Positions 1-64,000 of a stretch of 64,000 nt of DNA are shown in pieces. How positions within the stretch are numbered: position 1 is the first letter of the stretch; each line of letters opens with the position of its first letter. Both the position numbers and the translations under genes were made by a program. This stretch comes from a virus: the UHGV virus genome UHGV-0229283, one strand, 5' to 3'. The notes below the pieces were generated by a model. The model was not told the DNA's origin, searched no databases, and saw only the letters and a list, made by a program, of their open reading frames with translations.

Positions 1-53
1 CGATAGTGTTCGTTCCGAACAGGCTGCATAACCATTTGAAAAATTTTCGGATT

Positions 54-365
54 TTATTCATTCCAATCTACCTCTTCAAGAATCTCTCTCCGTGGAGGAA
101 CAAGAACCCCGTTAGCTGCTAAAAGGTTAGCAAACTTCCGGTAAACATGCCGAGTTTCTTTTCCCGCCAGATGACACAGTTTGATCGCCCGAACATGCTT
201 GGCCTCTTCAGAGTACATATACTCATAATTGATTACCTTCGCTTGTTGTCGCGTTACACCAAGTAGTTCTGCGAAAACAGAGTGAGGATCAGCTTGTGGC
301 TTACCATAGGCCTCTGCCCAAGCATCTGGGACAAGACCACTAACACCAAGTTCATCAATTAGCAT
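54..365 (-). CDS. hypothetical protein (103 aa)
   Basis: Intact ORF co-oriented with and abutting neighbouring minus-strand genes; no recognisable motif. Confidence 0.45.
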   Translation of the reverse strand: MLIDELGVSGLVPDAWAEAYGKPQADPHSVFAELLGVTRQQAKVINYEYMYSEEAKHVRAIKLCHLAGKETRHVYRKFANLLAANGVLVPPRREILEEVDWNE

Positions 366-639
366 AAAATTCCTCCAAAACTTTCCAGATTGTATTTAAT
401 TCGCCCCCGGACATCAGGGACCAAATCACCATGTCCTGATAACCTTTACGGCAGATGTCAACCTGCCGGAATGCTTTGTGGAAACTTGGTGGATCGCGGA
501 AGTCCACTGGTAGGTCATCTACATTTTTCTTGAAATATGAGAGAACTAACTGTTCTTCCAGATTAGGATTGTCCCCTAAGCTTGCCTCATACATCTCAAC
601 AAACTTGGCACCTGTGCGTTCTTCACGAGTTAAAGCCAT
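355..639 (-). CDS. hypothetical protein (94 aa)
   Basis: Compact co-oriented ORF with a short overlap to its neighbour. Confidence 0.45.
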   Translation of the reverse strand: MALTREERTGAKFVEMYEASLGDNPNLEEQLVLSYFKKNVDDLPVDFRDPPSFHKAFRQVDICRKGYQDMVIWSLMSGGELNTIWKVLEEFYAN

Positions 640-998
640 TCTCCAGCCTCCATTTGTTTCGGTGTCAGAGTCTTTACCTGATTATCATCAACAGGTGCAA
701 ATCCAACAACAGGTTTATAACAGCGCTCTTTCTTTGCATCAAACACATAGAATGATGCCACAGCCTCTGGCTTTGCGCAAGTAGTATAATGGCGCTTATA
801 CATTCCATAACCACCTAAGTAAGTCACTGCCCAGAACATTACCCCAAATATTACGGCTGAAAACACATAAGAGGCCACTTTTCCCTTCCAAGTAAGCCCT
901 CCCGACAATAACCATCCTATGTAGGAAAACATAGCAAGCGGGATCAGGCTAGATACCCAATTGTGATTCATTGTAAACCATTCCCAGAATCCAATCAT
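630..998 (-). CDS. small integral membrane protein (122 aa)
   Basis: Several long hydrophobic stretches (WEWFTMNHNWVSSLIPLAMFSYIGWLLSGG; VFSAVIFGVMFWAVTYLGG). Confidence 0.45.
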   Translation of the reverse strand: MIGFWEWFTMNHNWVSSLIPLAMFSYIGWLLSGGLTWKGKVASYVFSAVIFGVMFWAVTYLGGYGMYKRHYTTCAKPEAVASFYVFDAKKERCYKPVVGFAPVDDNQVKTLTPKQMEAGEWL

Positions 999-1687
999 AT
1001 ATTACCCCCTCCAAAATTGGTTGTTTCACGTAAATTTGAAATGTCTTCCAGTATACCGTCTACAACTTCCGTAAAGCGTTGAATCACTCGCACATCCTTG
1101 TAGGGTTGTTTCTCATAACCAGTCAGCAAGCGAAATATGTTCCTGCACTTTTCTTTTTGCCATGCCAGATGGGCCAATTGCGGATTCTCATAGTAGCCAA
1201 GACTTTTATATTTATTCTCGACCATTATGTAGGCTCTGTATTTCATTCTTGATGAAACCCAGCTAACTCCCAGTGGTAGCTCTTTAATATTCTCTTTTTG
1301 GTGAGATAGTACAGAATTCAATGTTGATGGAACCAGAATGCAAGTGACAGGCGAGTACAGTTTACCATTCCCCAGTATGTCCTTGTCAAGTTGAAACTTT
1401 ACTTCACGTTCTTTAATGGGTAAGTCCAGCTCTTTCAGCCATATATCGTGTTGTTTTTGACTCTGCACCCAAAGTTTAAAAGCCATGAATGAGTGCCAAC
1501 TAGTATCCACAATACAACCCAAATAGGATGGATCACTTTTACCATAACAACGTTTCAACATACTCTTCCACAGAACAAAGTAAGGGCATTTTTTAGCGTG
1601 TACTGTCCTGCCTGCCACTCTTTTACCCGGTTCGGTAACATAGGGGGCGTCATTAACGCCCACCCCGTACACTAGTTTTCTAGCCAT
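995..1687 (-). CDS. AP2-like DNA-binding domain protein, homing-endonuclease-associated family, paralog 1
   Basis: Start at the internal Met (MARKLVYGVGVNDAPY) avoids overlap with pnuC. The YGVGVNDA..W.SML.RCY...Y.G..V...W..F..F..W pattern is that of the AP2-type DNA-binding domain found in phage HNH homing endonucleases. Paralogous to 34269..34895 and 40732..41310. Confidence 0.5.
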   Translation of the reverse strand: MARKLVYGVGVNDAPYVTEPGKRVAGRTVHAKKCPYFVLWKSMLKRCYGKSDPSYLGCIVDTSWHSFMAFKLWVQSQKQHDIWLKELDLPIKEREVKFQLDKDILGNGKLYSPVTCILVPSTLNSVLSHQKENIKELPLGVSWVSSRMKYRAYIMVENKYKSLGYYENPQLAHLAWQKEKCRNIFRLLTGYEKQPYKDVRVIQRFTEVVDGILEDISNLRETTNFGGGNI

Positions 1688-2384
1688 TCTTTCTCCATTT
1701 ATACCAACCATAAAGAGAGTTAAGCCAGAATGTGACCCACATAGCCAAAATTGCAGAACCAGCTCCTTGATGATGAATCGTAGCTTGTACCCACATAACA
1801 ATTGCAACAGTGTTCACCAGTAGCCAAATCAGCCATTGTTCTGCATAACGAACCATCATCAGGTAGGTTGCCAGAACCGACAGGATTGCTGTAGCAGAAT
1901 CGAGACCCGGCATACTCCCTTTCAGCAGGCTAACGAACTCGGCGTATAATCCGATAGTCACCAATGTCCCGATACCAACAATCCAGCGCTGTTTTGTGGT
2001 CAGATACTTCTTGATGACATCCGCACGTTCACCATCCGCAGAGACGGTTAACTTACGCGCCCAGATTACCCCACCAATGACCTGCATGGGGGTGAACAAC
2101 AGGGTGTACATAATCGTCTCACCGTACAACTTGTACGTGAAGGAGATATATGCATACAGCACCGTTGCCACAAAGCCCCAGTAATAACTGGAGAGCTTAC
2201 CTTTTGCCACCAGGATAGCTCCGATGATCCCGGTAACAGAAGAGATGAACTCTACTAACCCACCGCCCATAGTCAAGGAGACAATGGCGATCGATGCCGA
2301 GCAGATGAGGAGCCAAAGATATTCAAGTTTTGACCAGCCATAAAAGTCGGTCCACGCTGTCTTAATGTACAGATTTGTGTTCAT
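1680..2384 (-). CDS. pnuC: PnuC-like nicotinamide riboside transporter
   Basis: 234 aa polytopic membrane protein. The segment VRYAEQWLIWLLVNTVAIVMWV resembles E. coli PnuC RKYVENWLLWVIINVISVVIF. A YGWYKW motif is present. It sits about 1.5 kb from a nadR-like gene. Confidence 0.7.
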   Translation of the reverse strand: MNTNLYIKTAWTDFYGWSKLEYLWLLICSASIAIVSLTMGGGLVEFISSVTGIIGAILVAKGKLSSYYWGFVATVLYAYISFTYKLYGETIMYTLLFTPMQVIGGVIWARKLTVSADGERADVIKKYLTTKQRWIVGIGTLVTIGLYAEFVSLLKGSMPGLDSATAILSVLATYLMMVRYAEQWLIWLLVNTVAIVMWVQATIHHQGAGSAILAMWVTFWLNSLYGWYKWRKNG

Positions 2385-2386
2385 GG

Positions 2387-2644
2387 TTATTCTCCTGTTA
2401 ATCGTTTAAGAAGCGCTTCGATTTTAGGATTCGCTGCGCCGTTACCGTATAACTTATACTTCAGATCCAACACTGCGTCAAGCAGTTCTGGTGCTGCTGC
2501 GATAAGATTTGCATCTTCAATACTATTAATCTCTGAACACACGTCGCTGTAAGATCGCCACCCGGAACCTACCTCAAGAGAGCCTGAGACAATGACCTTT
2601 ATTTCATCGTCATCATGAAATACTTCCCATGTATCTTTAGCCAT
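2387..2644 (-). CDS. hypothetical protein (85 aa)
   Basis: Co-oriented compact ORF. Confidence 0.4.
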   Translation of the reverse strand: MAKDTWEVFHDDDEIKVIVSGSLEVGSGWRSYSDVCSEINSIEDANLIAAAPELLDAVLDLKYKLYGNGAANPKIEALLKRLTGE

Positions 2645-2873
2645 TTTTGCGCCCCTTTTTCTTTTTATTTTTCATTTCTGACCGAACTTTAGTTTGCCAA
2701 GCCATTGCTTCGTCAACAGCATTCGGTCCGTCAAAAACTTGGTTCTTCTCATCTGACTTGAACACAAAATTAGTACCTTTGTTATCCATTGCCTGGAAAA
2801 CCCAGCCTGTCAGTGTCTCCTCGATGATCTTACCGCCGATCAGCAGACCATTACTCTTTGCATGAATTGCCAT
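2637..2873 (-). CDS. hypothetical protein (about 78 aa; start moved to internal Met MAIHAKS with GGAGGG RBS)
   Basis: An internal ATG is preceded by GGAGGG. The longer ORF would overlap its neighbour. Confidence 0.35.
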   Translation of the reverse strand: MAIHAKSNGLLIGGKIIEETLTGWVFQAMDNKGTNFVFKSDEKNQVFDGPNAVDEAMAWQTKVRSEMKNKKKKGRKNG

Positions 2874-2875
2874 TT

Positions 2876-3025
2876 TTAACCCTCCATTACAACTGGTAAG
2901 ACAGACCTGATCCCATCTCGCCATGCTAACCAACACATCACTTGTAGGTTTTCACGCTCCTCTGCATCTGGAAAAAGATGTGCGGGTGCGTTTTTATCAA
3001 ACCAGCCCATAAATTCTTTAGACAT
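2876..3025 (-). CDS. hypothetical small protein (about 49 aa; start at MSKEFMGWF with AGGAGT RBS)
   Basis: An internal ATG with a good RBS removes overlap with 3018..3356. Confidence 0.3.
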   Translation of the reverse strand: MSKEFMGWFDKNAPAHLFPDAEERENLQVMCWLAWRDGIRSVLPVVMEG

Positions 3026-3356
3026 TTTGACTCCTCTGTTTTGCCCATTCGATTGCCGCAAGTATCACATCACAGTGACATGCTACCTCTTTGTTCGGCT
3101 GTTTACAGAAGCATACAAGGTCTTTACCATCCAAGTCAAGCAAATCTTGAATAGTAATTTTCCCCGAACGTATCTGTTGCCATAACCATACACGGTATCG
3201 TTCAATGGTTGCTCCACGGGGTTCATCTTTCGACAACTTATATGGATTGGCAAATTTAGATTGCTTCAAGCCTAGATGGGGCATTGCTCGCCCCATGTAT
3301 TCAGCATTCTCAGGTATCACTTTACCGATGTGGTAAAAGTTGAGAACTTTAGCCAT
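3018..3356 (-). CDS. DUF4326-like phage protein
   Basis: The C-terminal CFCKQ....CHCDVIL motif is typical of the DUF4326 family (recalled from memory). Confidence 0.4.
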   Translation of the reverse strand: MAKVLNFYHIGKVIPENAEYMGRAMPHLGLKQSKFANPYKLSKDEPRGATIERYRVWLWQQIRSGKITIQDLLDLDGKDLVCFCKQPNKEVACHCDVILAAIEWAKQRSQNV

Positions 3357-3594
3357 TGACCAGTTCCGGATGTAGGCGACGGTACAACTCCTGAGTCAAC
3401 TCGCGAATCCAGATAACGATAGGGACTTGCAGATAAGTATCCAGCAGGTCAGAAGGGTCATCTGTCCCAGGTTCTACCAGCAACCAGTTTATAGCGTTAA
3501 CAATATGCTCATCAGACATGTGGCTAATTCGCATATCAAAACCCTCCTGGGTTTTCCAGACCAGGGTCGGCTTAGTTTGCTCCATCTTTATCAC
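3349..3594 (-). CDS. hypothetical protein (81 aa)
   Basis: Co-oriented ORF. Confidence 0.4.
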   Translation of the reverse strand: MIKMEQTKPTLVWKTQEGFDMRISHMSDEHIVNAINWLLVEPGTDDPSDLLDTYLQVPIVIWIRELTQELYRRLHPELVNG

Positions 3595-3937
3595 CTTTCA
3601 GATATGCGATGATCCAGTCTGCCGCTTCTTCGAACCCCTCATAACCAAAGAATTTCCGGCGATTGAAATAGGTATCGTCCGTAGGGATGTTGGTTTGGAA
3701 ATTGAAGTCCCGTGTTGACCCATAGTACACAGTGATCTGGTCACTGTTACGGCATTCAGAGAATGACACTTGACGACAATTATCTTGCCCACCTGAGTAG
3801 TCCAACTTCATGATGGAGAAGCCCTGCTCACGGCAGTTCGCATAGGCCTGGAGGCCCTGGCCTAACTCTGGAGCTTTTTCAAGGACGAGCTTTAATACAC
3901 CAAACGCTTGGTACATACTTGAGTTTGTAACATCCAT
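3572..3937 (-). CDS. hypothetical protein (121 aa)
   Basis: Co-oriented ORF abutting nadR. Confidence 0.45.
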   Translation of the reverse strand: MDVTNSSMYQAFGVLKLVLEKAPELGQGLQAYANCREQGFSIMKLDYSGGQDNCRQVSFSECRNSDQITVYYGSTRDFNFQTNIPTDDTYFNRRKFFGYEGFEEAADWIIAYLKGDKDGAN

Positions 3938-3938
3938 C

Positions 3939-5012
3939 TTATTCTCCTTTTATATTCAGCAATTTACGGACAGCTTCTTCGGCTTTCTGAGTACGTTCTT
4001 TGTAATCACTGCCGGAGATAACCACCACCTTGCTTGTATCGTAAGATGTCCTGATCATTGTGTCAAGCAAAGAATGTGTTTCTTTACGCTTTTCTGGCGT
4101 ATCCTGCAAGCGAAGAGGATCAGCAACCCACGGGACCTCTGGTGTTAGGAACAGGAATAGGTCGTAGAAGTTGTAGCTCTCTTCACGGCTCAGTGTGCGG
4201 AACAGAAGATCGGAGTAGTCGATCTTGTCTGCACAAATACCAGAGAAATGAGTGATCAGGTTTGTGGTGTCAGAGAACATAACCCCACAACCACCCCAAC
4301 CAGCTAACTCCATTTCCTTCAGGCGATGCTCCATTGCGATACGAAGATAGTCTCCACGAGACATTGCTAACTCACTGGAGTGGTATTCACGCTCACAGAT
4401 AAGCCTCCCGATCTCAGGAATCCAACCAGCACCGAAGGTATGCGCCAGATGTTTTGTCAGGGTTGTCTTGCCCGTACTCTCAACACCAATGATGGCAACC
4501 TTCTTCATGAAGCGCTTACGTGCAGGCCACGCTAGGTTGTAGAAGTTGTTGTACGGATCATTACGGATCATCGTGGCTGAGATAGGAACAGCTTTACGTT
4601 CTGCGTCGATAACTACATGCTTCGCTTCAGGGAAGAACTCACTGAAGTAAGACTCATACTCCGGCTCAGAAGAGAAAGCAAAATCGTACTTAACGAACGG
4701 TTGCTTTTCACGGATCAGTTTTGCATAGGCAGCACTGCCTTCAGGGTATCCTGGGATATTCGACTCATCAACGTAGTCAACCTTCACGTTGTCCAAGCCC
4801 TCATCGGCAATAACATCCAGCAGGTCACGATAGCGATCAGCAAGCCCCAGCTTTGGACGGACCCACTCTGGTTGTGCGTCAACAAACTTCTGGTCGTATG
4901 ACAGGAACAGGTACAGAGCACCAACCTGAGAAGCCGCCTGGCGAATGAATTCAATATGTCCGTTGGTCAGCGGTGCAAATTTTCCGAAGATAAGGCCACG
5001 GGTCATAGTCAT
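3939..5012 (-). CDS. nadR: NadR-like bifunctional NMN adenylyltransferase / ribosylnicotinamide kinase
   Basis: The N-terminal GKFAPLTNGHIEFI is the (H/T)xGH nucleotidyltransferase motif of NMNAT. The C-terminal GVESTGKTTL is the Walker A of the RNK domain. Length is 357 aa. Confidence 0.75.
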   Translation of the reverse strand: MTMTRGLIFGKFAPLTNGHIEFIRQAASQVGALYLFLSYDQKFVDAQPEWVRPKLGLADRYRDLLDVIADEGLDNVKVDYVDESNIPGYPEGSAAYAKLIREKQPFVKYDFAFSSEPEYESYFSEFFPEAKHVVIDAERKAVPISATMIRNDPYNNFYNLAWPARKRFMKKVAIIGVESTGKTTLTKHLAHTFGAGWIPEIGRLICEREYHSSELAMSRGDYLRIAMEHRLKEMELAGWGGCGVMFSDTTNLITHFSGICADKIDYSDLLFRTLSREESYNFYDLFLFLTPEVPWVADPLRLQDTPEKRKETHSLLDTMIRTSYDTSKVVVISGSDYKERTQKAEEAVRKLLNIKGE

Positions 5013-5257
5013 TTGCTTTTCTCCATTGATTCAAGGGCAATGCTGTATAGAACTTGAGTCTTCTTCATTTTGGCAAGTTCCACTTCAAGCTCTGCGATTT
5101 TAATTTTCAATTCAAGGGTGTCGCGTTTCAGTAGGGACTTTGCCAGTTCACTATCAACGGACTCGTTAATATCATTCGGGTTTGCTTCAGGATAAAACTC
5201 TGTTGCTTGTGCAGAGCAAGAAAGCGCGAGCAGGGTGGCTAGGATAATCTTTTTCAT
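5009..5257 (-). CDS. small secreted protein or lipoprotein with coiled-coil (82 aa)
   Basis: Signal peptide MKKIILATLLALSCSAQA with a possible lipobox Cys, followed by the heptad-like LELKIKIAELEVELAKMKK. Confidence 0.5.
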   Translation of the reverse strand: MKKIILATLLALSCSAQATEFYPEANPNDINESVDSELAKSLLKRDTLELKIKIAELEVELAKMKKTQVLYSIALESMEKSK

Positions 5258-5290
5258 TTGAATCTCCTCTTGAGATTATTTAGTCAGAAT

Positions 5291-5497
5291 TTAGTAGCGA
5301 GACCACTTCACGCGACCACCGTCGCAGACCAGTTTGTTCTCAACGACAATGCCATCCGCACTGTTTGCCAAGCGTTGTTCACCGTTAGGCTTACAATTAT
5401 GAGTGACGGTATCTGCTGTGTCAACAACAAAAAGCGCCACTACCACAATTATTCCAACGATTACTAAAGGTTTCACCCAAGGCATAAATCCACGCAT
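5291..5497 (-). CDS. small N-terminally anchored membrane protein (68 aa)
   Basis: Single N-terminal TM (PLVIVGIIVVVALFVV) followed by a short periplasmic tail; lies just upstream of the lipoprotein gene. Confidence 0.4.
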   Translation of the reverse strand: MRGFMPWVKPLVIVGIIVVVALFVVDTADTVTHNCKPNGEQRLANSADGIVVENKLVCDGGRVKWSRY

Positions 5498-5799
5498 TAT
5501 ACACCACCATTCTGTTCTAGCAAGAAAGCATATAGCTCAGTAATGATACCATCATCCAAGAAAGTCTCATATTCCCCAGTCGCACCACTTTCCTCCCACT
5601 CATCTAAACCAGTACGAGCGCCTCTAAGTGCGGCAGTCCATGCTTGAGGATACTGACCTTCATGACAGTTTTTCTGAATTTCTTTTGCGTATTCAAATAC
5701 TTTAACAGCTGGAAGCTCTTCAGTGAATTCATTAAACAAGGTGAATTCTTCACTTTTGAAAATGGTATCGTCTTTTTGAAAACCAAGGGTACGTTTCAT
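5497..5799 (-). CDS. hypothetical protein (100 aa)
   Basis: Co-oriented ORF. Confidence 0.45.
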   Translation of the reverse strand: MKRTLGFQKDDTIFKSEEFTLFNEFTEELPAVKVFEYAKEIQKNCHEGQYPQAWTAALRGARTGLDEWEESGATGEYETFLDDGIITELYAFLLEQNGGV

Positions 5800-5868
5800 T
5801 TTTTCTCCTGTTGGTGGTAGTCACTTAACAATAAAGCCCCTCAACCATGAAGTCAAGGGGCTTTTGAA

Positions 5869-6228
5869 TTATTTTTGCAGATGCTTAATGTAGTCCCGCA
5901 AACCGCAAATCATATTATATTTTACCGTTTCTTCTTCGGTGAGCGGCCTGACTTCTTCATCCACACCAACATTGTTGTGGTGGTCCCACCCGGCGTCTAC
6001 ATGGACAAGTACAAGAAACTGTTCATACCCTCTTTTACGTGTTTCCCACACGGCCCGCTCACCAGTAAAATCTGCTGGCAAGCTATAGATGAAGTTCCTC
6101 AGCAGTTCTTTGGTGAGGACATCTGCGAGGTAGTCTGGTGTTTGTGCCTTGACAATATTCATGATCTCTTCATCAGAGATATCTACTTCCACATTCTGTA
6201 CAATAGTTTGTTTGCCAGTTACTTTCAT
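5869..6228 (-). CDS. hypothetical protein (119 aa)
   Basis: Co-oriented ORF. Confidence 0.45.
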   Translation of the reverse strand: MKVTGKQTIVQNVEVDISDEEIMNIVKAQTPDYLADVLTKELLRNFIYSLPADFTGERAVWETRKRGYEQFLVLVHVDAGWDHHNNVGVDEEVRPLTEEETVKYNMICGLRDYIKHLQK

Positions 6229-6273
6229 TTATCCTCCAACACAAAAATGCCCCGAAGGGCCTTGGCGGGCAGA

Positions 6274-6678
6274 TTACAGAGATTCCAGCTCTTTCAGGAT
6301 CTCTTCACGAGACATCGCTGCATCTTTCTCGTTATCCTTCTCTGCCAGCAGGTCCAGAAGTTTACGCTTACGCTCAACCTTCTCTTTCGCTGCCTGGCGA
6401 TCCGCGATCTCCGCTTTACGCACCGAGATGATGTACTTCAGGATATCCAGCTTCAGGTTTGCTTCGCCATTTACAGCACTGGCCTCGACAACGAAACTTT
6501 CTTCAGCAGATGCTTTCACATCACGGTTAGCCAGTTTGGAAACCGTATCCAGGCTGGTATTACCAGTCATCGGCAGATCCCACAGATCTTCTGTGGTCAG
6601 TAGACCTTTCGGGCTTGCAAAACGCAGTTTTTTACGGGTAGCCAGTTCGAACAGGGTCGGTGCGTTGATGATAGCCAT
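6274..6678 (-). CDS. hypothetical protein (134 aa), charged coiled-coil C-terminus
   Basis: Co-oriented ORF with a KE-rich C-terminal helix. Confidence 0.45.
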   Translation of the reverse strand: MAIINAPTLFELATRKKLRFASPKGLLTTEDLWDLPMTGNTSLDTVSKLANRDVKASAEESFVVEASAVNGEANLKLDILKYIISVRKAEIADRQAAKEKVERKRKLLDLLAEKDNEKDAAMSREEILKELESL

Positions 6679-6695
6679 TGTTTTGTTTCTCCTCT

Positions 6696-6914
6696 TTAGT
6701 TTTTTAAGATGCCGCGCTCTTCAAGAATCGCGACTAATTGTGCTTCTGTTGCCCGGTAAGTGAAGGAGTGCAACATCTTCTTTGCAGTAATGTATGCACA
6801 CCCGAACTCTTTACACACTCTTTTGTAAGGATTCTCAACCTCTGGGGAAGAGAACCCTTCCAGACATGCAACAAGTCTATCAGTTACCGGGGTTGGTTGC
6901 AACCCCGTTTTCAT
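6696..6914 (-). CDS. hypothetical protein (72 aa)
   Basis: Its start is coupled to the stop of the 676 aa gene. Confidence 0.35.
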   Translation of the reverse strand: MKTGLQPTPVTDRLVACLEGFSSPEVENPYKRVCKEFGCAYITAKKMLHSFTYRATEAQLVAILEERGILKN

Positions 6915-8944
6915 CAGAATTTAATCTTCAGGGTGCGGTTGAAAGAACCAGTAACCTTCACAACCAACTCGTTACGCTGGGTAGACGAGAAGCCCAGGCC
7001 GCTCAGTTGATCAGTGGAGTGTTCAGCTTTGAGCTTGGAACCCAACACTTCGAACACTTTACGATGCTCATGCAGCTCGTCACGCAGATACTCATTATAG
7101 AAGCCACGAGTATCGTCAGGGTTAATGCAACCTTCCAGCATAAAGAAGTAGTGTTTGTTACCTTTGGTCTGACCATCCCAGAAGTTAGGAGAATTCAGCA
7201 CCAGAGAAACTTTCTGGAAGGTCTCGGTAGAGACGCCCCATACTTCTTTCGATTGCTTAGTATGCCCGATGCTGTCTACAATTTCAACACCTTTCGCACG
7301 AGAATACTTAAAGGTTACAACGGTCTGGCTCTTGCTATTACCCAAAGCTTGCGGGTATGCAAAGTTGAACACTTGGCCTTTGTATTCCATCTGTACTTCG
7401 AAGCCAACGCGATCAGTCATGCGCTTATTATAGTTGTTAACAACAACCTTGTAAACACCTTCCGTGATATTACGCTCATTTTCCCACGTAACGTTCTCAA
7501 CCGGATGGTGTGCGTCTGACTTGCCATAGGCATTCATATCCACATCCAGCGTACCCGTTGAGCGACCACGTTTGTTACCGAAGTAAATTTGACCGCCACC
7601 AGGCTCGAATACGTGCAGGTCGAGGTCATCACTGTTGTACCAGGACAACGAAACACGCAGGTCACCAGTCACGCTACCGCCAGCGGCTTTCACACGCTCC
7701 TTGATGGAGTCAGTTACTTCGCCATTATACGACCAGGAGAAGCCGTTATCCCATTTGAACAGGTTAGGAGCACCTGCGTTTGCCGGGGCAACCAGGCTCA
7801 TCAGGTTCGGTGTCAGACGACCTTCAACCAGCGCTTCGATAGTGTCCGCTTTCGGCAGAACGTTATTGATGAAATCCTCAATGCTGATCTCTTCTACTTT
7901 CGACAGTGACTTCGGCGCGTTTTTGGTTGACGCTGCCAGTTGCTCGAATACGTTCATCTGGGCCTTTGCAGAACGGTCAGCAAACAACACGTTGTTGATC
8001 GTCAGGTCAGAGGTCACCGCAAAGCGACGTGCCAGAGATTCAGTCAAGCCGAGGGCTTCAACCTTCTCTTGTGCTGCCTTGATCATGCCCGGAGTTACCA
8101 GAGCTGTAGTACGCTTGTAGTTGGTCCCTGAGACTTTGTCTTCAAAGGACTTCACTGCGGCTTCAAGATCAATACCTTCTGCCAGATCGCTCATCAGTGT
8201 ACCGATGACATCATTACGGAAGCGGCCCAGTTTACCCAGCGTTTCACTTTGTTTCCAGCAGAAGTTCATTCGCTGATCTTCCGGCGTTTTGTCGTATGCA
8301 CGTTTCGCCTTAATAAAGGCAGCAACAATGTGCTTTTTCTCATCACCACGGTACAGAGAGCCTTGGTTGATCAGGTCCATTACCGTTTCGGCAGAGTCCA
8401 TATCGATATCTTTCAGAGAACGTGCCAGCACAGTTGCGTTGTCACGGTACTCACCCAGGGCAGAAGGGATATCTTCACCACGTTTAACCAGTTCGCGAGG
8501 CAGGGCCTGATGGAAGTGGGTCCAGGTTTTGGTTTTCCCATTTTCCAGGAGAACTACGTTGCTCTCAGTACCAACGCGGCCTTCGAAGTGGAAGAAGCGA
8601 TCGCGGATCTCGGCGCTTTCAACACGCGCTTTCATCGCATCGGCAACAACTTGGTAGTAACCACCAACTTTAACGTCCCAAATAGAGACCAGCTTGCCGT
8701 TGTGAATCGCGACTACTCGGCCCAGAGTACGGATGTAGCTCTTGCAGCAGTTACAGTCATATTCACGGCGCTCTTTATACATCAGATTGGTGCCTTCCGG
8801 GAAAGAGTCGAGGTACAGATCGTACAGTTCATCTTTCGGTACATCGACCGTGTAAAGCGCACCCAGCGCTTGCATGACAGCGAACTGAGCTTTCAGAGCT
8901 TTTACGAAGTCAGCGTAAGGTACGGTTTCATATTTTGCGGTCAT
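6914..8944 (-). CDS. large hypothetical protein (676 aa) with DUF2135-like C-terminal domain
   Basis: Long intact ORF. The C-terminal LRVSLSWYNSDDLDLHVFEPGG...GTLDVDMNAYG resembles the DLDLhV motif of DUF2135/YfaP-type domains (recalled from memory). Confidence 0.55.
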   Translation of the reverse strand: MTAKYETVPYADFVKALKAQFAVMQALGALYTVDVPKDELYDLYLDSFPEGTNLMYKERREYDCNCCKSYIRTLGRVVAIHNGKLVSIWDVKVGGYYQVVADAMKARVESAEIRDRFFHFEGRVGTESNVVLLENGKTKTWTHFHQALPRELVKRGEDIPSALGEYRDNATVLARSLKDIDMDSAETVMDLINQGSLYRGDEKKHIVAAFIKAKRAYDKTPEDQRMNFCWKQSETLGKLGRFRNDVIGTLMSDLAEGIDLEAAVKSFEDKVSGTNYKRTTALVTPGMIKAAQEKVEALGLTESLARRFAVTSDLTINNVLFADRSAKAQMNVFEQLAASTKNAPKSLSKVEEISIEDFINNVLPKADTIEALVEGRLTPNLMSLVAPANAGAPNLFKWDNGFSWSYNGEVTDSIKERVKAAGGSVTGDLRVSLSWYNSDDLDLHVFEPGGGQIYFGNKRGRSTGTLDVDMNAYGKSDAHHPVENVTWENERNITEGVYKVVVNNYNKRMTDRVGFEVQMEYKGQVFNFAYPQALGNSKSQTVVTFKYSRAKGVEIVDSIGHTKQSKEVWGVSTETFQKVSLVLNSPNFWDGQTKGNKHYFFMLEGCINPDDTRGFYNEYLRDELHEHRKVFEVLGSKLKAEHSTDQLSGLGFSSTQRNELVVKVTGSFNRTLKIKF

Positions 8945-9039
8945 TTCGTTCTCCTGTTTGTGAAGTTATTTTGAAGCGAGGTCTCTCGTCTTCATGTGAT
9001 ACACTTTAATGCTATTCGAAACGGCTGTCAACACTATTT

Positions 9040-9267
9040 TTAAATTTCTTGCAAATATTCAATCATGGTCTCTAAGCTTTTATTCTTATAGCGTCTAGAA
9101 GCCAATGACCAGCCGGGGTACTCATTGTCGGTATCGGTAGTGTACACCATCCACTCCCCTGCAACTTTCCTGAAAAAGCTGACATAGTACGCCCAATTAC
9201 CGCCCGGAGTAGGATGTCCTGGATACATAAAATAATGGGTTGCTTCTTTAGGTTTGTTCGGAAACAT
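9040..9267 (-). CDS. hypothetical protein (75 aa)
   Basis: Co-oriented ORF downstream of a terminator. Confidence 0.4.
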   Translation of the reverse strand: MFPNKPKEATHYFMYPGHPTPGGNWAYYVSFFRKVAGEWMVYTTDTDNEYPGWSLASRRYKNKSLETMIEYLQEI

Positions 9268-9280
9268 GATTTCTCCTATG

Positions 9281-9305
9281 AAAAAAAAAGGGCCGAAGCC
9301 CCTAT
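9281..9305 (-). terminator. rho-independent terminator after the DNA polymerase 3' exon
   Basis: The minus strand reads AGGGGCTTCGGCCC (UUCG tetraloop hairpin) followed by T9. Confidence 0.55.
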
Positions 9306-9307
9306 CG

Positions 9308-10003
9308 TTAATGGCAATCGCTCCAATTACGACCAGTCAGGTATGCCCCTGTGATATGTACAGGACTGCCCATGATACGAGCGGCCTTCTCTACACATCT
9401 TACGACCATTTCACCTACAGGGCAATACTGGATGTGAATTTTACCATCCTCTCCAAAAATACCCTCGTAGACTGTATTGCCTTCCGCATCCTTGACTTTA
9501 TCACCGTTGTCATCTTTGACGGCCTTTCTCCATTCATGTCCGTCAAATACCCGGCCTTTTGCTTCCCATTCTTTAACGAAAGCTGTTGCCTCTTCCAGGG
9601 TGTCAAACTCCCACTTCTTCAAGTATTTCTTAGGAACCTGGAGCTGGTATTCATCATGGTAGTAAATCAGGCGACGAACGTCATCATCATACCAGCCACG
9701 TTTGATTAGTTCCCAATGAAGAAGGATACCCACCAGATCGAATAGAGATGCACCACCGTTTTGCTGGAAAGCATTCAGAAGAGAGTGCTTAGAACGGGTC
9801 CAAATCTTACGACCATCGAGACCAGGGATATAACGTTTACCCGTTGCTTCCCAGAAGTTTTCAAGCCATTCCTTACGACCTTTCAAACCAAAGTTACTAT
9901 CCCAGAAAGCATCGATTACCGCCTGTGCCTTGTCAAGGGAAATGTGAAGCATTGCTGCAATCTTAGCTGCCTGAGCACCATACATGATCCTAATGTTCGA
10001 CAT
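9308..10003 (-). CDS. DNA polymerase (family A), C-terminal fragment/exon 2, carrying motif C
   Basis: IMYGAQAAKIAAMLHIS matches the Pol I motif B tail (YGMSAFGLARQL). YYHDEYQLQV matches motif C (VHDE). Confidence 0.75.
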   Translation of the reverse strand: MSNIRIMYGAQAAKIAAMLHISLDKAQAVIDAFWDSNFGLKGRKEWLENFWEATGKRYIPGLDGRKIWTRSKHSLLNAFQQNGGASLFDLVGILLHWELIKRGWYDDDVRRLIYYHDEYQLQVPKKYLKKWEFDTLEEATAFVKEWEAKGRVFDGHEWRKAVKDDNGDKVKDAEGNTVYEGIFGEDGKIHIQYCPVGEMVVRCVEKAARIMGSPVHITGAYLTGRNWSDCH

Positions 10004-10121
10004 GGGACGCTACCACCATGCCCGTTCTCTTATGAACTGCTGCATGTTTCCATGCAGAGCAGACTATATCTTCACCCACACTTGGGGTGTCCACCGCTTC
10101 GGGCCGCTTGGCCCTACTCCG

Positions 10122-10523
10122 TTACCGGATAGTCGTTGGGATTTTACCTCTTGCCAAATACCACTCTTCACCACTACAGTAAAGATTGTTGCAAACAGCA
10201 TGTTCTACATTAGATGCACGGCATGATAACTCTATATTTTCCCAGCAATTATTCAATGTGTTTGCATCTAGGTGGTTGACCTCTTCCTCTTCAAGAAGGT
10301 CTCTACCGATCTTTGCCGCACAAATCAACCTGTGCAACAAATAGTGTTTGCCATTTTTCAAACAGATACGCTGATAAAATTTCTTTCCCTTACCTTTGTG
10401 TAGATAGGGCTTCAACTTTCTTAGTTTTCCACGATTGCTGGAGTATATATTACCTTCGTGGTCACAAAAGTATCCGTTTGATATTGGTATTTTAGCCAAG
10501 GTACTTATCTGCTGATTGTCCAT
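10122..10523 (-). CDS. HNH homing endonuclease (HNH_3 type) inside the DNA polymerase gene
   Basis: NGYFCDHEGNIYSS...KLKP......Y..I.L...GK..LHRLI is the I-HmuI-like HNH_3 signature. The ORF lies between the two polymerase fragments. Confidence 0.7.
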   Translation of the reverse strand: MDNQQISTLAKIPISNGYFCDHEGNIYSSNRGKLRKLKPYLHKGKGKKFYQRICLKNGKHYLLHRLICAAKIGRDLLEEEEVNHLDANTLNNCWENIELSCRASNVEHAVCNNLYCSGEEWYLARGKIPTTIR

Positions 10524-10671
10524 TTCATCCTCCTAAAAGGAGAAATCATACATAAATTTTTCAAACTGTCAAGCCCATCCTCGCGGATCACTTTGTAGTA
10601 TTTATGTCTTTAGGATTTCCCAGCAATTCAATGGATGCACCTTATAAATTACTTCATAAGGGGGCTATCAA

Positions 10672-12711
10672 TTAACCGTAGGTTACCCCTTTACCACCGT
10701 TACGCGTTACCAGAGTACCAGAAGCTTTGGTGTATGCCTCGGCGTTTCGTGCGTGGGCATCTCCACTTTCCATGATACGGAGGTATTCACCGCCATCGAA
10801 CTCGTAAGCACCCCAAGCAGCAATCATACCTTCGAGGTTAGAACCATCGATACCGACTTGGTAATATTCATCGGTCACACCCCAGAGACCACGCATCTCT
10901 TTACCCAACAACACCTTAGGATCTGGCTTAGGCATGTTTGCACAAATGGTGTGCTTACAACGCCCGGTGTTAGTGATACCAGAGAAACGAGCTGGAAGTT
11001 TTCCATCAATCGCCAGGCGAGGATGATTCAACAGCCCTGTATCGTTTTTATCCTCGTCAATAGGGTCGAGAACAGAACGACGGTTACGTAATGACAGCCA
11101 CTTAACAATCTGTTTAGCCAAGTGAACATCGATAACTTCAAGGTTAGGACACAGCTTGCCAAAGTTATCCTTCAACTGTGGTGAAGTCGGCAGTTGACGA
11201 GCTTTGCGTCTGAACTTCTTGAAGATCTCCTCGTAAACACGATCAGAACCATGACGATGGTCGAACTTGTTTTCCGAGATATTGAACTTTGCGTCACTAT
11301 TATTTAAGTGCTCAAGAATCAGAGATTTATACTCGGACTCTCCAAGTTCTTCGATGTACTTACGCACCAGACCATCAACCTCCGCATCATCGCGGGTCTT
11401 TTTGAACTGGTCTTTCGTCACATCTTTAACACGCCAGAGCGTTGGTTTCCATCCCGCATCGCGGATCAGGTACTTCTTGATGTCGTCCTGGTTCGAGATC
11501 TTCATCGGAACCATCAGGTCTGGCATCTTTCCAGCACGAAGATCGGCAATTGCCTTTTCCATTAGGTCTGGTGGCAATGGGACAAGGGTATTCTCTTTCT
11601 TTATCTGGCTTCTAATGAAGTCTGGCATCGCTGCCGGGTCTTCAACACCATTCTGGATACAGTATCTTTCCCCTGCTGCACTTACATCACCGTTACCTTT
11701 AAACGCCGTCTTCGGTGGACCTTTGAATTCCAGCGCTTCACGATTAACTGGATATCCCAGCTTGTATTCTAACCAATTCCACCCGTGATGGGAAATTCTT
11801 CCTGCACCATCAAAAGGATTAGCAGGGAATTTTGGCTGTTGAGACTTCGTCATCTCTTTGAGCGGGAGTTGAGGTTCTACTTCTTCCTCAATCTCTTTCA
11901 TCATTACATCAATACGGTCTCTCAGCTTTTCAGCTTCATGCTTATTGAATGGAACACCCTGAATTTCTTGCTCAATCATCAGGTAATCAGTCAACATACG
12001 GCGGCGTAGCGCGTTCTTCCAGTTGATCTGCCGCATCCCTTCCGGCTTATCTTTGTACATGAACTGCTTGTCATCAGGCCAGCGAGCACCTGTAGACTCA
12101 TCGATCAGGGATTGCCATGTCAATTCGTTGATTAAAACGTCTTCCCAGACACGGTTAACGTATTCCCACAATGGTTGGTTACGCCAGTCATCGATCTGAA
12201 CTTTCTTGTTTGCTACGCGGTAGCCCCAGGCCAACAGGCCATGAGGACCTACACGGTCTCGCTTCCCGGTTACCGGGTTAAGAACAGAGTCAGGGCAACC
12301 GTTAGGTAATGGGCGGTCAGGATAAAGCACACGGCTCATAGAGAGGGTGTCGTAGAGATTTACCTGTGTATCCCCAATCGTCCCCATGCACTTCGGGTCT
12401 TTGAACATATCATATTCAATGCCCGATAACTTCTTCCACAGACGCAGGTCATAGCCAAAAAGGTTGTGAATCGCAATGCCGCGAGGCTCCGTTTGCAACC
12501 AAGTGTACAGCTCGTCATAAGAAAGAATCCTAAGGTTAGCCTCTGTCTTGCTACGAGCGTAAGCTACTGCGCTTTCATATTCCGGGTGGTTTGGGTCAAG
12601 GAAGAGGACCCAATTGTTAACACCAAATTCTTTCAGTAGTGTGCAGTGGTACTTTGTAACTTCATCAAGCAGCCCATCTGCTTCATTATCCCCTATAAAA
12701 AGACCTCTCAT
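10672..12711 (-). CDS. DNA polymerase (family A), N-terminal fragment/exon 1 (3'-5' exo plus palm motifs A and B)
   Basis: N-terminal LFIGDNEADGL is exo motif I-like. IDGSNLEGM corresponds to motif A (DYSQIELR). The C-terminus RNGGKGVTYG corresponds to the start of motif B (RRxAKxxNFG). Confidence 0.8.
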   Translation of the reverse strand: MRGLFIGDNEADGLLDEVTKYHCTLLKEFGVNNWVLFLDPNHPEYESAVAYARSKTEANLRILSYDELYTWLQTEPRGIAIHNLFGYDLRLWKKLSGIEYDMFKDPKCMGTIGDTQVNLYDTLSMSRVLYPDRPLPNGCPDSVLNPVTGKRDRVGPHGLLAWGYRVANKKVQIDDWRNQPLWEYVNRVWEDVLINELTWQSLIDESTGARWPDDKQFMYKDKPEGMRQINWKNALRRRMLTDYLMIEQEIQGVPFNKHEAEKLRDRIDVMMKEIEEEVEPQLPLKEMTKSQQPKFPANPFDGAGRISHHGWNWLEYKLGYPVNREALEFKGPPKTAFKGNGDVSAAGERYCIQNGVEDPAAMPDFIRSQIKKENTLVPLPPDLMEKAIADLRAGKMPDLMVPMKISNQDDIKKYLIRDAGWKPTLWRVKDVTKDQFKKTRDDAEVDGLVRKYIEELGESEYKSLILEHLNNSDAKFNISENKFDHRHGSDRVYEEIFKKFRRKARQLPTSPQLKDNFGKLCPNLEVIDVHLAKQIVKWLSLRNRRSVLDPIDEDKNDTGLLNHPRLAIDGKLPARFSGITNTGRCKHTICANMPKPDPKVLLGKEMRGLWGVTDEYYQVGIDGSNLEGMIAAWGAYEFDGGEYLRIMESGDAHARNAEAYTKASGTLVTRNGGKGVTYG

Positions 12712-13217
12712 TCATCCCTCGCAAAAGTGTTATGGTACTTGGCTCTTTCTCTTTTAGCTACATCTGCCGCTTCTTCAAGACTGTCAAAATATCCGCAGTG
12801 GATTTGTTTTCTGTTAACACAGATCTGCACCTGCCATTTACCAGCATGTTCTTTCCAGTAGACACACTTATGGCCGGAGGTGTTAGTGACCCTTTTCCTA
12901 CTATTATGCATGTTTTGGTTTGTTGTTGCGGGTCTCAGGTTTTCTACGTGGTTATTTTGAGGATTGCAGTCTTCGTGATCCACAACATCAGGAAGCCATC
13001 CATGATGGTACAAGAAAATCACCCTGTGAGCGAGAAATCTTCCTAACGGGGTGCTTATCTCAATGTACCCTGTGTTCATCACGCTTCCAGCTTCCTTACC
13101 GCCATACTTGGTATTGAAGGTTTTGTTGAACCTGTTTGTTGCGGGCCTTAATCTGTGGTAAAGTTTACCATCTCTGTATTCAAACAACTTCCTAACGTAC
13201 TCTTGCGAGAGTGTCAT
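12708..13217 (-). CDS. HNH homing endonuclease with AP2 DNA-binding domain
   Basis: HRVIFLYHHGWLPDVVDHEDCNPQNNHVENLRPATTNQN is an HNH_3 motif. HKCVYWKEHAGKWQVQI...YFDSLEEAA is an AP2 domain. The gene is free-standing between the primase-helicase and polymerase genes. Confidence 0.7.
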   Translation of the reverse strand: MTLSQEYVRKLFEYRDGKLYHRLRPATNRFNKTFNTKYGGKEAGSVMNTGYIEISTPLGRFLAHRVIFLYHHGWLPDVVDHEDCNPQNNHVENLRPATTNQNMHNSRKRVTNTSGHKCVYWKEHAGKWQVQICVNRKQIHCGYFDSLEEAADVAKRERAKYHNTFARDE

Positions 13218-13273
13218 TGTTCCTCCTATTCAAGGTGGGCTAGACTGTACCGTCGCCCACCTCTCAGTTGGTA

Positions 13274-15337
13274 TTAAATTACATAAATTGCATGTTTTGC
13301 GTATTGCAATCCTATCGGGGCGAAAGGCGTATCATCGTCAGGACCAAGAGTAGGGACTGGTGTCCTATCAAGATCGATGGTTGGCTTATACTCAGGTGCC
13401 GGAACATTTACCTTTCCAACCGGAGTTTCCAGAGAGAGTTGATGGATCAGACTCTGAGGACGAAGCATAACTTCACCATTAAGCTTGAACATCCCATCTT
13501 CCCATTCCCAGCCGGAAGCATCGGAGAACTGCCCGTTGTCATCCATAACCATTGTATCAGCGATACCCAGTTTTTTGTGTGGGCGGTTCTTCAGCACCAC
13601 GATACGTACACGCCCACGGGAGCGGTCAGGAAGCTCTTCTGGTTCAACACCCAGAACCACCCATGAGAGTTGTTCAAGGGCCGCAGAACCGCGCAGGTCT
13701 TCTTTACGGACCGGATACCAGAACGGCAATAGATTCCCATCTTTATCTTTCGGAAGCTGAAGTTCTTTACGCTTCATGTGGCTGATTGATAAGATGAAAA
13801 CATCGTACTTCTTACAGAAAGCTGCCAGCTCGGTCATGATGTTATCAAGGTCTCGACGTTCGTTGTCGGACTTAAGACCAGAGATTACCATTGACAGGTG
13901 ATCGAGGATGATCCATTTACAACCATCAAGGAACACCATCTGCTTAAGTTTCTGAATAAGCTGGTCTGTCGGGATAGAACCGAAGTGATCAAAGATCTTA
14001 ATCTTATCTTCCCGAATCCAGCGTTGGTGAATCTCAAGGTGTTGCTCTTCGGTTAAGAACTGCTCCGGGTCAGCAACAAATGCCTTAGGGTCCACCTTCA
14101 GCTCTTCAGCATACAAGCTGTTTACAGACTCTTCTTCATCCTCTTCCAGACGGATGATGGCTACTTTCTCACTCTCGGTCCAGCCATCTAGGCGGGGAAT
14201 TGACATATCACGAAGATAATCAATGATCGCGTATTCAATCTTACGAGAGATTGTAGACTTACCACCACCAGACGGGCCTGTCAATGTCCAAAGCTCACCA
14301 GTACGGGGGCCACGGGTCAGGTTATATAGGCCGGGTAGCCCTGGTAATGGAACACCATCTTTTTTCTTCTTGCGAAGATTCTCAATGGTAATATCCTTAA
14401 GACCGATAAGCTTATCAGGAACATAGCGATCGTCTGCTTTGGTAAACATTGCATAAAGCTCGCGTACCTTACCTGCATCATACATGTCACGAATGTCTTT
14501 AAAGCCATCCGGGTCATTACGCTCGTTAGGATATCGCACAACGTAAATATTTTCTGACAGCAGGAAGCTAGCGACATCGTCGGTTGCTTCTTTACCTTTC
14601 TTTATTTTCTTTTCTTTTTCTAATGCTGTGGCTTCGTCGTTATCAAAGCCCAAGACTACCTTCTCATAACTGCGAATGAACTTCTCGTTGTTTGCGAAAG
14701 TATCAACAGCGTTTGCAGTACCACAGTTTAATCCAACATAGGGTAGTGTCGGAAGACCTCCAATGTCCTCGTCGTTCTGAATATGACGGATACCTTTTAA
14801 GATGCTATCCGCCCAGTCTTTAACGCCTTTACTGGCCTTTGGACTGGTGGACATAGCCTTAACCATCTCATACGCTGCCTGCCATGCGGCGCATACGTCA
14901 CCTTCACCTTCCACGATATTGATCTGCTTACGACCAACACCCATAGAGGCTTCATGCTGCCCGAAGAACTGAGATGATGCCTTCACAGCACCAACAGTTG
15001 AAAAGTGTCCTGTCTTTTCCTTCTGTAACGTCCAGTCACGTTTCTTGAATCCCGTCAGTTTCCCATACTTATCATAATAAGGCAAGTATGTTGCTACCGG
15101 GGTGATACCATCCGCCGGGGATACCGCAGAACGGATCTTAAAATACTGTGCTGCTTCAAGAGAGAGACTCATTTCGGGAACAGCCATGATGCGGGTGCCA
15201 GACAGCACTGATTCCAGGGTCTCTTCTACTCGATTGTTACTATAACTCAACTTGCCTCCGCGATTACTTCCAAAACCTGCTCTTGGGTTTTCATTGCCAC
15301 CTTTCCTATAGGCCGCCCAATCTGGTCCATTACCCAT
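13274..15337 (-). CDS. T7 gp4-like bifunctional DNA primase-helicase (TOPRIM plus DnaB-like SF4)
   Basis: 687 aa. Walker A TGPSGGGKSTIS. FILSISHMKR helicase motif. IVEGEGD and FDNDEA are TOPRIM acidic motifs. Confidence 0.85.
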   Translation of the reverse strand: MGNGPDWAAYRKGGNENPRAGFGSNRGGKLSYSNNRVEETLESVLSGTRIMAVPEMSLSLEAAQYFKIRSAVSPADGITPVATYLPYYDKYGKLTGFKKRDWTLQKEKTGHFSTVGAVKASSQFFGQHEASMGVGRKQINIVEGEGDVCAAWQAAYEMVKAMSTSPKASKGVKDWADSILKGIRHIQNDEDIGGLPTLPYVGLNCGTANAVDTFANNEKFIRSYEKVVLGFDNDEATALEKEKKIKKGKEATDDVASFLLSENIYVVRYPNERNDPDGFKDIRDMYDAGKVRELYAMFTKADDRYVPDKLIGLKDITIENLRKKKKDGVPLPGLPGLYNLTRGPRTGELWTLTGPSGGGKSTISRKIEYAIIDYLRDMSIPRLDGWTESEKVAIIRLEEDEEESVNSLYAEELKVDPKAFVADPEQFLTEEQHLEIHQRWIREDKIKIFDHFGSIPTDQLIQKLKQMVFLDGCKWIILDHLSMVISGLKSDNERRDLDNIMTELAAFCKKYDVFILSISHMKRKELQLPKDKDGNLLPFWYPVRKEDLRGSAALEQLSWVVLGVEPEELPDRSRGRVRIVVLKNRPHKKLGIADTMVMDDNGQFSDASGWEWEDGMFKLNGEVMLRPQSLIHQLSLETPVGKVNVPAPEYKPTIDLDRTPVPTLGPDDDTPFAPIGLQYAKHAIYVI

Positions 15338-15896
15338 TACATCTCCTATTACGAACCTCTCTAATAGCAGGCCCTATTATGGTCATCATCTCTTCTACAG
15401 TAAAGAAATCACTTCTAGCCTTGTTGCAGACAGAACAACACGGCAGGACGTTTTCAACAGAGTGCCCAATAGAATTGTCGATACGATCAAGACCAACATC
15501 CCCCTTATCACCACAGTAGATACAAGGGCTTCGTATAATCCTTCTAACATCTTCAAGGGTAAGATCAGAAACTCTACCCTTTATCTTGTCGAGACGAGAA
15601 TAGTTATTGAACAACACCTTATCACGGTTAGACTCCCGATATCTTTTTCCCCTTTCCCTCCTTTTCTTGAGGTACTCAATATCATTTCTTGATGCTAAGT
15701 GCTTCTCTTTCTGGTCTTTATACTGGCACGCCCTGCAAATGGAGGATACCCTATTACCACCTTTTGTATTTATCCTGAAGTTCTTATGGGTACATTCCTT
15801 TTCCTCCCCACATTTCTTACAGACCTGCATTCCACCGTATTCCCTTTTTGAAGAAGATTCGGTGAACTTTCCAAGATCGTCTCTTTCACGAGTCAC
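15330..15896 (-). CDS. HNH endonuclease
   Basis: C-terminal GLDRIDNSIGHSVENVLPCCSVCNKAR is a canonical HNH motif. N-terminal zinc-ribbon cysteines are present. Confidence 0.7.
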   Translation of the reverse strand: MTRERDDLGKFTESSSKREYGGMQVCKKCGEEKECTHKNFRINTKGGNRVSSICRACQYKDQKEKHLASRNDIEYLKKRRERGKRYRESNRDKVLFNNYSRLDKIKGRVSDLTLEDVRRIIRSPCIYCGDKGDVGLDRIDNSIGHSVENVLPCCSVCNKARSDFFTVEEMMTIIGPAIREVRNRRCNG

Positions 15897-16627
15897 TTAT
15901 TTGCCTCATAAACTGCAATTGCCAAAGACCTCGGGGTACAACTGCGTATGTTTTTTGTTTTCAAAGATTTTCCTCCGCATTTTTTCCATCCCGGATTATC
16001 CTTGTATAAGGATGGCAACGGCTTTTTCTCTGGGCCAATAAAGTTATTTCCCCACCAGAGGCAAGTCTTTTTCTTGTACTGGTCCCGTGGGGGATATATA
16101 TGGGGGTAGAGTGGATGAACGTCTATCAAAGGTAGCCAACCACCAAGATCACAAGGATCAAACATATAATCAGGTTTGCGATACATTGAAGAAAGAACAC
16201 CAACAGGGTTTTCAAAGGCCCAAGGGACATTGTATAAATTCCCAACCTTCTCGACCAATAAACAAAGTTCCATTGCTTCCTTCTGGAAGTTAGGGTTAGC
16301 TGCTCTTTTCTTAGCCCAATGACGTGAACCTGCATTGGTCAGGTGAGTACATTCCGGGAAACCAAAGACGATGTGAACATTGTCACCAACCATTTCTTTG
16401 ATCTCTTGAGCTTGTTGAACGGTCTTGTCGTGGAAGAACCACATCCCGACTTTAACAAGGTCACCCTCGCGGGTGACTCCTGGTGAATGTTGACCATCAA
16501 AAGTCCAAACTTCATAGCCAGCCTCTAACCAAGGACGGGCCATGACCGAAGTGTAATCATAAAGAATGATCACTTTCTTCTTCAAACGGCCTCCCTTAGT
16601 GGAAACTGACCCCTTGGTGATCGGCAT
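15893..16627 (-). CDS. divergent C5-cytosine methyltransferase-like protein
   Basis: FGFPECTHLTNAGSRH resembles motif IV (GFPCQxFSxAG) and FENPVGVL resembles motif VI (ENV). The motif I region (YDYTSVMARPWLEAGYEV) lacks the FxGxG loop. Confidence 0.4.
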   Translation of the reverse strand: MPITKGSVSTKGGRLKKKVIILYDYTSVMARPWLEAGYEVWTFDGQHSPGVTREGDLVKVGMWFFHDKTVQQAQEIKEMVGDNVHIVFGFPECTHLTNAGSRHWAKKRAANPNFQKEAMELCLLVEKVGNLYNVPWAFENPVGVLSSMYRKPDYMFDPCDLGGWLPLIDVHPLYPHIYPPRDQYKKKTCLWWGNNFIGPEKKPLPSLYKDNPGWKKCGGKSLKTKNIRSCTPRSLAIAVYEANK

Positions 16628-16841
16628 TTGTTACCGTACCCGTCATGGAAATTGGAATAATTTTAACTAGGGTGTAGGTCAGATATCTAGCGCTTTCAGA
16701 TTGCCCTGCGATAGTATATCCTTCATCAAGATGTTCTGCCAACACTTTAGCCACATAATTTGGACCACTGTGGTTATTGAATTCGAATTCGACGACTTTA
16801 ACTTCGTGTTTCATTAAAACTCCTCCTCTTCCTGGAAGCAA
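16596..16841 (-). CDS. hypothetical protein (81 aa)
   Basis: Co-oriented ORF. Confidence 0.35.
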   Translation of the reverse strand: MLPGRGGVLMKHEVKVVEFEFNNHSGPNYVAKVLAEHLDEGYTIAGQSESARYLTYTLVKIIPISMTGTVTNADHQGVSFH

Positions 16842-17098
16842 CCTACAATTTCAAGATTGCGAATATACTCGCGTAAATGATGGTATAGGACATCATCTGG
16901 AATGTCAACGTAGATCTGTTTATCTCCAGAGAATACAGCATAATACTCCAAATCCTGGAAACCGTTGTAATCTACATCGCTTTCACGACTGTTACGGTCG
17001 CCTTCCATCACAGAATAAAGTGCTTCGACGGTGACGACACCCGCAGTAGGGTGGTCATAACTGAATTCGATCTCTACAGGAAGTGCGGCTTTACTCAT
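16814..17098 (-). CDS. hypothetical protein (94 aa)
   Basis: Co-oriented ORF. Confidence 0.4.
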   Translation of the reverse strand: MSKAALPVEIEFSYDHPTAGVVTVEALYSVMEGDRNSRESDVDYNGFQDLEYYAVFSGDKQIYVDIPDDVLYHHLREYIRNLEIVGCFQEEEEF

Positions 17099-17327
17099 TA
17101 AGTCCTCTCGCTTCTAAATTAATTACGAACGCGCCTTCTCCACGGCGAAGCTCGGTATCATCACGCCAGCCACGGAACATTCCCCCGGCGCGACCATGAA
17201 AATATATGCACTTATCGGTTATCCGGGTAATCTCCCCGAATTCCCACTTTTTTGCTCCAGCATTGCCTTGAGAGAAGGCGATCTTGTCGCCAACTCTCGC
17301 CTCATTCCCAAAACAATCTTTGATCAT
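17091..17327 (-). CDS. hypothetical protein (78 aa)
   Basis: Co-oriented ORF. Confidence 0.4.
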   Translation of the reverse strand: MIKDCFGNEARVGDKIAFSQGNAGAKKWEFGEITRITDKCIYFHGRAGGMFRGWRDDTELRRGEGAFVINLEARGLNE

Positions 17328-17821
17328 TTAGACTCCAGTTCGGCCTTTAATTCAATATTCTGGTCAATCAGTGCCTCGATAAACTGAATTGCATGGACTG
17401 CTGCACTATGACAACCGTCATCAAACAACTTCCGGCTTACATCATTACGTAAAGCGGCTGCATCACCATGCAGGCGAGTTTCCATATAAGTGCTTATGGT
17501 ATTCCACGCGTTAGCACCAGAACTTAGATATTCCAAAACTGCCAGCACATTCTGAGGGCAGGCAGTCGCAATGTATGTTGCATCCATATCATTGCGCCAA
17601 GCCGAAAGATTACCTGTGTTCTCATGGCGCACAACCGGACCCATATTTCCGTCTGTCACAAACACTGTTTCCATGCCAGCATCTTCCGTTGAAAATGCAA
17701 CCATAGCATGACCATGTGAATCTATCCACCACTTACCCGGTGTTGCTTGACTTGCGATGCGTTTCAAATCATCAATAAGTTTACAAATATTTTCACGATG
17801 TTTCATCTTCTGCGCCTTCAT
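17324..17821 (-). CDS. Ead/Ea22-like phage protein (tentative)
   Basis: The PGKWWID motif and overall size resemble the lambdoid Ead/Ea22 family (recalled from memory). Confidence 0.35.
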   Translation of the reverse strand: MKAQKMKHRENICKLIDDLKRIASQATPGKWWIDSHGHAMVAFSTEDAGMETVFVTDGNMGPVVRHENTGNLSAWRNDMDATYIATACPQNVLAVLEYLSSGANAWNTISTYMETRLHGDAAALRNDVSRKLFDDGCHSAAVHAIQFIEALIDQNIELKAELESK

Positions 17822-18131
17822 AACGAGTTAGGGTCAATTTAGTAACAGTCAGGCTCACACCTTCTGAAGTTTCTACCACAAAAGTATTGTGGACACCATC
17901 TAAAACTACGACGATGAAGTCACCAACCGCAGGCGGCAGATCCGCAAGTTTCAGGGCAACCACTGCCTCTGCGTATTCACCATCATTGATGACTCGTATA
18001 GCGATATCATGTCCAGGACCTTGTTCTGTGAAGTCAAATACCCGAACTTCATTTTCTGTGGTTTCATCCTCTTTGGCAAAGAGCCAGTTAATTAGACGTT
18101 TGAACATTCTTCGCCCTCTTGACAATTTCAT
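17793..18131 (-). CDS. hypothetical protein (112 aa)
   Basis: Co-oriented ORF. Confidence 0.4.
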   Translation of the reverse strand: MKLSRGRRMFKRLINWLFAKEDETTENEVRVFDFTEQGPGHDIAIRVINDGEYAEAVVALKLADLPPAVGDFIVVVLDGVHNTFVVETSEGVSLTVTKLTLTRYEGAEDETS

Positions 18132-18381
18132 GAATTATATCTTGGAGTCTTTCCCACGCTTCCAGTTCAGCTTGCTGCATCTCATCGTGATAATCTTGAG
18201 CGATATCACGGAGTTTCATTAGCTTTTCTGTTGTTACCTTACTCAGGTCAGTGAAGTCTTCAACCTGCATTTTTGCTCTCCTCATAGAACTTAATCCACT
18301 TCTTAGTTGATTTGATACCACCTTCCAAAGACTTGTCCCTCTGAACCGCCACCTGCTCAACAATACGGTTCTGTAGAGCAA
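18088..18381 (-). CDS. hypothetical protein (97 aa or shorter)
   Basis: Overlaps both neighbours. The true start is probably an internal Met. Confidence 0.3.
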   Translation of the reverse strand: MLYRTVLLSRWRFRGTSLWKVVSNQLRSGLSSMRRAKMQVEDFTDLSKVTTEKLMKLRDIAQDYHDEMQQAELEAWERLQDIIHEIVKRAKNVQTSN

Positions 18382-18718
18382 AACTCATGCGATCCCCCAA
18401 CCTACGGAATGGATTCCCCTTGTACCCATTGCCATTATGGATGCTAACTGCATCCTGTAACGAGATAAAGAATGGGCGACAAATCTTTTTACATCGAGGG
18501 AATGCAAGCTGGTAGCCAAAGCGACCATCTTTAACTTCTGGGAAGTTAGAAAGACGACGAGGGACATACCCATAAGCAGACATCATCTCGTCAAGAGAGG
18601 CCATTTGGATGTGGGTAGTGTCCATAGCTTTTTCAGAGCGAGGAACCTGCCATTGATTCCATACTTCAAGTTCTTTGCGGAACTTTTCTACCAGCTCCAG
18701 ACGAGAATATGATGCCAT
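18260..18718 (-). CDS. hypothetical protein (152 aa)
   Basis: Co-oriented ORF. Confidence 0.4.
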   Translation of the reverse strand: MASYSRLELVEKFRKELEVWNQWQVPRSEKAMDTTHIQMASLDEMMSAYGYVPRRLSNFPEVKDGRFGYQLAFPRCKKICRPFFISLQDAVSIHNGNGYKGNPFRRLGDRMSFALQNRIVEQVAVQRDKSLEGGIKSTKKWIKFYEESKNAG

Positions 18719-18727
18719 TATTTTCTC

Positions 18728-20035
18728 CTAAAATTTTCCTGGGAATGTGTCTTTGTAGAATTTAACAATTCTTTGGTCTACGATAATATCACGTTCTTTA
18801 ACCGGACGCAACAATCTTAAACCTTTTGTAGAAGTGGCCCTGCTAAAGGCAACATAGGCCATCCCAGGAGCAAAAGCTCCATAACCAAAGTCTATATTAA
18901 CCTCTGGCAAAGTCAAGCCTTGAGCTTTGTGAATGGTCACTGCATAACCAAGGCGAATGGGTAAGTTTGTGTATGTTCCAACAACAATCTTTTCCAATTC
19001 CTCTTCAGTCTTACCATTCTTGATAACCTTTCTTGGGAAGTATTCAACATTTTCCCAGACATTCTTTTCGATCTCTACAACCTTGCCGTCTTCCAGTTCT
19101 ACATCTACCGAAAACTTCCTTAGGGCCTTGATAATACCCCGTGTTCCGTTTACAAATTTAGGACCGTCTTCATCTGGATTCTGATCATTAACGGTGATCA
19201 TGACACGAGTCCCTACCTTGAGGTGTAGACTCTCAGCAACTGGACGCTGGGCAAAATCTCCTGTTTTGGAGGCTTTGTAAATAACCTCTTCACCCGGTAT
19301 CTGATCGTAATGCTTTTTGTTGATACGTTCCGCCGCGGCATTAGTTGAAGTCAGGGTAATCGCATTCAGTGCTGCACCTTTTGAATAGCACTGATTGTTG
19401 AGGAATTTAACTATTTCATCAATACGCTCGCCTTTCCTCATATGATTCAACAACGATGAAAAATGCACACTGTTTTGACGATAAATCTTGTCAAGAAGTA
19501 CAGGGTATGGATTTATCTCTCCCCAAGTGTCTGAGAAACACGATAATTCTGTGCTGTGGAGTTCGAAGTAAGCGTTTTCTTCAGAATCTGTCAGAACTGG
19601 AGGGTTCTGAAAGAAATCACCAAACATTATGACCTGAAGACCGCCGAAAGCTTTCTTAGGCTCCCTTCTCGCAACACGTAGTTTCTGATCCATTTCCCAC
19701 AATTTGTCGGCTCGCACCATAGATATTTCATCAATAATGATACGCTCAAGAGATTTGCTTTTTAAAAGTTTTTTAGGTTTAGTTTTTACTGTCTTACCAT
19801 CATTTTCTGTGGCTATCCCCATTGATAACCCGAAAGCTCGATGAGTTGTCATTCCATCAACATTAAGTGAAGCGACCCCTGTCGGGGCCACTGTTAATGT
19901 TGAACTTGGATACAGGGATTGGATTGTTTTGATCAGATGGCTCTTGCCACTACCACCAGGTCCCGTAATGAAAACGTTTTTGCCTTCAATGATAGCACCT
20001 AAGGCCTCTTCCGTTCCCACTCCAAAATCAGACAT
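18728..20035 (-). CDS. Dda/Pif1/RecD-like SF1B DNA helicase
   Basis: 435 aa. Walker A ITGPGGSGKSHL. The DEISMV motif II and the length are typical of T4 Dda-like helicases. Confidence 0.8.
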   Translation of the reverse strand: MSDFGVGTEEALGAIIEGKNVFITGPGGSGKSHLIKTIQSLYPSSTLTVAPTGVASLNVDGMTTHRAFGLSMGIATENDGKTVKTKPKKLLKSKSLERIIIDEISMVRADKLWEMDQKLRVARREPKKAFGGLQVIMFGDFFQNPPVLTDSEENAYFELHSTELSCFSDTWGEINPYPVLLDKIYRQNSVHFSSLLNHMRKGERIDEIVKFLNNQCYSKGAALNAITLTSTNAAAERINKKHYDQIPGEEVIYKASKTGDFAQRPVAESLHLKVGTRVMITVNDQNPDEDGPKFVNGTRGIIKALRKFSVDVELEDGKVVEIEKNVWENVEYFPRKVIKNGKTEEELEKIVVGTYTNLPIRLGYAVTIHKAQGLTLPEVNIDFGYGAFAPGMAYVAFSRATSTKGLRLLRPVKERDIIVDQRIVKFYKDTFPGKF

Positions 20036-21270
20036 TAATCCTCCTTATCGAGATAAATTTCGTCCAGGATAGCACCCCTTACACCCACAACAATAACATC
20101 AGGAGCACCTGCTGGCTTTTCTTTTCCTGTCAATACCTCATAGCGGCAGCAGCGGCATTTCTTGTTATTGTAGTTATATGGTACGCTAACAATGTCTGCC
20201 GGGTCAACAGATACCTCAACCACATTACCATAATCACGGGCATATTCCTTGGAGGCGATATGTAAACCCTGGCTACAAGCTTTGGTTGGGTCATCTTCAA
20301 CCATGTTTCTTGGCATAGTGACTGTGGTGTTAGCCCAGTTAGGGACCAAGCCTGTGAACCAGTCACGAGGACCATTCTCAGTGCGTTTAAGACCCTTGTA
20401 GGCCAAGATGTTGCCATTCTCCAGAATCTCGAACTTGTTATGCTCCAAGAAGTCGTACAGCATTTCAACCGATTTGTAAGAAGGATTGAGCATCAGCTTC
20501 CGCATGAACTCGACATAACGGTTATCGAACTTCCCCGTCTCGATATCGGAAACAATACGGCGAGCAATACCGCTTTCTTGTTTGATACCGTGCCAGTACA
20601 GAATTCCGTCTAGCAGCTTCATATCCGGTCCAAGGTCGATTGCCACTTCAGCTTTTGCAGCGATCCCCGCTTCAATAAGCGCTACGGCTTCGTCGATCTT
20701 GTTGTTTAACAGCAACATACCGACGTCGTTAAAGATTTCGCTGTTACTGCCCAGAGTATGAATGGTTCCATCTGGAAGTGTGATGGAAACGTTGCCTGGT
20801 GTCATGATGACAATGGGATCAGCTTTCGTGTCATCAACAACCGAAATCTTAATAGGCACAGGTGTAGGTTCTGGAAGCTGAGGAACAGTAACGCTCACTT
20901 CTACATCAGAAACCACGAACACCACTTCCCAGCGCTTACCACGCTTGCCAAGGTCCTTGACAACTCCCTCCTCTTTGTCATGTCCTGCTGTTGTCTTTGC
21001 ATGATCGATAATCTTCGCATTCTGTACAGTCTTAGAGAATGCTCGGGCCTCTCCACGACTCGCAAAGAACATAGAGGCAGTTGGCGCAGGGTAAGTTTCC
21101 ATATCGAAGGAAATCGTCTTTTCCGGGGAAGCACCAATACTGTCTTTGGGGACAACCATCCAACGCCCCTCTGCCAGCACCGCTGGGGATACACCACGGT
21201 CCACAACCTTCATACCACGACTTGCAGCACAAACACGAGCATCTGCACGGGATTTAAAAAGATCACTCAT
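20035..21270 (-). CDS. hypothetical protein (411 aa), translationally coupled between the GHKL ATPase and the helicase
   Basis: The start overlaps the upstream stop and the stop overlaps the downstream start. No recognisable motif. Confidence 0.55.
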   Translation of the reverse strand: MSDLFKSRADARVCAASRGMKVVDRGVSPAVLAEGRWMVVPKDSIGASPEKTISFDMETYPAPTASMFFASRGEARAFSKTVQNAKIIDHAKTTAGHDKEEGVVKDLGKRGKRWEVVFVVSDVEVSVTVPQLPEPTPVPIKISVVDDTKADPIVIMTPGNVSITLPDGTIHTLGSNSEIFNDVGMLLLNNKIDEAVALIEAGIAAKAEVAIDLGPDMKLLDGILYWHGIKQESGIARRIVSDIETGKFDNRYVEFMRKLMLNPSYKSVEMLYDFLEHNKFEILENGNILAYKGLKRTENGPRDWFTGLVPNWANTTVTMPRNMVEDDPTKACSQGLHIASKEYARDYGNVVEVSVDPADIVSVPYNYNNKKCRCCRYEVLTGKEKPAGAPDVIVVGVRGAILDEIYLDKED

Positions 21271-23258
21271 TATTTCTCTCCTTTGCTATCAATAAATTTA
21301 CGATACTCAGCCACCTCTGGTGAGTTAAAATGCTCCATCGAGATGTGCTTCAGTAACGGGTAACGTTCTTTTACCTTGTTAATCAGGCTTTTCCCAACAC
21401 GAATACGTCCATTGACGATTCTCTTCGCAGTTCTTTCTGCACTATAATAACCTTTAACATGGTAAAGGGTACTAGCCATATTAACCTTTTCCTTGTATTC
21501 AGGATCTTTGACAACCTCTACACCTATTCCCTTTAAGTCGTCCAAGAGAGAGCGATACTCACGCTGTCTGGTTAACTGATTAAGATGATAATCCAACAGG
21601 TTTGAACTTGCAACCTTATAAAGGTCGTCCTGTGTAATCATCCTAACATCATCATCCAGCCAACTCACTCGGTTTAAAGGTACGATGTATAATTTATCAT
21701 CAATACCAAGATCTGACAAGAAGGTCTCCGGTTGATGACGGTTAGAAAGGTACGCCGTAGACCCAAGGTCACAAGTCCCTCGTGCCTGACCACCAGAATA
21801 GATCATGGCATATTTGATATCATCAAATTCCGCACGGGAGATACGTGTTTTCCTAATAGCTCCACTCTGCTCAATGATCCATACTGGATGCCCTGGTTCA
21901 TACAGGCTATAGCCGCCATACTTTTTATCCGATTTCGATGCTGGACGCTTTTCCAAATCCGACAGCTTATGGATCATTCCCGCAAAGAATGGATTATCAC
22001 ACATTTGTGCCACACCAAGATTGTCCGTCAGATAGACGGCCTTGCCTGTTACATCAAACAACTGATTACATTTACTTCTAACCAGCTTATTGTCGTCGTT
22101 GTATACAAGATGGTAACCATTCATCATATCCGCATATGAATAGTCTTTGTCAGTTCTACGCTTCTCCCCGTGGCCGTTGTAAGTTACACATTCCTTGACG
22201 CTTACAGAGTCAACATAATCTCTGAACAATTCCGCAATGTATTTTGCGCCGTATTTTGTAGCAAACCACCCGCCAACTCGCTTCATATACTCCAGAACAT
22301 CCGCAAGTTTTGGAAGCTTACGGAGTTCATGGTAAATTTCTTCACCACGGCGATCAAGGGCCGTCTGAACGAATGTCTTAAGGCGCTCTTCGAAGCCACG
22401 GTCATTCTTGCCCTCGATAGTCCATTCACGTCCCGGATTGACATCGCAATCCCCGATTGGGATGGACACCATCATCAGGGGCCATTCAGGGTTATTGCTC
22501 AGAAACTTTGATTTGTACGGCTGTTGTCCCATAACCACAACGCTATCAGCATTGTTAGATACCGACGAATACATTTCCAGCATCCAACCAGATTCTTCAT
22601 CTTTGAACGTATACTGCACCGGGTAGGTACGGTCTCGAATAGATGAAGTCACAAATGGGTCATTGATCTCGTAAGGGAACTTAGCATAACGCAGGCAACT
22701 GATAATTGCACGGCGGTATTTCTCAGTCTCTGCCGGGTCAACGTTGAATTTGATTTCAACACCATTTTCTTCTATGGTTTTTGACTCGTGGAGAGGCACA
22801 ACCTCAGGTATCCCTTGGTCTTTATGAACAGAGTACACAGTTTTAGTACCATCTTTGATGGAGATGACACTGAACATGTCCGTAACGGTGAACGGGGCCT
22901 TGGAACCAATACCTTTCGCACCGATCAGATCGTTGGATTCACGTTTGGTGGACGACCCCAGCATCATGAAGGTCTGGGTAACCATGTCAAAGTCCATCCC
23001 AATACCACCATCCTTGACAGAATACCACGGTTCTAGGTCAGTTGGGGAGTGGATGATAATCGGTTTATCCCGGCATCCGGCTTCTGTGTGTGCATCTACC
23101 GCATTGAACAGGGGTTCACGACAGGCAGCAAGGATCTTGTCCTCATAAATACCATCGATCAAGATACTGAAAGTTTCAGCATTAATCGCGATACCAGCCT
23201 GATAGCGTTTGACGTTGGTACTAACTTCTACCTTCTTCTCATTACGCTCGATTATCAT
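21270..23258 (-). CDS. GHKL-superfamily ATPase (Hsp90/MutL/MORC-like Bergerat fold N-terminus), 662 aa
   Basis: The N-box EPLFNAVDA and the G1 box VKDGGIGMD resemble Hsp90 (ELISNASDA / DTGIGM). The G2 box GAKGIGSKAPF is present. The remainder is unassigned. Confidence 0.6.
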   Translation of the reverse strand: MIIERNEKKVEVSTNVKRYQAGIAINAETFSILIDGIYEDKILAACREPLFNAVDAHTEAGCRDKPIIIHSPTDLEPWYSVKDGGIGMDFDMVTQTFMMLGSSTKRESNDLIGAKGIGSKAPFTVTDMFSVISIKDGTKTVYSVHKDQGIPEVVPLHESKTIEENGVEIKFNVDPAETEKYRRAIISCLRYAKFPYEINDPFVTSSIRDRTYPVQYTFKDEESGWMLEMYSSVSNNADSVVVMGQQPYKSKFLSNNPEWPLMMVSIPIGDCDVNPGREWTIEGKNDRGFEERLKTFVQTALDRRGEEIYHELRKLPKLADVLEYMKRVGGWFATKYGAKYIAELFRDYVDSVSVKECVTYNGHGEKRRTDKDYSYADMMNGYHLVYNDDNKLVRSKCNQLFDVTGKAVYLTDNLGVAQMCDNPFFAGMIHKLSDLEKRPASKSDKKYGGYSLYEPGHPVWIIEQSGAIRKTRISRAEFDDIKYAMIYSGGQARGTCDLGSTAYLSNRHQPETFLSDLGIDDKLYIVPLNRVSWLDDDVRMITQDDLYKVASSNLLDYHLNQLTRQREYRSLLDDLKGIGVEVVKDPEYKEKVNMASTLYHVKGYYSAERTAKRIVNGRIRVGKSLINKVKERYPLLKHISMEHFNSPEVAEYRKFIDSKGEK

Positions 23259-23427
23259 CTACTTCTCCTACTTTTTGCAGTTATTTATATTTAGTCTAAA
23301 GGCCGCTGTAGCCATACCTATTGCGTATGCTCCACAAATTTGTTCCCAATACATGGGCTGTGACAGTGACAATATCACACACAGAGGGGTAATGCAAACA
23401 AATATTACTAAGAATTTCTTCATGAGT

Positions 23428-23985
23428 TCATGCCCCCTGAGAATCTTCTTTCTCTTTATAATATATATGGTTATCGATCCTGACTGTGCGTAGCATGGCC
23501 TTTGTCCAGTAGGGTTTTACTTTTCGTGAATGGTAGTGGGTTGCTCCATGTGTTATGTCCAGAGCATCGTAGACGATCCTGTTTTGTTTATGAATCTTGA
23601 TCAGAACTTTTGCAAACTCTTGTGCCTTCTCCCAGCGATCCTTTTCATAGACTTTAAACGTTGTTCCTGAAGATGTCCAGGAGAATTGTCCGGGCTGGTA
23701 GACGATCTTTTTTACTGTTCCAGGGTACTTATCGTTATCCTTACGATTCAAAGTTACGAATGCGATCGACATTAACCCGGAATCACTCTCTCCACGAGCT
23801 TCTTTGTACATGTTGCAGGCTAAAATGTTTACCACTGTATCATCTTTTTTGCACAGATGAATTACCTTGGGCTTCTTTGCGTTGTCTTTAGCCAGTACAG
23901 GTGTGGTGGCTAGAGAAAACACACAGGCGGTTGCCAGAATCAGATTTTTCAATTTCAAATTTACACTCCAAATTAAAAGCCCCAT
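23428..23985 (-). CDS. SleB-like cell wall hydrolase (Hydrolase_2) with signal peptide; candidate endolysin
   Basis: CNMYKEARGESDSGLMSIAFVTLNRKD...YQPGQFSW is the SleB/CwlJ signature. The N-terminus is hydrophobic. The annotated ATG lies inside a hairpin, so the true start may be the downstream TTG (MKLKNLILATAC...). Confidence 0.65.
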   Translation of the reverse strand: MGLLIWSVNLKLKNLILATACVFSLATTPVLAKDNAKKPKVIHLCKKDDTVVNILACNMYKEARGESDSGLMSIAFVTLNRKDNDKYPGTVKKIVYQPGQFSWTSSGTTFKVYEKDRWEKAQEFAKVLIKIHKQNRIVYDALDITHGATHYHSRKVKPYWTKAMLRTVRIDNHIYYKEKEDSQGA

Positions 23986-25300
23986 TGCGGGGCTAAGATG
24001 CTATAATTTTACTTATGGGTCAACCCCTTATTAAGGATATTTTTTGCAGCATTAATGTCTGCATTCTCAGTATGACCGCAAGAAATACATAAAAATTTAG
24101 CTTGTGTTTTCCTGTTTTCTTTTGATACATACCCACATCCAGAGCACGTCTGAGAGGTATATGCTGGATTAACAATCATTAACTCACTTCCGTACCTGAT
24201 CGTTTTGTAAGCTAACTGCATACGTACCGAGTATAGACTCATATTTAGAATCTCTCGGTTAAGCCCTGTTTTAGCCTTCACATTTTTACCAGGCTGTTCA
24301 ATCGTTCCTTTTGACGATTTCGTCATATTGGAAACTTTCAAATCTTCCAGAACAATTTTGTAGGATTTTGTAGCCAACTTTTTAGTAAGTTTGTGGCAGG
24401 CGTCTTGGCGAATACTCCCTTGTTTGGACTTGCGTACAGTGATCATTTCGCCAAGCTTTTTGTATCTTGCGCTGCCTTTCTGGCATTTGGCTTGCTTACG
24501 TTGAAGAATACGAATACGTTCTTCAAGAGCCTTTAACGATTCTTTAGGATACTCCTCATGCCATGCTGTTTCACTATCTGAATCATAGCATGTTGCATAC
24601 TGTGCAACACCTAAGTCAACACCAACACACATTTCCCTTTTATTAGAGATCTGATAATAATCTTCGTCAGGTATTTCAAAGATGAAAGCAACATACCAGT
24701 CACCAGCAGTTTTGCTGAACGTGGTATTCATAAGTTTCCCATTCAGGATACGTGCAGGTATCTTATCTCCCAGTTTCATCTTTCCAAGTCTGTTGTGGAT
24801 GATGTAAGCCCCAACGTCATCAAGATTCTTTTCCTTTTTGAAGTCTGTATTGCTTAATTTAAAACCTTTCCTGCGATGCTTTGATTGAAACTTGGGTCTG
24901 CCTCCAAGCTTTTTGAAGCATCGCTGCCATGCCTCTTTGAGGTCATACTTTATAGCAAGCTGGCCAACACTACCGGGTATCCCATTTAACCATGTGTGGA
25001 TTCCTGAGCCTAACATTACTCCAGATTTTGTTGGCTTTTTAAAACCGAGAGGGTATTTACCTTGGTTAAAAAATTTATCGTATTCATTTATTTTTGCCAA
25101 TTTCCATTTTTCATCAGGAGATAGGGTTTCTTGGTCTATGAAACATAACCCTAATGCATAATTAAAAGCATAACGTCTGGCGTTGCTCCAATGAAGAAGA
25201 GTGCTGTTTTGGCGATTATTTGTACCAACTTTTGTTTTAAAACCTACCATCATGATAATCATCTACCTGCGCTGTTAAAGTTCATTCCGACAGTACCACA
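23975..25300 (-). mobile_element. IS200/IS605-family tnpB-only element (boundaries approximate)
   Basis: A TnpB gene with no tnpA. A stable hairpin (AGCCCCGCAATGGGGCT) sits at its 3' end where the omega RNA / right end would lie. Exact ends were not determined. Confidence 0.4.
24009..25262 (-). CDS. tnpB: TnpB (IS605 OrfB-family RNA-guided endonuclease)
   Basis: 417 aa. RuvC-I VGVDLGV, RuvC-II IVLEDLKVSNM, zinc finger CSGCG...CISCGH and RuvC-III NADINAAKNI are all present. Confidence 0.85.
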   Translation of the reverse strand: MIIMMVGFKTKVGTNNRQNSTLLHWSNARRYAFNYALGLCFIDQETLSPDEKWKLAKINEYDKFFNQGKYPLGFKKPTKSGVMLGSGIHTWLNGIPGSVGQLAIKYDLKEAWQRCFKKLGGRPKFQSKHRRKGFKLSNTDFKKEKNLDDVGAYIIHNRLGKMKLGDKIPARILNGKLMNTTFSKTAGDWYVAFIFEIPDEDYYQISNKREMCVGVDLGVAQYATCYDSDSETAWHEEYPKESLKALEERIRILQRKQAKCQKGSARYKKLGEMITVRKSKQGSIRQDACHKLTKKLATKSYKIVLEDLKVSNMTKSSKGTIEQPGKNVKAKTGLNREILNMSLYSVRMQLAYKTIRYGSELMIVNPAYTSQTCSGCGYVSKENRKTQAKFLCISCGHTENADINAAKNILNKGLTHK

Positions 25301-25347
25301 CTACGTGAGGAACGTGATAGAATGGAGAGTTCGTGCATACAGTCCAG

Positions 25348-25495
25348 AGGTTATCCCCACATATTTTGGGGGCACCTGATATCTGTGATACGCTAGGAGG
25401 ACTACATCGGTTTATCCCACATTGTGGGGAACACGGGCAGCGATTTGTAGCGATCCGGGTTGGCCTCGGTTTATCCCCACGCATGTGGGGAACAC
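25348..25495 (-). CRISPR. orphan mini CRISPR array: 3 type I-E-like repeats (29, 27, 28 nt) and 2 spacers of exactly 32 bp; no cas genes
   Basis: Read on the minus strand, R3 at 25467..25495 is GTGTTCCCCACATGCGTGGGGATAAACCG. R2 at 25408..25434 is GTGTTCCCCACAATGTGGGATAAACCG. R1 at 25348..25375 is degenerate. The spacers are 25435..25466 and 25376..25407. Repeat flanks GTGTTCCCC and GGGGATAAACCG and the 6-4-6 hairpin geometry match the enterobacterial I-E repeat consensus (from memory: GTGTTCCCCGCGCCAGCGGGGATAAACCG). Confidence 0.7.
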
Positions 25496-25786
25496 TCTAA
25501 CCGTAAACATATGGCAACCTTAGTGTTTTAAGCCCACTTAAAATCTACCGAGTTGTGTTCCCAAATTTGTAGAGATAGGAGCAAAGCTCCTGAAGGACTT
25601 ATGCAACTAAGTTGCAGCCCCCTTCTTCCTTCATAGACTCGCTAATGCTTATCTCCAGAAGCATAACTTCGGCGTTAACCACACCTAGAGGATTGGCTCC
25701 CAACAAGAGACACTATACAGTGTCTCTTAATTGGAGTCAACAATTATTTTCTAAGAATATCCCCTGAAACTGTTTTCACATTACCT

Positions 25787-25978
25787 TCAATAAACTTCTG
25801 TTCTGGTCTCACCACTTTTAATGATCCTCGCTTTTTGGGCATGATAGACAAACTGTTTGTTCTCTTTAACAAACTTTTTGCCCTGTTCTTCGTCTTCGAA
25901 AATCAAGGTATCACACTCGGTGAAAGAATGTCCAGGCCTTTTTTCAACAGACCGCGTTGTGGCTACAATGAGGGACAT
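25787..25978 (-). CDS. hypothetical protein (63 aa) between the RNA ligase and the array leader
   Basis: Its start is coupled to the RNA ligase stop. Confidence 0.35.
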   Translation of the reverse strand: MSLIVATTRSVEKRPGHSFTECDTLIFEDEEQGKKFVKENKQFVYHAQKARIIKSGETRTEVY

Positions 25979-27069
25979 TAGCCCTCCTCACTCAGACGAG
26001 TCATGTACCATGCACGAGCTTTGTTGCTGATAAACTTGCCAACATCTTTCATGGTCATGGAGCTGGCTTCCAGAACATCACCCTCTTCCTTGTTGATGTC
26101 TCGGTTAATCCACCCAATGAATTCACCGATCTTAGTCTTGTCAAGACCGACTTCGCTGACACCCTGCTCAAGACGTGCTTCCGTCACAGCGTACTCAACG
26201 AACTCACGCATACTTGCGAGGCGTTCTGGGTCGATTGCCGCCAGGGTCTTAACTTTGGATACAGAGTGTTTATCACCTTTGACTTTAAACCACAGGCCAG
26301 AGATTTTAGAAAGCTCAGGATCTTTTGGAGACCAGACAATGCCTTCACCGATACCTTCTACGCCAAAGAACTTACCTGCCGGGCATTTGTTTTCCACTTC
26401 ACGAGTCAGTTCTGCCAGGTCATTCTGGACAAGTTCCGGCTCATTGAATGGGATATTAGCCATCCAGTAACCGAAGTCAAGGATACTGTAGATACGAGCA
26501 TCCGGCAATCCAATTCCAAACTGGAACGTTGGTGGTAGCCAGTTGAGGGTATCCGTTGCCTCATCCCGTCCCACAGCCACACGGAAGATAGCAAAGAACG
26601 GCTCTACTTCAGTGATGGCAACACCTTTCTGAATGCCACGCCCAGCCCATTCACCAGCAATTTCAACCGGGAACTGGAACTCGACGTCATTGACTTCACA
26701 CAGGTATTTAACCTGTGAAAGCAACTCTGCGGTGTCTTTTCGAGACATGAAGGCCGCGAAGCCATTGTTATCGTCGCCTACAGTCACGACACGCTCTTTG
26801 GACTGGAAGACAACTTCATCCTCAGAGTGGAATACCACACTGCCATTAGTGCCGTGAAGCTTAACCGTACCGATGTACGGGATCAGGTACGCTTCCGGTG
26901 GCAACACCTTTCGCTTGATATTACCCTCTTCATCAATACCGTCGAACGTCAGTTTATCATGCATGGTGCGGATAACCTGACGGAACTGTGCGGTGCTTGG
27001 GTATTTAATTGGTTTTGTCAATTTTATTCTCCTCAAATAATTTGCTAATGTGTCCGCCAGAAAGTTCAA
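25978..27069 (-). CDS. Rnl2-like RNA ligase (ATP-dependent nucleotidyltransferase)
   Basis: GTVKLHGTNGSV matches the KxDG/KIHGTN motif I of T4 Rnl2. Length is 363 aa. Confidence 0.7.
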   Translation of the reverse strand: MNFLADTLANYLRRIKLTKPIKYPSTAQFRQVIRTMHDKLTFDGIDEEGNIKRKVLPPEAYLIPYIGTVKLHGTNGSVVFHSEDEVVFQSKERVVTVGDDNNGFAAFMSRKDTAELLSQVKYLCEVNDVEFQFPVEIAGEWAGRGIQKGVAITEVEPFFAIFRVAVGRDEATDTLNWLPPTFQFGIGLPDARIYSILDFGYWMANIPFNEPELVQNDLAELTREVENKCPAGKFFGVEGIGEGIVWSPKDPELSKISGLWFKVKGDKHSVSKVKTLAAIDPERLASMREFVEYAVTEARLEQGVSEVGLDKTKIGEFIGWINRDINKEEGDVLEASSMTMKDVGKFISNKARAWYMTRLSEEG

Positions 27070-27262
27070 GAACTACATATCTTTGTTGGTCATCAAAATA
27101 CTGCTTCCCACCCCATGTTGCGTGGACAAGATTCCACGCATTCTTGGCAGCGCCAGAGCTAATCCATCCAATCTTGGCTTTGTGGTTCCAGAGGCATCTG
27201 TCAACAGTGTCATAGATGACAAAAACCAATTTACTCATCAGGACCCTCCAGCTTCCAGCCAC
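27005..27262 (-). CDS. hypothetical protein (85 aa or shorter)
   Basis: Overlaps the ligase start. The true start is probably the internal Met (MSKLVFV). Confidence 0.35.
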   Translation of the reverse strand: MAGSWRVLMSKLVFVIYDTVDRCLWNHKAKIGWISSGAAKNAWNLVHATWGGKQYFDDQQRYVVLELSGGHISKLFEENKIDKTN

Positions 27263-27554
27263 GACTATTCAGCCATTCGTCAATCTGAATACCCGTGCCG
27301 TCACCACTTGGTTTCTCTACCCCAAGTAGTAGTATGGCAAAGCTCTGACCACGAGGGGCGTTATAGGTTAACACCGTATTACCCACATAAAGGTCGATCT
27401 TTTTGGTATGTGCTACCATACCGTCTCTCAATTTAACCACGATAATCCAGTCCCCCCTGTGGATAATCCACATTTTGTCATTTCCCGAATGGCAGCGATC
27501 TGTTCTGATGTCAGAGGGCCGTCGTCTGGAGGGTAGTAACCAGGGATTTCCCAT
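27231..27554 (-). CDS. hypothetical protein (107 aa or shorter)
   Basis: Overlaps the macro gene 3' end. Uncertain start. Confidence 0.3.
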   Translation of the reverse strand: MGNPWLLPSRRRPSDIRTDRCHSGNDKMWIIHRGDWIIVVKLRDGMVAHTKKIDLYVGNTVLTYNAPRGQSFAILLLGVEKPSGDGTGIQIDEWLNSRGWKLEGPDE

Positions 27555-28039
27555 TCTTTCAAGACATAAACTGTCACATCACAATCAAAGAAGATTGATT
27601 TGATCATTGCCTCGATGACGTTCCAGTCACCGCCTGCAAGGCCCGCACCAATTTTAGGGAAGCCAATTTTGTAGTCAGCCATAGAACCGTCTGTAAAGCT
27701 CTGTAAGAGCTTTTTCATTTCAACCATCGAATCATACAAGGCATTGTAGTCGAGGTCCCTGAGGCCCTGTTTACGGAGAGTATAGCCATATTGTGAGTAC
27801 AGATTAAACCCTGCGACTGTACCGTCCTTCAGGAAGGCCATTGTATAGGTTCCAAGTTTGGCTTTATCACCCTTCTCGGTCTTGAGATCCGCAGCGTACA
27901 TTTTGGGGAACGCTTCTTTGACCAACGGGGCGATACCCCTGCCCATAGCGCAATGGCAATTACAACCGTGAGCGAACACGTTAACTTCACCGTTCTTAAC
28001 GGCCTCGATCAGGTCTCCAACTTTATATTTCAAGCTCAT
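27428..28039 (-). CDS. macro domain protein (Poa1p-like ADP-ribose-1''-phosphate phosphatase family)
   Basis: VFAHGCNCHCAMGRGIAPL resembles the Poa1p-like macro signature (hCxs.d..mGaGIA). Length is 203 aa. Confidence 0.55.
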   Translation of the reverse strand: MSLKYKVGDLIEAVKNGEVNVFAHGCNCHCAMGRGIAPLVKEAFPKMYAADLKTEKGDKAKLGTYTMAFLKDGTVAGFNLYSQYGYTLRKQGLRDLDYNALYDSMVEMKKLLQSFTDGSMADYKIGFPKIGAGLAGGDWNVIEAMIKSIFFDCDVTVYVLKEWEIPGYYPPDDGPLTSEQIAAIREMTKCGLSTGGTGLSWLN

Positions 28040-28183
28040 TTACAACTCCTCTCTTTAAACTCTTTCATGGATTCAATAGCATCCGAACGATTTTTCGCGC
28101 AGACAACAAACACCCGATGACGTCGATAGGTGTATCCTGCCATAACACAGTCGGCGGTGTCAAGCCACCAACACTCGTTTAGT

Positions 28184-28390
28184 TCAGAAGCCGGGAATTT
28201 GAATTTTGCCATCTTTTCTCTCCACGTAATAAGGTAATCGCTTGATCAAGTCTTGAGGAGCACCATTTTCTGTCCAAGTGAGGCCTTGGTCACCAGAAAC
28301 ATAGCCTTTACCGTTAACAAACTTGCGCCAGATATTACGAAACTGGTTTTTGTAGATCATTCGATCACACTCCAGCCTTCGTCCTGCCAT
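28184..28390 (-). CDS. hypothetical protein (68 aa)
   Basis: Co-oriented ORF. Confidence 0.3.
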   Translation of the reverse strand: MAGRRLECDRMIYKNQFRNIWRKFVNGKGYVSGDQGLTWTENGAPQDLIKRLPYYVERKDGKIQIPGF

Positions 28391-28611
28391 GCTTCACCAC
28401 GATACCAGTCTGCCATAGGGCAACCGTCTTCTGCGTAGATACGCCCATCAACCATTTCGAACCATTCATCAGAAGTGAAATATTGGTTACGGATACGTTT
28501 ACCTTCACGCATGGCCTGCTTTGCTTGTTCCCAGGTTAAACAATGCATATCAATCATCCTTTCCGAATTTAACAACGTCTTCGTAGGACAACCCCGAACG
28601 AAGAAGAGCAT
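28357..28611 (-). CDS. hypothetical protein (84 aa)
   Basis: Co-oriented ORF. Confidence 0.35.
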   Translation of the reverse strand: MLFFVRGCPTKTLLNSERMIDMHCLTWEQAKQAMREGKRIRNQYFTSDEWFEMVDGRIYAEDGCPMADWYRGEAWQDEGWSVIE

Positions 28612-28912
28612 CTTTAACTTTTTGTTTTTTCTCTTGCAAAACCTGCAAGTTTGATTTTACAACACCTTTGAAAGAACCACCTTCATAACAGGGGGGTTCG
28701 ATCTCCGCAATCAAGTGATTAAGATCTGATTCTGGAGTTGCTTCAATGACCAAGCTATTCTCAACGTCAATCCAGTATTGGTAGTGAGCGTGTTTGCCAA
28801 TACTTTCCAGGAATTTGATTGCATGTGCCGGACTGTTTGCCTTTACGTAACCAAGTAGTTTAGTTGTACGGCCTTCGCAATCACCTTCGGTAGTAACTTT
28901 GTAAATTTGCAT
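28550..28912 (-). CDS. hypothetical protein (120 aa)
   Basis: Co-oriented ORF. Confidence 0.4.
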   Translation of the reverse strand: MQIYKVTTEGDCEGRTTKLLGYVKANSPAHAIKFLESIGKHAHYQYWIDVENSLVIEATPESDLNHLIAEIEPPCYEGGSFKGVVKSNLQVLQEKKQKVKDALLRSGLSYEDVVKFGKDD

Positions 28913-28973
28913 GAGTCTATCCTCGTTTTGTTTGATACATGAAGAATAACAGCCCCAAGAGGGGCTGTCAATA

Positions 28974-30171
28974 TTATTTTCCTTCGATAAGCTTAATATC
29001 TTCAGCGTAGTTGACCTGGAAGTCTGCCATAATTTTCATTATGATGGGCTTTGCCTTCAACAAACGTGCAGGAAGCTTGTCACGGTTGCTTGCAGTGGTC
29101 AACAGCGCCTTACCGAATGCATTTTCCTTGATGAACGACAAGAAAATAGAGCTTACGAAGTCTCGGTTCTGGTCCATAAAGTGATCATAAAGATACTGTA
29201 GGAAGTTTCCAGAGAATTCAATAATCTGGTCATCCGTGTAGTTGGTATCTGCAATAGCCTTACGCAACCAAATAGCGCCTTCTGAACCCAAAATCCACAG
29301 GCTATCGGATGGAAGGTCTCCAGGATCTTGGGCAGTACCGTTCATAACGTCTTCGATCGGGACCATATTACGAATCTTAGTGTGGTATGCCCACAGTTCA
29401 GCCATTAAAGGTGTGCCAATGAAGCCCTGAAGAGCAACCTTAGCCAGGTTGGCAGGCAGCAAATTAGCATCGTAATCGTACAATACATCACTGGCGTAAG
29501 TTAAAGTACGCGGTGTGGCGAAAGAAGGACACCCGATATCCAGCATTTCTTCATAGTTTTCAATAGCACTGTTCTTACGAGACAGAAAACCAATGATTGA
29601 CGAATGAATACCGTTCTGCATGGCATAGTCTTCGATGAAGACCGATGCGCTATAGGTAAGCTCTACCAGCATCATACGGTTAGCCAAAGGAGCTTCCAGT
29701 GCAGTCACGGCAGTACCATCCCCAGCACGGTTACCCGCAGCAACCAGTACAGCCCCTTCAGGGAACTGGTAGGTCCCGATTCGACGGTCCAGCATGATTT
29801 GGAATGCCAGTTTCTGAAGGTAAGGCTCTGCGTGGAGAAGCTCATCAAGAAACACAATACCTTTCCAGTTAGGATCACGGGGCCAGAAATCCGGCAAGGC
29901 GTACACTGTGCGAGTAACACCATTGTCATCGGTGTATGGAATCTGCACCCCGGTGAGGTCAGTGTTATCTTTATCAGCCAAGCGGAAGTCTACCAGGTTA
30001 TCACCAGGCCCGAAAAGAGAGTCTGCTATTTGCTTCACGGCCTGACTTTTACCAATACCTGCCCCACCGAAGATCATCAGTGAACGTTTGTGACGCTGGC
30101 AAAATTGTACGAGTGGTGGAAGATCTCGCAAAGTGATCCAGTTACCAGAAAAGATATTACGACTTGACATT
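28974..30171 (-). CDS. MoxR/CobS-like AAA+ ATPase (AAA_5)
   Basis: Start moved to MSSRNIF, which is preceded by AGGAGA. Walker A GGAGIGKS. Walker B VFLDELLHA. The arginine-finger region is AAGNRAGDG. Confidence 0.7.
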
Positions 30172-30233
30172 ATTTGTCTCCTGTAAATGAAATTCGGGAG
30201 AAGGATACATTTGATCCTCCCCCATTGCAATGA

Positions 30234-30656
30234 TTATTTATCCACCCATACGCGATTTTCATCACACCAATCATAAAAATCTTTCATGATGTCGTTGAAT
30301 TCCCGCAAGGGTGTATAATGGCGAATAGGATCAGCATCATACCCCTCATTTTCACATTCTGCAATAGAGGCTAGCCAATCCGGGTATGTTGGAACATCCC
30401 GGAAATAGCCAATTATATCACACAGCTCATAATCGCAGCCATTATCCCAGTTGTCGTAGTTTGACTCGCGAGGGAATTTCCGTTCAAGACGGCGGGCTAT
30501 CTCTTTAGCAAGCTCATGCACCGTTTTATCTGTCCAGTCTTCCCGACCACATTCACCACTCCGCTTATCCCAGATGTCGCGGAGGTCCAGAGTTGTTTTC
30601 CAGTTAGGCATTGTTCCTCTCCTTATATCTTCCTCGCCAAGGGCCGAAACGCCCAC
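30234..30656 (-). CDS. hypothetical acidic protein (140 aa)
   Basis: Co-oriented ORF rich in D/E/W/Y. Confidence 0.45.
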   Translation of the reverse strand: MGVSALGEEDIRRGTMPNWKTTLDLRDIWDKRSGECGREDWTDKTVHELAKEIARRLERKFPRESNYDNWDNGCDYELCDIIGYFRDVPTYPDWLASIAECENEGYDADPIRHYTPLREFNDIMKDFYDWCDENRVWVDK

Positions 30657-30751
30657 ATTTTAGACATTCCCAGCTGCGTTGCCCGTAAATGATGATCTTG
30701 CCGATTTCTTTATTTCGACAATTTGGGCAAGAGTATACTATCTTACCACCT

Positions 30752-31279
30752 TTAGACAGCATTTTTCACCTTCCTCAACTCGAATTCATCGCCATAGCCT
30801 ATCATATGGCCTTTGGCCGTGATCACCTTTTCTCCAAACACACTGCCAGTGCATTTACCAATGAAAACTTCTGGCATATCTTCTTCTGAAAGAAGAATAT
30901 CCACAGTAAATTTACCATGATAGTGCCTTGCGTTGTAATGCGGCCCTTCATCATCTGTTTTATACCAGTATTTACCATTCCAGCGGTATTTGTTATGCCT
31001 GTACCATACATATGACCCCCAGGTGTCTTGTGCTATATGGTCCACTTTGGTAGTAATAAGTCGGCCTGTATTACGAAGTAGCTCGTCATATTGCTTTTCG
31101 TAAACTTCCACACGATTTTTCATACTGTTGTAATAGTTCTGGTAACGATCAGCTCTGTTGACCATAACCCTGAGAAGGTTCTCAATAGGCGTACCTTTCT
31201 CAAGATGTTCTTCATAAAGTTGTTGACTTGTTTTGCTTTCCATATCAAATCTCCTTAAGAAATTCATGACAAATACCAT
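30752..31279 (-). CDS. hypothetical protein (175 aa)
   Basis: Co-oriented ORF. Confidence 0.45.
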   Translation of the reverse strand: MVFVMNFLRRFDMESKTSQQLYEEHLEKGTPIENLLRVMVNRADRYQNYYNSMKNRVEVYEKQYDELLRNTGRLITTKVDHIAQDTWGSYVWYRHNKYRWNGKYWYKTDDEGPHYNARHYHGKFTVDILLSEEDMPEVFIGKCTGSVFGEKVITAKGHMIGYGDEFELRKVKNAV

Positions 31280-31449
31280 TTAAAACCACAGTTCGGGCAA
31301 CAAGGTTCCTTAATCCGAAGCTGATCGGGGGCCTTTACAGGAGCATCTTTCAGGTTATAAGTCGAAAAACATCTCGCACATACTACAACCTTGTCAGGAA
31401 TTTCCATTTCGAACCAAGGAAGGCCATTTAATTTTTTCGTAATGATCAT
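31264..31449 (-). CDS. small zinc-ribbon protein (61 aa)
   Basis: CARC...CCPNCG four-Cys motif. Confidence 0.4.
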   Translation of the reverse strand: MIITKKLNGLPWFEMEIPDKVVVCARCFSTYNLKDAPVKAPDQLRIKEPCCPNCGFKWYLS

Positions 31450-31955
31450 AATGTAGCCAACATGTTGATCGCTTCGTGGTGTTCTTTCATCTTTGTCAGA
31501 CGAAGATACATGTCATGATACTTACGGACACGTAACAAATCCTTATCTGTCAGGCCTTTCAGGCGACGAACATCAGAGTTATGGCGCAGGTCTGCAAGCT
31601 TCACACGTACCGCATCATAGTTTTGGGCCAGGCGGTTAAAATACTCTTCCGGTGTCTGATTAGGGGTTTTCGTCAGAAGAACCACAGCATCCTTCACACG
31701 GTTCGAGAAGCCTAGCAGAACCAGATCCGCAGCGGTAACATCGGTGTCTTCAACCACATCATGAAGCGCGGCGATAGCCATAAGCTGAAAATCATCGGTC
31801 TTCAGGTAGTGCATTACCTTCAGCGGATGAAGGATGTACGGGTTACCACCCTTATCTTTCTGATTCAGGTGGCCTTCTGCTGCAATTTTAATTGCTAAAG
31901 CAAGTTCTTGGGCCGGACTTAAAGCTTGAATACAACTCTTGTCTGTTGATACCAT
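31446..31955 (-). CDS. HD-domain hydrolase, SpoT/Mesh1-like small (p)ppGpp-type hydrolase
   Basis: NPYILHPLKV...AALHDVVEDT matches the RelA/SpoT HD hydrolase signature. Length is 169 aa. Confidence 0.6.
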   Translation of the reverse strand: MVSTDKSCIQALSPAQELALAIKIAAEGHLNQKDKGGNPYILHPLKVMHYLKTDDFQLMAIAALHDVVEDTDVTAADLVLLGFSNRVKDAVVLLTKTPNQTPEEYFNRLAQNYDAVRVKLADLRHNSDVRRLKGLTDKDLLRVRKYHDMYLRLTKMKEHHEAINMLATL

Positions 31956-32914
31956 TTGACAGCTTCCTCTAGGTTAAAGGGTTTTATGTTCAGTCTATCG
32001 AAAGATTTTACGTTGTCAAGCCAAAATTCATCTTCATACCCTGCGATCGACATCATCATCAGTTCTTCTTCTGTTGGGGAGTCCCCCTCCATCATACTCT
32101 GTAACTTGGGGTCATATTCCAAGTGGAACATTGTTTCTTTCGGGGAACAAACGAACATTGCCTTACGTGCCTTATTAGCGATCTTTCTGTTCATGATGTT
32201 GATAACCGAATGATTCAGTTGGCTACAAACACGATCGAACGCTGAAGGCTCAAGATAGTCAGAGTAAAGAACCAAATCACCACTGATAATCCTTACATTT
32301 TTAAGGGTGAATCTCTCCCCATTATGGGCCATCCAAGATTGGATAGGGGCATTTTTTTGATAGCCGGTGTATTCGACAACCAAACGGAGATCAAGATCAT
32401 CTCCGTGTGACATCCCTACCAAAAGCTGCTTTACACACTCAAGAAAATACTTAGTATGGTAGTTAAAATTCCAGAACCCACTAAGAAATGCTTCGCCAAA
32501 ACCATGACCGTGAATATTGATAGAGACTGTTTCTGCGAAGCGATGTGTCCAAGGGTCACCACCCGTAATATGTGTTTGGTGGTCTATTTCCATACGTGAA
32601 ACATTTGTCTTCCGATTCATATCAAAACTATAATCCATGACATCCCCTGGAAGCCATTGCCAATAAAAAGGGCTACCATGCGTAGGAAGTTTATCAAGAC
32701 ATGACAAAACTATTTCCAATATCGGGTTAGAGTCCTGTACCCCTTGGAGATAATCTCTAAAGCGGGTGATGGGATTGTCAACATATTTGTCCATCTCAAG
32801 AGTTGACAGAAATCTCTCTTGAGCAGCCGCCTTCCCTTGTAACAACTTATCTATGAAATCCCGCTCCTCATCCCAAGTATAGTTTGGTTTTACATTAATA
32901 TCTACTTTGCTCAT
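31919..32914 (-). CDS. hypothetical protein (about 331 aa; start at MSKVDINV with GAGGG RBS)
   Basis: First gene of the minus-strand block. An internal ATG is preceded by GAGGGTAAGTG. Confidence 0.5.
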   Translation of the reverse strand: MSKVDINVKPNYTWDEERDFIDKLLQGKAAAQERFLSTLEMDKYVDNPITRFRDYLQGVQDSNPILEIVLSCLDKLPTHGSPFYWQWLPGDVMDYSFDMNRKTNVSRMEIDHQTHITGGDPWTHRFAETVSINIHGHGFGEAFLSGFWNFNYHTKYFLECVKQLLVGMSHGDDLDLRLVVEYTGYQKNAPIQSWMAHNGERFTLKNVRIISGDLVLYSDYLEPSAFDRVCSQLNHSVINIMNRKIANKARKAMFVCSPKETMFHLEYDPKLQSMMEGDSPTEEELMMMSIAGYEDEFWLDNVKSFDRLNIKPFNLEEAVKWYQQTRVVFKL

Positions 32915-32980
32915 AATCTCACTTACCCTCTTATACAAATAATGAACAAAGATACACCGCCACTTTTTAGAAATCAAGGG

Positions 32981-33009
32981 TTGACAACTCTTTTCCGAAT
33001 GGTGATAAT
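32981..33009 (+). promoter_or_regulatory. sigma70-like promoter for the plus-strand block; -10 lies inside perfect palindrome GGTGATAATCACC
   Basis: TTGACA, then 17 bp, then GATAAT. The palindrome 33001..33013 could be an operator. Confidence 0.5.
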
Positions 33010-33047
33010 CACCTTACTAAGAACGGGTAAGACCCAAGGAGTTAGAA

Positions 33048-33959
33048 ATGTTTGATGTTAAAAAGAAATTTACCAACAGCGAGATTAAAAGTCTAGAAGA
33101 ACGGTATCATAAAAAGGTAGAACGCACAAAGAAAAGGGGTTTAGAATTCTCCTTGACCCTTGATGACTGGTTCATGATGGGAGAAAAGCTTTTGGGCATT
33201 GGCCCGTGCGACTACACCAATATGAACTTTAGCACGAGGTCGGTACATGGCGAAAAAGACCCATTGTATCCGACAGTTGAGCGCATTGACGATAAGAAAG
33301 GTTATGTTCGTGGAAATGTATGCGTTGTCTTGCAAAGAGCCAATGAATTGAAAGATCGTTTGGTTGACAAGAAAACAGCCATCACTATAATTGATCCGCT
33401 AGACCGTGAGATTGTGCAGGCTATGATGCTGAATATGTCTAAAGACCATCTCGAAAAACTGAAAACTAAATATATCCCACAACAGGAGACAAAAATGGAC
33501 ATGAAAGAACACATGGCAGAAGTAGAAAAGAATCACAACACCGACTACAAAGAGCTTGCTGAACACGAACACAAACAACCGCCTGCGGCAGAAGAAACCA
33601 CTGCACCTGTGGAAGTGGAGGCTGAACCGAAAGAAGCTATCAGTGTTGCACTGCCAGAAGATGTAGCTGTTGCGCTTGCCTATGCAAATTACTGCAATAC
33701 TTTTGCAAATGTCGGTATGAAAGTAAGTGTGACATATGCTCAGTTCAAGGCCAAATATATTCGCAGCACCTGCGCAATGACCGGAGAGAAGCTTACTGGT
33801 GAGCCTAAATCCATTCTGATTCTGGATCTTAACATTGGCTTTGCCAAAGATAATTTCATCATCGTTTCCAAGAAAATGGAAACGGCTATGACTCAACTGA
33901 TGATCCAGACGGGCCTTAGCCTGCCAAAAGTTACAGCAATGCTGAACAAGGTGGTGTAA
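33048..33959 (+). CDS. hypothetical protein (303 aa)
   Basis: First plus-strand gene after the strand switch. GGAG RBS. Confidence 0.55.
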   Translation: MFDVKKKFTNSEIKSLEERYHKKVERTKKRGLEFSLTLDDWFMMGEKLLGIGPCDYTNMNFSTRSVHGEKDPLYPTVERIDDKKGYVRGNVCVVLQRANELKDRLVDKKTAITIIDPLDREIVQAMMLNMSKDHLEKLKTKYIPQQETKMDMKEHMAEVEKNHNTDYKELAEHEHKQPPAAEETTAPVEVEAEPKEAISVALPEDVAVALAYANYCNTFANVGMKVSVTYAQFKAKYIRSTCAMTGEKLTGEPKSILILDLNIGFAKDNFIIVSKKMETAMTQLMIQTGLSLPKVTAMLNKVV

Positions 33960-34219
33960 TGTACGAGGATATCTTGGGCAGGCCAGCATCCCCTCCAGAG
34001 CAAAAAATGCTGAATGCTGGCTTCAGGCCGGGTCTTAGTTTCGGGGATCTGGTAGAGACTTTCACAGAGAACGCGATTCGCGGAGCTATTGATGGGATCG
34101 TCTTGTTTGCTGTTCCTCACCTTCCTGGAGCGCCGGGTCCGCAATTGGCCTGGGGTTTCAGGATTGAAGGGATAGATGAATTTTTACCCCAAATTGCATT
34201 GCAAAGGGTGATGAATTAA
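33959..34219 (+). CDS. hypothetical protein (86 aa)
   Basis: Its ATG overlaps the upstream stop (TAATG). Confidence 0.4.
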   Translation: MYEDILGRPASPPEQKMLNAGFRPGLSFGDLVETFTENAIRGAIDGIVLFAVPHLPGAPGPQLAWGFRIEGIDEFLPQIALQRVMN

Positions 34220-34227
34220 CCTATAAT

Positions 34228-34255
34228 AAGGCCATCGTAACTGATGGCCTTTTTT
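34228..34255 (+). terminator. rho-independent terminator
   Basis: AGGCCATCGTAACTGATGGCCT followed by TTTTTT. Confidence 0.5.
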
Positions 34256-34268
34256 CTTGGAGAAGAAA

Positions 34269-34895
34269 ATGAAATTAGTTTGTGGTATCGGTATAAATGA
34301 CGCAGATTACAACGTAGTCCAGTTTCGGAATGGTAAGCAGGTTTGGATATGCCCTCACTATAGGGCGTGGAAGAGTATGTTGGGAAGGGTTACTGGTGTG
34401 TACACAGACGTGACGGTTGTTAACGCATGGAAGACTTTTTCAAATTTTAGGTTGTGGTCTGTAAAAAATGCTCCACGTTCGATGGAAGGTTATGTATTGG
34501 ACAAGGATTTATTATCTTTTTCGAAAAAAGTATATGGCCCCCTTACGTGTGTATACATTCCAAAAACTTTGAACTCTTTACTGACAGTCGTCAAAGTAAA
34601 CAAAAACGGCCTACCGCTTGGTGTGTCCAAGATGGATGATTTATTTGTTTCCCAGATTTCATACCTCGGGAAGAAGAAAGGTCTAGGTAGGTTTTTAAAT
34701 CCTTCAGATGCTCACCGAGCATGGCAACAGGAAAAAGTAAATAATCTTCTTGACTATTCAACCAAGTATTATAAAGAATTGGATTTTAATCCCGTTGTTT
34801 ATGATGCTATACTAACTATAGCAATGAAGATTCATAAAGAAGAGGTCTCTGGATTAGAAACAGTAAATCTCTTTACCAACAACATAATCTACTGA
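34269..34895 (+). CDS. AP2-like DNA-binding domain protein, paralog 2
   Basis: MKLVCGIGINDADY...YRAWKSMLGR...W..F.NFRLW is the same family as 995..1687 and 40732..41310. Confidence 0.5.
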   Translation: MKLVCGIGINDADYNVVQFRNGKQVWICPHYRAWKSMLGRVTGVYTDVTVVNAWKTFSNFRLWSVKNAPRSMEGYVLDKDLLSFSKKVYGPLTCVYIPKTLNSLLTVVKVNKNGLPLGVSKMDDLFVSQISYLGKKKGLGRFLNPSDAHRAWQQEKVNNLLDYSTKYYKELDFNPVVYDAILTIAMKIHKEEVSGLETVNLFTNNIIY

Positions 34896-34906
34896 GGGAA
34901 ATAACT

Positions 34907-36334
34907 GTGTATAAAGACGAGTCGGAGATGATCTCCAAGCTACAAGATTCAGCACTGAAGAAAGTTCAGTCTGCCCGCATCGCTTTACTTACTAATCGAC
35001 CATTCTACGGGACGCTATTAAGCGGTATGCCGCTGATAGTTGACTGTGCATGGCTTCCAACCGCAGCGACTGATCATCGCAACCTATACTTTAACCCAGA
35101 GTTCATTATGGGTATGCCTGTTGATCGCAAGAAAAAAGTCTTTGCTCGTATTGACAAGCATCCGATGATGACACAACAGCAAAAAGATGAATATAAAGAA
35201 TATGTGGATGTCTTCTATCGTCAAAAAACCATGAAGGAAATTGTATTTATTCTAATGCATGAGGTCCGCCATGTCACCAACGACCACATGTCTCGTGGGA
35301 AAACATTTGACCGTAGACGTTTCAATATCGCAGCCGATCACTATATCAACACTGATCTGGTCAAGGAGTTGGGCCAGAAAGCTGAGAGTTTGAAATGGTT
35401 CACTCATAGACAAGTGTTTGATAAGTCAAAAGAATTTGGATTCCTTGCTTACTGCTATTGTGACTATCAGTACGAGGGGAAAACGGCTGAAGAAATTTAT
35501 GCTCTTTTGCCTGGTGAAGCCGGGGATAGTAAAGGTAAGCCGCTGGGGGCGCACATCGGGGATTATGATAAAAACCTAGATATTCTGGGGTATACAGACC
35601 CACACCCACAGAAGTCTCCTGATCAGGAAGATGAGGATATGTCTTGGTCTGAGGACATGATTGACGCCGCTATGAAAGCCGCTGGCGGTGAAGGACCGAA
35701 AGAAGCCAGAGAATTAATCGCACAAAAAGGTAAACCGAAGATTAATTACCTGCAAATAATTAAGCAACGGATGATTTCTCGTGTTAAATCTGATCGTACT
35801 TATCGGGTTTTAGGTCGTCGGTCCGGCGGGATGACAAAAGTTCTTCGTGATCACGGTGCTTTAACTAAGAAACAGTTCATGGTTATGCCGGGTAGAAAAC
35901 GAACAGAAACTGTAGATATCGTAATCGGTTTTGACGTTTCAGGTTCTATCTCTCGTCAAACAATGACACGTATCTTTAATGAGATCATCGCTTTGAGCAC
36001 CCTGTACCAATGTTTCCGTATCACATTGTTCTGTTGGTCAACCCAAGTTGGCAACGTCAACGTGTACACACAGGACAACATAAAGGAAATTCTGGATTAC
36101 AGAGTTACATCGACTGGTGGAACGACTGCGGCATGTGCTTTTGAGTACATCGATGAGTTTATTCCTAAGGCAAAAGAGGTTATAATCTTCACAGATGGTT
36201 ACATCGAGGACCTGAGACATCGTGGCTCAAGCTGGGGACGTAAGTACAACACTCTCTGGGTTATCTGCGGTGGTCGTAAGGGTTGGTTAGCTCCATTCGG
36301 GAAGGCGGTAGATTTGGATGAGCACTTTAAATAA
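34907..36334 (+). CDS. VWA-domain protein with N-terminal zincin-like metallopeptidase domain (DUF2201/CoxE/CobT-like), likely partner of the AAA+ ATPase
   Basis: HExxH (ILMHEVRHV) in the N-terminal half. A C-terminal VWA-like MIDAS region (DIVIGFDVSGS). This architecture commonly pairs with MoxR ATPases. Confidence 0.55.
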   Translation: MYKDESEMISKLQDSALKKVQSARIALLTNRPFYGTLLSGMPLIVDCAWLPTAATDHRNLYFNPEFIMGMPVDRKKKVFARIDKHPMMTQQQKDEYKEYVDVFYRQKTMKEIVFILMHEVRHVTNDHMSRGKTFDRRRFNIAADHYINTDLVKELGQKAESLKWFTHRQVFDKSKEFGFLAYCYCDYQYEGKTAEEIYALLPGEAGDSKGKPLGAHIGDYDKNLDILGYTDPHPQKSPDQEDEDMSWSEDMIDAAMKAAGGEGPKEARELIAQKGKPKINYLQIIKQRMISRVKSDRTYRVLGRRSGGMTKVLRDHGALTKKQFMVMPGRKRTETVDIVIGFDVSGSISRQTMTRIFNEIIALSTLYQCFRITLFCWSTQVGNVNVYTQDNIKEILDYRVTSTGGTTAACAFEYIDEFIPKAKEVIIFTDGYIEDLRHRGSSWGRKYNTLWVICGGRKGWLAPFGKAVDLDEHFK

Positions 36335-36725
36335 GAAAGTTGTCCACAATTTAGATTTTGAGGTTTACTTGATGGGGCTTGGTTGTTGTCTCATTGTGAA
36401 CTTTGAAGTACAAAATGGTCATGATCTGACTGGCTATAGGTATGACATCTTCTGTAACAGGAAGATTGTCGAGGTATATGGTGCCGGAGAAGGTGGTGAG
36501 AGGGAGATTATCATTTCCAGGGATTTCACGGATGATCCCCTCCATATCACAGAAGAAGAGCTAAGTCTGGTCGAAGTTATGATGACACACTTGTCTCCAT
36601 TCGAGAGAAGTTTGCACAAACTTGGATGTGATCTGGCTGTTCTTCACTACAATGATGCATCTCAAGAGTATGCCCAAGAGGTTGTTAAAAATCACTTGAA
36701 TAATTATCTGGAGGTAGAAACATGA
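36318..36725 (+). CDS. hypothetical protein (135 aa)
   Basis: Co-oriented and coupled ORF. Confidence 0.45.
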   Translation: MSTLNKKVVHNLDFEVYLMGLGCCLIVNFEVQNGHDLTGYRYDIFCNRKIVEVYGAGEGGEREIIISRDFTDDPLHITEEELSLVEVMMTHLSPFERSLHKLGCDLAVLHYNDASQEYAQEVVKNHLNNYLEVET

Positions 36726-37018
36726 GAATCTCTAAGAGTTTCAGTGTTTTATGCTCTTATGGGATGATATCCAATCTGAAGTTATCTTCAACGGATATCC
36801 GCATTTACCTGTACTTGAAATTCAGGTGGCAGTTCTTTCACAGCAAAGGCTCAGAGTTTTGTGAATCAACCACCACTATCTCTGAAGAGGTTGGTGTTTC
36901 TGAAAGGACTGTTCGTCGGTCTATGGAGAAATTAGAAGAGTTGGGATACCTAGAGGTAGTCAACCGACCAGGAAAAACCAGCCTGTATATCACCAAAGAT
37001 GAGGTGGCTATTAAGTAA
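36722..37018 (+). CDS. winged-helix DNA-binding protein (replication-initiator/regulator-like)
   Basis: ISEEVGVSERTVRRSMEKLEELGYLEV is HTH-like. Confidence 0.45.
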   Translation: MRISKSFSVLCSYGMISNLKLSSTDIRIYLYLKFRWQFFHSKGSEFCESTTTISEEVGVSERTVRRSMEKLEELGYLEVVNRPGKTSLYITKDEVAIK

Positions 37019-37241
37019 CCAACCCCGGACACTGGTGACCGGACACCCAGGACATGGATGACCTACGACATAATAAAGAATAAAACAATAAAGATAATAA
37101 AACCTAAAACATAGATCTTTATAAAAAGATCTTGATCTATGGTTTAGTTAGTGTATAGTTAGTTTCAAGAGGAAGTGATGAATCACTTCAGATGTGTGGA
37201 AGTGCAATGTGTTCGGAGCCACGGGCGACAGGAGCTTCTAA

Positions 37242-37493
37242 ATGCGACGATTAACTGGGGGCGGCGCGAGCCGTACTGAGATGGAAGTTATAAAACTACG
37301 AAAAACGTGGAATAACCTTGTTGGTGGAAGACGAGGTACGGTAAAAATGCATTTGGTGGCCAGCTTTATTGACCAAGGTCAACACGTTGCAACATATCGT
37401 TGGTGGTCAAGAAAATATGGCTGGCAATATGAGACCAAACCTGCATACCTTTATGCACAGACATGGCGGCTAATGGAAAAATGGAATGACTAA
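37242..37493 (+). CDS. hypothetical protein (83 aa)
   Basis: Co-oriented ORF. Confidence 0.4.
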   Translation: MRRLTGGGASRTEMEVIKLRKTWNNLVGGRRGTVKMHLVASFIDQGQHVATYRWWSRKYGWQYETKPAYLYAQTWRLMEKWND

Positions 37494-37556
37494 ACAACAA
37501 GCTTGGACACTTGACAATGGCGAAGCACTAGATTCAACCCTAAACAAGGATAAAAA

Positions 37557-37817
37557 ATGAAAACGATCCGTATCCGTCAACACCGTGGTGGCCTGTTGGA
37601 AAGCAAACAAACAGAGAAAGAAATTCCTGCCACCAAAGAAGCTGTGCTTGAATACGTTGTAGATTCTGGTATGATTATGACTATGCTTCCTCTGGGAGCT
37701 GATGATGTTGTAGTTGTGCCTTACTATGAAGATGGTAAGGACAAGATTTATATGGTGAAGGTATTTTCCATGCCCTTCGGTTTTATCGAAACTGTTGGAA
37801 ATTTAACACTTAACTAA
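37557..37817 (+). CDS. hypothetical protein (86 aa)
   Basis: Co-oriented ORF. Confidence 0.45.
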   Translation: MKTIRIRQHRGGLLESKQTEKEIPATKEAVLEYVVDSGMIMTMLPLGADDVVVVPYYEDGKDKIYMVKVFSMPFGFIETVGNLTLN

Positions 37818-37842
37818 AGTTATCTTAAGAGGAGATTACAAA

Positions 37843-38499
37843 ATGGGTTCATGGCCTTTTCTGATTTATGTGATTGATGTTCTGACTACAGACGGTAATT
37901 ATGGTGGTTGGGTTGCTCTGATGCTTATCTCTGCTCTCGCATACGCCGCCTGCTATTTCGGTCAGAAGATTTATGAAGATCTTGAGAAGAATGGTACAGC
38001 CTTAGGGTATCAGTTCTTCGAAGGTGAAAACCTGATTCTTAACCAAGACTGGAATGGATGTAAGGCCGGGGATACGATTGAAATCGTTACGGTATGGAAC
38101 AGTGATAATACGCTTCGAGTTCGCTTGCCGAATGGAAGGGTCTCCAGCAACGATATTAAGCAGTCCACAATCTACAAAGTAACCCGGAAGGAAGGCCAAT
38201 CAACAACACCTGTTGTGGTAAAGGATGTTACCAAAGGTCCACGTAAGATCGCAGTCTTTGGCATGGTTATATGTTTCCTAGGTATCCTGTACGCTAACTT
38301 TATGCCGCAGAAAGAGACGGCCTATAAGATGCTGGCAGCGTATGTAGGTCAGAATGTGGTTGAGTCACCACGTACACAACAACTGGCGGACAGTACGATC
38401 AAGTATCTTGATGCTCAAATCAAGAAATATACTGATGAGCTTGATGCCACTACGAAAAAAGAAAAGGCAGAGAAATCTAAGGCGGAGGATAAGCAATAA
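37843..38499 (+). CDS. membrane protein (218 aa, N-terminal and mid TM helices)
   Basis: Hydrophobic N-terminus (WPFLIYVIDVL; WVALMLISALAYAACYF) and a mid TM (IAVFGMVICFLGILYANF). Confidence 0.5.
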   Translation: MGSWPFLIYVIDVLTTDGNYGGWVALMLISALAYAACYFGQKIYEDLEKNGTALGYQFFEGENLILNQDWNGCKAGDTIEIVTVWNSDNTLRVRLPNGRVSSNDIKQSTIYKVTRKEGQSTTPVVVKDVTKGPRKIAVFGMVICFLGILYANFMPQKETAYKMLAAYVGQNVVESPRTQQLADSTIKYLDAQIKKYTDELDATTKKEKAEKSKAEDKQ

Positions 38500-38753
38500 T
38501 GGAAAAATACTTAGAGGTTGAAGAGGATACTGAATTTTACCGTGGTCGAGCACAAGTTATGGAATCTTGCTGTAAAGGAATGATTCTTATCCAACTGTGG
38601 ATGACGGATAAGACCACTGATGACCTGGACAGTGCAGGCATTCGTCTCACTCGTACTCAGGCCCGTCAGGTAGCAAACCACCTGAATAATCTGGCAGATC
38701 AACTCTTCTTTGAAGAACAAGAGAGTAAAAAAGGTGCAAATGAAACTATTTGA
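38499..38753 (+). CDS. hypothetical protein (84 aa)
   Basis: Its ATG overlaps the upstream stop. Confidence 0.45.
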   Translation: MEKYLEVEEDTEFYRGRAQVMESCCKGMILIQLWMTDKTTDDLDSAGIRLTRTQARQVANHLNNLADQLFFEEQESKKGANETI

Positions 38754-39093
38754 TCGTAGGCGGATAGCACTTGACTTTGATGATACTTTCACGTTAAATC
38801 CAACCATGTGGCAACACATTGTTGACCTGATGATCATCGAGGGTGATTTTGATGTTCGTTTCGTTACCTTCCGATATCCGACTGATAATAACTCGGACAT
38901 TGAGTTCTGGGCTAATGAGCTGGATATCAAAGTAATCTACTGTGGTGGTGTACAAAAGGCCCAAGTGTGTGCAGAAAACGGCTGGACACCAGATGTCTGG
39001 ATTGATGATATGCCAATCCTGATCCCAATGAAACAACAACTCCAGGGCATGATCCTTGGTATTGAAAAGAACGAGGGTAAGCATGAAAAATAA
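38740..39093 (+). CDS. hypothetical protein (about 117 aa; start at MKLFDRRR)
   Basis: The ATG is preceded by AAAGGTG. Confidence 0.45.
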   Translation: MKLFDRRRIALDFDDTFTLNPTMWQHIVDLMIIEGDFDVRFVTFRYPTDNNSDIEFWANELDIKVIYCGGVQKAQVCAENGWTPDVWIDDMPILIPMKQQLQGMILGIEKNEGKHEK

Positions 39094-39235
39094 AGAAAAG
39101 TATGCAGATAGTCTATATAAGATGCTCTATGATATCTGCAAAGCTCGACCAATAGGAAGCTCAAGAGGCTTCCTGATTGCAAAGGCCAAACGTCTCATCA
39201 AAGAGATTGAAGAAGAGGAAAAACTCAATGGCTAA
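39083..39235 (+). CDS. small hypothetical protein (50 aa, not in the ORF track)
   Basis: An ATG at 39083 is preceded by GAGGGTAAGC. Its stop overlaps the next ATG. Confidence 0.3.
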   Translation: MKNKEKYADSLYKMLYDICKARPIGSSRGFLIAKAKRLIKEIEEEEKLNG

Positions 39236-39638
39236 GTTAGGAAAGCGTGGATATCCAGCACTATACCTGAAAGGCAGTAATGCTTGGTATACCGGGTATG
39301 CCCATGACTGGAAGATGGAAGATAAGGTGGATGTTTCCGATCGTCATGAAATTCGCGAGCTGAAACTCCAGTACACTGGATTCAGTCGTGGTCGTTCTGC
39401 TGCGAATATTGAAATGGTCGATCAAGACGGGAACAAGTTCCTGATGTCAATGTCTGGGTTTGATTTGTTGATGAAAATAGTCGATGCACCAGCAAGTGTC
39501 AAAAGACCAGAAAAGCTTGGTGGGTATGATATTCTCCGCGTCACCCAGCATGGCGGCGGCGGTGTCTGGTACATTGGTTCATTTTGTCAAACAAAACAAG
39601 GCCAGAACTATTTTATTGAACCTGTGGAGGTAAGATGA
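39228..39638 (+). CDS. hypothetical protein (about 136 aa; start at MAKLGKRG)
   Basis: The ATG is preceded by GAGGAAAA. The longer track ORF starts at TTG. Confidence 0.5.
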   Translation: MAKLGKRGYPALYLKGSNAWYTGYAHDWKMEDKVDVSDRHEIRELKLQYTGFSRGRSAANIEMVDQDGNKFLMSMSGFDLLMKIVDAPASVKRPEKLGGYDILRVTQHGGGGVWYIGSFCQTKQGQNYFIEPVEVR

Positions 39639-39793
39639 TGAGCTTGGAAAAACGATCTAAATATTTGGTTTTTAAGTTCTGGGAGACCATGTATGATGTC
39701 TGCTACCTGGTGTTTGGAAACCTCCCGGTAACTTTCGATGTCAAACACAAGATGAATATGGCGTATATGCGCTACCAAATGAAACGTGACTGA
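39635..39793 (+). CDS. small hypothetical protein (52 aa, not in the ORF track)
   Basis: ATGATG with a strong GGAGGTAAG RBS, overlapping the upstream stop. Confidence 0.4.
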   Translation: MMSLEKRSKYLVFKFWETMYDVCYLVFGNLPVTFDVKHKMNMAYMRYQMKRD

Positions 39794-39898
39794 AAAACAG
39801 ATGCTATGATACCCCGTATGATGCGTAGAAACGCCGTGGCGGGGTTTTTAGCACATAAGGTAGGAAAACGTACTGCCTTTTCATAAAACCCCTCAGAA

Positions 39899-40735
39899 TT
39901 GATTACAGGACGCTACACGATGACTACTATTTTAAACACTCTCGAACTTATCCCCCATAACAAGGTTAGTTATGATTTTCCTAACGTGCGCGGCGACCTT
40001 GAAAGGCTTTACCTTGATGCAGTATATGCCCTTGGTGGTGTAGAATTCTCTACTGACGAGACTGATGAGAGGACTTTCAATCAGGCCAAGGCCAGCGTGG
40101 AAAGTGTGCTTGATGACCTTAAGCAATACGCTACAGGTTCAGAGGTTGAAGGGCTTCTCGATTATGCAAAAGACACTGAACGTGCCTTTGTTGAAAGAGG
40201 TGAGTATGTACTCAATGCCATGCGGCGCATGAACAAGTTCAGTAAGGATATCTTAGATATCGACAATACCTGGAACAGAGAAGACATTGCAAATGGTGTT
40301 GCCTGGATCGCAGAGCAACTGGGTGAGATGTTTGATGGAGGCTCCCATATACGGTACATGATGCAGAATCGAGGATGGCGAGACCTGTATCTTGATTACC
40401 TCGTGAACCTTGTCGGTAACCCGGTAGTAGAGGTGCTTGCACATTATTCTTCTGCTCATGATTTGGTGTATGGTGTCGATGGTCGTATCAAGATTTCTGA
40501 TAATACCGTTACACTTATGAATGGCCCTACTTCCTTGGTCCTTTCTCCTATTCCCGGTGATATGCGTATTGTTTACACAGTCCCAGGAAAGACAGAACGG
40601 TTCCTGATTTCTGTATTGAGCACATTTTTCATTGACATTTGTAATCCGACTCCAGATGAGATTCAAATGTATGAGATTTCTACAGGTACAACCTATGATA
40701 TCCGTAAATGGAAGGAGATATTTGGAGGTAGATGA
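39899..40735 (+). CDS. hypothetical protein (278 aa)
   Basis: Co-oriented ORF. Confidence 0.5.
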   Translation: MITGRYTMTTILNTLELIPHNKVSYDFPNVRGDLERLYLDAVYALGGVEFSTDETDERTFNQAKASVESVLDDLKQYATGSEVEGLLDYAKDTERAFVERGEYVLNAMRRMNKFSKDILDIDNTWNREDIANGVAWIAEQLGEMFDGGSHIRYMMQNRGWRDLYLDYLVNLVGNPVVEVLAHYSSAHDLVYGVDGRIKISDNTVTLMNGPTSLVLSPIPGDMRIVYTVPGKTERFLISVLSTFFIDICNPTPDEIQMYEISTGTTYDIRKWKEIFGGR

Positions 40736-41310
40736 TGAATTTAAATTCTGAGATGGAATCAATACCGTCTACAAAACATCGAGGTAAGGTCTGTGGTATA
40801 GGGGTTAACGATGCGCCTTTTACCACCAGTATGCGTAAAGATGGTAAGATGTATCACCACACAGCCTATAAAGATTGGCATAACATGATAAATAGGTGTT
40901 ATAGTGGAAAGTACCCATCTTATCGGGGGGTTGTTGTATCTGAAGAATGGCACCACTTCATGGATTTTTATCTTTGGTGGCAGATGAATTATCATGATGG
41001 TTTTCAACTTGATAAGGACCTCTTTGGTGATAAGTTAAAATACAGCCCTGCAACATGCAGATACATACCTTTGTGGATGAACTGTTCTTTACATGGTGGT
41101 GGTAAACCTGGTGTACATTACCACAAAGCCTCTGGCCTTTATCGCTCAGGAAAGGATGGGATATTTGGTACATTTGAGGATGAGGATTCTGCTTGGAAAG
41201 TTTGGCGTAATAATTTTGTAAATACAAAAGATTATGATATTTGGAACAGCCTGGATATTTCAATCAGGGAGAGATTTTGTAAATTGAAAGACATTTGTAT
41301 GATATTTTAA
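40732..41310 (+). CDS. AP2-like DNA-binding domain protein, paralog 3
   Basis: KVCGIGVNDAPF...YKDWHNMINRCYSGKYPSYRGVVVSEEWHHFMDFYLWW. Confidence 0.5.
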   Translation: MMNLNSEMESIPSTKHRGKVCGIGVNDAPFTTSMRKDGKMYHHTAYKDWHNMINRCYSGKYPSYRGVVVSEEWHHFMDFYLWWQMNYHDGFQLDKDLFGDKLKYSPATCRYIPLWMNCSLHGGGKPGVHYHKASGLYRSGKDGIFGTFEDEDSAWKVWRNNFVNTKDYDIWNSLDISIRERFCKLKDICMIF

Positions 41311-41548
41311 TTTTACATGATATTTTAAAATTCGAAATGGTTTTCAAAATCGTTTTTGAAACGGATTTCATCTTCCCTGCAAATTTTTAAATAAAGAGTT
41401 TTGGGAGTAGGTTATCTCAAACCTTTGTGGAAGCTATGTCGAAAAATGATGCACAAGTGTATGATTGCTATAGGTATCTTGGCATCAAGATTGGACATTT
41501 ATCTCAAATAGGCGAAAAAGATATCTCAAATTTTCAGGTAGAAAACTC

Positions 41549-41760
41549 TGGGTTCTCGATCGACTTTTCGTTTTCAAAAACGTATTTGCTCTCACTATCA
41601 AAAAATTTTTCTCTATATCAACCGGGTTCTCGATCGGTTTTTCAAAATCGAGATCGTAAATGTTTTTTCTCTAGAAAAAATTTTTCGGCCCGGTTCTCGA
41701 TCGAGATCTCAATTTCCAGATCGTATTTGTTTTCTTACGCGAAAAAATTTTTTAGGGGTA
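41549..41760. repeat. three tandem direct repeats of about 70 bp (GGTTCTCGATCG...CGTAWWTG...AAAAAATTTTT)
   Basis: Units begin at 41549, 41622 and 41688. Each starts with GGTTCTCGATCG and ends with an A6T5 tract. They sit in an AT-rich, palindrome-rich intergenic zone. Confidence 0.6.
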
Positions 41761-42131
41761 TCGCTCAGTATATCACATGAAAATCAGAAGTCAATATTTA
41801 AATTTTTTGTTGAATGAGAAGCATTCTTATTTAGTTATTTGAATGATAATCATTCTCATTTGCTGAATGACAGGCACCCCCGGTGTTTTGTACTCCGGTT
41901 TCAATGTTCCCGCTATGTGTATAATATAGGATACACGGCCCCAGGTTGCAAGCGTCTTTACAATTCTTTACAAATAGACTTTAGGCGAGCTACCGGCGAT
42001 CCACCTTCCAACCAGGTCTCCGCGCCTGGTATGTTAGCCCCGCCTTTCCGCCGTGGGGTGGCGTCTCTTCTCCTGTCTGATAAATATAACCCATGTCGGG
42101 GCCGTTTGCAAGCCCCGCGATAAAATATTTT

Positions 42132-42317
42132 TTACTCCCAGGAGTCCGCGAGCACTTCCCCATTTTCCGCTACAATTCTCACCCTGGTAAATCCTGCATT
42201 ATACATTTTCAACGCGAAGGGTAAAGGCACGATCCTAACCTGGGGCGCTGCGCTTTCCGTCTCCCAGGTGGAAAGGGTGACCATTGTCTCACTCGTTGTT
42301 ACTTTTGCGTTTTCCAT
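42132..42317 (-). CDS. small hypothetical protein (61 aa), divergently transcribed from the small-gene cluster
   Basis: It carries the same AAAGGTAAACGAAATG initiation region as the plus-strand cluster, but on the minus strand. Confidence 0.45.
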   Translation of the reverse strand: MENAKVTTSETMVTLSTWETESAAPQVRIVPLPFALKMYNAGFTRVRIVAENGEVLADSWE

Positions 42318-42420
42318 TTCGTTTACCTTTATTTGTGGGCGTCCTTATATAGTACACTAACCAGGCCTGGGCGCAAGCCCACACGAACAAAAATATTTTT
42401 AATTTATTTTCATCCAGGGG

Positions 42421-42449
42421 ATTGACGGCAATTAGTAAAGCGCTTACTA
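42421..42449 (+). promoter_or_regulatory. sigma70-like promoter (TTGACG, 17 bp, TACTAT) for the first cluster gene
   Basis: Hexamers and spacing read directly from the sequence. Confidence 0.5.
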
Positions 42450-42497
42450 TCCATCTCATCAGGTCCCCCGTCGCCCACACTTAAAAGGTAAAATAGA

Positions 42498-42791
42498 ATG
42501 AAAATTTCCGCTAACAAACAATTGATCGACACTGTAAAAAATTATATCCGCCACCCGTATGAGTTCGGTGGGTATCCGAAAATTTTAATTATGCGTGATG
42601 GTGGTTGCCTTTGCTCAAAGTGTACGCATGAAAATTTTACCCGCCTATTGGAAGAATTAAGGGATGAGAGTGATCTGGCATGGATGCCAGCCGATGTGGG
42701 TATTTTCTGGGAAGGTGCGGATTTCCCATGTGGTAATTGCCAGACTCCGATCCCTAGTGCATATGGAGATCCCGAAGAAGAAGAAGAATAA
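42498..42791 (+). CDS. hypothetical Cys-containing protein with acidic tail (97 aa)
   Basis: AAAAGGTAAAATAGAATG initiation region. CLCSKC...CGNC cysteines. DPEEEEE C-terminus. Confidence 0.55.
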   Translation: MKISANKQLIDTVKNYIRHPYEFGGYPKILIMRDGGCLCSKCTHENFTRLLEELRDESDLAWMPADVGIFWEGADFPCGNCQTPIPSAYGDPEEEEE

Positions 42792-42799
42792 ATATTTAA

Positions 42800-42829
42800 T
42801 TGACACGGGCCAGTGTCCGGGGTTACAAT
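42800..42829 (+). promoter_or_regulatory. promoter with -10 (TACAAT) inside hairpin CCGGGGTTACAATCCCCGG
   Basis: TTGACA, then 17 bp, then TTACAAT. A perfect inverted repeat flanks the -10. Confidence 0.45.
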
Positions 42830-42879
42830 CCCCGGACCTGACAATCAAAACAAAAAACTACACAAATCGAGGTTACAAC

Positions 42880-43047
42880 ATGAAAAACATTTCTTTTACT
42901 ACCCGTGACCAGGCCCGCGCTTTTGCCCGTAATGTTAACAGCAAGGTAACCACGGCGGCGCGTTTACGTCAACCTGTTAAAGATGGCGCCGGGCAATGGG
43001 TTATCCCTGGGATCAACCACGGCAAAACCTTATCCCTGGCTAAATAA
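42880..43047 (+). CDS. small hypothetical protein (55 aa)
   Basis: ATG after CGAGGTTACAAC. The longer track ORF starts upstream inside the promoter. Confidence 0.45.
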   Translation: MKNISFTTRDQARAFARNVNSKVTTAARLRQPVKDGAGQWVIPGINHGKTLSLAK

Positions 43048-43140
43048 AATATTTTATCCTGGGCGCTTGCTTTCAGTTAGCGCCTTTGATAAAGTGTTTT
43101 CTCAGGCGGCAAGGGCCGCGATAAATCGAGGTAAAAAGCA

Positions 43141-43926
43141 ATGTCTACGTTTAAACTTAATAATGGTCTGGTTGTCAACTCTGAATCCGAGATCGTGCAT
43201 AGTGTACCTGGTAAAAAATCCACAGCAAAAAAGGGTTATGTATTATATAAAGGCCCGTCAGTCCTGGATAAGGCCCCGATCGTGGTCATTGCTACAATGT
43301 CAACCGCTAACGATAAAACAGGCGACATGGTTCAAACCTGGATCATGCGAGAAGATGTTAGCCCACTGGAAGCAAGCGCGAAAAAACTTGATTCCTCCGT
43401 TTGCGGTATGTGTCCCCATCGTACCAGCTTAAACGGCGCTTGTTATGTGACGCTACACCAGGCCCCACTGTCAGTCTGGAAGTCTTACAAAAAAGGCAAC
43501 TATAAAGACCTTGATTCTCGCGATCTGGTACATTTTGCGGGTCGTCATATTCGTTTAGGTTCCTACGGTGATCCGGCGGCGGTTCCTTTTGAGGTATGGC
43601 AAAACATGATCAACCATACGCAAGGTAATACGGGGTACACTCACCAGATCAACCATAAGAATTTTGATCATCGTATCGCTACCATTTGCCAGATCTCCGC
43701 CGATACGGAAAAACAAGCGATCACAGCATGGCGCAAGGGTTATAAAACTTTTCGCGTGAAAACTCCCAACATGCGCCGCCTGGAAGGGGAGATCACTTGC
43801 GTTAATACAACTCACAATATTAGCTGCTTAGATTGCGGCTTATGCGATGGTAAACGCGCCAACGTCGTGATCGACGTTCACGGCAGATCCGCAAAAAGAT
43901 TCGATAAATTCGAACGTATCATTTGA
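43141..43926 (+). CDS. hypothetical Cys-rich protein (261 aa)
   Basis: CGAGGTAAAAAGCAATG initiation. Several CxxC pairs. Confidence 0.55.
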   Translation: MSTFKLNNGLVVNSESEIVHSVPGKKSTAKKGYVLYKGPSVLDKAPIVVIATMSTANDKTGDMVQTWIMREDVSPLEASAKKLDSSVCGMCPHRTSLNGACYVTLHQAPLSVWKSYKKGNYKDLDSRDLVHFAGRHIRLGSYGDPAAVPFEVWQNMINHTQGNTGYTHQINHKNFDHRIATICQISADTEKQAITAWRKGYKTFRVKTPNMRRLEGEITCVNTTHNISCLDCGLCDGKRANVVIDVHGRSAKRFDKFERII

Positions 43927-43951
43927 CAACCGCCACACGATAACAGATAAT
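43923..43951 (+). promoter_or_regulatory. sigma70-like promoter (TTGACA, 17 bp, GATAAT) followed by 5'-UTR hairpin GCCGGGGAATTCTCCCCGGC
   Basis: Read directly from the sequence. Confidence 0.45.
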
Positions 43952-43999
43952 ACAAATCAGCCGGGGAATTCTCCCCGGCCCTAGCAAGGGTAAAATATC

Positions 44000-44269
44000 A
44001 TGGCAATGAATCTCAGGTCTTTAAAGCTTATGCGCGATTTTAACAAGTGTTTTCACCAGGTCGCCCAGTATGGCGAGTGTATCAGCATATCAAAAGAGGC
44101 CTACAACGTGGATCACTTCCATCACGGCCCTGATTGCCTGATCTCAGTCCTTGTTAAAAAATTTAACTATCTTGGGCATGAATTCACCTTTAAGATCTCA
44201 GATCTTGATAATAAATATTATCTAGCTGGCGATATATGCGCCGCTGGCTGGAAAGATTTAAGAAAATAA
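44000..44269 (+). CDS. hypothetical protein (89 aa)
   Basis: AAGGGTAAAATATCATG initiation region. Confidence 0.5.
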   Translation: MAMNLRSLKLMRDFNKCFHQVAQYGECISISKEAYNVDHFHHGPDCLISVLVKKFNYLGHEFTFKISDLDNKYYLAGDICAAGWKDLRK

Positions 44270-44274
44270 TATTT

Positions 44275-44303
44275 GACACCAGGCCCGGAAAGGGCCTATA
44301 ATT
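44275..44303 (+). promoter_or_regulatory. consensus sigma70 promoter (TTGACA, 17 bp, TATAAT) with hairpin GGCCCGGAAAGGGCC in the spacer
   Basis: Perfect -35 and -10 hexamers at optimal spacing. Confidence 0.6.
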
Positions 44304-44345
44304 ACCAGGCACCAACAAACTAAACACTAAACGAGGTAAAATATC

Positions 44346-44858
44346 ATGGGCTGGACTGGCATTTATTCTAATCTTAATAACAAAAAATTTGTTGAAAATT
44401 ATCTGACTGATAACCGCGTGATCGAAACTTCTGTTGTAGGCAATGAAGTTTATCAACTTGCAAGGGCGAGGGATGAAAGTCTTTACATTCGTGTAACAAT
44501 TCTTTCTCGTAAAGATGGTATGGTCTTTTATAAAGATATGGATGAAACCTGCGGCCCGTGTTATTATAACTGTCCTGAAAAATTCCTTAAGCGATCCATG
44601 CAAAAAGATGAATTTTCCGTTAATTGGCGTGCCGCTTGCCGTAAACATGCCAAATACAAAAAAGAGCAGAAAGCATTGATTGACCGGATCAAGATCCTGA
44701 AAAACGGCGATCGCGTGGAAATGGTATCCGGTCGTGTGGTTGTCTTTGAGTTCCCACATAACCGCGCCCGATTTGCTGGACGCCTGGCGGATGTTGCACC
44801 AGGTAAACAAAATTCTCTTTTTGCATGGTCTTATAAAGACGTTGCAAAGATTCTTTAA
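44346..44858 (+). CDS. hypothetical protein (170 aa)
   Basis: CGAGGTAAAATATCATG initiation region. Confidence 0.55.
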   Translation: MGWTGIYSNLNNKKFVENYLTDNRVIETSVVGNEVYQLARARDESLYIRVTILSRKDGMVFYKDMDETCGPCYYNCPEKFLKRSMQKDEFSVNWRAACRKHAKYKKEQKALIDRIKILKNGDRVEMVSGRVVVFEFPHNRARFAGRLADVAPGKQNSLFAWSYKDVAKIL

Positions 44859-44917
44859 ACCGCTATACTGATTAAAGCCGGGGAATTGTCCCCGGCATAA
44901 CCTAAAAGGTAAACAAA

Positions 44918-45301
44918 ATGGCCTACATGAATAAAGAGAAGAAAGCTAAAATTGTTGAAGCGGTTAAAGCTGTATTGCCGAAGGGTTGGAAAGTTACGTT
45001 TAAAGTAATTCACTATTCTACGATCCGTTGTACCGTTCGATCCGCGCCGTTCAATTTGAATGATGTTTTAGATTTAACAGATTGGGAACGGGAAAACGGG
45101 CACAAGGATTTAAACACATACCACTATGAAAGATATTGCAAAACTCCTGAATTCAAAAAGGCTGTTGGCGAAATCATCGAGGCATTAAATACAGATAATT
45201 ATAACAATAGTGATATAATGACAGATTATTTTGATGTCGGTCACTATATCGGCCTACATTTTGGCGGCCATGATAAGCCATTTAAAAACAGCGCCGCGTA
45301 A
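44918..45301 (+). CDS. hypothetical protein (127 aa)
   Basis: AAAAGGTAAACAAAATG initiation region. Confidence 0.55.
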   Translation: MAYMNKEKKAKIVEAVKAVLPKGWKVTFKVIHYSTIRCTVRSAPFNLNDVLDLTDWERENGHKDLNTYHYERYCKTPEFKKAVGEIIEALNTDNYNNSDIMTDYFDVGHYIGLHFGGHDKPFKNSAA

Positions 45302-45303
45302 TA

Positions 45304-45665
45304 TGAAAGAATTGTTGATTCTACTCATATTTTGTTATTATGCAAAAATTCACGTCAGGATCTGGCGTGTTATAAAATGGTTTTACTACTGGTACAGGGT
45401 TAAAACAATGTTCCACTATATAGAATATCGCTTCCAGGGGGAGGATTACCACACCAGGAGATCCGGGCCGTTAAATGATTTGGAGGGTAGCGGCCTGATT
45501 TGTGAGATTAAACACCGGGGAGGCGTGGTCCTGGTACATAAAGAGGGATCCTTCGACTACATCGAAGAGCTGATCGAATATCGCAAAAAACAGATCGCGG
45601 AATGGCGAGCGGAAACATACAACCACAGGGGATCAAGATATGACAGCAAAAAGCCGCAACTTTGA
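45304..45665 (+). CDS. hypothetical protein (about 120 aa; start at MKELLILL)
   Basis: Its ATG overlaps the upstream stop (TAATATG). The longer track ORF overlaps the preceding gene. Confidence 0.45.
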
Positions 45666-45855
45666 GAAGATGACAAGCCAGCGCGATCGCCTTGCTTTTG
45701 GTGAGACTAACGAGCGGCGCGAGCGTAACAATAAACGGCATAAGCCGGAACGGATCGCGGTTCAATGGTCGCCGGACCAGTATGATCCGAAGCTAAATAA
45801 ACGCATCGCCGATCGTAAGCGTAATTTGCAGCGATACGCCGTAGCAGGTGAATAA
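45640..45855 (+). CDS. hypothetical basic protein (71 aa)
   Basis: R/K-rich. Overlaps the upstream gene end. Confidence 0.45.
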   Translation: MTAKSRNFEKMTSQRDRLAFGETNERRERNNKRHKPERIAVQWSPDQYDPKLNKRIADRKRNLQRYAVAGE

Positions 45856-45860
45856 CCAGT

Positions 45861-45886
45861 CCGGGGAATTATCCCCGGTTTTTTTT
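45861..45886 (+). terminator. rho-independent terminator (CCGGGGAATTATCCCCGG plus T8)
   Basis: A perfect hairpin followed by eight T residues. Confidence 0.65.
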
Positions 45887-46189
45887 ATGCAAAAAAGTGA
45901 ATTTAGCGAGATCTCAGCGTAGCAATGCACTTACCAGGGTTACAGATTGAAGCGCTTAGAATCGATTTGAGGGCGTTTTAGATGGTATCCGATAACCGCG
46001 CCCCGCTCAAAACGTCGCAAATTTAGTTACCGGTTGAAACTAATTGCATAACAGCGATTTTCTATGCACATCACTGCATATGAGAACAGTTCTCAACAAT
46101 TCTTAAAAATATTTGTTGCATCCTGGCGGCGTTATGCTATCCTTTAATCAGTGGCGGAATTCACCGCCACACTGAAAAAGGTAAACACT

Positions 46190-46366
46190 ATGGAAAAGCA
46201 AAACATGTATAAAACGGCCTATAGTTCTGAATTTTGTTGTTATGTTGGGATTAATCGCGCTTGGAAAGATTCAAATGGTAAATGGATTTTTGAGTGTTCA
46301 AATGTGGCAAAGGGCCTAGATAATTTCCTTTTTCGTGAGTCAGAACTAGAAAAATTTTGTCTTTAA
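46190..46366 (+). CDS. small hypothetical protein (58 aa; start MEKQNMYK)
   Basis: AAAAGGTAAACACTATG initiation region. The longer track ORF starts at GTG inside a hairpin. Confidence 0.45.
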   Translation: MEKQNMYKTAYSSEFCCYVGINRAWKDSNGKWIFECSNVAKGLDNFLFRESELEKFCL

Positions 46367-46369
46367 TTG

Positions 46370-46399
46370 TTGACACTGGTTAATGTGTGGGGTTATACT
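46370..46399 (+). promoter_or_regulatory. promoter/operator module copy 1 (TTGACACTGGTTAATGTGTGGGGTTATACT...CACATTGACAAGTG)
   Basis: TTGACA, then 17 bp, then TTATAC. The -10 is flanked by the inverted repeat AATGTGTGG / CCTACACATT. Nearly identical to the module at 47870. Confidence 0.55.
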
Positions 46400-46444
46400 T
46401 CCTACACATTGACAAGTGAAACAAATAACCAAAAGGTAAACAAC

Positions 46445-46729
46445 ATGCAAAACGTAAAATCTGAAATCGCCGCTCTTGAATCAAAATTCCTGGGCAAAAT
46501 GGTGTATCATAACTATGGTCAAATCGCTTTTGGCGTGGTAACCGGAATCGATGATCGCGATCCCAATAAATTACGTTTACGCGTGAAGTTTACCCGCAAC
46601 AATACTCCGGCGCATATCAAAAAATATGACAACCGCGCGGATCGTGTTCGTTGCTTACTCCCTCAATCTGTTACCGTGTCCCGTGTTCAATATGGGATCT
46701 ATAATCAGACAAACCAGATCAACAAATAA
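46445..46729 (+). CDS. hypothetical protein (94 aa; start MQNVKSE)
   Basis: AAAAGGTAAACAACATG initiation region. Confidence 0.5.
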   Translation: MQNVKSEIAALESKFLGKMVYHNYGQIAFGVVTGIDDRDPNKLRLRVKFTRNNTPAHIKKYDNRADRVRCLLPQSVTVSRVQYGIYNQTNQINK

Positions 46730-46767
46730 TCAATAGCGGGGCCTTGCGCCCCATTAAGGCGGCTACC

Positions 46768-46986
46768 ATGTTTGGATTTATTATATTGGCTTGTCATATT
46801 TCTGTTAGTTCGATGGCATTACAATGTGATTGGAATGTTAAAAAAACATTCCCCACGGAACAGGCTTGCAACGTGTACGAAAACGAATACACGTTAGGCA
46901 AAGGCGAGCAGATCGGGATCTGCGATGAGTTAGACCCCGGCGTTAAAGAAGGCGATAAGCGCCCTATTCTCACCCTCAAAAAGTAA
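46768..46986 (+). CDS. small secreted Cys-containing protein (72 aa)
   Basis: ATG after TAAGGCGG. Signal peptide MFGFIILACHISVSSMA. Four Cys in the mature part. Confidence 0.45.
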   Translation: MFGFIILACHISVSSMALQCDWNVKKTFPTEQACNVYENEYTLGKGEQIGICDELDPGVKEGDKRPILTLKK

Positions 46987-46996
46987 GGTAACGATC

Positions 46997-47188
46997 ATGT
47001 TTGAAGTATTCGCGGGTATGTGCTTTTATGGTGCGCTGGCTTTAAAACAGTGTGATGATTATGTAGTAGAAAGCTATGATGATCAATTGACTTGCGAGAT
47101 CGTCGCCGTTGACTATCAGCGCCAGGGGCGCTGGATTAATCCGGCCTGCATACCATCGCCGGAAGTCGAACCGATGCCGGAAAGCTAA
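46997..47188 (+). CDS. small secreted Cys-containing protein (63 aa)
   Basis: Hydrophobic N-terminus MFEVFAGMCFYGALA. Cys residues. Confidence 0.45.
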   Translation: MFEVFAGMCFYGALALKQCDDYVVESYDDQLTCEIVAVDYQRQGRWINPACIPSPEVEPMPES

Positions 47189-47271
47189 AATAATCATTGA
47201 TCCCCCGGCCCGGTTAGGTTATATTACTTGGACCGGGCAAGATTGGCCCACTAACAAAAAGGTAAAATAGT

Positions 47272-47595
47272 ATGGAAAAGGCAAACAAATTTTTCTTTCT
47301 GGAAAATGTTAATGACAATGTTAATTGTGACTTTAATCGCCAGGGTGAAAAAACCATGCTAGTATTTTGCCATGAGAATGACAGCGAACAAACGGACCGT
47401 TTAACCGTCCTGATCCGTACTGAAAAATCTATTCAATCCCATAGCGGAAAACTTGAAAACCGCCACTTTATCGCCTACACGCTTGAAAGAAGCGGAGTAA
47501 CAATAAAACAGGCTGACAGCCTGCCTATAACTACCCCGGATCTGGTCTGGATGTTTACAACTGCTATTGTTAACGATGTTTTCCGTTCTAACTGA
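47272..47595 (+). CDS. hypothetical protein (107 aa)
   Basis: AAAAAGGTAAAATAGTATG initiation region. The preceding hairpin has TTATATTAC in its loop. Confidence 0.5.
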   Translation: MEKANKFFFLENVNDNVNCDFNRQGEKTMLVFCHENDSEQTDRLTVLIRTEKSIQSHSGKLENRHFIAYTLERSGVTIKQADSLPITTPDLVWMFTTAIVNDVFRSN

Positions 47596-47612
47596 TTGAG
47601 AAAATTAATCTG

Positions 47613-47651
47613 AAAAGTCGCTTGCAAACGTGAGCGACTTTTATTATATTT
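47613..47651 (+). terminator. rho-independent terminator
   Basis: AAAAGTCGCTTGCAAACGTGAGCGACTTTTATTATATTT. Confidence 0.6.
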
Positions 47652-47700
47652 AATGCACAGGGCGGCAATGGTGCGACGGCCCAAAATAAAGGTAAACGAA

Positions 47701-47865
47701 ATGAAACTTTCCCAGCAATTTGCTCAAGAATGCCGCGAAGAAGCGAAGTATTATTTTGATCGCGCCTTGCAAGCGAAAGCAGAAGGCCTGAATTATTCCC
47801 GCCGTGTTTGCTTACAGGTCGCTTTATTGAATCGCAAAAACGCCCGTAAATGGGCCGCCGAATAA
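47701..47865 (+). CDS. small hypothetical protein (54 aa; start MKLSQQ)
   Basis: AAAGGTAAACGAAATG initiation region. Confidence 0.45.
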   Translation: MKLSQQFAQECREEAKYYFDRALQAKAEGLNYSRRVCLQVALLNRKNARKWAAE

Positions 47866-47869
47866 TTTG

Positions 47870-47899
47870 TTGACACTGGTTAATGTGTGGGATAAGATA
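47870..47899 (+). promoter_or_regulatory. promoter/operator module copy 2 (TTGACACTGGTTAATGTGTGGGATAAGAT...CACATTGTCAAGTG)
   Basis: The first 25 nt are identical to the module at 46370, and the same inverted repeat flanks the -10. Confidence 0.55.
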
Positions 47900-47951
47900 C
47901 CCGCACATTGTCAAGTGAAACAAAAAAACCACACAAAACGAGGTAAACAGA

Positions 47952-48722
47952 ATGACCACTAAAATCACCGTTACTTATTACATCGACTCCGGCAAGCTGA
48001 ATGCAATGTATACATTGCGCCGCCGTAATTTTGGCGGTGGCGTTTTTGTAGATTCTTACATTTGCAATCTTTCAACCGATCCCCAAAAAGCAGAAAATAA
48101 AGCAAAGGAATATTTTGATCGAGTAACCGCGCGGATCGCCAATACAGAAAACTTTGAGCAAGTTTTTGCAGGCTATGCGGATTTTGAGCTGGGGCAACGT
48201 CGCGGTAAATTGTCGATCGTCGATACGGCCCGGATCGAAGAAATCGAAGCGGGGCGCTTTCCGTTTGGCAAGCATTGCGGTAAAACGTTTGCCGATGTTA
48301 AAGAATCATATGTTTTATTTTTTGCTGATATGGCAAACAAGCCAGACAACGGCCCGGTAATGGAAGCATTAAGCGCGGCTTGTTTGGGCTATGCTCTTGA
48401 TCATGGGTACATTGCAGCCCGTGACCAAAAACGCGCCGAGCGTAAGGCCGAGGATTTAAAAAGCAACTGGATCGGCAACATTGGCGATCGCCTGGTTTTT
48501 GAGGGTGAGATCGTTTTTTCTTATCTAAAAATTGATGAGTGGAGTTTATCATCTTACTATATTATAAAAATTCGCCAGGGTGACGATCTGGTTACCTACA
48601 TCGGATCAAAAGAGTTAGGCCCGGTTGGCGCGGTTATTAAGTTTAAAGCTACCGTCAAAAAACATGATACATATCAAGATGTTAAAACAACCGTTGTAAA
48701 CCGTCCCGCCATTATGGCATAA
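47952..48722 (+). CDS. hypothetical protein (256 aa)
   Basis: AACGAGGTAAACAGAATG initiation region. Confidence 0.55.
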   Translation: MTTKITVTYYIDSGKLNAMYTLRRRNFGGGVFVDSYICNLSTDPQKAENKAKEYFDRVTARIANTENFEQVFAGYADFELGQRRGKLSIVDTARIEEIEAGRFPFGKHCGKTFADVKESYVLFFADMANKPDNGPVMEALSAACLGYALDHGYIAARDQKRAERKAEDLKSNWIGNIGDRLVFEGEIVFSYLKIDEWSLSSYYIIKIRQGDDLVTYIGSKELGPVGAVIKFKATVKKHDTYQDVKTTVVNRPAIMA

Positions 48723-48770
48723 TGTACACCAGGCCCCGGATCGCCGGGGCAACTTTTAGAGGTAAACAAA

Positions 48771-49061
48771 ATGAAAAATGTTAACGCGCTGTTAGAAAAG
48801 GCTGAAAAATTAGTCTGGGCGGAAATAGAAAAGAAAGTAACAAAAATTCTACTGAGTGAACGCAACGCAGCGCGGGGCTTTATTTGTTGTATGGGCGGTT
48901 ATTTCTGGATCGACAGCAACGGCGATGCAATAGACGATCGCGCCTGGATGAATCCTGTTTTCAATATCTTTGATAAATACGATGATGCTTTCAAGCTTAC
49001 GGGGATCGGTTGGCGCTGGGATCTGGTTAATGGCGAGGTTGTAAAAACAACCGATTGGTAA
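48771..49061 (+). CDS. hypothetical protein (96 aa)
   Basis: AGAGGTAAACAAAATG initiation region, after hairpin GCCCCGGATCGCCGGGGC. Confidence 0.5.
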   Translation: MKNVNALLEKAEKLVWAEIEKKVTKILLSERNAARGFICCMGGYFWIDSNGDAIDDRAWMNPVFNIFDKYDDAFKLTGIGWRWDLVNGEVVKTTDW

Positions 49062-49217
49062 ATGCAAATGATACGTTTTCTCAATATGCGATCTGGTAAA
49101 ATTTATCGCTGGATTGAAAACCGTGTTTTGGTTGAAACGACAAAAGGCTGGCGACGTGTAGATCACTTGCGCCCCGCCGATCTGGCTTGCTTTCCTTTCA
49201 TGGGGATTAAAAAATGA
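49062..49217 (+). CDS. small hypothetical protein (51 aa, not in the ORF track)
   Basis: TAAATG overlap with the upstream stop. Its stop overlaps the next ATG. Confidence 0.3.
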   Translation: MQMIRFLNMRSGKIYRWIENRVLVETTKGWRRVDHLRPADLACFPFMGIKK

Positions 49218-49681
49218 TTAGTGTACGAATGTTTTATTACGATGAATTATCAGAACAGGCAAAAGCCGCCGCCCGCGCTAACGTTGTGATCCCCGAGGTG
49301 GAAGCACTGATTCGTAATGTTGGCAACGCTCGCCAGGCCTGGAAGGAAAACATTCACCGGGCAATTAATGACCCTTATCACGTCCGCCGGATCTACAATG
49401 GACAAATGGCGCTTTACAAAATCCGGCACCAGGGCGAGGCTTATTTGATACCCTACATCCGGCAAAACTGCACAATTTATCTGGCCGATGGATCATATGT
49501 TTACTATGATTGCAACAAAAAACGGATCGCTATTGTTAACAGTGGTTATCATGGATTATTACCCGACGATCTCCAGGTGGCGGCGCGTGATGAATATGTA
49601 AGAGTAAACGATCGAGGCCCGGCATACTTTAGAAAATTATATTCCGACATTGCAAAGGCGAAGAGATCCGGCCCGGCATGA
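49214..49681 (+). CDS. hypothetical protein (155 aa)
   Basis: Co-oriented and coupled ORF. Confidence 0.5.
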   Translation: MISVRMFYYDELSEQAKAAARANVVIPEVEALIRNVGNARQAWKENIHRAINDPYHVRRIYNGQMALYKIRHQGEAYLIPYIRQNCTIYLADGSYVYYDCNKKRIAIVNSGYHGLLPDDLQVAARDEYVRVNDRGPAYFRKLYSDIAKAKRSGPA

Positions 49682-50048
49682 TAGGAAAATCTTTACAATT
49701 CCAGGGCTTGTTTTCGGTCCTGGTTTTTGTTATTCTGTTTTTGAAGCGGCAACGATGGACACCGGAGGAAAGTCACCGGAGGTGCCCGCCATTCTGGTAA
49801 TGAGAATTACTCTCAACAACGCCTAAAATCTTATGCAAAATAGTGAATATGGCGAGATCTCCGATAAAATGGACTAGGGTACAGCCTGGACGAAAAACCG
49901 CTTAAAACTCGTTACAGGGCGTTTAAAGGCCATATAAAAACAACTTGACACGGGAAAACGGCTAAAAAGTAATTTCACCATGAAATCAATTGCATAGCGA
50001 TGCATAAAGATGCAAAAAGTGAATAATGTAAAGATACGTAAAGAGCTA

Positions 50049-50077
50049 TTGACAGCGATCCCCGCTTATATTATTAT
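50049..50077 (+). promoter_or_regulatory. sigma70-like promoter (TTGACA, 17 bp, TATTAT)
   Basis: Read directly from the sequence. Precedes the gene at 50127. Confidence 0.5.
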
Positions 50078-50126
50078 TTATCTCGTAGGGCAAACAAACG
50101 AAAACAACTTAACGAGGTAAACGAAA

Positions 50127-50486
50127 ATGACTATCATCAATCTGAATTCTACTGTTAAAGGTAAAGATTTTGGCGGCGTAGTAGATCATGATCCGATGTG
50201 GTCGCTTTCAGTTTTCAAAGGCGATTTAATCGACGTCGTTACCCTGGATGGCCCGAGCGACGATTACAAATGTGAAATTCATCTCACTAACTGGTACACT
50301 AACAAAACTTATGCTCTTGATCGCGTGATTATCGGTAGAATTGAATCACTGACAGACGAAGAGACCGGGCAAGATTTTGATTATTATATCAATAGCTCTG
50401 ATCGCGCTGATCGTCTGCTGCAAAAGATTAAAGAAAAAGGCGTTATTGATTTAGCTCTTTGGGTGGACGTTACAGAAAGCAACTAA
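50127..50486 (+). CDS. hypothetical protein (119 aa)
   Basis: AACGAGGTAAACGAAAATG initiation region. Confidence 0.5.
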   Translation: MTIINLNSTVKGKDFGGVVDHDPMWSLSVFKGDLIDVVTLDGPSDDYKCEIHLTNWYTNKTYALDRVIIGRIESLTDEETGQDFDYYINSSDRADRLLQKIKEKGVIDLALWVDVTESN

Positions 50487-50561
50487 GTTAACAGATTAAA
50501 AGGCGTTTAGATGAGCGCCTTTTGATAAGTTATCACCAACAATCAAAAGAGGTAAAAAACA

Positions 50562-50891
50562 ATGACTAAATCAGAATTCTTTAAAATGCTGGATAATCAT
50601 CTAGAATCACACAACTACACTTTCGATCATTTTGGAAATCGAATCAAGCGAGAGGATCGCCAGTATACAGCAAACGAGATCGAGGCCTTCACACATAGCG
50701 AACCAGAAGAGAAGATCGTGAAACTTAAAGCGGCGGATTCAAATTATCCTTGGATTTTTCATTCTTCCGGTTGGTGCCTTGCGGATTGTTGGTATATCAC
50801 CGCTATCTCACATAGAACAAAAGCGGCGGCAGAAAAGCAACATAAGATTTTTACCCGCTGGATCGCTGAGTATAAAGAGCTTAACAAATAA
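50562..50891 (+). CDS. hypothetical protein (109 aa)
   Basis: AAAGAGGTAAAAAACAATG initiation region, after a weak terminator hairpin at 50501..50524. Confidence 0.5.
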   Translation: MTKSEFFKMLDNHLESHNYTFDHFGNRIKREDRQYTANEIEAFTHSEPEEKIVKLKAADSNYPWIFHSSGWCLADCWYITAISHRTKAAAEKQHKIFTRWIAEYKELNK

Positions 50892-50939
50892 TCAAACCGG
50901 GGCGCTAGCCGCCCCGCTATCCTTTGAGGTAAAGCAATT

Positions 50940-51170
50940 ATGATTAATATTAGTGTTGACAAGTTAGCCGAAATCATCCAGAAGGCAGGAGATGAGAAAT
51001 ACGGCGTAAATGATTTTTATTTCATCGGGCAGTATGAGGACGGTCGCTATTATGGCGTGTTGTCTAACAAGGTGAAAAGCCGTAGCAGCGCCGCACAATT
51101 GCGCCGCCCGGAGTTTTTAGAACAAAAGGGCCTTAAAGTAATAAAAGTAATGAAACGCAAAAAAGGTTGA
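50940..51170 (+). CDS. hypothetical protein (76 aa)
   Basis: TGAGGTAAAGCAATTATG initiation region, after hairpin GGGGCGCTAGCCGCCCC. Confidence 0.45.
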   Translation: MINISVDKLAEIIQKAGDEKYGVNDFYFIGQYEDGRYYGVLSNKVKSRSSAAQLRRPEFLEQKGLKVIKVMKRKKG

Positions 51171-51382
51171 TGATTATGAAAACTGTAAAAGCAAAAGATT
51201 TAAAAGGCGGAATGATCATCGAATTACCGGACATTGCACCAGGCTTTAAACCTGGTTTAGTGACTATCACACAAATAGAAATCGAAGCGCCCCACATTGT
51301 GGAAGTATCTTTCTATTACAAAAAGCGCTATATGGCCGACCTTTATCACCCTGAGGCGGAATTTAAACTAATCAGTGAATGA
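51167..51382 (+). CDS. hypothetical protein (71 aa)
   Basis: ATGA overlap with the upstream stop. Confidence 0.45.
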   Translation: MMIMKTVKAKDLKGGMIIELPDIAPGFKPGLVTITQIEIEAPHIVEVSFYYKKRYMADLYHPEAEFKLISE

Positions 51383-51485
51383 GGCTGTAAAGAAAAGGCA
51401 AACCGCTTGCCTGGCCAGATGTTTTCGACTATTATTTATTTCAGGGCGGGAAGATAACCAACCCGCAAAACCGAAGGTAAATAAA

Positions 51486-51656
51486 ATGTCAAATATCCGC
51501 TACAATATCAAAAGCACTTCAAAAACCGGTTATGTGTCTTATGTTCGCCAGGGGTCTACAATGGCTTGGACCTTTGAAGAATGTATGAAAATTGTTACTA
51601 CGCTTTCAGGTGATGATCGCTATATGGGCGTTTTATTTGAGATTGAATTAGCTTAA
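51486..51656 (+). CDS. small hypothetical protein (56 aa; start MSNIRYNIKS)
   Basis: ACCGAAGGTAAATAAAATG initiation region. Confidence 0.4.
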   Translation: MSNIRYNIKSTSKTGYVSYVRQGSTMAWTFEECMKIVTTLSGDDRYMGVLFEIELA

Positions 51657-51661
51657 ACATC

Positions 51662-51688
51662 GGGGCGCTATTGCAGCGCCCTTTTTCG
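51662..51688 (+). terminator. rho-independent terminator (GGGCGCTATTGCAGCGCCC plus T5)
   Basis: Hairpin followed by a T run. Confidence 0.55.
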
Positions 51689-51730
51689 TGTGTTATTCTT
51701 TTACCTCCCTCATTAAACGAGTAACACCAA

Positions 51731-51994
51731 ATGACAAACATGATTTACACTGTAAGCAAAACAAGCCTTTTACGCGCTACCCTGCTGGCTTGCCTTATTG
51801 CTTTAGTGTCTAATACGTGTTTTAACTGGCTGGCTTGCCTGGTAACGACGGAAACAATGGCGCAAGGGTTTAACACCATGATCGACGTTTTACAATTGAC
51901 GTTTTACACTCTGATTAAACTTAATCGCTTTAATCGTTTAGACCGTTATGATCTCCCTTTCTTGATCGCTGGCCTGCTGGCTATCGCGCTGTAA
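51731..51994 (+). CDS. small membrane protein (87 aa, 2-3 TM)
   Basis: LLRATLLACLIALVSNTCF and LPFLIAGLLAIAL are hydrophobic segments. Confidence 0.45.
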   Translation: MTNMIYTVSKTSLLRATLLACLIALVSNTCFNWLACLVTTETMAQGFNTMIDVLQLTFYTLIKLNRFNRLDRYDLPFLIAGLLAIAL

Positions 51995-52019
51995 GGCTCC
52001 ACTACTCCCCAAAAATAAT

Positions 52020-52048
52020 GCCGGGCAACTCCCGGCTTTTGTGTTTTT
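52020..52048 (+). terminator. rho-independent terminator ending the small-gene cluster
   Basis: GCCGGGCAACTCCCGGC followed by TTTTGTGTTTTT. Confidence 0.5.
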
Positions 52049-52407
52049 ATATGTTAGGTTTTATCAATCAATAATCAAAAAGTGATAGGTGACTAAAACC
52101 TGCATAATCGAGATCTCCAGGCGGTAACCCACTAGCCAGGGTAAGAGATAAAGCCTCTCAGAATGGCGCATATTGCGCTTAAAAGGGTATGGCCCTACCT
52201 AACAACCCCAACAATTAATAACGCATGTTATTAACTGAATAAAACATGCATTTTTAAGCATTATGTATGCATAGTGTGAGAATCACTCTCAAATGATAAC
52301 TTTTATCATCTAACCTATTGTGTGAACTGGTTTTATTGAGCATAAAAATAAAATCTTGTCAAATAAAAATCGTTCGCGTAATCGTGGGGAGTGGCGCGAG
52401 CGTAGCG

Positions 52408-52613
52408 AGCGACACAATAACACTAGGGTAACTCAAATGCGAACAAATCGCATTCTCGTTCGCGTTATCGTGGCTCGTAGACGCTACGATCAAGGACGAA
52501 ATTATTACAGTGTATTATCATTACATCCGTAATGATTAGCAATGGAACTTTATCACATCGCCACGATAACACCGATCAACTATCGTTGATCGCCCTAGTG
52601 TTATTGTGTCGCT
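52408..52613. repeat. 21 bp perfect inverted repeat pair (AGCGACACAATAACACTAGGG / CCCTAGTGTTATTGTGTCGCT) flanking a 164 bp palindrome-rich core
   Basis: The left arm is 52408..52428 and the right arm is 52593..52613. The core contains internal palindromes (GATCAACTATCGTTGATC, CATTACATCCGTAATG, GCGAACAAATCGCATTCTCGTTCGC). Direct and inverted GCGTWATCGTGG copies lie around it. Confidence 0.6.
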
Positions 52614-53739
52614 GGTGATGGTAACACCCCGTTATTATTATGTGATTAAATGAAATTTAATGGTTGACAAATAGCAATAAATCACTTGCCAATGTGGGCC
52701 TATGGCCTATGGAAAGGCCTGTTTTTGAGCATGGAAGAAGTGTAAACTGTCAAGTGTTTTTATTATCGAAAATTCCTATCAATGCCTTGCGTGGCAATAA
52801 AGAAAATAGTTACTTATTGTAACTATTTCAATGCTTTAGCATTGCCGGGTATCCGGTCCGTAACGGGCTTATGTGAGAATAGTTATCATTGGGGAAATGC
52901 TCAAAGTATAGCTGTGTGTTAAACACGATTCTCTCTCCTTGTCAAGCTTTTATTTATAAATTTACAAAATATTTATATTTGCGGAATGATTCTCATTTCG
53001 AAATTGAATTCGAAATCGAAATAATAATGATTCTCATTCGTCATCTCATTCACAAAACAACCCTAAAACATGAATAATCACACATGAAACTATCACCACA
53101 GTAACAGTCACACCATGTAATGACCTGAAGCGGCTGGCCTATGCGTCACACTGGTAACATTGGGGCATTATTAGCTTGCTATGTGTTGTTGGTCAGTGCG
53201 TATAACGTGTTTTATGTTAAATGGTGTAATTCATATAAATATAAGCTTGTCAATAGCAAATCGTGCTCTAAGCTGGCAAACCATATGCTTGCTATATGTC
53301 ACATTTGATTATTATTAGTTTCGGCAAGTAACTATCATGCCTGAAGAGGCCCCGAGGAACCGGGAACCGGATCGACCTTGCCCATGATATTTTGTAAAGA
53401 TCCGTAAAAATATTTGACGCCCGGAGCTGTCCGTCTAGCACCGCAGATGGTGAGAACAGGATATTTTTCGGCAAGTGATATTTTCGGCAGGGGGCCTGTT
53501 TTGATTTCCCCACGGGGGAAGGGGTGGTTATACGGGGAAAACAGGGGCCTGTTTACGGTATCGACATATCGGGGAGTCCCTTCAGATTGTGTGTTAATGA
53601 AATGAGTACGTAGTACAATGAGAATCATTCTCATTTACAGACAACCGGGCAGGTCCGGTGATTGTTTCGTGCAGCCTCAGCACCTGTTGCTGTGTGCAGG
53701 ATAACAGGGTTGCCTATTCAGGTCAACCCCTTCGTGCGG

Positions 53740-54027
53740 TCACCACTGATGAAATCTTTTGTGCTCCCATCTCGCCCGGCTGATGATACACCACATAGCC
53801 TGTTCATCATAGAAACCAAGCGCTTTAAGCTCTTGCTTCACATCGCTCAACTGTGCGTATAAATAAAGCTTTTTACTACCTTGACGCAGGAGGATAGCTG
53901 GTACAAGTGTCTTTGCATAGTCCAACAACACCTCTATTCTCTGCCTTTTCCCTTCAGATTTCTTGCGTGGGCAATTCCTGATGTGTGCCAGTTTTGCTGG
54001 CGCTTTTACTACTTTGTTGAAAGCCAT
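53740..54027 (-). CDS. hypothetical basic protein (95 aa)
   Basis: First minus-strand gene after the noncoding zone. Confidence 0.4.
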   Translation of the reverse strand: MAFNKVVKAPAKLAHIRNCPRKKSEGKRQRIEVLLDYAKTLVPAILLRQGSKKLYLYAQLSDVKQELKALGFYDEQAMWCIISRARWEHKRFHQW

Positions 54028-54443
54028 AGAGGTTCCTTAAAGAATGGTTGTGATGATCAGACATTGTTGTGTGGTTCTCATCATTGCATGGGTGGCCTGG
54101 CCCGTTGGAGGGTCGTTATTGTCATCATCGTCATCTACGAATAAGGTAAGGACCACCACCACGATGGCAACAATCCCCAACACCCAAAGAACTATAAGTC
54201 CCATCATTCATCCTTCTTAGCCACTGGCCCAATAGATACGTACAACATCATCCCATAAGGGATAAGGATCAGGAGCACTGTAATCAGCATCCCTAGTAAT
54301 AAGAAACCCATGTCGTCCATAAAATTCTCCTCGTGTAATTGATAGAGGGAGTATAATCGCCGAGCCTGTTTACGTCAAGGTAAATTGATGCTCCACTTTA
54401 GATAAAAGAAAAGGAGCCTCTTCAGACTCCCTTGTGGTGTGGG

Positions 54444-54872
54444 TCAGATATTCTTGACTGCGATCAGGTTTGGGACATACGTACATGTTGGGGAGTAAGT
54501 GGTGTCCTTCCTGCGAAGCTGTGTCTTGCACAGAGAAGCATGTGATTGTGTGTCCACAGGCTCTCGGTCATAGAACGGATATCCGCTGCACATGTACGGG
54601 CGATCCTCGTAAATTGAGCACTTGTTGTCTTTCAGCTTTGTGCAGGTAAAGTAGCTGGTGAAGTGATTTGTTCCTTTACCAACTTCCTCACGACCTGCAA
54701 CAACAAGAGGATTCCGTTTGTAGGCCTCATCCCTGGAGATTGGTTTCATCATCTCCCCGTGGATAGCAGATATTCTTCCGGCCCTGATTTTTTCGTGGAA
54801 GTCTTCGTGGGTGATGTTGTCTATGGCGATAACTTCACAACAGGCACTGCAATTATGGCAATGTTTTATCAT
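54444..54872 (-). CDS. YkgJ-family Cys-rich protein (putative zinc- or Fe-S-chelating CxxCxxCC domain)
   Basis: N-terminal HCHNCSACCEV plus C-terminal KCSIYEDRPYMCSGYP. Confidence 0.5.
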   Translation of the reverse strand: MIKHCHNCSACCEVIAIDNITHEDFHEKIRAGRISAIHGEMMKPISRDEAYKRNPLVVAGREEVGKGTNHFTSYFTCTKLKDNKCSIYEDRPYMCSGYPFYDREPVDTQSHASLCKTQLRRKDTTYSPTCTYVPNLIAVKNI

Positions 54873-55157
54873 TTATAACCTCATCCAGGTTTGATAGTCA
54901 GCTTCTGTGTGGTGCTCATCCCGTGCAACCTTTTGTGGTGGAGCAGGGTTCTTTGCAGCAGCTTCCATGATTCCCCGTGGGTCGGGGTCTTCAATCAGGT
55001 GTTTGTGTTCATCACAGGCGTAATGCTTGTACCAGTCACGCAGTCCCCACGGTGGTTGGTATTTCGTCATAACTGTGCAGCGCCTGCGGATGCCAATGGC
55101 TTTGCAGAATTTGCAGTAGGTTATAGGTTTGCACTTCTTCAGCGGGATATGTTTCAT
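54873..55157 (-). CDS. hypothetical Cys-rich protein (94 aa)
   Basis: CKPITYCKFCK...CDEHKH. Confidence 0.4.
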   Translation of the reverse strand: MKHIPLKKCKPITYCKFCKAIGIRRRCTVMTKYQPPWGLRDWYKHYACDEHKHLIEDPDPRGIMEAAAKNPAPPQKVARDEHHTEADYQTWMRL

Positions 55158-55360
55158 TAATAGTAATCCTCAGGTCCACCCATATACCAGGAGTCTGGTG
55201 CATCACCCAGATCAGCCTCTCCCCAGTCACGGCTCTTTTTGCCTTTGGTCTGTTCCTTTCCAAAAAGAGCAGTCCCGTCAAGAAGGTGGCCCATAGCTTT
55301 CTCGCCCTTTTTGACGATCCTTCCACGGGCATTCCATTCTTCAAATGTTCTGTAGGCCAT
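55157..55360 (-). CDS. hypothetical protein (67 aa)
   Basis: Coupled ORF. Confidence 0.35.
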   Translation of the reverse strand: MAYRTFEEWNARGRIVKKGEKAMGHLLDGTALFGKEQTKGKKSRDWGEADLGDAPDSWYMGGPEDYY

Positions 55361-55369
55361 AATTTTCCA

Positions 55370-55648
55370 TCACCAAAGAATTACATAGTTATGCTTCAAG
55401 CATCTCTTCATACCATGAAGGTCGGCCTGAATGCACAAGATGACCAGCTCACGATCGAAAGATGTCATGCCGTCTTCATGGCAACTCTTTACATAGTTTT
55501 CGATCCAAACTTCATCTGTTAACAGCGCCTCTGTGGTAGCAATTTCTTGCTTTATCCACTCACGCTCTTCAGGTGTTATTGGGGTCCCCATCCTTGCATC
55601 CGTAAAGATATTCATGGTGTCATCTCCCACCAAACATTGAACATCCAT
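55370..55648 (-). CDS. hypothetical protein (92 aa)
   Basis: Co-oriented ORF. Confidence 0.4.
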   Translation of the reverse strand: MDVQCLVGDDTMNIFTDARMGTPITPEEREWIKQEIATTEALLTDEVWIENYVKSCHEDGMTSFDRELVILCIQADLHGMKRCLKHNYVILW

Positions 55649-55845
55649 GCTGAAAGAAATGCATGGGCAATCATCATGAGACCAGGGAAAACAAACGGAT
55701 CTTCTTTTTTACGAAGCAGGAGTGTTAATCCCTGCAACCCACAGCAAACCGTGTTCAAAATGAACAAGAAAAACGTAAATACTAAGACAAACATATCCTT
55801 ACTCCCAAAGACCAAAGTGATTAAGTACCGCGATGATGAGAACAA
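55612..55845 (-). CDS. small membrane protein (77 aa)
   Basis: Two hydrophobic helices. Confidence 0.35.
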   Translation of the reverse strand: MFSSSRYLITLVFGSKDMFVLVFTFFLFILNTVCCGLQGLTLLLRKKEDPFVFPGLMMIAHAFLSAWMFNVWWEMTP

Positions 55846-56006
55846 TGGCTACGACTTTCAGGATAAAAGGCAGACATCCGAGGTTCTCATAAACACCGCT
55901 TCTTTCCGCATTGAAGTGATCGCGGACGATCGCTCTCATTATCCAGAAATTCATAGCTCCTCCTCTTGATTAGATACCCTGAGGATATATTACTATCCAT
56001 GAGGTG

Positions 56007-56324
56007 TCAAGGCTCTTTTCCAAAAAGAATACGATCATGACCGACAATAGCCTTCGTCTTTTCCTTCAGAGCGAACCGCTTTGTCCAGTCAGCCATGTCC
56101 TGAATGTACCAACAAGCCTCTGCCGCTGCACGAATATTCGCTACATATTCGAGTGCGCCCTGATACCCACGAGAAACACCCTCCGCCCACCGGATACCGC
56201 CCCTTTTTGCTTCCAGATGCTCTAATGCCTTCTTAACATTTTCCATCATCGACCTCCAGCAGATATTTTTGCCAGCGGCGCATACTGACATCATGGAGTT
56301 TACGACTGCCAAGGAGATTTGCAA
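56007..56324 (-). CDS. hypothetical protein (105 aa)
   Basis: Co-oriented ORF. Overlaps its neighbour. Confidence 0.35.
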   Translation of the reverse strand: MQISLAVVNSMMSVCAAGKNICWRSMMENVKKALEHLEAKRGGIRWAEGVSRGYQGALEYVANIRAAAEACWYIQDMADWTKRFALKEKTKAIVGHDRILFGKEP

Positions 56325-56547
56325 TCTTCCATGATTTTACTTCAGGAAATTCCTTTTTTACAACACCTTGAAGATGCCCGTTTATTTTTCTACGGGTCTC
56401 CACTGCACGTTTATAACCTTTAGTTTTGAACAGGCTACACCAGGTGTCTCTGGTATTTGCATCGATGCTGAAACTTCTCATCACTAACTGGAAGATACGC
56501 TGGCGGTGGCCCGTGCATGTCTCATCGAGGACATAATAATTTTTCAC
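56233..56547 (-). CDS. hypothetical protein (104 aa)
   Basis: Co-oriented ORF. Confidence 0.35.
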   Translation of the reverse strand: MKNYYVLDETCTGHRQRIFQLVMRSFSIDANTRDTWCSLFKTKGYKRAVETRRKINGHLQGVVKKEFPEVKSWKIANLLGSRKLHDVSMRRWQKYLLEVDDGKC

Positions 56548-56634
56548 AAGAACTCCTTCACAAAAAGATCGACGGCAAAATCCAGGCCCCGGCGTAGCGG
56601 GGGTACTGGATTTGGACGGCGCGGCGCTTCGCGC

Positions 56635-57183
56635 CTATACACGATCCCCAAACAGTTTTTCAAAGCTAGCCATTCTTTCTTTCACCCGTTCAGGGTCTGC
56701 GGACAAGAAGTGGCGACTATCGCCCCTGATAAGTGTTCCAGTGTAGCCGATACTTTTATTAAAGGCTGTGGCGATGTCTTCCACAGCATATCCTCTCTTG
56801 TGCAGTTCCCTTATGACCGCGACATCCTCGTCACTAAGTGCTTGATTTCCAGCCTTGATGTTCTTAGCAGTACCTTCGGGACCATTTTTACCCTTCACCA
56901 TCCCTGTAACCTCATAAAAGTATTCCGGGATTCTTGAAGGAACCAGCACAGGATCTCTTAATCGGACGGCCTTTATAACCTTGTGGTATGAGATTCCCAT
57001 CATTTCGGCTACTTTCGTCAAAGGCCATTTGGTGTACTTCTTGATGGCTTTCAGAAAGATAACCTCCTCGTTTGAGAGCGATCTCCCATTGGGGGTCCCA
57101 CTCGGGTCCCACCATTGGTAATCTCTTGCCATCTGCTGTAAAGACTGCGTTCCCATAGCCATATTTTTGCTTTCTATCTTCAT
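56635..57183 (-). CDS. DNA-binding protein with two HTH-like repeats (182 aa)
   Basis: LTKVAEMMGISYHKVIKAV and YAVEDIATAFNKSIGYTGTLIRG are HTH-like. Confidence 0.45.
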   Translation of the reverse strand: MKIESKNMAMGTQSLQQMARDYQWWDPSGTPNGRSLSNEEVIFLKAIKKYTKWPLTKVAEMMGISYHKVIKAVRLRDPVLVPSRIPEYFYEVTGMVKGKNGPEGTAKNIKAGNQALSDEDVAVIRELHKRGYAVEDIATAFNKSIGYTGTLIRGDSRHFLSADPERVKERMASFEKLFGDRV

Positions 57184-57350
57184 TCACCGCCACTCCATCT
57201 TTACGCAACCGTAGCCTTTGTCCTTACATTTTACCATCTGCCGAATGGCCTCGTCAAAGCTTTCGCCCTGCCAGAATACGTAATATTTATACTCACCCTC
57301 GTGGGCGTTTGTCCAGTATTGGACAGTAAAAGTGCTTCCCATATTAACTC

Positions 57351-57533
57351 CTAATGATCGCCAAAAATACGTAGAAGGGAGAGATTAGTCCAGAAGGCAA
57401 AGGACATCCCAAACAGCAACATCCCGACAAAATCATGGGACTCGGCAGTTTGTGCCAACCCAGTCCCCATCACAAAGGACATGAAAACACATCCCAGGGT
57501 TTTCCAGATTTCAATCATATAGACCCTTCCCAA
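57351..57533 (-). CDS. small membrane protein (60 aa)
   Basis: Hydrophobic ORF. Confidence 0.3.
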   Translation of the reverse strand: MGRVYMIEIWKTLGCVFMSFVMGTGLAQTAESHDFVGMLLFGMSFAFWTNLSLLRIFGDH

Positions 57534-57760
57534 ATCTCAAAGTTGTTGCCGAGACTGGGGAGGACGTGCTCATTAATCTGAGTGCATCGATAGCCCTCTC
57601 CTCCAAACATGGTTCCCAAGCTGTAGACTATGTACAGACTACCTTTTTGAGAAAGGTAGGTGTAAATGCCCTGCAACCACTTCGGGTCCCTGAAGTAAAT
57701 TCCATTGCTCCGAGATTTCTTCAGAGCAGACTTTATCAAAACCAAATCATCGTAAATCAT
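57515..57760 (-). CDS. hypothetical protein (81 aa)
   Basis: Co-oriented ORF. Confidence 0.35.
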   Translation of the reverse strand: MIYDDLVLIKSALKKSRSNGIYFRDPKWLQGIYTYLSQKGSLYIVYSLGTMFGGEGYRCTQINEHVLPSLGNNFEIWEGSI

Positions 57761-57772
57761 ATTTTATCCTCA

Positions 57773-58129
57773 TTAAGGCTTGGAAGGAGGGGCTGGTGGT
57801 GGGCCTGGTCGCAACATCTTAGCAGAGACTGCGGCGATAATCTCTTCCCGTGTGGGATAGTAAATGCACTCATCCTCTTTTTCCTGGACGTGCTCTGCAA
57901 TCTTTGACATTGCACTTTCTTTCGTCAAAGAGGGATTCCAAATGGTTAGCCACAGGAACCCAAAGAATTTTTCCTGCACCCACCATCGCCCACCCTGACA
58001 TTTTAGCCTAAATTTATTCATTGTAAGAAACCCCCTTAACATAACGCCAAGTTTTACGGTAATATGCCAGCCACTTGGCAAGCTCGTCTTCACCGACACC
58101 AGATTTGCACAAATACCAGCCGTTGTCAA
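57773..58129 (-). CDS. hypothetical protein with Pro-rich C-terminus (118 aa)
   Basis: Co-oriented ORF ending RPGPPPAPPSKP. Confidence 0.4.
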   Translation of the reverse strand: MTTAGICANLVSVKTSLPSGWHITVKLGVMLRGFLTMNKFRLKCQGGRWWVQEKFFGFLWLTIWNPSLTKESAMSKIAEHVQEKEDECIYYPTREEIIAAVSAKMLRPGPPPAPPSKP

Positions 58130-58293
58130 CGCTTACCCGTCCATAGATGCAAAATTTTTTCATACGCCTCCCCATGATTTCTCCTTTGAAATTGTTTATC
58201 TTGGCATTATGACAGAAAGAGAGGTCTTGTCAACAGTTGATTGATACCAAATTTGTTGGTATAATCATTTAAAAAATATGGAGGGGGGTTGTT

Positions 58294-59259
58294 TTGGAAC
58301 ACCATGTTACCACACAATATAGAAGATCTGGGGTACTAGTTTATATGGTTTGTATTGTAGGCTACGAAGAGTTCGGAGGTTTCGAAGTTCCCGCGTTAGT
58401 TTATAATTATCGGAAGAACGAAGTCAGAAGCCTGCTTAATCGTAAAGTAGTGGAGTTCAAAAACCTGAAAAAGGAGAGAGGCCTAAAGGGGGTCCCACCT
58501 AAGATGGAAAAACCCCCTAAGAAAATTTCCAGAGCTGGCCCAGCAAAGACGGCGAAAAAAGGGATGTATAAAGTCAGAGAATCTGAAAGAACCAATGCAA
58601 AAGGCCACCATGTGTATATCGATTACAAGTGCCCTGTTTGTCGCAAGGATGTGTTTTCAAAGGCGGGTATTTGTGATGGTTGGTTCACTATGAGGAGATC
58701 CGATTTTGAAAGCGGGAAACTCGCGTGCAGGTGTAGTAGTAGCTATAGATACACTGAAAGACAAAGAATTTTCCAGATTGAGAGCGTGGCGAGAAATTTG
58801 GAATTTATTGGTTGGGTAAGTGGGTATGAAGGCAAGAATGCAAAGACACTAGAGATCACGATGAGGTGCCAAAAACATGGTGATTTTATTACTACCTTCG
58901 ACCGACTTTACCATAAGGGGTGTGGGTGTCCTGAATGTGCGGGTAAAAACCAAAAGTTTTCATATATCCATCTTATCGAGGGTGAGCAAGGTTTTAAATT
59001 CGGTATCAGTAAAGACCCAAAATATAGGATATCAAAGATGAACTCCATGAACAGGGCCAAGGCTAAGAACATAGGTGTCTGGGAGTTCTCCTCAGCAGAA
59101 AAGTGCAAAAAAGCAGAGAAGGAATGTAAAAAAAGAGTAGTCACAGGCTTTATATCAAAGGAATACATGAAAGATGGGTGGACTGAAACAGCTTCTGTGC
59201 TAGACTTAGAAAAAGTCATCTCCATCTATGAAAAACATGGTGGAAAAAGAATCAAATAG
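58294..59259 (+). CDS. T5orf172/GIY-YIG-like domain protein with zinc ribbons (homing-endonuclease-like, free-standing)
   Basis: SYIHLIEGEQGFKFGISKDPKYRISKMN resembles the T5orf172 (GIY-YIG-like) motif. CPVCRK, CRCSS and CGCPEC are zinc-binding pairs. It is on the opposite strand to its neighbours. Confidence 0.5.
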   Translation: MEHHVTTQYRRSGVLVYMVCIVGYEEFGGFEVPALVYNYRKNEVRSLLNRKVVEFKNLKKERGLKGVPPKMEKPPKKISRAGPAKTAKKGMYKVRESERTNAKGHHVYIDYKCPVCRKDVFSKAGICDGWFTMRRSDFESGKLACRCSSSYRYTERQRIFQIESVARNLEFIGWVSGYEGKNAKTLEITMRCQKHGDFITTFDRLYHKGCGCPECAGKNQKFSYIHLIEGEQGFKFGISKDPKYRISKMNSMNRAKAKNIGVWEFSSAEKCKKAEKECKKRVVTGFISKEYMKDGWTETASVLDLEKVISIYEKHGGKRIK

Positions 59260-59267
59260 GAGATAAA

Positions 59268-59507
59268 ATGTCAGAACAAATTCTCGAACAAGACAAGTAC
59301 AAAATTTACGAAATCGTCCTCATCGATGGTCAATACGAGGCAACCATTCGGGATATCTATACCCGGACTGTCCGCAAGGACGAGGATACCGTTGAGGTCT
59401 ATGTGTCTTATCGTCTTCACGAGAAAGATTGGTGGTATGAGGAGATTCTCCCACACCGTGTACAAAAGCTAAATGGCGAACTTAACTTTGGAGATAAAAA
59501 ATGCTAG
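59268..59507 (+). CDS. hypothetical protein (79 aa)
   Basis: Co-oriented with the T5orf172-like gene. Confidence 0.4.
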   Translation: MSEQILEQDKYKIYEIVLIDGQYEATIRDIYTRTVRKDEDTVEVYVSYRLHEKDWWYEEILPHRVQKLNGELNFGDKKC

Positions 59508-59797
59508 AATTAGAAGATAGTGGTATGCCTGATCGTAACGAGCCAGACCATAAGGTTTGTGTTGATTCCATCTGCCTGCTGTATGGATTCTCGGAGGATA
59601 ATATCCTTAATGGAAAACGCTGTCTTGTGCTGGAGAAGACCATCCTCGGTGTAAATGGATATTACCCTCGTCACGAATCTTGGTTTCTTTGCCACGTTGA
59701 TGGACTTCCATATCTGCATGATATCCGAGTTGATCACTTGATGCACTTGGATGATTCAGATCATCTCGTGATAGAAAAGCTATCCAAAGGTCAATAA
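59501..59797 (+). CDS. hypothetical protein (98 aa)
   Basis: Ends at a bidirectional terminator. Confidence 0.4.
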   Translation: MLELEDSGMPDRNEPDHKVCVDSICLLYGFSEDNILNGKRCLVLEKTILGVNGYYPRHESWFLCHVDGLPYLHDIRVDHLMHLDDSDHLVIEKLSKGQ

Positions 59798-59824
59798 AAA
59801 AAAACCCGGCAATCGCCGGTTTTT
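59792..59824. terminator. bidirectional rho-independent terminator (A9, CCGGCAATCGCCGG, T10)
   Basis: A hairpin flanked by an A run and a T run, between convergent genes. Confidence 0.65.
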
Positions 59825-59826
59825 TT

Positions 59827-60201
59827 TTATACATCTTTCAACCATTCATTCCTTTCGGTATAAATCATACGGTTTTTCTTCTTCCTGTTGAGGGCAGCAG
59901 GTATCACCTGAATATTATCACCACAGTTAAGGCCGGACACTTTAGTTGCCCTGAGGGGAAGCATGTGGTCTGGTTCCCACTTTATTCCAGTATCTTCACA
60001 GCGAACAGAACACAAGTGGTCAGCCTCATCTCTGACAAACTCATCCCACTCACTATGGAGGGTAGCACGTTTCTCTGCTTCAATACGAGCAAGACGAATA
60101 CGAAGTTGTTCTGCTTTACCTTCCGGTGTGGAACGCCGCTGACGATCAATCTCACGACGACGGGCGGCATACTGACGATAATACTCCTGACGATCTCTCA
60201 T
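59827..60201 (-). CDS. HNH endonuclease (124 aa)
   Basis: EPDHMLPL...GLNCGDNIQVIPAALNRKK is an HNH motif. Confidence 0.65.
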   Translation of the reverse strand: MRDRQEYYRQYAARRREIDRQRRSTPEGKAEQLRIRLARIEAEKRATLHSEWDEFVRDEADHLCSVRCEDTGIKWEPDHMLPLRATKVSGLNCGDNIQVIPAALNRKKKNRMIYTERNEWLKDV

Positions 60202-60213
60202 AAGAATCTCCTC

Positions 60214-60693
60214 TTAGTGCAAGGTCAGAAATACCGTCAACAGGCCGTAGAGAACTGCCGCCAGGAGAAACCAGCGGTTATTGGAATTTCTGAACCAGTC
60301 TTTTACTCGGTATTTTACACCTAGCGTTTTCTTGTGTTCACTGATAATCCTATCCAACGATCTATAGAGATCACGAATAGAGGCTTCGAACCCTTCATAA
60401 CTATCAAAGGCCTCTTCCAGATGTTCTGGATCGAGCTTCCCCATGTCTCCAACACGAAAAGTGTAAGTTGTTGGTCTTATGGTATTTGAACCCCTAGTGA
60501 CATCCAGACGACCAACTTTTATAGAAAAAAGGATGCCGTTTTTGGCATCCCTTATGACGAGAACTCGTTCTTCTGTCACAGGCTCCCTTACGAGAGCGAT
60601 GCAACCTTTTGAGTTTTCTATAAAACCCTTTTCCAGCAGAGTATGCCAGTGCTCTCGAAGGATAGGGTGTTCACGTACAATCTTTTGAAACAT
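60214..60693 (-). CDS. hypothetical protein (159 aa)
   Basis: Co-oriented ORF. Confidence 0.45.
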   Translation of the reverse strand: MFQKIVREHPILREHWHTLLEKGFIENSKGCIALVREPVTEERVLVIRDAKNGILFSIKVGRLDVTRGSNTIRPTTYTFRVGDMGKLDPEHLEEAFDSYEGFEASIRDLYRSLDRIISEHKKTLGVKYRVKDWFRNSNNRWFLLAAVLYGLLTVFLTLH

Positions 60694-60765
60694 ACTAACC
60701 TCCTATCTTAATGATAGATCCATTTTATCATGAAAAACAGGGTTATCATATAAGATAGGGACGAT

Positions 60766-60996
60766 TCAGCACTTAAAACTGCACTTGGGACAAGGACAAG
60801 AGATACCGTGGAAGCATAAACCCGTGCCATCTTTTCTAACACCAGTGCCACCACAATTCGGACAAGAGTCATGCAAGCACTTCACAGTTCCGGTATCACC
60901 TGAAGAAGGCCATACAACTTTCTCGATGCATTGCTGGGCATAGTATCTTTCTCTCATAATCTTTGCCTGTTCTGGAGTGAGAAGACCATAACTCAT
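60766..60996 (-). CDS. small Cys-rich zinc-ribbon protein (76 aa)
   Basis: CPNCGGTG...CPCPKCSFKC. Confidence 0.4.
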   Translation of the reverse strand: MSYGLLTPEQAKIMRERYYAQQCIEKVVWPSSGDTGTVKCLHDSCPNCGGTGVRKDGTGLCFHGISCPCPKCSFKC

Positions 60997-61155
60997 ACTG
61001 TATACCCCTTACATTGTAGCCAAACAAAGAAATCCTCCATCCAATCTTCCTGATCTCTGGTGTCGGGCCAGTTCTCAGGCTCTTCGGAGAGATTCCTGTG
61101 CATTTTATATTCTGATTGCCATTCTGAAATCAGTTCTACCATTCTACCCATAAAC

Positions 61156-61368
61156 TCAAGCTGTCGCATTTCTTCTCCTCATAACATAGTGGATTAAGGC
61201 CCCGAAGGGCCATGCAAAACCGATGGCAAAACAAATTTCAGACCAATCCCGATCCGTCTTGGCCTTATAGATTTGCTTCAGGACTGTGTCCTTTTCCATC
61301 CTGATTGAGTATACCACGGCTATGATTGAATATGCAACACCAAATATCCCTACCAGCGCTTCAATCAT
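61156..61368 (-). CDS. small membrane protein (70 aa)
   Basis: Two hydrophobic helices. Confidence 0.35.
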   Translation of the reverse strand: MIEALVGIFGVAYSIIAVVYSIRMEKDTVLKQIYKAKTDRDWSEICFAIGFAWPFGALIHYVMRRRNATA

Positions 61369-62438
61369 ACCAGTTTACTCCAACACATATCTTGAGCCGT
61401 CATGAGAACCCTGGCAAACAGGTCAAGATCCGCCATTTTAGGAAGCTGTGTCTTTTTGTACAAATCTCCCCGGATATAATGGTCCTTCTCGTCAGCCCAT
61501 GAGAGCAGTTCGTCAAGAGTCCACTTACCAGCCCGGATATCGAGGAGTTCCTGAGCATCAGGACGCTTCACGAGGACCTTCCCATCAGAAAGAATCTCTT
61601 CTGCCATACGCATCAGCCGTACAAGGTGCATCGCATGTTTCGTGTCATAACCAAAATCAACTTCGAGCTGGTGACGAACTTCATTTCGGTTCTGTTTCCA
61701 TGTCCAATAGTTACGATGCTTCTCTTTGGCCTGCTTGTGTTCCTCTGCCAAATATTTGACAATAAAGACAGGTTTTCTCCGCTTGTCAGAATCAGAAAGT
61801 TGCTGATAGTCAACATGGCGAATTGAACCGTCAGCATTGAACATCCCTGAGCTACTGAAGTTTTCCATCACCCCATAGATATCGTTCCCATAAGGTACAA
61901 GGATACACATATCGTTGAGATTGTTCATTGCTTCCATGAAACGATCATGTTTAATTGCCCCGGCAAGGAATTCGTTCTCACTATAGTTGTGAACTAATCG
62001 GAAGAATTCCTTTTGCGTAGGCTTTTCTTCAGGTTGCGGATTGCTGATCCACTTATCATGACCGCGAATACGCTTAAGCTGTGCCATCGCATAGCCAGAA
62101 AAGGAGAACGCTACCTTACTGGTCAGTAGCGCCGGAGCCATTGTGCGAAGATATTCATAAACTTCAGAGGTTTGCAGAATATCCTTATCATCGACAAACA
62201 TCAGTTCGATAATGTTGGGGTTCATCTCTGCAAACAATTTCATGAAGTTTGTCAGCTCATAAATCTTCCCATCCTCTTCATCTTTCAGCGTCTGCTCTTT
62301 GATGTTAAAGAACGGAGTGCGAATGAATTTAGGAGGGGCGCAGAACAGACCCCGGATATCCACATCACTAGTTGGCAGATTTGTGCCATAAGCCAAACTT
62401 CCTGAGTGGCATCGCATCACTTCGAAATTTTCCATCAT
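61365..62438 (-). CDS. Pol-beta superfamily nucleotidyltransferase (possibly RlaP-like, RNA-repair associated)
   Basis: HSGSLAYGTNLPTSDVDIRGLF is the GS...D.D minimal nucleotidyltransferase motif. Length is 357 aa. Confidence 0.5.
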   Translation of the reverse strand: MMENFEVMRCHSGSLAYGTNLPTSDVDIRGLFCAPPKFIRTPFFNIKEQTLKDEEDGKIYELTNFMKLFAEMNPNIIELMFVDDKDILQTSEVYEYLRTMAPALLTSKVAFSFSGYAMAQLKRIRGHDKWISNPQPEEKPTQKEFFRLVHNYSENEFLAGAIKHDRFMEAMNNLNDMCILVPYGNDIYGVMENFSSSGMFNADGSIRHVDYQQLSDSDKRRKPVFIVKYLAEEHKQAKEKHRNYWTWKQNRNEVRHQLEVDFGYDTKHAMHLVRLMRMAEEILSDGKVLVKRPDAQELLDIRAGKWTLDELLSWADEKDHYIRGDLYKKTQLPKMADLDLFARVLMTAQDMCWSKLV

Positions 62439-62444
62439 CTCTCC

Positions 62445-62819
62445 TTAGGAGGTTACCAGTTTCATCGGGCGTTTCATATCCCAAAAGTTCAGGAGGCCCT
62501 GACACAGTTGCTTTGTTGGCAGACCATCTTTATTCATCGGGGCTTCGTCACGCAGACGGCGGATCTCTTCAAGCAGAAGGATTACCTCATCTGGATAATA
62601 ACCAGTAGGCTCTTCCGCCTTGATCATACAGATACCAGGTTTCCACTTAGACAAAGAGTAACGACTCTCGTCTTCTTTCCGGTTAGGGTATGCATCAACC
62701 AACACCTTAGCCAGCTTGCCACGGATCTGCTTTACAATGCCGGGTTTTAGTTCATTGTACCCGAAATAAATATAAACAGAGTCGCCAACCTTGAGAGTAT
62801 CGCCACGAACATCATTCAT
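62445..62819 (-). CDS. hypothetical protein (124 aa)
   Basis: Co-oriented ORF. Confidence 0.45.
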   Translation of the reverse strand: MNDVRGDTLKVGDSVYIYFGYNELKPGIVKQIRGKLAKVLVDAYPNRKEDESRYSLSKWKPGICMIKAEEPTGYYPDEVILLLEEIRRLRDEAPMNKDGLPTKQLCQGLLNFWDMKRPMKLVTS

Positions 62820-62820
62820 G

Positions 62821-63312
62821 CTATTCTCCTTTCAGTCGGAAAGATTTGATCATGGTAATCAAGTCTTTCTCCACTTGGGTATAGTTGTGGATAACATTTC
62901 CCATCTCATCACGATACTGATTCGCAATTTGTGGACCTGACAGTTGACCTGGTCGGTATACGAGATCCGCAACTTCCATGTATTGTGGATTGTACATATA
63001 CTCTGGTAGTACAACAGCAACTGCCGTCATTGCCCCGTTAAGAGCATCCTTTTCCTCGCAGAACGAGGCCCACGGGTACGTAGCTGAAACAGGGATCAGC
63101 TTTTCACACAGGGATTGAAGGCTTGACTGATAACCGCCATTAAGAACAATGATAGTCTTATCTTCATCAGCCCATTCCAATACTAACTTACCTGCCTTTG
63201 TCTTGGCAGGGGTGTAGTCACGGAATACCTCAGCGATCGCATGAGCGGACTGAATTCCGGCATGGATACCTGCAATATACTGATTTACTACGCAATACAT
63301 ACGTGTCTTCAT
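62821..63312 (-). CDS. possible PTH2-like peptidyl-tRNA hydrolase (tentative)
   Basis: GIHAGIQSAHAIAEV resembles the PTH2 AAQCSHAA region. ...KTIIVLNGG...SLQSL... resembles the PTH2 core. Weak. Confidence 0.3.
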   Translation of the reverse strand: MKTRMYCVVNQYIAGIHAGIQSAHAIAEVFRDYTPAKTKAGKLVLEWADEDKTIIVLNGGYQSSLQSLCEKLIPVSATYPWASFCEEKDALNGAMTAVAVVLPEYMYNPQYMEVADLVYRPGQLSGPQIANQYRDEMGNVIHNYTQVEKDLITMIKSFRLKGE

Positions 63313-63527
63313 TATTTCTTTCTCCTGTACACAACTGTCCTACTATTCAGATGCTTCCCTACCCAACCACAAATGGCACATAAAATAGCTAACCACCAAA
63401 AAACACCACAGACCAGGGAAATTAAAATATCTTCGACCCTCAGTAAATCTTGTTCACGAAGGGTGTGGTAAATTACAGCCCCTGCCATGATGATACCGAG
63501 AACAATATAAATAATGGCAAAAATCAT
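63312..63527 (-). CDS. small membrane protein (71 aa)
   Basis: Two TM helices. Confidence 0.35.
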   Translation of the reverse strand: MIFAIIYIVLGIIMAGAVIYHTLREQDLLRVEDILISLVCGVFWWLAILCAICGWVGKHLNSRTVVYRRKK

Positions 63528-63880
63528 TTCCCTTTCCTTTCCTTCACAAACTTAACCAGAAGAAACATCCCCAAGCCTATGGCCGCAGTTATGGCAAAGA
63601 ATATAAATGCGGGAAGAAGCAGAACCCCCAGCCCTATGATTACCGGAAGGAATAAACCGCACATAACAGCTATAAACGCTGGGATTCCATATTTATCCCA
63701 TGTGGTGTCGTCCTCTGCACGATAAACGAGACCAACACACAATCCAGCCAAGACACTTAGAACGACAACCAGCAATTCTGCGTTATTAAAGATAAATCTC
63801 CATACAGGGAGTACAACGTCATCAAGATAATTCATTTTTCTATCCTTTTTTGAAGAACTCTGTGTATTTAAACATAGCAC
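63524..63880 (-). CDS. membrane protein (118 aa)
   Basis: Three hydrophobic helices. Confidence 0.4.
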   Translation of the reverse strand: MLCLNTQSSSKKDRKMNYLDDVVLPVWRFIFNNAELLVVVLSVLAGLCVGLVYRAEDDTTWDKYGIPAFIAVMCGLFLPVIIGLGVLLLPAFIFFAITAAIGLGMFLLVKFVKERKGK

Positions 63881-64000
63881 CCTTGTAGCTTGGATGCAAG
63901 CGATAATTACAACCTTTTTCGATACACCAGGCTGTGGCCTTGTTACGCAGGGCTACTAAACCACACCAAGCACAAACTTGCTTCCCTGCATGTTTGTCCA

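Follow-up and report, generated by a model that had tools for sequence, protein, structure and literature searches.

Phage pathways that rebuild NAD+

A NadR-like enzyme combined with a PnuC transporter was put forward as a counter-defence route in 2022 and again in 2024, and was demonstrated as NARP3 in August 2026 (Sci Adv, PMC13464706). NARP3 consists of the NadR-like enzyme Bas30_86 and the PnuC-like transporter Bas30_87 of Escherichia phage TrudiRoth (Yan et al., Sci Adv 2026, PMC13464706; PDB 9X6F/9X6H). This pair imports nicotinamide riboside (NR) and makes NMN and NAD+ in vitro, and both genes are required (PMC13464706). In an NR-dependent manner it brings NAD+ back and protects phages from Sir2-HerA and DSR1, with a rescue of 10^3-10^4-fold; the rescue was shown by plasmid co-expression rather than in a phage-native setting, and the benefit needs external NR at micromolar levels (PMC13464706). 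The published survey reported 124 hits, about one of them from Klebsiella (PMC13464706). Two other pathways have been described: NARP1 (Adps and Namat) starts from ADPR and nicotinamide and makes NAD+ directly, with no need of an NMNAT, and NARP2 (Nampt and Nmnat) starts from PRPP and nicotinamide (Osterman et al. 2024).

NadR-like and PnuC genes in a Klebsiella phage

The stretch of DNA analysed here (64,000 nt, hereafter the window) belongs to a Mydovirus (Vequintavirinae) Klebsiella phage, and nadR-like and pnuC annotations are already present in its near-identical relatives. Relatives of the phage further possess an extensive set of nucleotide-metabolism genes and one for a Sir2-like 'NAD-dependent protein deacetylase'. 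We found both NAD genes on the minus strand of the window (Table 1), each with the boundaries given in a sequence-only reading of this DNA, and its assignments to a PnuC transporter and a NadR-like NMNAT/RNK enzyme hold, with profile and solved-structure matches well above chance level.

Table 1. Features of the nadR-like/pnuC locus in the window
Feature	Coordinates	Strand	Evidence
nadR-like gene: bifunctional NMN adenylyltransferase / ribosylnicotinamide kinase without HTH, 357 aa	3939..5012	-	profile and structure matches
NMNAT domain, residues 8-151	4560..4991	-	PF01467 CTP_transf_like, E=1.5e-5
Ribosylnicotinamide kinase P-loop domain, residues 171-340	3993..4502	-	PF13521 AAA_28, E=1.9e-21
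Shine-Dalgarno GGAG, 9-12 nt 5' of nadR-like ATG	5021..5024	-	read from sequence
pnuC: PnuC-family nicotinamide riboside transporter, 234 aa	1680..2384	-	profile and structure matches
Shine-Dalgarno AGGAG, 8-12 nt 5' of pnuC ATG	2392..2396	-	read from sequence
Six small intervening ORFs (3572..3937, 3349..3594, 3018..3356, 2876..3061, 2637..2936, 2387..2644)	2387..3937	-	
DUF4326 (T4 NrdA.1-like) protein, 112 aa	3018..3356	-	PF14216, E=2.4e-18
HNH homing endonuclease directly downstream of pnuC	995..1684	-	phrog_953, E=2.5e-74

The nadR-like ORF matches phrog_3462 (E=1.6e-139) and TIGR01526 (E=1.1e-51). It aligns to positions 65-408 of the 411-position NadR model NF005988, indicating that the N-terminal HTH (the first 64 positions) is missing. 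The protein scores below both curated NCBIfam cut-offs for NadR equivalogs, NF005988 and TIGR01526 (163 against 201 bits and 176 against 341 bits). Its top structural match is Bas30_86 itself (9X6F, E=1.7e-58), followed by 8X7F (1e-29) and 1LW7 (3e-26). The NMNAT domain contains GKFAPLTNGH (residues 10-19) and ISATMIR (144-150), and the kinase domain contains a Walker A motif, GVESTGKT (176-183), and WVADPLR (295-301).

The sequence-only reading gave absence of the RNK/NMNAT catalytic residues on alignment as one ground for refuting it, and this ground does not apply. All four canonical motifs are kept, the T-x-G-H variant being the same as in the biochemically active Bas30_86, and 14 of 17 functional positions of Bas30_86 are identical, with two further conservative changes. 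In the NMNAT domain, K11, F12, S38, E83, P87, G92, F113, S115, V142 and I144 are identical to residues mutated or named in Bas30_86. In the kinase domain, K166, K171, E233 and D284 are identical to K163, K168, E230 and D275 of Bas30_86. Thirteen residues of Bas30_86 are essential by mutagenesis (K10, F11, S37, E80, P84, G89, F110, S112, D115, V139, I141, E230 and D275; PMC13464706), and all but one of them (12/13) are identical in the window enzyme, D115 being replaced by E118.

The pnuC ORF matches PF04973 (E=1e-36; 127 bits, with a cut-off of 27.3) and phrog_1880 (E=7.8e-76), and exceeds the curated cut-off of the TIGR01528 equivalog 'nicotinamide riboside transporter PnuC' (111 bits, cut-off 42.45). 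It also matches the structure of Neisseria mucosa PnuC (4QTN, E=3.5e-39) over 219 residues, and its product contains multiple hydrophobic 19-mers. Two NR-contact residues of Bas30_87, Q94 and N180, are kept as Q101 and N191. The third, N45, is G52 here, and the position is a glycine in four of the five lineages aligned.

It is extremely improbable that one or both genes are inactive, decaying remnants. In the relative Iguana, tblastn matches NadR as two segments divided close to the C-terminus, a hint that disruption of the gene is possible in this clade. However, both window ORFs are full length as judged against homologues and keep all motifs, Shine-Dalgarno sites precede them, and many independently isolated relatives encode proteins 93-99% (NadR) and 90-99% (PnuC) identical to them.

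Predicted function of the pair

We consider, with a probability of about 0.7, that the two genes constitute a working NR salvage route of the NARP3 type, whose most likely role would be the rebuilding of NAD+ against NADase defences. PnuC would sit in the host's inner membrane during infection and admit external NR, the kinase domain of the NadR-like enzyme would convert NR to NMN at the expense of ATP, and its NMNAT domain would then adenylylate NMN to NAD+. Lacking the DNA-binding HTH, the protein is predicted to be a pure enzyme and not a regulator. The pair may thereby rebuild the NAD+ destroyed by host defences such as Sir2-HerA or DSR. The sequence-only reading had likewise proposed an NR-to-NAD+ route countering NAD+-depleting defences. 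Homology supports this reading and makes the counter-defence role plausible, the mechanism having been shown for the homologous Bas30_86/87 against Sir2-HerA and DSR1. The analysis establishes to which families the proteins belong, their domain architecture, the intactness of both genes, the conservation of functional residues, and the recurrence of the two genes together and in the same orientation across phage lineages. We infer enzyme and transporter activity, co-transcription and a counter-defence role in this phage.

That reading had further suggested a supply of NAD+ for RNA-ligase and macro-domain chemistry elsewhere in the window, and we rejected this demand. The ligase falls in PF09414, an ATP-dependent family. 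Proteins of the Poa1p/OARD1 type, to which the macro protein belongs, take ADP-ribose derivatives as substrates and do not use up NAD+. The ORFs scanned, a subset of those in the window, included none for an enzyme that consumes NAD+.

Gene layout and neighbours

We then investigated the arrangement of the locus. The two genes had been described as a pair; both are indeed present on the same strand, but they are not adjacent, since 1,554 nt with six small ORFs lie in between. The array from 5257 to 995 is co-directional, with no intergenic gap longer than 2 nt, and there is a 4-nt overlap between the ATG of the nadR-like gene and the stop codon of the ORF upstream (5009..5257). The nadR-like gene and pnuC are probably transcribed together. 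A promoter and terminator scan of 600..7000 gave 14 sites with 10 expected, no better than shuffled sequence. Among relatives, the content of the intervening block differs and the NadR-PnuC spacing ranges from 409 to 2,007 nt.

Among the six intervening ORFs, a function can be suggested only for the DUF4326 gene. DUF4326 has been predicted to be a ribose-phosphate phosphatase acting on ribose-linked phosphates (Iyer 2022). The window protein has no match among solved structures. Its gene lies near nadR and pnuC in every Vequintavirinae-like locus and is conserved better than either NAD gene, and DUF4326 occurs in 941 phage records of many phage types. We considered it as a third component of the module and rejected it. 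Homologues 70-73% identical are found in Escherichia phage Antha and Cronobacter phage PBES 02, Vequintavirinae relatives with no NadR or PnuC within 6 kb, and we therefore treat it as a backbone gene. The HNH endonuclease gene is absent from this place in Iguana and KpS11; L008 and KP12 have it, along with the same variant of the pnuC 3' end. It is a flanking mosaic insertion outside the NAD pathway.

Distribution across phages

We found NadR-like genes in 725 phage records, 48 of them from Klebsiella phages, as against the 124 hits reported, and PnuC-like genes in 780, with near-identical counts per host. Of 22 independent IMG/VR loci with NadR, 18 have a PnuC gene on the same strand no more than 10 kb away. 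In other lineages the cassette is an accessory element: ICP1 2017_DRC_32 has it and the ICP1 reference does not. We had considered comparing ICP1 with Nezha to see whether the pair suffices by itself, but this comparison does not apply, since the cassette is inserted only in some isolates and is missing from the ICP1 reference genome.

These data bear on two other explanations. The pair might be a general metabolic booster that supplies NAD+ for replication and for the phage's own NAD+-using enzymes in hosts with and without an NAD+-depleting defence, any counter-defence effect being incidental. Both NAD genes sit just downstream of replication genes, the deacetylase and nucleotide-metabolism genes of the relatives would fit such a role, and NARP2 reportedly increases NAD+ also when no defence system is present. 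However, the strong rescue by the homologous pair is specific to Sir2-HerA and DSR1, and an accessory cassette with a patchy distribution across lineages is typical of conflict-related genes and not of core metabolism. We thus regard the booster role as unlikely to be the primary one, although the two roles are not mutually exclusive.

Alternatively, the genes might be functionally uncoupled, PnuC importing another pyridine or vitamin nucleoside, or the NadR-like enzyme acting purely as an NMNAT on NMN of other origin. The six ORFs between the genes and the non-conserved N45 could be taken this way, as could the discordant divergence between lineages (69% identity to FBKp34 for PnuC, 40% for NadR). 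Nevertheless, uncoupling is quite improbable: PnuC exceeds the curated equivalog cut-off for NR transporters, the kinase-domain residues for NR phosphorylation are kept, same-strand linkage recurs in the independent loci, and the only other NAD genes of the relatives are those of NARP1, whose direct product is NAD+.

A probable second NAD+ route

The relatives carry NARP1 (Adps/Namat) about 50 kb away, outside the region equivalent to the window, and a tblastn search of the window with the Namat-like and Adps-like proteins of KpS11 found no NARP1 or NARP2 genes. Given the NARP1 genes elsewhere in the relatives' genomes, the window pair probably adds a second route to NAD+ that draws on riboside from outside. 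Because it would begin with imported NR and not with NAD+ breakdown products, it should complement the NARP1 of the relatives. If the phage has NARP1 as its relatives do, the pair may also be partly redundant.

'Nampt' and 'Prs' annotations are present in KpS11. We considered the NadR-like enzyme as the shared NMNAT of a branch with Nampt and a PRPP synthetase, a hybrid of NARP2 and NARP3. This was rejected, since the supplementary tables of Osterman et al. (2024) place the KB57, KpS8 and Mydo proteins under Adps-associated Namat, i.e. NARP1, which yields NAD+ directly.

A tentative extension, which we think possible but doubtful, is that the NARP3-like pair of Mydovirus-type Klebsiella phages is non-redundant with NARP1 and forms one layer of a stacked evasion of NAD+ defences. 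NARP1 would recycle ADPR and nicotinamide, a Poa1p/OARD1-like macro-domain phosphatase (27428..28039) could convert ADPR-1''-phosphate back to ADPR, and NR-fed NadR/PnuC would rebuild NAD+ whatever the chemistry of the breakdown products. Being independent of these products, the NR-fed route would protect against NADases such as aRES, whose products are unusable by NARP1. If so, the split layout would reflect a module that has long resided in these phages and is maintained independently, rather than a cassette acquired recently.

Implications and comparison with known systems

NARP3-type NR salvage was defined in T5-like phages of Salmonella and Escherichia, but its range is much wider. As the two genes need not adjoin, operon-based searches will under-count such systems. 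In therapeutic-candidate Klebsiella myoviruses of this genus, NAD+ can probably be rebuilt by two independent routes, NARP1 (as found in the relatives) and the pair described here, which bears on host-range prediction against Klebsiella strains with Sir2-HerA, DSR or Thoeris. Culturable Mydovirus-type Klebsiella phages offer a natural setting for NARP3 in a native phage.

The NARP3-type pair in the window is real, but it is a published kind of phage counter-measure and no longer new. It shares with the prototype both protein families, the HTH-less NMNAT and RNK architecture, and a same-strand order with nadR upstream of pnuC. On the other hand, both proteins are only about 36% identical to those of the prototype, and the phage is a Vequintavirinae/Mydovirus myovirus, whereas the prototype comes from a T5-like siphovirus of the Demerecviridae. 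The prototype genes form a compact operon with about 1-5 nt between them, in contrast to the split arrangement in the window. NARP1 and NARP2 likewise rebuild NAD+ during infection and so beat NAD+-depleting defences, but with other enzymes and substrates, while the window pair would use imported NR. The bacterial NadR and PnuC proteins of E. coli, Salmonella and H. influenzae (1LW7, 8X7F, 6GYE, 4QTN) have the same folds and chemistry, from NR uptake through NMN to NAD+, and their structures align with the window proteins over the full length. However, the window enzyme lacks the HTH repressor domain and is about 28% identical to enterobacterial NadR, and the linkage of nadR and pnuC in the phage contrasts with E. 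coli, where each gene has a locus of its own.

The NadR-like enzyme and the PnuC transporter

The window comes from a Mydovirus (Vequintavirinae), a myovirus of Klebsiella. Between bases 1400 and 5400 it shares 93-97% nucleotide identity with Iguana_ER37, KpS8, KB57, Mydo and KpS11, and KpS11 is colinear with the whole window except for small mosaic insertions. A 7.1-kb segment (55359..62465), containing the RlaP-type and CapR-homology-domain genes, has no megablast match in KpS11. Also absent from KpS11 is a counterpart of the 1.8-kb segment 23995..25790, whose TnpB-like gene is flanked by a cell-wall hydrolase and an RNA ligase.

Features of the window discussed here
Feature	Coordinates	Strand	Evidence
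PnuC-family transporter, 234 aa, intact ORF	1680..2384	-	profile and structure matches (see text)
DUF4326 (T4 NrdA.1-like) protein	3018..3356	-	PF14216, E=2.4e-18
NadR-like bifunctional enzyme, 357 aa, intact ORF	3939..5012	-	profile and structure matches (see text)
TnpB/IS605 OrfB-like gene, 417 aa	24009..25262	-	PF07282, 8.7e-21; PF01385, 1.1e-15; phrog_506, 2.8e-72
RNA ligase	25978..27069		PF09414
Macro-domain protein, Poa1p/OARD1/BT1257 type	27428..28039	-	PDB 2AFC, 1.8e-7; 6LFU, 3.4e-5; phrog_335 'phosphatase', 3.7e-63
CapR-homology-domain protein	58294..59259		PF21817, 2.2e-13
RlaP-type RNA-repair nucleotidyltransferase	61365..62438		PF10127, 5.8e-15

The sequence-only reading had placed a PnuC importer of nicotinamide riboside (NR) and a NadR-like enzyme at these boundaries on the minus strand, and matches far beyond chance confirm both. 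The profile searches it proposed returned PF04973 (E=1e-36) for the transporter, and an NMNAT domain and AAA_28 for the enzyme. The transporter also scores 111 bits against TIGR01528, exceeding the curated cut-off of 42.45, and matches phrog_1880 (E=7.8e-76) and the Neisseria mucosa PnuC structure 4QTN (E=3.5e-39, 219 residues). In the enzyme, a cytidylyltransferase-like NMNAT domain (residues 8-151) precedes the AAA_28 P-loop kinase (171-340). It matches phrog_3462 (E=1.6e-139) and TIGR01526 (E=1.1e-51). A separate NadR model of 411 positions (NF005988) is matched from 65 to 408; because this match starts at position 65, the N-terminal HTH repressor domain is missing. Its top solved structure is 9X6F (E=1.7e-58), from the prototype of the NR-to-NAD+ pathway NARP3, and bacterial NadR structures follow at 1e-25 to 1e-29. 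In Iguana_ER37 (locus L001, 14110..15179) the NadR-like match falls into two tblastn segments (328 aa and 30 aa) near the C-terminus, suggesting an indel or frameshift in that gene.

We then aligned the window proteins with those of four other phage lineages, among them Salmonella phage S114; over 340 residues, its NadR-like protein and the 9X6F sequence are 100% identical. Identity to the NARP3 prototype is about 36% for enzyme and transporter alike. The catalytic residues on which the proposed pair hinged are largely conserved. Fourteen of the 17 positions of the prototype enzyme Bas30_86 named in the NARP3 paper are identical, two are conservatively changed (D115 to E118, R167 to K170), and one, named from docking only, differs (D164 to R167); among the positions actually mutated, 12 of 13 are identical. 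All canonical motifs were found (GKFAPLTNGH, ISATMIR, Walker A GVESTGKT and WVADPLR), and GKFAPLTNGH has the same Thr variant as in the biochemically active Bas30_86. Of the three contact residues reported for Bas30_87, the transporter keeps two (as Q101 and N191 in the window protein); the third, N45 of Bas30_87, is a glycine in four of the five aligned lineages.

Gene organization

In the NARP3 prototype and in Vibrio phage ICP1, nadR and pnuC are adjacent (gaps of 5-19 nt), whereas the window genes are split by exactly 1,554 nt containing six small ORFs, all on the same strand. A single small ORF lies between the two genes in Klebsiella phage FBKp34 and an Erwinia Henunavirus. Of 22 independent IMG/VR NadR-like loci, 18 have a co-oriented PnuC gene no more than 10 kb away, in most cases at a distance of 2-330 nt; the gap is wider in Vequintavirinae-like loci (409, 746, 1,179, ~1,560 for the window, 1,644 and 2,007 nt). 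From 5257 down to 995 every intergenic gap is at most 2 nt, and good Shine-Dalgarno sites precede both NAD genes. This tight same-strand array fits one transcription unit. A promoter and terminator scan around the pair gave nothing above background.

One of the six intervening ORFs encodes the DUF4326 protein, and the other five match only PHROGs of unknown function. DUF4326 has been assigned to the rhodanese-phosphatase superfamily and is predicted to act on ribose-linked phosphates of ADP-ribose products (Iyer et al.). A partnership with the pair might be suspected: DUF4326 lies near it, at varying positions, in all Vequintavirinae-like loci, and surpasses both NAD genes in conservation (identity to the Erwinia phage counterpart is 88%, versus 60% for NadR and 79% for PnuC). 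Yet copies with 70-73% identity are present in relatives lacking NadR or PnuC within 6 kb, and the family turns up in 941 records from diverse phages. We therefore regard DUF4326 as a conserved backbone gene of the T4 NrdA.1 family rather than as a partner of the pair. It is very highly conserved throughout Vequintavirinae, and GenBank entries widely mislabel it 'NrdA-like ribonucleotide reductase'. No solved structure matching it was found.

An HNH homing endonuclease ORF (995..1684) lies directly downstream of pnuC; KpS11 has a 72-aa ORF and a DUF1190 protein there instead. The last ~50 codons of pnuC (1680..~1832) diverge from Iguana_ER37 and KpS11, with almost no differences in the rest of the gene. 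The endonuclease and this 3'-end variant also occur together in Raoultella phage Ro1 and Klebsiella phage KP12, a pattern (995..1832) that looks like homing-linked co-conversion.

Distribution and gene exchange

The published NARP3 survey lists 124 hits, about one from Klebsiella (PMC13464706). By tblastn, 725 phage records have a NadR-like gene, including 48 from Klebsiella phages, and 780 have a PnuC-like gene; the per-host counts of the two are near-identical. The excess of NadR-like records over surveyed hits indicates that adjacency-based or close-homology searches under-count NARP3-type systems.

In FBKp34 (locus L003, 1..5942), divergent Namat-like and Adps-like genes adjoin NadR and PnuC in a single NAD island. 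Identity between the window and FBKp34 is discordant, at 69% for PnuC and 40% for NadR (alignments A1 and A2), and such discordance between lineages suggests that the two genes were exchanged independently. Some ICP1 isolates carry the NadR-PnuC cassette as an accessory insertion (ICP1 2017_DRC_32, locus L005, 3989..5749); it is missing from the corresponding position of the ICP1 reference NC_015157, which is bounded by ORF25-27 and the homing endonuclease ORF28.

Other NAD+-related genes

KpS11 and all listed Mydovirus relatives carry adjacent 'Nampt' and 'Prs' genes and a Sir2-like deacetylase, none of which lies within the 64-kb window. The reading in which the NadR-like NMNAT completes a Nampt branch was rejected, as the proteins of KB57, KpS8 and Mydo appear in the supplementary tables of Osterman et al. 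as Adps-associated Namat. This marks the pathway as NARP1, which converts ADPR and nicotinamide directly to NAD+. With these genes being NARP1, this genome type probably has two independent routes for rebuilding NAD+. The NR route does not depend on NAD+ breakdown products, and so should still work where a defence leaves products that NARP1 is unable to use, as with aRES and its product ADPR-1''-phosphate.

The sequence-only reading had also suggested that the pair could supply NAD+ for macro-domain or RNA-ligase chemistry, which found no support: PF09414 is a family of ATP-dependent ligases, and the macro-domain protein, by its family assignment, would act on ADP-ribose derivatives without consuming NAD+. 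Its gene lies near that of the ligase, and 6LFU is the yeast ADPR-1''-P phosphatase. Adpp, a recently described NARP1-associated phosphatase that extends NARP1 against aRES, is closest to the Poa1p/OARD1-type family, and the window protein may be related to it.

Comparison with known systems

Phage NadR was listed among NAD+ synthesis genes countering NADase effectors (Iyer et al. 2022), and phage NadR genes were reported usually to share an operon with PnuC, with a further NAD+ reconstitution pathway proposed (Osterman et al. 2024). Yan et al. (Sci Adv, August 2026; PMC13464706) named this pathway NARP3. They show NR binding and uptake by Bas30_87 and, in vitro, conversion of NR by Bas30_86 to NMN and then NAD+, with both genes needed. 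Supplied by plasmid co-expression, the two genes restore NAD+ and rescue the test phages T7 and lambda from Sir2-HerA and DSR1, in an NR-dependent manner (EC50 3.6-5.6 uM). Homology to this experimentally validated system supports the proposed counter-defence role of NR salvage by the window pair against NAD+-depleting defences. GenBank relatives are already annotated 'nicotinamide-nucleotide adenylyltransferase' and 'PnuC-like nicotinamide mononucleotide transport'; with the three studies, these annotations make the kind a known one. Judged by sequence, the window pair is a diverged, split member of the NARP3 kind in another phage family, and its novelty is low.

Follow-up and report, generated by a model that had tools for sequence, protein, structure and literature searches.

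The DNA polymerase gene of the phage sequence UHGV-0229283, analysed over a stretch of 64,000 nt (the window), is encoded in two pieces with a third open reading frame (ORF) lying between them, and this raises the question of whether the insertion is spliced out of the RNA or is retained in it, giving a polymerase composed of two polypeptides. Both alternatives had been left standing in an earlier note on this DNA, and the three-ORF layout described there was recovered in full on the minus strand. An N-terminal polymerase ORF of 679 aa (10672..12711) ends with ...TRNGGKGVTYG and a stop codon, and is followed by a middle ORF of 133 aa (10122..10523) and by a C-terminal polymerase ORF of 231 aa (9308..10003), which starts with MSNIRIMYGAQAAKIAAML and includes YYHDEYQLQV. 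The two polymerase ORFs are separated by 668 bp (10004..10671). The results presented below indicate that the inserted element is, very probably, a mobile group I intron with an HNH endonuclease gene, of the IA2 type seen in phages. HNH-bearing group I introns are a well-known kind of element, and the current understanding of group I introns is unchanged by these findings.

Exact excision restores the polymerase reading frame

The host gene is the family A polymerase of a Mydovirus-like (Vequintavirinae) Klebsiella phage. The protein obtained by joining the two pieces aligned to the T7 DNA polymerase without a break over the junction (TRNGGKGVTYG|IMYGAQAAKI against TRDNAKTFIYG FLYGAGDEKI, E 3e-20), in agreement with the interruption of motif B claimed before, and to the Taq and Klenow enzymes with E values of 1e-7 to 1e-5. 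In the Pfam DNA_pol_A search the C-terminal fragment alone scored 20.5 bits and the joined protein 34.7 bits (cut-off 34.3), the latter being the only one of these polymerase sequences to exceed the cut-off, and narrowly; the match was a single stretch, residues 646-805 of the joined protein, which crosses the junction. Motif B (RxxxKxxxYG..YG), motif C (HDE) and the DNA_pol_A domain were all present, as in a family A polymerase.

A comparison with uninterrupted relatives had been proposed in the earlier note, and the polymerase of Proteus phage Mydo is uninterrupted. Removal of exactly 10674..9989 gave a 2718-nt ORF colinear with the Mydo gene with zero gaps and identical to it at 2669 of 2718 nt (98.2%); in translation 898 of 906 positions were identical including the stop, corresponding to 897 of 905 residues. 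The interval 10004..10671 is therefore correct as the gap between the ORFs and incorrect as the limits of the insert, the element being 9989..10674, 686 nt in length. Intron bases 1-3 (UAA) supply the stop on which the 679-aa ORF ends, and codons 1-5 of the 231-aa ORF (MSNIR) belong to the intron and not to the polymerase.

Exon 1 (679 codons, 10675..12711, minus strand), a gap-free match to the Mydo polymerase, ends with ...ACC TAC GGT, the final U of which is the 5' splice-site nucleotide. The intron (IA2-like, 9989..10674, minus strand), supported by the Rfam RF00028 match, the exact excision and the pairing, starts with UAAUUGAUAGCC and finishes with ...GAACAUUAGG, its terminal G being located at 9989. 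Exon 2 (226 codons and a stop, 9308..9988, minus strand) starts with ATC ATG TAT GGT, encoding IMYG, and contains motif C (YYHDEYQ). The predicted junction of the ligated exons reads ...ACCTACGGT|ATCATGTATGG..., and the intronless Mydo allele reads ..TACGGCATCATG.. at this site; the codon before the site is GGC in intronless Mydo and GGT in all six of six intron-bearing alleles. The insertion thus lies between the G and I codons of motif B (...KGVTYG|IMYG...), at a point which we take to be G527|F528 in the O-helix of the T7 enzyme. The GC content was 0.38-0.39 over the HNH ORF versus 0.46-0.50 in the exons.

Splice sites and ribozyme anatomy

The internal guide sequence, 5'-UGAUAGCC-3' (intron 5-12; 10663..10670, minus strand), was read from the sequence. 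Helix P1 is composed of the exon GGU and the intron UA paired with UAGCC (intron 8-12), giving 5 bp that include a G.U wobble and take in just three exon bases, and P10 is formed by the guide UGAU and the exon-2 AUCA (4 bp). The intron part of P1 is unchanged in five of five same-site introns. The two hallmarks of group I splice sites, a U at position -1 in a G.U wobble with the guide and a terminal G, are both present.

The group I covariance search over the insert, proposed in the earlier note, gave an end-to-end match to RF00028 at 10040..10683, spanning model positions 1-253 of 253 with E 1e-15; its 66 bits exceed the curated threshold (gathering score 50). This was the sole RF00028 match within the 64-kb window, in which a permissive Rfam scan revealed no second intron, and no tRNAs were found. 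Other Rfam matches in 9000-13500 (snoRNAs, DUF805 and others) had E values of 0.7-8, far under the thresholds, and were rejected as chance.

The 5' half of the ribozyme (10468..10674, minus strand) was defined from the Rfam alignment, the helix coordinates and the fold of intron positions 49-165 (z = -2.3). In intron coordinates it comprises P1, P2 (14-20/29-35), the 5' strand of P3 (40-46), P4 (50-55/160-165) and P6/P6a (169-207), together with P5 and its extension, which consists of P5a (68-75/118-125) and P5b (87-98, with a GCGA loop). The hand-drawn P5 (60-67/137-144) differs from the minimum free energy structure, in which RNAfold favours a hairpin formed locally across the Shine-Dalgarno sequence, and the exact P5 pairing is therefore uncertain. 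The 3' half (9989..10134, minus strand), supported by covariation and by blastn similarity to phage introns, contains P7 (541-545/609-613), P7.1 (546-557), a GUA linker, P7.2 (561-574), P3' (579-585), P8 (586-602), P9 (618-635, with a GAAA loop), P9.1 (638-651), P9.2 (653-676) and the terminal G (686); GNRA loops are thus present in the intron. Positions 546-574 read UCCG-GUAA-CGGA / GUA / GGGCC-AAGC-GGCCC (P7.1, linker, P7.2), and both helices covary. Since the mark of subgroup IA2 is a pair of extra helices, P7.1 and P7.2, lying between P7 and P3' with a G-U-A linker (PMC3428280), the intron belongs to this subgroup. The blastn relatives of the 3' half included the nrd introns of Staphylococcus phages, the rV5 terminase intron, that of Yersinia phage Berlin and the introns of the T4 nrdD, nrdB and td region.

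When related introns were compared, compensated base pairs were seen in P2, P3, P7.1, P7.2, P8, P9 and P9.2. Among 11 phage introns 98.9% of the cells were paired (slid controls 30-44%) and 12 of 26 pairs were compensated; among the five same-site introns the figures were 99.2% (slid controls 32-42%) and 8 of 53, three of the compensated pairs being in P2 and one in P3. P4 and P7 are invariant and hence uninformative for covariation. The conserved P4'/P6 segment AAUCAGCAG[A/G]UAAG, which occurs in both intron types, was aligned by eye, MAFFT having missed it because the P5 lengths differ between the types, and P4, P5 and P6 were therefore omitted from the pair counts.

The HNH gene and the proposed course of splicing

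The 133-aa protein of the middle ORF matched Pfam HNH_3 (E 1.5e-8, 34.6 bits, cut-off 24.8), as had been claimed for the ORF in the gap, and the HNH endonuclease family PHROG 959 (E 2e-27), and it is 100% identical to the proteins of phages SSE121 and GEC_vB_MG. No PDB entry was matched by the sequence of this protein at E up to 1. The ORF begins in J5/4 and, after crossing P4' and P6/P6a, terminates (..TTIR*) within P7 and the GUAA loop of P7.1; it therefore overlaps the core helices P4', P6 and P7, so that its translation could interfere with folding.

The Shine-Dalgarno sequence AGGAGG (intron 141-146; 10529..10534, minus strand), also read from the sequence, is paired in either of the two folds considered for the precursor. 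Inside the P5 extension there is a sigma-70-like promoter, TTGACA-16-TATGAT (11/12; 10545..10572, minus strand), which ends 22 nt before the HNH start codon; sites matching at least 11/12 number 11 in the window versus 1.5 in shuffles, an approximately 7-fold enrichment. The HNH endonuclease is probably expressed from this site, as suggested by its sequence and position, and a transcript starting there would be devoid of the ribozyme 5' half and of the strand masking the ribosome binding site. The T4 td intron, an IA2 intron encoding I-TevI, reportedly has its own intron-internal promoter for the ORF. It resembles the present intron in its subgroup, in its location in a gene of nucleotide or DNA metabolism, in the 3' core (by blastn) and in an endonuclease promoter inside the intron with the binding site paired in the read-through precursor, both of which are predictions here; the endonuclease is of the GIY-YIG type in td and of the HNH type in the window.

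The polymerase gene would be transcribed as a single pre-mRNA, in which the ribozyme would fold. An external guanosine would attack after the last U of exon 1, paired to guide G10 in P1. In a second step exon 1, now free, would attack after the terminal G, exon 2 being aligned by P10, to give a ligated mRNA from which a single 905-aa polymerase would be translated. The HNH protein, a putative endonuclease, presumably nicks or cuts the polymerase alleles of co-infecting phages near the site, repair copying the intron in (homing). That the intron of the window phage splices is expected from its structure and from its homologue in phage CB7, in which the two polymerase introns were found to splice by RT-PCR and Sanger sequencing of cDNA (Buttimer et al. 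2020, PMC7344957).

If instead the insertion stayed in the RNA, two polypeptides of 679 aa and ~231 aa would have to associate, for which there are precedents in Aeromonas phage Aeh1, whose NrdA is split by mobE, and in CB7, where one insertion with an HNH gene, in the gene for nicotinamide phosphoribosyl transferase, did not splice (PMC7344957), so that not all HNH-bearing insertions in Vequintavirinae are active. Both fragments are indeed complete ORFs, the downstream ATG (10003..10001) has a weak GGTGG 9 nt upstream, and the GenBank records of relatives annotate the polymerase pieces as separate CDS. The spacer, however, holds a complete covarying ribozyme with correct splice-site features, the O-helix is interrupted between two conserved YG elements that lie next to each other, and the CB7 intron at the same site is spliced (PMC7344957). 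A split gene would be marked by a spacer free of splicing elements and by a conserved independent downstream start with a ribosome binding site, and the earlier note had looked to the relatives for the latter; the ATG lies in P9.2 and is replaced by CTG in SSE121 and CB7, and annotators of the relatives chose varying downstream starts, TTG or an internal ATG. A split polymerase is therefore highly improbable, and of the two alternatives left by the earlier note it is the self-splicing group I intron with a homing endonuclease that is supported, by the complete ribozyme, the frame-restoring excision, the splice-site hallmarks, the compensated helices and the splicing in CB7. An intein was ruled out by the in-frame stops (UAA being the first codon of the insert) and by the RNA ribozyme nature of the element.

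Distribution, mosaic structure and related introns

Introns at the identical codon boundary were found in four Vequintavirinae lineages: Mydovirus (K54_rec2, DP and K18PH07C1), Seunavirus (SSE121 and GEC_vB_MG), Avunavirus (Av-05) and Certrevirus (CB7). The annotation of K18PH07C1 (OY978784) is out of register with its sequence, and its DNA alone was used. Relatives at 95% or higher exon identity include some with and some without the intron, Mydo and others being intronless at 98% exon identity; KNP2 is a further intronless relative. Such presence and absence at one site among close relatives, together with transfer between lineages, is the pattern of a homing element.

The intron itself is a mosaic. 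Its arms match the Klebsiella Mydovirus introns at 100%, and its central 493 nt (intron 61-553) agree at 99.8-100% with SSE121, a phage with exon identities of 78-87%. The SSE121/GEC_vB_MG intron, present in GenBank with the pieces annotated only as separate CDS, occupies the same site with 97.5% identity over 686 nt and differs in the arms, namely in the P2 loop, P7.2, P8 and P9.2, where the window agrees with the Klebsiella Mydovirus introns. The gapped identity to the SSE121 3' arm is 91.5%, an ungapped value of 31/84 having been rejected as an indel artefact. None of 50,697 phage records was found to contain the exact combination of arms and centre. The mosaic represents a small, clean case of ribozyme arms and an endonuclease-bearing centre with different histories.

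As to its origin, a natural chimera may tentatively be proposed, more as a conjecture than as an expectation, in which an SSE121-type centre replaced the resident Klebsiella Mydovirus centre by HNH-driven recombination in the conserved arms, the endonuclease being expressed from an internal transcript. The swapped module would consist of the P5 extension with its sigma-70 promoter, of the HNH gene, in which strands of P4' and P6 are embedded, and of the Shine-Dalgarno sequence. The HNH enzyme would also cut intron-containing alleles, like I-HmuI and I-HmuII in SPO1 and SP82, and its transcript would start at intron position ~137, near 10538 of the window, being unable to splice and having the ribosome binding site unmasked. 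In SPO1 and SP82 the endonuclease is said to cut and replace the heterologous intron-containing allele, and competition of this sort could be the source of the mosaic. In both cases HNH endonucleases lie within introns in the polymerase genes of related phages; the introns are inserted at different sites, and the HNH protein of the window showed no sequence-level match to the solved I-HmuI.

A recent chimera might also be a decayed or inactive intron, whose centre (P5, P4', P6 and ORF) is mismatched with the arms and which splices poorly, the genome being defective or dependent on a helper. The mosaic of two intron lineages and the absence of the exact combination from the phage records would fit this reading, against which the pairings between the modules, P3 (40-46/579-585) and P4 (50-55/160-165), are intact, the arms differ from SSE121 at few positions, mostly compensated (P8 and P9.2), and the same centre works in the plaque-forming isolates SSE121 and GEC_vB_MG, which must also express polymerase. 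Such decay is considered extremely improbable.

The CB7 intron (Certrevirus, with HNH gene CB7_52) shares with that of the window the subfamily, the gene and the insertion point GVTYG|IMYG; the first 15 intron bases (UAAUUGATAGCCCCC) are identical and the 3' half is homologous, and in both phages a free-standing HNH gene overlaps the polymerase start. The same-site CB7 intron is nevertheless of another sequence type, with a short P5, a different HNH ORF, ~50% identity over the central region and no internal promoter-like site. Its HNH ORF has 155 aa (149 aa as annotated) versus 133 aa, and belongs to PHROG 25862, as scored on the same-type K54_rec2 protein, versus PHROG 959. The window HNH protein is 55% identical to CB7_50, the endonuclease of the second polymerase intron of CB7, an intron that is absent from the 64-kb window.

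IA2 introns in family A polymerase genes have also been found in the T7-like phages PhiI and W31 (Bonocora & Shub 2004) and Berlin, and in cyanophage Pf-WMP3 (I-PfoP3I, PMC3428280). The T7-like and Pf-WMP3 introns have in common with the present one the P7.1-GUA-P7.2 element, an HNH ORF running into P7, a UAA at the intron start by which translation of exon 1 is ended, and a P10 of 4 bp; the HNH ORF starts in P6a in that type and upstream of P4' in the window. The intron of Yersinia phage Berlin, with 80% identity to the present one over 147 nt of the 3' half, likewise interrupts motif B, its insertion point being 10 nt upstream (AKTF|IYG). Other polymerase introns are inserted at 674, 676 and 881 in E. 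coli numbering (PMC3428280), and the O-helix site, 10 nt from that of Berlin, extends the map of polymerase positions targeted by homing elements.

The polymerase is best annotated with a single joined CDS of ~905 aa and an intron, and the same correction applies to dozens of records from related phages of Klebsiella, Salmonella, Escherichia and Pectobacterium. Such phages are under development for therapy and biocontrol, so that correct gene models and awareness of mobile endonucleases matter. The related records now carry two or three 'DNA polymerase' fragments.

An intron within motif B of the polymerase gene

The polymerase region contains three minus-strand open reading frames (ORFs), as the earlier note had described: an upstream polymerase ORF of 679 aa (10672..12711) ending ...TRNGGKGVTYG, a middle ORF of 133 aa (10122..10523), and a downstream polymerase ORF of 231 aa (9308..10003), which starts with MSNIRIMYGAQAAKIAAML and contains YYHDEYQLQV. 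Of these, the middle one matched Pfam HNH_3 (E 1.5e-8) and PHROG 959 'HNH endonuclease' (E 2e-27), and its GC content is 0.38-0.39 versus 0.46-0.50 in the flanks. In a megablast search of 50,697 phage records with this region, the exons were about 98% identical to those of Klebsiella and Proteus Mydovirus phages, which shows the source to be a Vequintavirinae phage.

In Proteus phage Mydo the polymerase gene is uninterrupted (2718 nt). Excision of 10674..9989 (minus strand, 686 nt) restored an ORF of exactly this length, which aligned with Mydo with zero gaps, 2669 of 2718 nt being identical and, in translation, 898 of 906 positions with the stop (897 of 905 residues). At the junction, exon 1 ends ...ACC TAC GGT and exon 2 begins ATC ATG TAT GGT.... 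Given these exact boundaries, the UAA that ends the 679-aa ORF consists of the first three bases of the intron, and the 231-aa ORF likewise takes its initial MSNIR from intron sequence. T7 DNA polymerase gave an unbroken alignment with the joined protein through motif B (TRNGGKGVTYG/IMYGAQAAKI versus TRDNAKTFIYGFLYGAGDEKI, slash at the junction; E 3e-20). Homology places the joined protein among the family A polymerases, and it alone passed the Pfam DNA_pol_A cut-off of 34.3 bits (34.7, against 20.5 for the C fragment). In the usual T7 numbering, the intron lies in the O-helix between Y526-G527 and F528.

The covariance search proposed in the earlier note matched Rfam RF00028 (group I intron) along the whole model length at 10040..10683 (minus strand), with 66 bits (gathering score 50) and E 1e-15; no second Rfam match was found in the 64-kb window at gathering thresholds or at E up to 0.01.

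Ribozyme structure and covariation

In intron numbering (window coordinate = 10675 minus intron position, all elements on the minus strand), U is the last base of exon 1 and G the last base of the intron. P1 is formed by exon GGU and intron U1-A2 with U8-A9-G10-C11-C12, including a G.U wobble, and in P10 U5-G6-A7-U8 can pair with AUCA, the first four bases of exon 2. These are followed by P2 (14-20/29-35), P3 (40-46/579-585), P4 (50-55/160-165), a long P5 extension with P5a (68-75/118-125) and P5b (87-98, GCGA loop), P6/P6a (169-207), P7 (541-545/609-613), P7.1 (546-557, GUAA loop), a GUA linker, P7.2 (561-574), P8 (586-602), P9 (618-635, GAAA loop), P9.1 (638-651) and P9.2 (653-676). The arrangement P7.1-GUA-P7.2 is the one by which subgroup IA2 is recognised (PMC3428280). 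P5 itself is uncertain: RNAfold of positions 49-165 recovered P4, P5a and P5b (z = -2.3), and placed the Shine-Dalgarno region in a local hairpin, not paired with the proposed P5 strand. In blastn the 3' half resembled the T4 nrdD, nrdB and td-region introns, the polymerase intron of Yersinia phage Berlin, the rV5 terminase intron and Staphylococcus phage nrd introns.

Alignment of this half among 11 phage introns gave standard pairs in 98.9% of cells, with both-side changes in 12 of 26 pairs; none of 500 shuffles reached the observed values, and slid controls paired only in 30-44%. For five same-site introns 99.2% of 263 cells were paired and 8 of 53 pairs were compensated, including P2 (three pairs), P3, P7.1, P8, P9 and P9.2; P4 and P7 are uninformative either way because they are invariant.

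Same-site introns in relatives and a mosaic structure

An intron at the identical codon boundary, between GVTYG and IMYG, is present in Mydovirus (K54_rec2, DP, K18PH07C1), Seunavirus (SSE121, GEC_vB_MG), Avunavirus (Av-05) and Certrevirus (CB7). GGT precedes it in all of these relatives, and GGC stands there in intronless Mydo. For both HNH-bearing polymerase introns of CB7, splicing was demonstrated in infected cells by RT-PCR, with Sanger sequencing of the resulting cDNA (Buttimer et al. 2020, PMC7344957). This is direct experimental support for the same-site homologue, although the latter belongs to another sequence type (K54/CB7/Av-05) than the window intron (SSE121 type).

The earlier note had weighed a group I intron with an HNH endonuclease against a truly split polymerase, made as two independently translated polypeptides. 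The downstream fragment does possess an ATG, but this lies inside P9.2 and is not conserved, being CTG in SSE121 and CB7, which is evidence against independent translation. The intron reading proved correct, on the RF00028 match, the exact excision and the splicing of the CB7 homologue. The element belongs to the mobile group I introns of subgroup IA2, is typical of its kind and carries a putative HNH homing endonuclease; it sits in a polymerase gene and a phage subfamily that are a hotspot where such introns are already shown to splice. Its mosaic origin and predicted internal promoter are its only mildly unusual points.

Introns of the K54/CB7/Av-05 type have a short P5 and an HNH ORF of 149-161 aa (PHROG 25862, scored on the K54_rec2 protein), and those of the SSE121 type, the window included, a long P5 extension and a 133-aa HNH ORF (PHROG 959). 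In both types the ORF ends ...TTIR because it reads into the conserved P7 strand, its stop codon lying within the P7.1 loop. By its pattern of identities the window intron is a mosaic. At positions 1-60 and 554-686 it matches Klebsiella Mydovirus introns with 100% identity except for a 2-nt insertion in the P8 loop, as was confirmed by comparison with DP and K18PH07C1, both natural isolates; at positions 61-553 it is 99.8-100% identical to SSE121. The exons of SSE121 share only 78-87% identity with those of the window, and its intron arms differ at P2, P7.2, P8 and P9.2. Since only the Seunavirus records SSE121, GEC_vB_MG and GE_vB_MG contained at least 80% of the window intron, its combination of exons, arms and centre was not found in the 50,697 phage records. 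The simplest reading would be that two alleles, each with an intron, recombined by crossing over within the arms they share. Apart from identical proteins, the HNH protein is closest to CB7_50 (55% identity), the endonuclease encoded in the second polymerase intron of CB7, an intron which the window lacks.

Endonuclease expression and other polymerase introns

A promoter-like site, TTGACA-16-TATGAT (11/12), lies inside the P5 extension at 10572..10545 (minus strand); its end is 22 nt from the HNH ATG downstream, and an AGGAGG Shine-Dalgarno sequence follows it closely. The window has 11 sites that match at least 11/12 of the sigma-70 consensus, where shuffles give 1.5; examples are 33364-33391 (+), 44273-44302 (+), 5396-5424 (-) and 58206-58233 (-). 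The phage therefore evidently uses such promoters, and the enrichment agrees with the report of sigma-70-like early promoters in Certrevirus phages. The endonuclease may be expressed from within the intron. Transcription would start about 7 nt after the -10 hexamer, near intron position 137, and the product, having no P1-P5, would be unable to splice. In the precursor the Shine-Dalgarno sequence is paired in a hairpin, whose 5' arm would also be missing from this transcript. Such an arrangement would resemble the one known for I-TevI in the T4 td intron.

The Berlin intron (record L005, 1990-2645) is likewise IA2 and interrupts motif B of a T7-like phage polymerase, for which the record gives a joined CDS. 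It shares 80% identity with the window intron in the 3' half, but its insertion point, within the F codon of AKTF/IYG, is 10 nt upstream of the Vequintavirinae site; related ribozymes therefore occupy neighbouring, distinct O-helix positions in unrelated phage families. Published sites, in E. coli numbering, are 674 (SPO1/SP82/Bastille/Pf-WMP3), 676 (phiL7) and 881 (PhiI/W31) (PMC3428280). The window, Pf-WMP3 and Berlin introns share the initial UAA, so that translation of exon 1 stops there in unspliced RNA.

A second HNH-bearing intron occurs further downstream in the gene in K54_rec2, SSE121, GEC_vB_MG, Av-05 and CB7, and in some of these phages the 3' end of the polymerase gene is overlapped by yet another HNH gene. 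Both are absent from the window polymerase gene (9308-9988 compared with relatives' records L002 1486-2934, L004 1477-2940 and L007 19494-20810), so that close relatives carry 0, 1 or 2 introns in this one gene. The K54-type same-site intron and the second intron score about 39 bits with RF00028 (L002 2989-3660 and 1882-2614; L003 1864-2596) so that a scan which applies the gathering score of 50 would miss them, even though the homologous CB7 introns splice experimentally (PMC7344957).

An HNH_3 and AP2-domain endonuclease gene of 169 aa (12708-13217, minus strand), whose stop overlaps the polymerase start codon (ATGA), is free-standing and conserved in Mydo, K54_rec2 and CB7; the CB7 counterpart upstream of the polymerase, CB7_54, was shown to be free-standing and not spliced out (PMC7344957). 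In the GenBank records L002, L003, L004, L006 and L014 of relatives the polymerase exons appear as separate CDS, two or three per gene, named 'DNA polymerase' or 'hypothetical protein' and with arbitrarily differing start codons, and a joined CDS with an intron is annotated in none of the five. The deposited feature table of OY978784 (K18PH07C1) is out of register with its sequence, pseudogene-flagged 'DNA ligase', 'Sir2' and 'ATPase' CDS overlying a clear polymerase and intron, which suggests that the annotation of this record is offset.

What the first reader, a model, noticed from the sequence alone, without database searches (positions are those of the whole stretch)
23975..25786. TnpB element co-oriented with and 85 bp downstream of the mini array
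The gene is a complete IS605-family TnpB, with RuvC I-III and the zinc finger intact, and there is no tnpA. The array sits between a putative leader and the tnpB start, and it is transcribed toward tnpB. The array could therefore be cargo within the element's left end, or tnpB could have inserted next to a pre-existing array. TnpB is the ancestor of Cas12, so a TnpB abutting CRISPR repeats is unusual. The repeats are I-E (Cas6e) type, however, which argues against TnpB using them directly. A strong hairpin, AGCCCCGCAATGGGGCT, overlaps the tnpB 3' end where the omega RNA would be. It also contains the annotated ATG of the downstream hydrolase gene.
Basis: inference. Interest (0 to 1): 0.75.

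Follow-up and report, generated by a model that had tools for sequence, protein, structure and literature searches.

The report
Phage-borne miniature TnpB-type CRISPR system
A virulent Klebsiella phage carries a 1.7-kb cassette in which a TnpB-sized nuclease gene always travels with its own structured guide-scaffold RNA and a two-spacer CRISPR array built from type I-E repeats, which is most likely a minimal type V (Cas12n-like) CRISPR system that the phage aims at rival plasmids and phages, not an insertion sequence that landed beside an array.

Summary
A complete, catalytically intact tnpB (window 25262-24009, minus strand) lies 84 nt downstream of a co-oriented array of three repeats and two spacers, and no tnpA is nearby.

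The interpretation needs revising in three ways:
- **One conserved cassette.** The promoter, a roughly 130-nt structured RNA, an anti-repeat, a 55-nt minimal I-E leader, the array and tnpB travel together. I found the cassette in at least eight phage loci spanning two named subfamilies, at unrelated genomic sites, with TnpB identity falling to 47%. I also found it in bacterial defence islands. In Vibrio agarivorans it sits with Cas1e-Cas2e and no Cascade or Cas3.
- **The scaffold RNA covaries with the repeats.** The RNA shows strong covariation. Its stem-1 loop co-varies with the 4 nt of the repeat next to the spacer (GGTT/AACC, AGTT/AACT, GATT/AATC, GAAA/TTTC, GGTC/GACC). Its anti-repeat tracks the repeat class. 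This is the guide-RNA architecture of Cas12n and TnpB.
- **The hairpin is not an omega RNA.** It is the phage's own terminator and is present in relatives that lack tnpB.

Spacers turn over between near-identical phages. Two of the three spacers with identified targets have an AAG PAM. The targets are a 6.5-kb Klebsiella plasmid, a phage-plasmid and temperate-phage-like contigs.

No experiment supports nuclease use of the array. The case rests on comparative inference.

The parts
25712..25740 (-). Sigma-70-type promoter of the cassette. The -35 hexamer TTGACT is at 25740-25735, followed by a 17-nt spacer and the -10 hexamer TATAGT at 25717-25712. It is overlapped by the palindrome AAGAGACACTgtatAGTGTCTCTT (25728-25705).
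   Evidence: Best promoter-like site in the region, matching 10 of 12 positions. It is conserved at the left border of the cassette in KE23, KP13-16, L005, L018, L183 and L185. Function is inferred.
25577..25704 (-). Structured tracrRNA-like or omega-RNA-like scaffold. Stem 1 pairs 25685-25681 with 25675-25671. Its loop GGTT (25680-25677) is complementary to AACC at the 3' end of the repeat. Further covarying helices follow, and the scaffold ends with the hairpin AGGAGC-TTT-GCTCCT.
   Evidence: RNAalifold on 15 units gives 19 pairs, 93.7% paired, with compensatory changes in 15 of 19 pairs. None of 500 shuffles reached the observed value, and slid controls gave 41-53% paired. The loop and repeat end covary in 5 combinations. 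The same element lies directly downstream of tnpB, in the omega-RNA position, in L018, L103, L184, L185, L188, L189, L190, L230 and L232, and in a more diverged form in L019.
25555..25576 (-). Anti-repeat ATCTCTAC-AAATTT-GGGAACAC. It is complementary, with G-U pairs, to both halves of the repeat (GTGTTCCC and GTGGGGAT).
   Evidence: RNAduplex gives -23 to -27 kcal/mol at the same site in all seven E. coli-type units, with z of -2.1 to -3.9 against shuffled repeats. The sequence changes with repeat class: GTGG..GAAGAT in the K. pneumoniae-type unit, AATCCCAGTGCACAG in Vibrio, ACCCATGAGGAA in L190. It pairs with R1 in the single-sequence MFE fold.
25496..25550 (-). Minimal type I-E CRISPR leader (CGGTAGATTTT...GGTTAGA).
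   Evidence: This is the only part of the upstream region that resembles the native leaders of bacterial I-E arrays carrying the same repeat (Erwinia, Pantoea, Serratia and others). Those native leaders lack the scaffold and the anti-repeat.
25347..25495 (-). Mini CRISPR array. R1 25495-25467; S1 25466-25435 (AGGCCAACCCGGATCGCTACAAATCGCTGCCC); R2 25434-25408; S2 25407-25376 (ATGTAGTCCTCCTAGCGTATCACAGATATCAG); R3 25375-25347 (degenerate).
   Evidence: Sequence. S1 matches K. pneumoniae plasmid NZ_CP122577.1 at 100%, with AAG immediately 5' of the protospacer, and an IMG/VR contig. No target was found for S2. Neither spacer matches elsewhere in the window.
25263..25346 (-). 84-nt linker between the terminal repeat and tnpB. 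It is conserved with L005 but not with KE23 or KP13-16, and contains the ribosome-binding site AGGTAG.
   Evidence: Alignment A1 and the L005 sequence.
24009..25262 (-). TnpB-type RuvC nuclease gene, 417 aa (414 aa if translation starts at the ATG at 25253). It is the candidate type V effector.
   Evidence: The nearest solved relative by sequence is RdCas12n (9J09), with E = 3e-37 over residues 169-411.
23978..23994 (-). Intrinsic terminator hairpin AGCCCCGCAATGGGGCT followed by a T-run. It is native phage sequence and not part of the cassette. It marks the right junction.
   Evidence: Terminator scan. The identical hairpin is present in KB57, which lacks tnpB, and in KE23, L005 and L183.
25744..25786 (-). 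Remnant of the last ~14 codons of a KB57_244-like gene, in the KE23-like version. It is fused to the end of the KB57_242 homologue, and the rest of genes 243 and 244 is deleted. This is the left junction.
   Evidence: Comparison with KB57 (L002) and KE23 (L001). L005 and L183 have the same junction.

Best explanation
The region is a self-contained, adaptation-less type V-like CRISPR cassette carried by a virulent Klebsiella phage (Vequintavirinae, Mydovirus-like).

**Proposed mechanism (inferred).**
1. One promoter transcribes the structured scaffold RNA, an anti-repeat, a minimal I-E leader, two spacers and the nuclease mRNA.
2. The scaffold acts as a tracrRNA or omega-RNA body. Its anti-repeat pairs with the repeat, and its stem-1 loop (GGUU) forms a pseudoknot with the AACC that immediately precedes each spacer.
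3. This builds the guide RNA for the 414-417-aa TnpB-type RuvC nuclease, as in Cas12n and TnpB.
4. The nuclease then cuts DNA that matches a spacer and is flanked by a 5' A-rich (AAG) motif.

**Adaptation (inferred).** The repeats and the 55-nt leader are of genuine type I-E kind, so new spacers are probably installed in trans by the Cas1e-Cas2e of whichever host is infected. This would explain the AAG PAMs, the 32-nt spacers, the rapid spacer turnover and the different I-E repeat classes in different cassettes.

**Likely role (inferred).** The known targets are resident mobile elements: a small plasmid or satellite-like element, a phage-plasmid and temperate phages. The likely role is conflict between mobile elements.

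**Shown versus inferred.**
- Shown: the anatomy, the conservation, the RNA covariation and the protospacers.
- Inferred: RNA-guided cleavage by the nuclease, trans-adaptation, and any additional use of the crRNAs by host Cascade.
For: **Conserved linkage.** The same cassette occurs in these loci:
- KE23 (Seunavirus), at the same locus as the window
- KP13-16 (Stephanstirmvirinae), in a tRNA region
- L005, L183, L018, L184, L185-187, L188 and L021/L022

TnpB identity to the window protein ranges from 94% down to 47%, and the spacers differ throughout. About 30 Mydovirus relatives lack both parts.

**Bacterial relatives are stand-alone systems.**
- V. agarivorans: TnpB-like gene, scaffold, leader, 10-repeat array, Cas1e (370 bits), Cas2e. 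No Cascade or Cas3 within 10 kb.
- P. angustum and a metagenomic contig: nuclease, scaffold and 5-9-repeat arrays inside defence islands.

**Scaffold RNA.** Compensatory changes occur in 15 of 19 pairs, and none of 500 shuffles reached the observed value.

**Scaffold and repeat covary.** There are five loop/repeat-end combinations, each matching only its own partner. The anti-repeat tracks the repeat class. The anti-repeat pairs with R1 in the MFE fold.

**Not a native leader feature.** The scaffold and anti-repeat are absent from the native I-E leaders of bacteria with identical repeats.

**Nuclease.** The catalytic triad and zinc finger are intact. The nearest solved relative is RdCas12n. 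That enzyme uses a 170-nt tracrRNA, a pseudoknot involving repeat nucleotides -4 to -2, and AAN/AAG PAMs (PMC12216341).

**Spacer dynamics.** L005 and L183 share the window's insertion junction but have different spacers. L187 has one extra leader-proximal spacer compared with L185.

**PAM.** AAG lies 5' of the protospacers of win_S1 and L005_S1.
Against: - No RNA or cleavage data exist.
- The repeats in the phage cassettes keep perfect Cas6e-type hairpins. The AAG PAM is equally what host Cascade needs, so crRNAs may be used by host I-E systems instead of, or as well as, the nuclease.
- Anti-repeat complementarity is weak in the GATGAACCG-type units: z about 0 in L184dn, L185dn, L188_2, L021 and L019.
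- One protospacer (KP13_S2) has GGG, not AAG, at its 5' flank.
- In the window the scaffold lies upstream of the gene rather than in the omega-RNA position, and R2 and R3 are imperfect.
- The similarity to Cas12n covers only the C-terminal half. The overall fold is plain TnpB.
- Units from closely related phages are not independent observations.
- L019 (57% TnpB identity) has no upstream unit and only one repeat downstream.
Confidence: 0.65

Rival explanations
1. The array works only through the host's type I-E machinery, as a classical viral mini-array. Cas6e processes it and Cascade-Cas3 destroys the targets. TnpB and the scaffold RNA are linked to the array for another reason, for example as an omega-RNA-guided homing or maintenance device for the cassette.
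For: - The repeats, the 32-nt spacers, the proximal leader and the AAG PAMs are all canonical I-E features.
- The repeat class varies between cassettes in the way host I-E classes vary.
- Viral mini-arrays that use host Cas proteins are documented (PMC11656645, PMC6858448).
Against: - This does not explain why the scaffold's loop and anti-repeat co-vary with the repeat sequence.
- It does not explain why bacterial relatives keep the nuclease, scaffold and array, with or without Cas1e-Cas2e, but without Cascade or Cas3 within 6-10 kb.
- In those stand-alone bacterial arrays the Cas6e-type hairpin is degraded, while the repeat ends that pair with the scaffold are retained.
Confidence: 0.17
2. 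The repeats act as RNA decoys or regulators (Racr or crRNA-like RNAs). They soak up or misdirect host Cas6e and Cascade and so protect the phage from host I-E immunity. The spacers are irrelevant.
For: - Single repeat units and mini-arrays in phages can inhibit host CRISPR (reviewed in PMC11656645; bioRxiv 10.1101/2024.10.29.618823, listed).
- R2 and R3 carry defects, and the one-G deletion in R2 is shared by all E. coli-type phage units.
Against: - The spacers are 32 nt, turn over quickly, are added at the leader end, and match real mobile elements with AAG PAMs. This indicates selection on spacer content.
- The decoy idea does not explain the linkage to the nuclease and the scaffold.
Confidence: 0.06
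3. This is an ordinary tnpB-only IS200/IS605 remnant. It either landed beside a pre-existing phage mini-array by chance, or it homes into I-E leaders because its omega-RNA guide matches leader sequence. The association would then be positional, not functional.
For: - The protein is a canonical TnpB by Pfam, NCBIfam and fold.
- In bacterial relatives the scaffold sits in the omega-RNA position, directly upstream of the leader.
Against: - There is no tnpA, no LE/RE structure and only a single copy.
- The linkage persists down to 47% protein identity and across unrelated insertion sites.
- Scaffold-plus-array units occur on both sides of the gene and in tandem.
- Thirty-two bacterial loci with I-E arrays carrying the same repeat show no such insertion within the 8 kb fetched.
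- A fixed leader-matching guide would not require the loop and anti-repeat to track the repeat sequence.
Confidence: 0.05

Closest known systems
Type V-N CRISPR-Cas (Cas12n, formerly V-U4/C2c9; RdCas12n structure 9J09, AcCas12n)
   Same: - It is a miniature TnpB-like RuvC effector, reported to act as a monomer.
- It uses a long (~170-nt) tracrRNA derived from the omega-RNA region, with a pseudoknot between the nucleotides just 5' of the guide and the stem-1 region.
- It has A-rich AAN/AAG PAMs and no adaptation genes of its own.
- It has been proposed to share spacer acquisition with co-resident type I systems (PMC12216341; bioRxiv 10.1101/2024.04.09.587696).
- It is the best solved-structure sequence match to the window protein.
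   Different: - Described Cas12n proteins come from Actinobacteria and are about 500-540 aa. This one is 414-417 aa, with no REC expansion, and comes from enterobacterial phages.
- Sequence similarity covers only the RuvC/TNB half.
- Here the tracr-like RNA is encoded upstream, in cis with the array.
- The array has bona fide I-E repeats plus an I-E minimal leader.
- Some loci carry several scaffold-array units with different repeat classes.
- Membership of V-N is not established.
IS200/IS605 TnpB with omega RNA (ISDra2 type)
   Same: - The protein size, domain order, catalytic residues and fold match (TM 0.68 to 8H1J).
- In relatives, the scaffold RNA starts at or near the 3' end of the gene.
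- The guide lies 3' of the scaffold, with a pseudoknot.
   Different: - There is no tnpA, there are no transposon ends and there is no multicopy distribution.
- The guide is not the flanking DNA. It is exchangeable 32-nt spacers in a CRISPR array with a leader.
Virus-borne mini-CRISPR arrays and phage-encoded CRISPR-Cas (Sulfolobus virus mini-arrays; ICP1 type I-F; Cas-phi, Cas-lambda, Cas12p 'hacker', Cas12r)
   Same: - It is a phage-carried array of 1-3 spacers with host-type repeats, aimed at other mobile elements.
- The effector is compact and phage-encoded.
   Different: - Classical mini-arrays have no effector of their own.
- The known phage Cas12 effectors are 500-800 aa, use their own repeat families and are unrelated to this protein at family level. 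PDB E-values are 4.5e-5 for Cas12p and 8e-6 for LaTranC.
TranC / type V-U 'transposon-CRISPR intermediates'
   Same: It is a TnpB lineage caught at the transition to a CRISPR effector, with a split guide RNA (tracr plus crRNA).
   Different: In those systems the array is thought to arise by duplication of omega-RNA segments. Here the repeats and leader appear to have been taken over from type I-E systems, and the omega-derived scaffold evolved to pair with them.

Membership tests
IS200/IS605 insertion sequence | TnpB protein with a split RuvC domain and a zinc finger | tested here: met
IS200/IS605 insertion sequence | A tnpA gene, or LE/RE ends with subterminal hairpins, and multiple copies | tested here: not met
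   No transposase gene was detected within about 3 kb. There is a single unit in the 64-kb window. Cassette borders are a promoter and the last codons of tnpB.
IS200/IS605 insertion sequence | An omega RNA at the 3' end of tnpB whose guide is the flanking DNA | tested here: not met
   Homology with KP13-16 ends about 10 nt before the stop codon. The downstream hairpin is a native phage terminator that is also present in KB57, which lacks tnpB.
Type V CRISPR-Cas (V-U-like) | A TnpB/Cas12-family effector stably associated with a CRISPR array across lineages | tested here: met
   Eight phage loci and five bacterial or metagenomic loci, with protein identity of 40-94%.
Type V CRISPR-Cas (V-U-like) | A guide-RNA scaffold (tracrRNA) that base-pairs with the repeat | tested here: met
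   Met in silico only. Covariation of the stem-1 loop with the repeat 3' end, and of the anti-repeat with the repeat class.
Type V CRISPR-Cas (V-U-like) | crRNA-guided, PAM-dependent DNA cleavage by the effector | not testable with these tools
   Only indirect evidence is available: an intact catalytic triad and AAG 5' of 2 of 3 protospacers.
Type V-N (Cas12n) | Effector groups with Cas12n rather than with transposon TnpBs | tested here: inconclusive
   The best PDB sequence hit is RdCas12n at 132 bits, against 67-74 bits for TnpB and Cas12f, but only over residues 169-411. Foldseek ranks ISDra2 TnpB first, and the NUC lobe of 9J09 is unmodelled. No phylogeny was built.
Type V-N (Cas12n) | 5'-AAN PAM | tested here: inconclusive
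   AAG for win_S1 and L005_S1, GGG for KP13_S2. AAG is also the I-E adaptation PAM.
Type I-E CRISPR array | 29-nt repeat of the I-E consensus, 32-nt spacers, and the proximal leader motif | tested here: met
   Identical repeats occur in long bacterial arrays. The proximal ~57 nt of the leader is shared with native leaders.
Type I-E CRISPR array | Associated Cascade, Cas3 and Cas1-Cas2 genes | tested here: not met
   None lies next to the cassette in the window. Among relatives, only Cas1e-Cas2e is present, in the Vibrio locus.
RNA anti-CRISPR (Racr / solitary repeat unit) | Repeat(s) without functional, target-matching spacers | tested here: not met
   The spacers match plasmids and phages and turn over.

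The most novel reading that the evidence does not exclude
This lineage shows a route to type V CRISPR that has been considered but not documented. A TnpB did not grow its own array from omega-RNA duplications. Instead it captured a foreign type I-E repeat-leader module, and its omega RNA was remoulded (loop and anti-repeat) to pair with those repeats.

The phage versions would then be a 1.7-kb 'plug-in' effector that borrows spacer acquisition, and perhaps crRNA processing, from any I-E host. Swapping or stacking scaffold-array units could match different host I-E classes. The same crRNAs might arm both the phage nuclease and host Cascade.
Probability: 0.4. Interest if true: 0.9.

Novelty: new variant of a known kind. 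Interest (0 to 1): 0.8.

Why it matters
**Origin of type V CRISPR.** If correct, this is a natural and very small (about 1.7 kb, 414-aa effector) CRISPR system on virulent enterobacterial phages. It sits at the TnpB-to-Cas12 transition. It makes a long-standing question directly testable: did type V arrays arise de novo, or by capture of existing arrays? Altae-Tran et al. 2023 explicitly leave this open.

**Cross-type dependency.** A type V-like effector would be living off type I-E adaptation. This would explain shared AAG PAMs.

**Phage biology.** Virulent Klebsiella, Salmonella and related phages would be carrying programmable weapons against plasmids, phage-plasmids and possibly satellites. 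This is relevant to phage therapy and to plasmid ecology.

**Genome editing.** The protein and its roughly 170-nt RNA are a candidate compact editor with an A-rich PAM.

Tried and rejected
- **Rfam** scan of window 23000-27000 at E<=1 found no family.
- **Leader against E. coli genomes.** blastn of the leader against 5,426 E. coli genomes found no match.
- **Spacers against INPHARED phages.** Only self-hits were found, plus one false 'spacer' (L185d_S1) that turned out to be flanking phage DNA.
- **win_S2.** No target was found in phages, plasmids or IMG/VR.
- **Self-targeting.** No spacer from any cassette matches the 64-kb window at 7 or fewer mismatches. The only hits were chance 6-7-mismatch matches of the 20-nt L021_S2.
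- **Wider locus searches.** Alignment-based locus searches in IMG/VR and JGI metagenomes returned almost only distant TnpBs (40% identity or less) without such arrays, plus one 49% hit, L103.
- **Hairpin as omega RNA.** Rejected because KB57 has the hairpin without tnpB.
- **Scaffold as part of the native I-E leader.** Rejected.
- **Identity with known phage effectors.** Identity with Cas12p 'hacker', LaTranC or Cas-delta is rejected on size and sequence.
- **Foldseek against RdCas12n.** Foldseek could not test Cas12n membership, because the solved RdCas12n model lacks its nuclease lobe.
- **Supplement.** The supplement of Altae-Tran 2023, which lists the V-U6 to V-U45 variants, is not held. 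I could not check whether this clade is already one of them.
Full report
**1. What is there**

The window is a virulent Klebsiella myovirus of the Vequintavirinae. Its flanks are about 96% identical to Mydovirus KB57 and roughly 30 relatives. All coordinates below are on the minus strand.

| Feature | Coordinates | Notes |
|---|---|---|
| Promoter | 25740-25712 | TTGACT-17-TATAGT, the best promoter-like site in the region |
| Conserved non-coding stretch | about 25704-25496 | about 210 nt |
| Array | 25495-25347 | R1-S1-R2-S2-R3 |
| Linker | 25346-25263 | 84 nt |
| tnpB ORF | 25262-24009 | 417 aa |
| Terminator hairpin | 23994-23978 | 14 nt after the stop codon |
| Endolysin gene | from 23985 | |

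The protein is a complete TnpB. It matches Pfam OrfB_IS605 and Cas12f1-like_TNB and NCBIfam guided_TnpB at 207 bits. D216, E306, D402 and the four zinc-finger cysteines are conserved. The AF2 model has pLDDT 85.9, and its best fold match is ISDra2 TnpB with TM 0.68. No transposase gene was detected nearby.

**2. The hairpin is not an omega RNA**

KB57 has no tnpB and no array, yet it has the same AGCCCCGCAATGGGGCT hairpin between gene 244 and the endolysin. The hairpin is the phage's own terminator. In KB57-like phages the place of the cassette is taken by two small genes (243 and 244). The window keeps only the last ~14 codons of gene 244, in a version resembling Salmonella phage KE23. This indicates that the cassette entered by recombination with a KE23-like phage.

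**3. The array and tnpB form one conserved, mobile cassette**

The same order (promoter, conserved RNA, leader, array, tnpB) is found in the following loci.

| Locus | Source | TnpB identity | Notes |
|---|---|---|---|
| KE23 | Salmonella phage, Seunavirus | 89% | same locus as the window |
| KP13-16 | Klebsiella phage, Stephanstirmvirinae | 76% | unrelated site among tRNA genes |
| L005 | IMG/VR contig | 94% | |
| L183 | Logan assembly | 85% | |
| L184 | Logan assembly | 76% | |
| L185-187 | Logan assemblies | 73% | |
| L018 | Logan assembly | 67% | |
| L188 | Logan assembly | 57% | |
| L021/22 | ENA and Logan assemblies | 47% | |

Homology between cassettes begins at the -35 hexamer and ends about 10 nt before the tnpB stop codon. 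There are no IS ends.

Spacers differ in every cassette, even between phages that share the window's exact insertion junction (L005, L183). L187 has one extra leader-proximal repeat-spacer compared with the otherwise identical L185. That is the signature of polarised acquisition.

Several loci carry additional scaffold-leader-array units downstream of tnpB or in tandem, and these have different repeat classes...GGGGATAAACCG...GGGGGTGTTTC and ...GGGGATGAACCG. One relative, L019 (57% identity), has only a single repeat about 240 nt downstream.

**4. Bacterial relatives are stand-alone systems**

- **Vibrio agarivorans** (40% identity). The nuclease gene is followed by the same RNA element, a leader, a 10-repeat array with 32-nt spacers, Cas1e (370 bits) and Cas2e. 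No Cascade or Cas3 lies within 10 kb.
- **Photobacterium angustum and a metagenomic contig.** The nuclease, scaffold and 9- or 5-repeat arrays sit in defence islands, next to BstA, a reverse transcriptase and integrases, or next to CoiA-like and McrBC-like genes. No cas genes lie within 6-8 kb.
- **L190.** This locus lies beside a Cas3-like gene.

In these loci the nuclease is the only candidate effector for an array with I-E-like repeats.

**5. The 'leader' is mostly a structured RNA that pairs with the repeat**

Only the proximal ~55 nt (CGGTAGATTTT...TTAGA) resembles native leaders of bacterial I-E arrays that carry identical repeats (Erwinia, Pantoea, Serratia, Izhakiella and others). Those native leaders lack the upstream part, and those loci lack the nuclease.

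The upstream ~130 nt folds into five helices. RNAalifold on 15 units gives 93.7% of cells paired and compensatory changes in 15 of 19 pairs. None of 500 shuffles reached the observed value, and slid controls gave 41-53% paired.

Two further elements tie this RNA to the repeat.

*Anti-repeat.* The window has ATCTCTAC-AAATTT-GGGAACAC at 25576-25555. This is complementary to both halves of the repeat, at -23 to -27 kcal/mol and z of -2.1 to -3.9 in all E. coli-type units. Its sequence changes with repeat class:
- GTGG..GAAGAT for ATCTTC..CCAC repeats
- AATCCCAGTGCACAG in Vibrio
- ACCCATGAGGAA in L190
- ATACAC versus ATAGAC for GTGTAT versus GTCTAT repeats

*Stem-1 loop.* The loop is complementary to the four repeat nucleotides that precede the spacer in all 17 units examined. 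There are four lineage-specific compensatory variants besides the common GGTT/AACC:
- AGTT/AACT (L188)
- GATT/AATC (L021)
- GAAA/TTTC (L018)
- GGTC/GACC (P. angustum)

Each loop matches only its own repeat end.

This is the pseudoknot geometry reported for RdCas12n and TnpB guide RNAs (PMC12216341). RdCas12n is also the nearest solved relative by sequence, with E = 3e-37 against 1e-17 for ISDra2 TnpB. In the single-sequence fold of the window transcript, stem 1, the later helices and the anti-repeat:R1 duplex all appear.

**6. Targets and PAM**

| Spacer | Target | 5' flank |
|---|---|---|
| win_S1 | 100% match to a 6.5-kb circular K. pneumoniae element encoding a serine recombinase, an AlpA-like HTH protein and a D5/P4-type primase-helicase. 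Near matches in K. oxytoca and Leclercia plasmids and in an IMG/VR contig | AAG |
| L005_S1 | Two viral contigs encoding a tail fibre and a UmuD-like protein, with 3 PAM-distal mismatches | AAG |
| KP13-16 S2 | 100% match to a 120-kb K. pneumoniae phage-plasmid | GGG |

AAG is both the I-E acquisition and interference PAM and the preferred PAM of AcCas12n. No spacer targets the window itself.

**7. Interpretation**

The most economical reading is a minimal type V-like system. A TnpB-sized effector uses an omega-derived tracr-like scaffold and crRNAs from an array whose repeats and leader are of I-E type. New spacers would then be supplied in trans by host Cas1e-Cas2e. The system is used by virulent phages against resident plasmids, phage-plasmids and temperate phages.

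The anatomy, linkage, covariation, spacer turnover and protospacers are shown. Cleavage by the nuclease, trans-adaptation and any parallel use by host Cascade are inferred.

The main rival is exclusive use by host Cascade. It cannot be excluded, because the phage repeats retain perfect Cas6e-type hairpins. It does not explain the scaffold-repeat covariation or the Cascade-less bacterial loci. The decoy (Racr) and chance-neighbour IS explanations fit poorly.

**8. Relation to known systems and novelty**

Type V systems are known to have arisen from TnpB about 50 times (PMC10691335, PMC12669027). Cas12n/C2c9 has been noted to share PAMs with co-resident type I systems (bioRxiv 10.1101/2024.04.09.587696). 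The kind of system is therefore known.

I found no description, in the literature I could search, of the following combination:
- a 414-aa effector on virulent enterobacterial phages
- a tracr-like RNA placed upstream, in cis with the array
- bona fide I-E repeats fused to a minimal I-E leader
- stacked units of different repeat classes

I could not inspect the V-U6 to V-U45 tables, so the bacterial branch of the clade may already be catalogued. I rate this a new variant of a known kind, with high interest. It offers a concrete case of a TnpB adopting a foreign array, and a testable cross-type dependency.

Noticed in passing
L191 13470-13820 and 14129-15649 (Vibrio agarivorans BLAT01000001.1): A second, larger TnpB-like gene (506 aa) with its own minus-strand array of a different repeat (GTTGCAGCTATACGCGTAGGGATGTGTT). 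It flanks the same Cas1e-Cas2e pair, so two miniature effectors appear to share one adaptation module.
   Followed up: partly
L003 2150-2752 (BIS47); L001 1996-2625 (KE23): HNH homing-endonuclease genes are variably inserted next to the endolysin in relatives (BIS47, KNP2, NDO71, KE23). They are absent from the window and from KB57. The endolysin-proximal region is a hotspot for selfish or accessory insertions.
   Followed up: no
window 23956-23985: The longest endolysin ORF starts at an ATG inside the terminator loop (23985). The RefSeq orthologue in KB57 starts at the in-frame TTG (window 23958-23956), which is preceded by a GGAG ribosome-binding site. The shorter, 176-aa product is more likely.
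   Followed up: partly
L185 ~3990; L224 2498-2533 (phage FKP3): In L185 the cassette ends exactly at the last repeat. The adjoining phage DNA is found in cassette-free phage FKP3 preceded by AAG. It looks as if a spacer had recombined with its own protospacer, which is a possible way for the cassette to move into new phage genomes.
   Followed up: partly
L187 1595-1690 versus L185 3960-3995: Two otherwise identical contigs from one study differ by one extra leader-proximal repeat plus spacer (AGTTGCCGGACTCTCTAAACACAACACTTGAA). This is natural evidence of ongoing polarised spacer acquisition in a phage-borne array.
   Followed up: partly
protein P0011 (alignment A3, RuvC-II column): A 51%-identical relative has VLADP instead of VLEDL, so the RuvC-II glutamate is lost. 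It may be a nuclease-dead derivative.
   Followed up: no
window 25408-25434; L001, L004 and L005 second repeats: In the E. coli-type phage cassettes examined here, the second repeat lacks one G (GTGGG-ATAAACCG) although the spacers differ. This shared repeat defect is hard to reconcile with simple leader-end acquisition and is unexplained.
   Followed up: no
window 25705-25728: A near-perfect palindrome, AAGAGACACT-gtat-AGTGTCTCTT, overlaps the -10 hexamer of the cassette promoter and is conserved in other cassettes. It is a possible operator site.
   Followed up: no
alignment A3 columns ~310-350 (P0015-P0025): The bacterial relatives carry an insert of about 35 aa with an extra CxxC...CxxC motif. 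The phage versions lack it.
   Followed up: no
L229 (NZ_CP122577.1, 6,535 bp): The plasmid targeted by window spacer 1 encodes a serine recombinase, an AlpA-like HTH protein and a P4/D5-type primase-helicase. This gene set is reminiscent of small phage satellites or integrative elements. The protospacer lies in a 50-aa ORF upstream of the primase.
   Followed up: partly
L011, L017, L050, L051, L057, L060, L106, L161: Distant TnpB loci (about 30-35% identity) in IMG/VR and JGI contigs have tandem or CRISPR-like repeats within about 1 kb of the gene. I did not inspect them.
   Followed up: no
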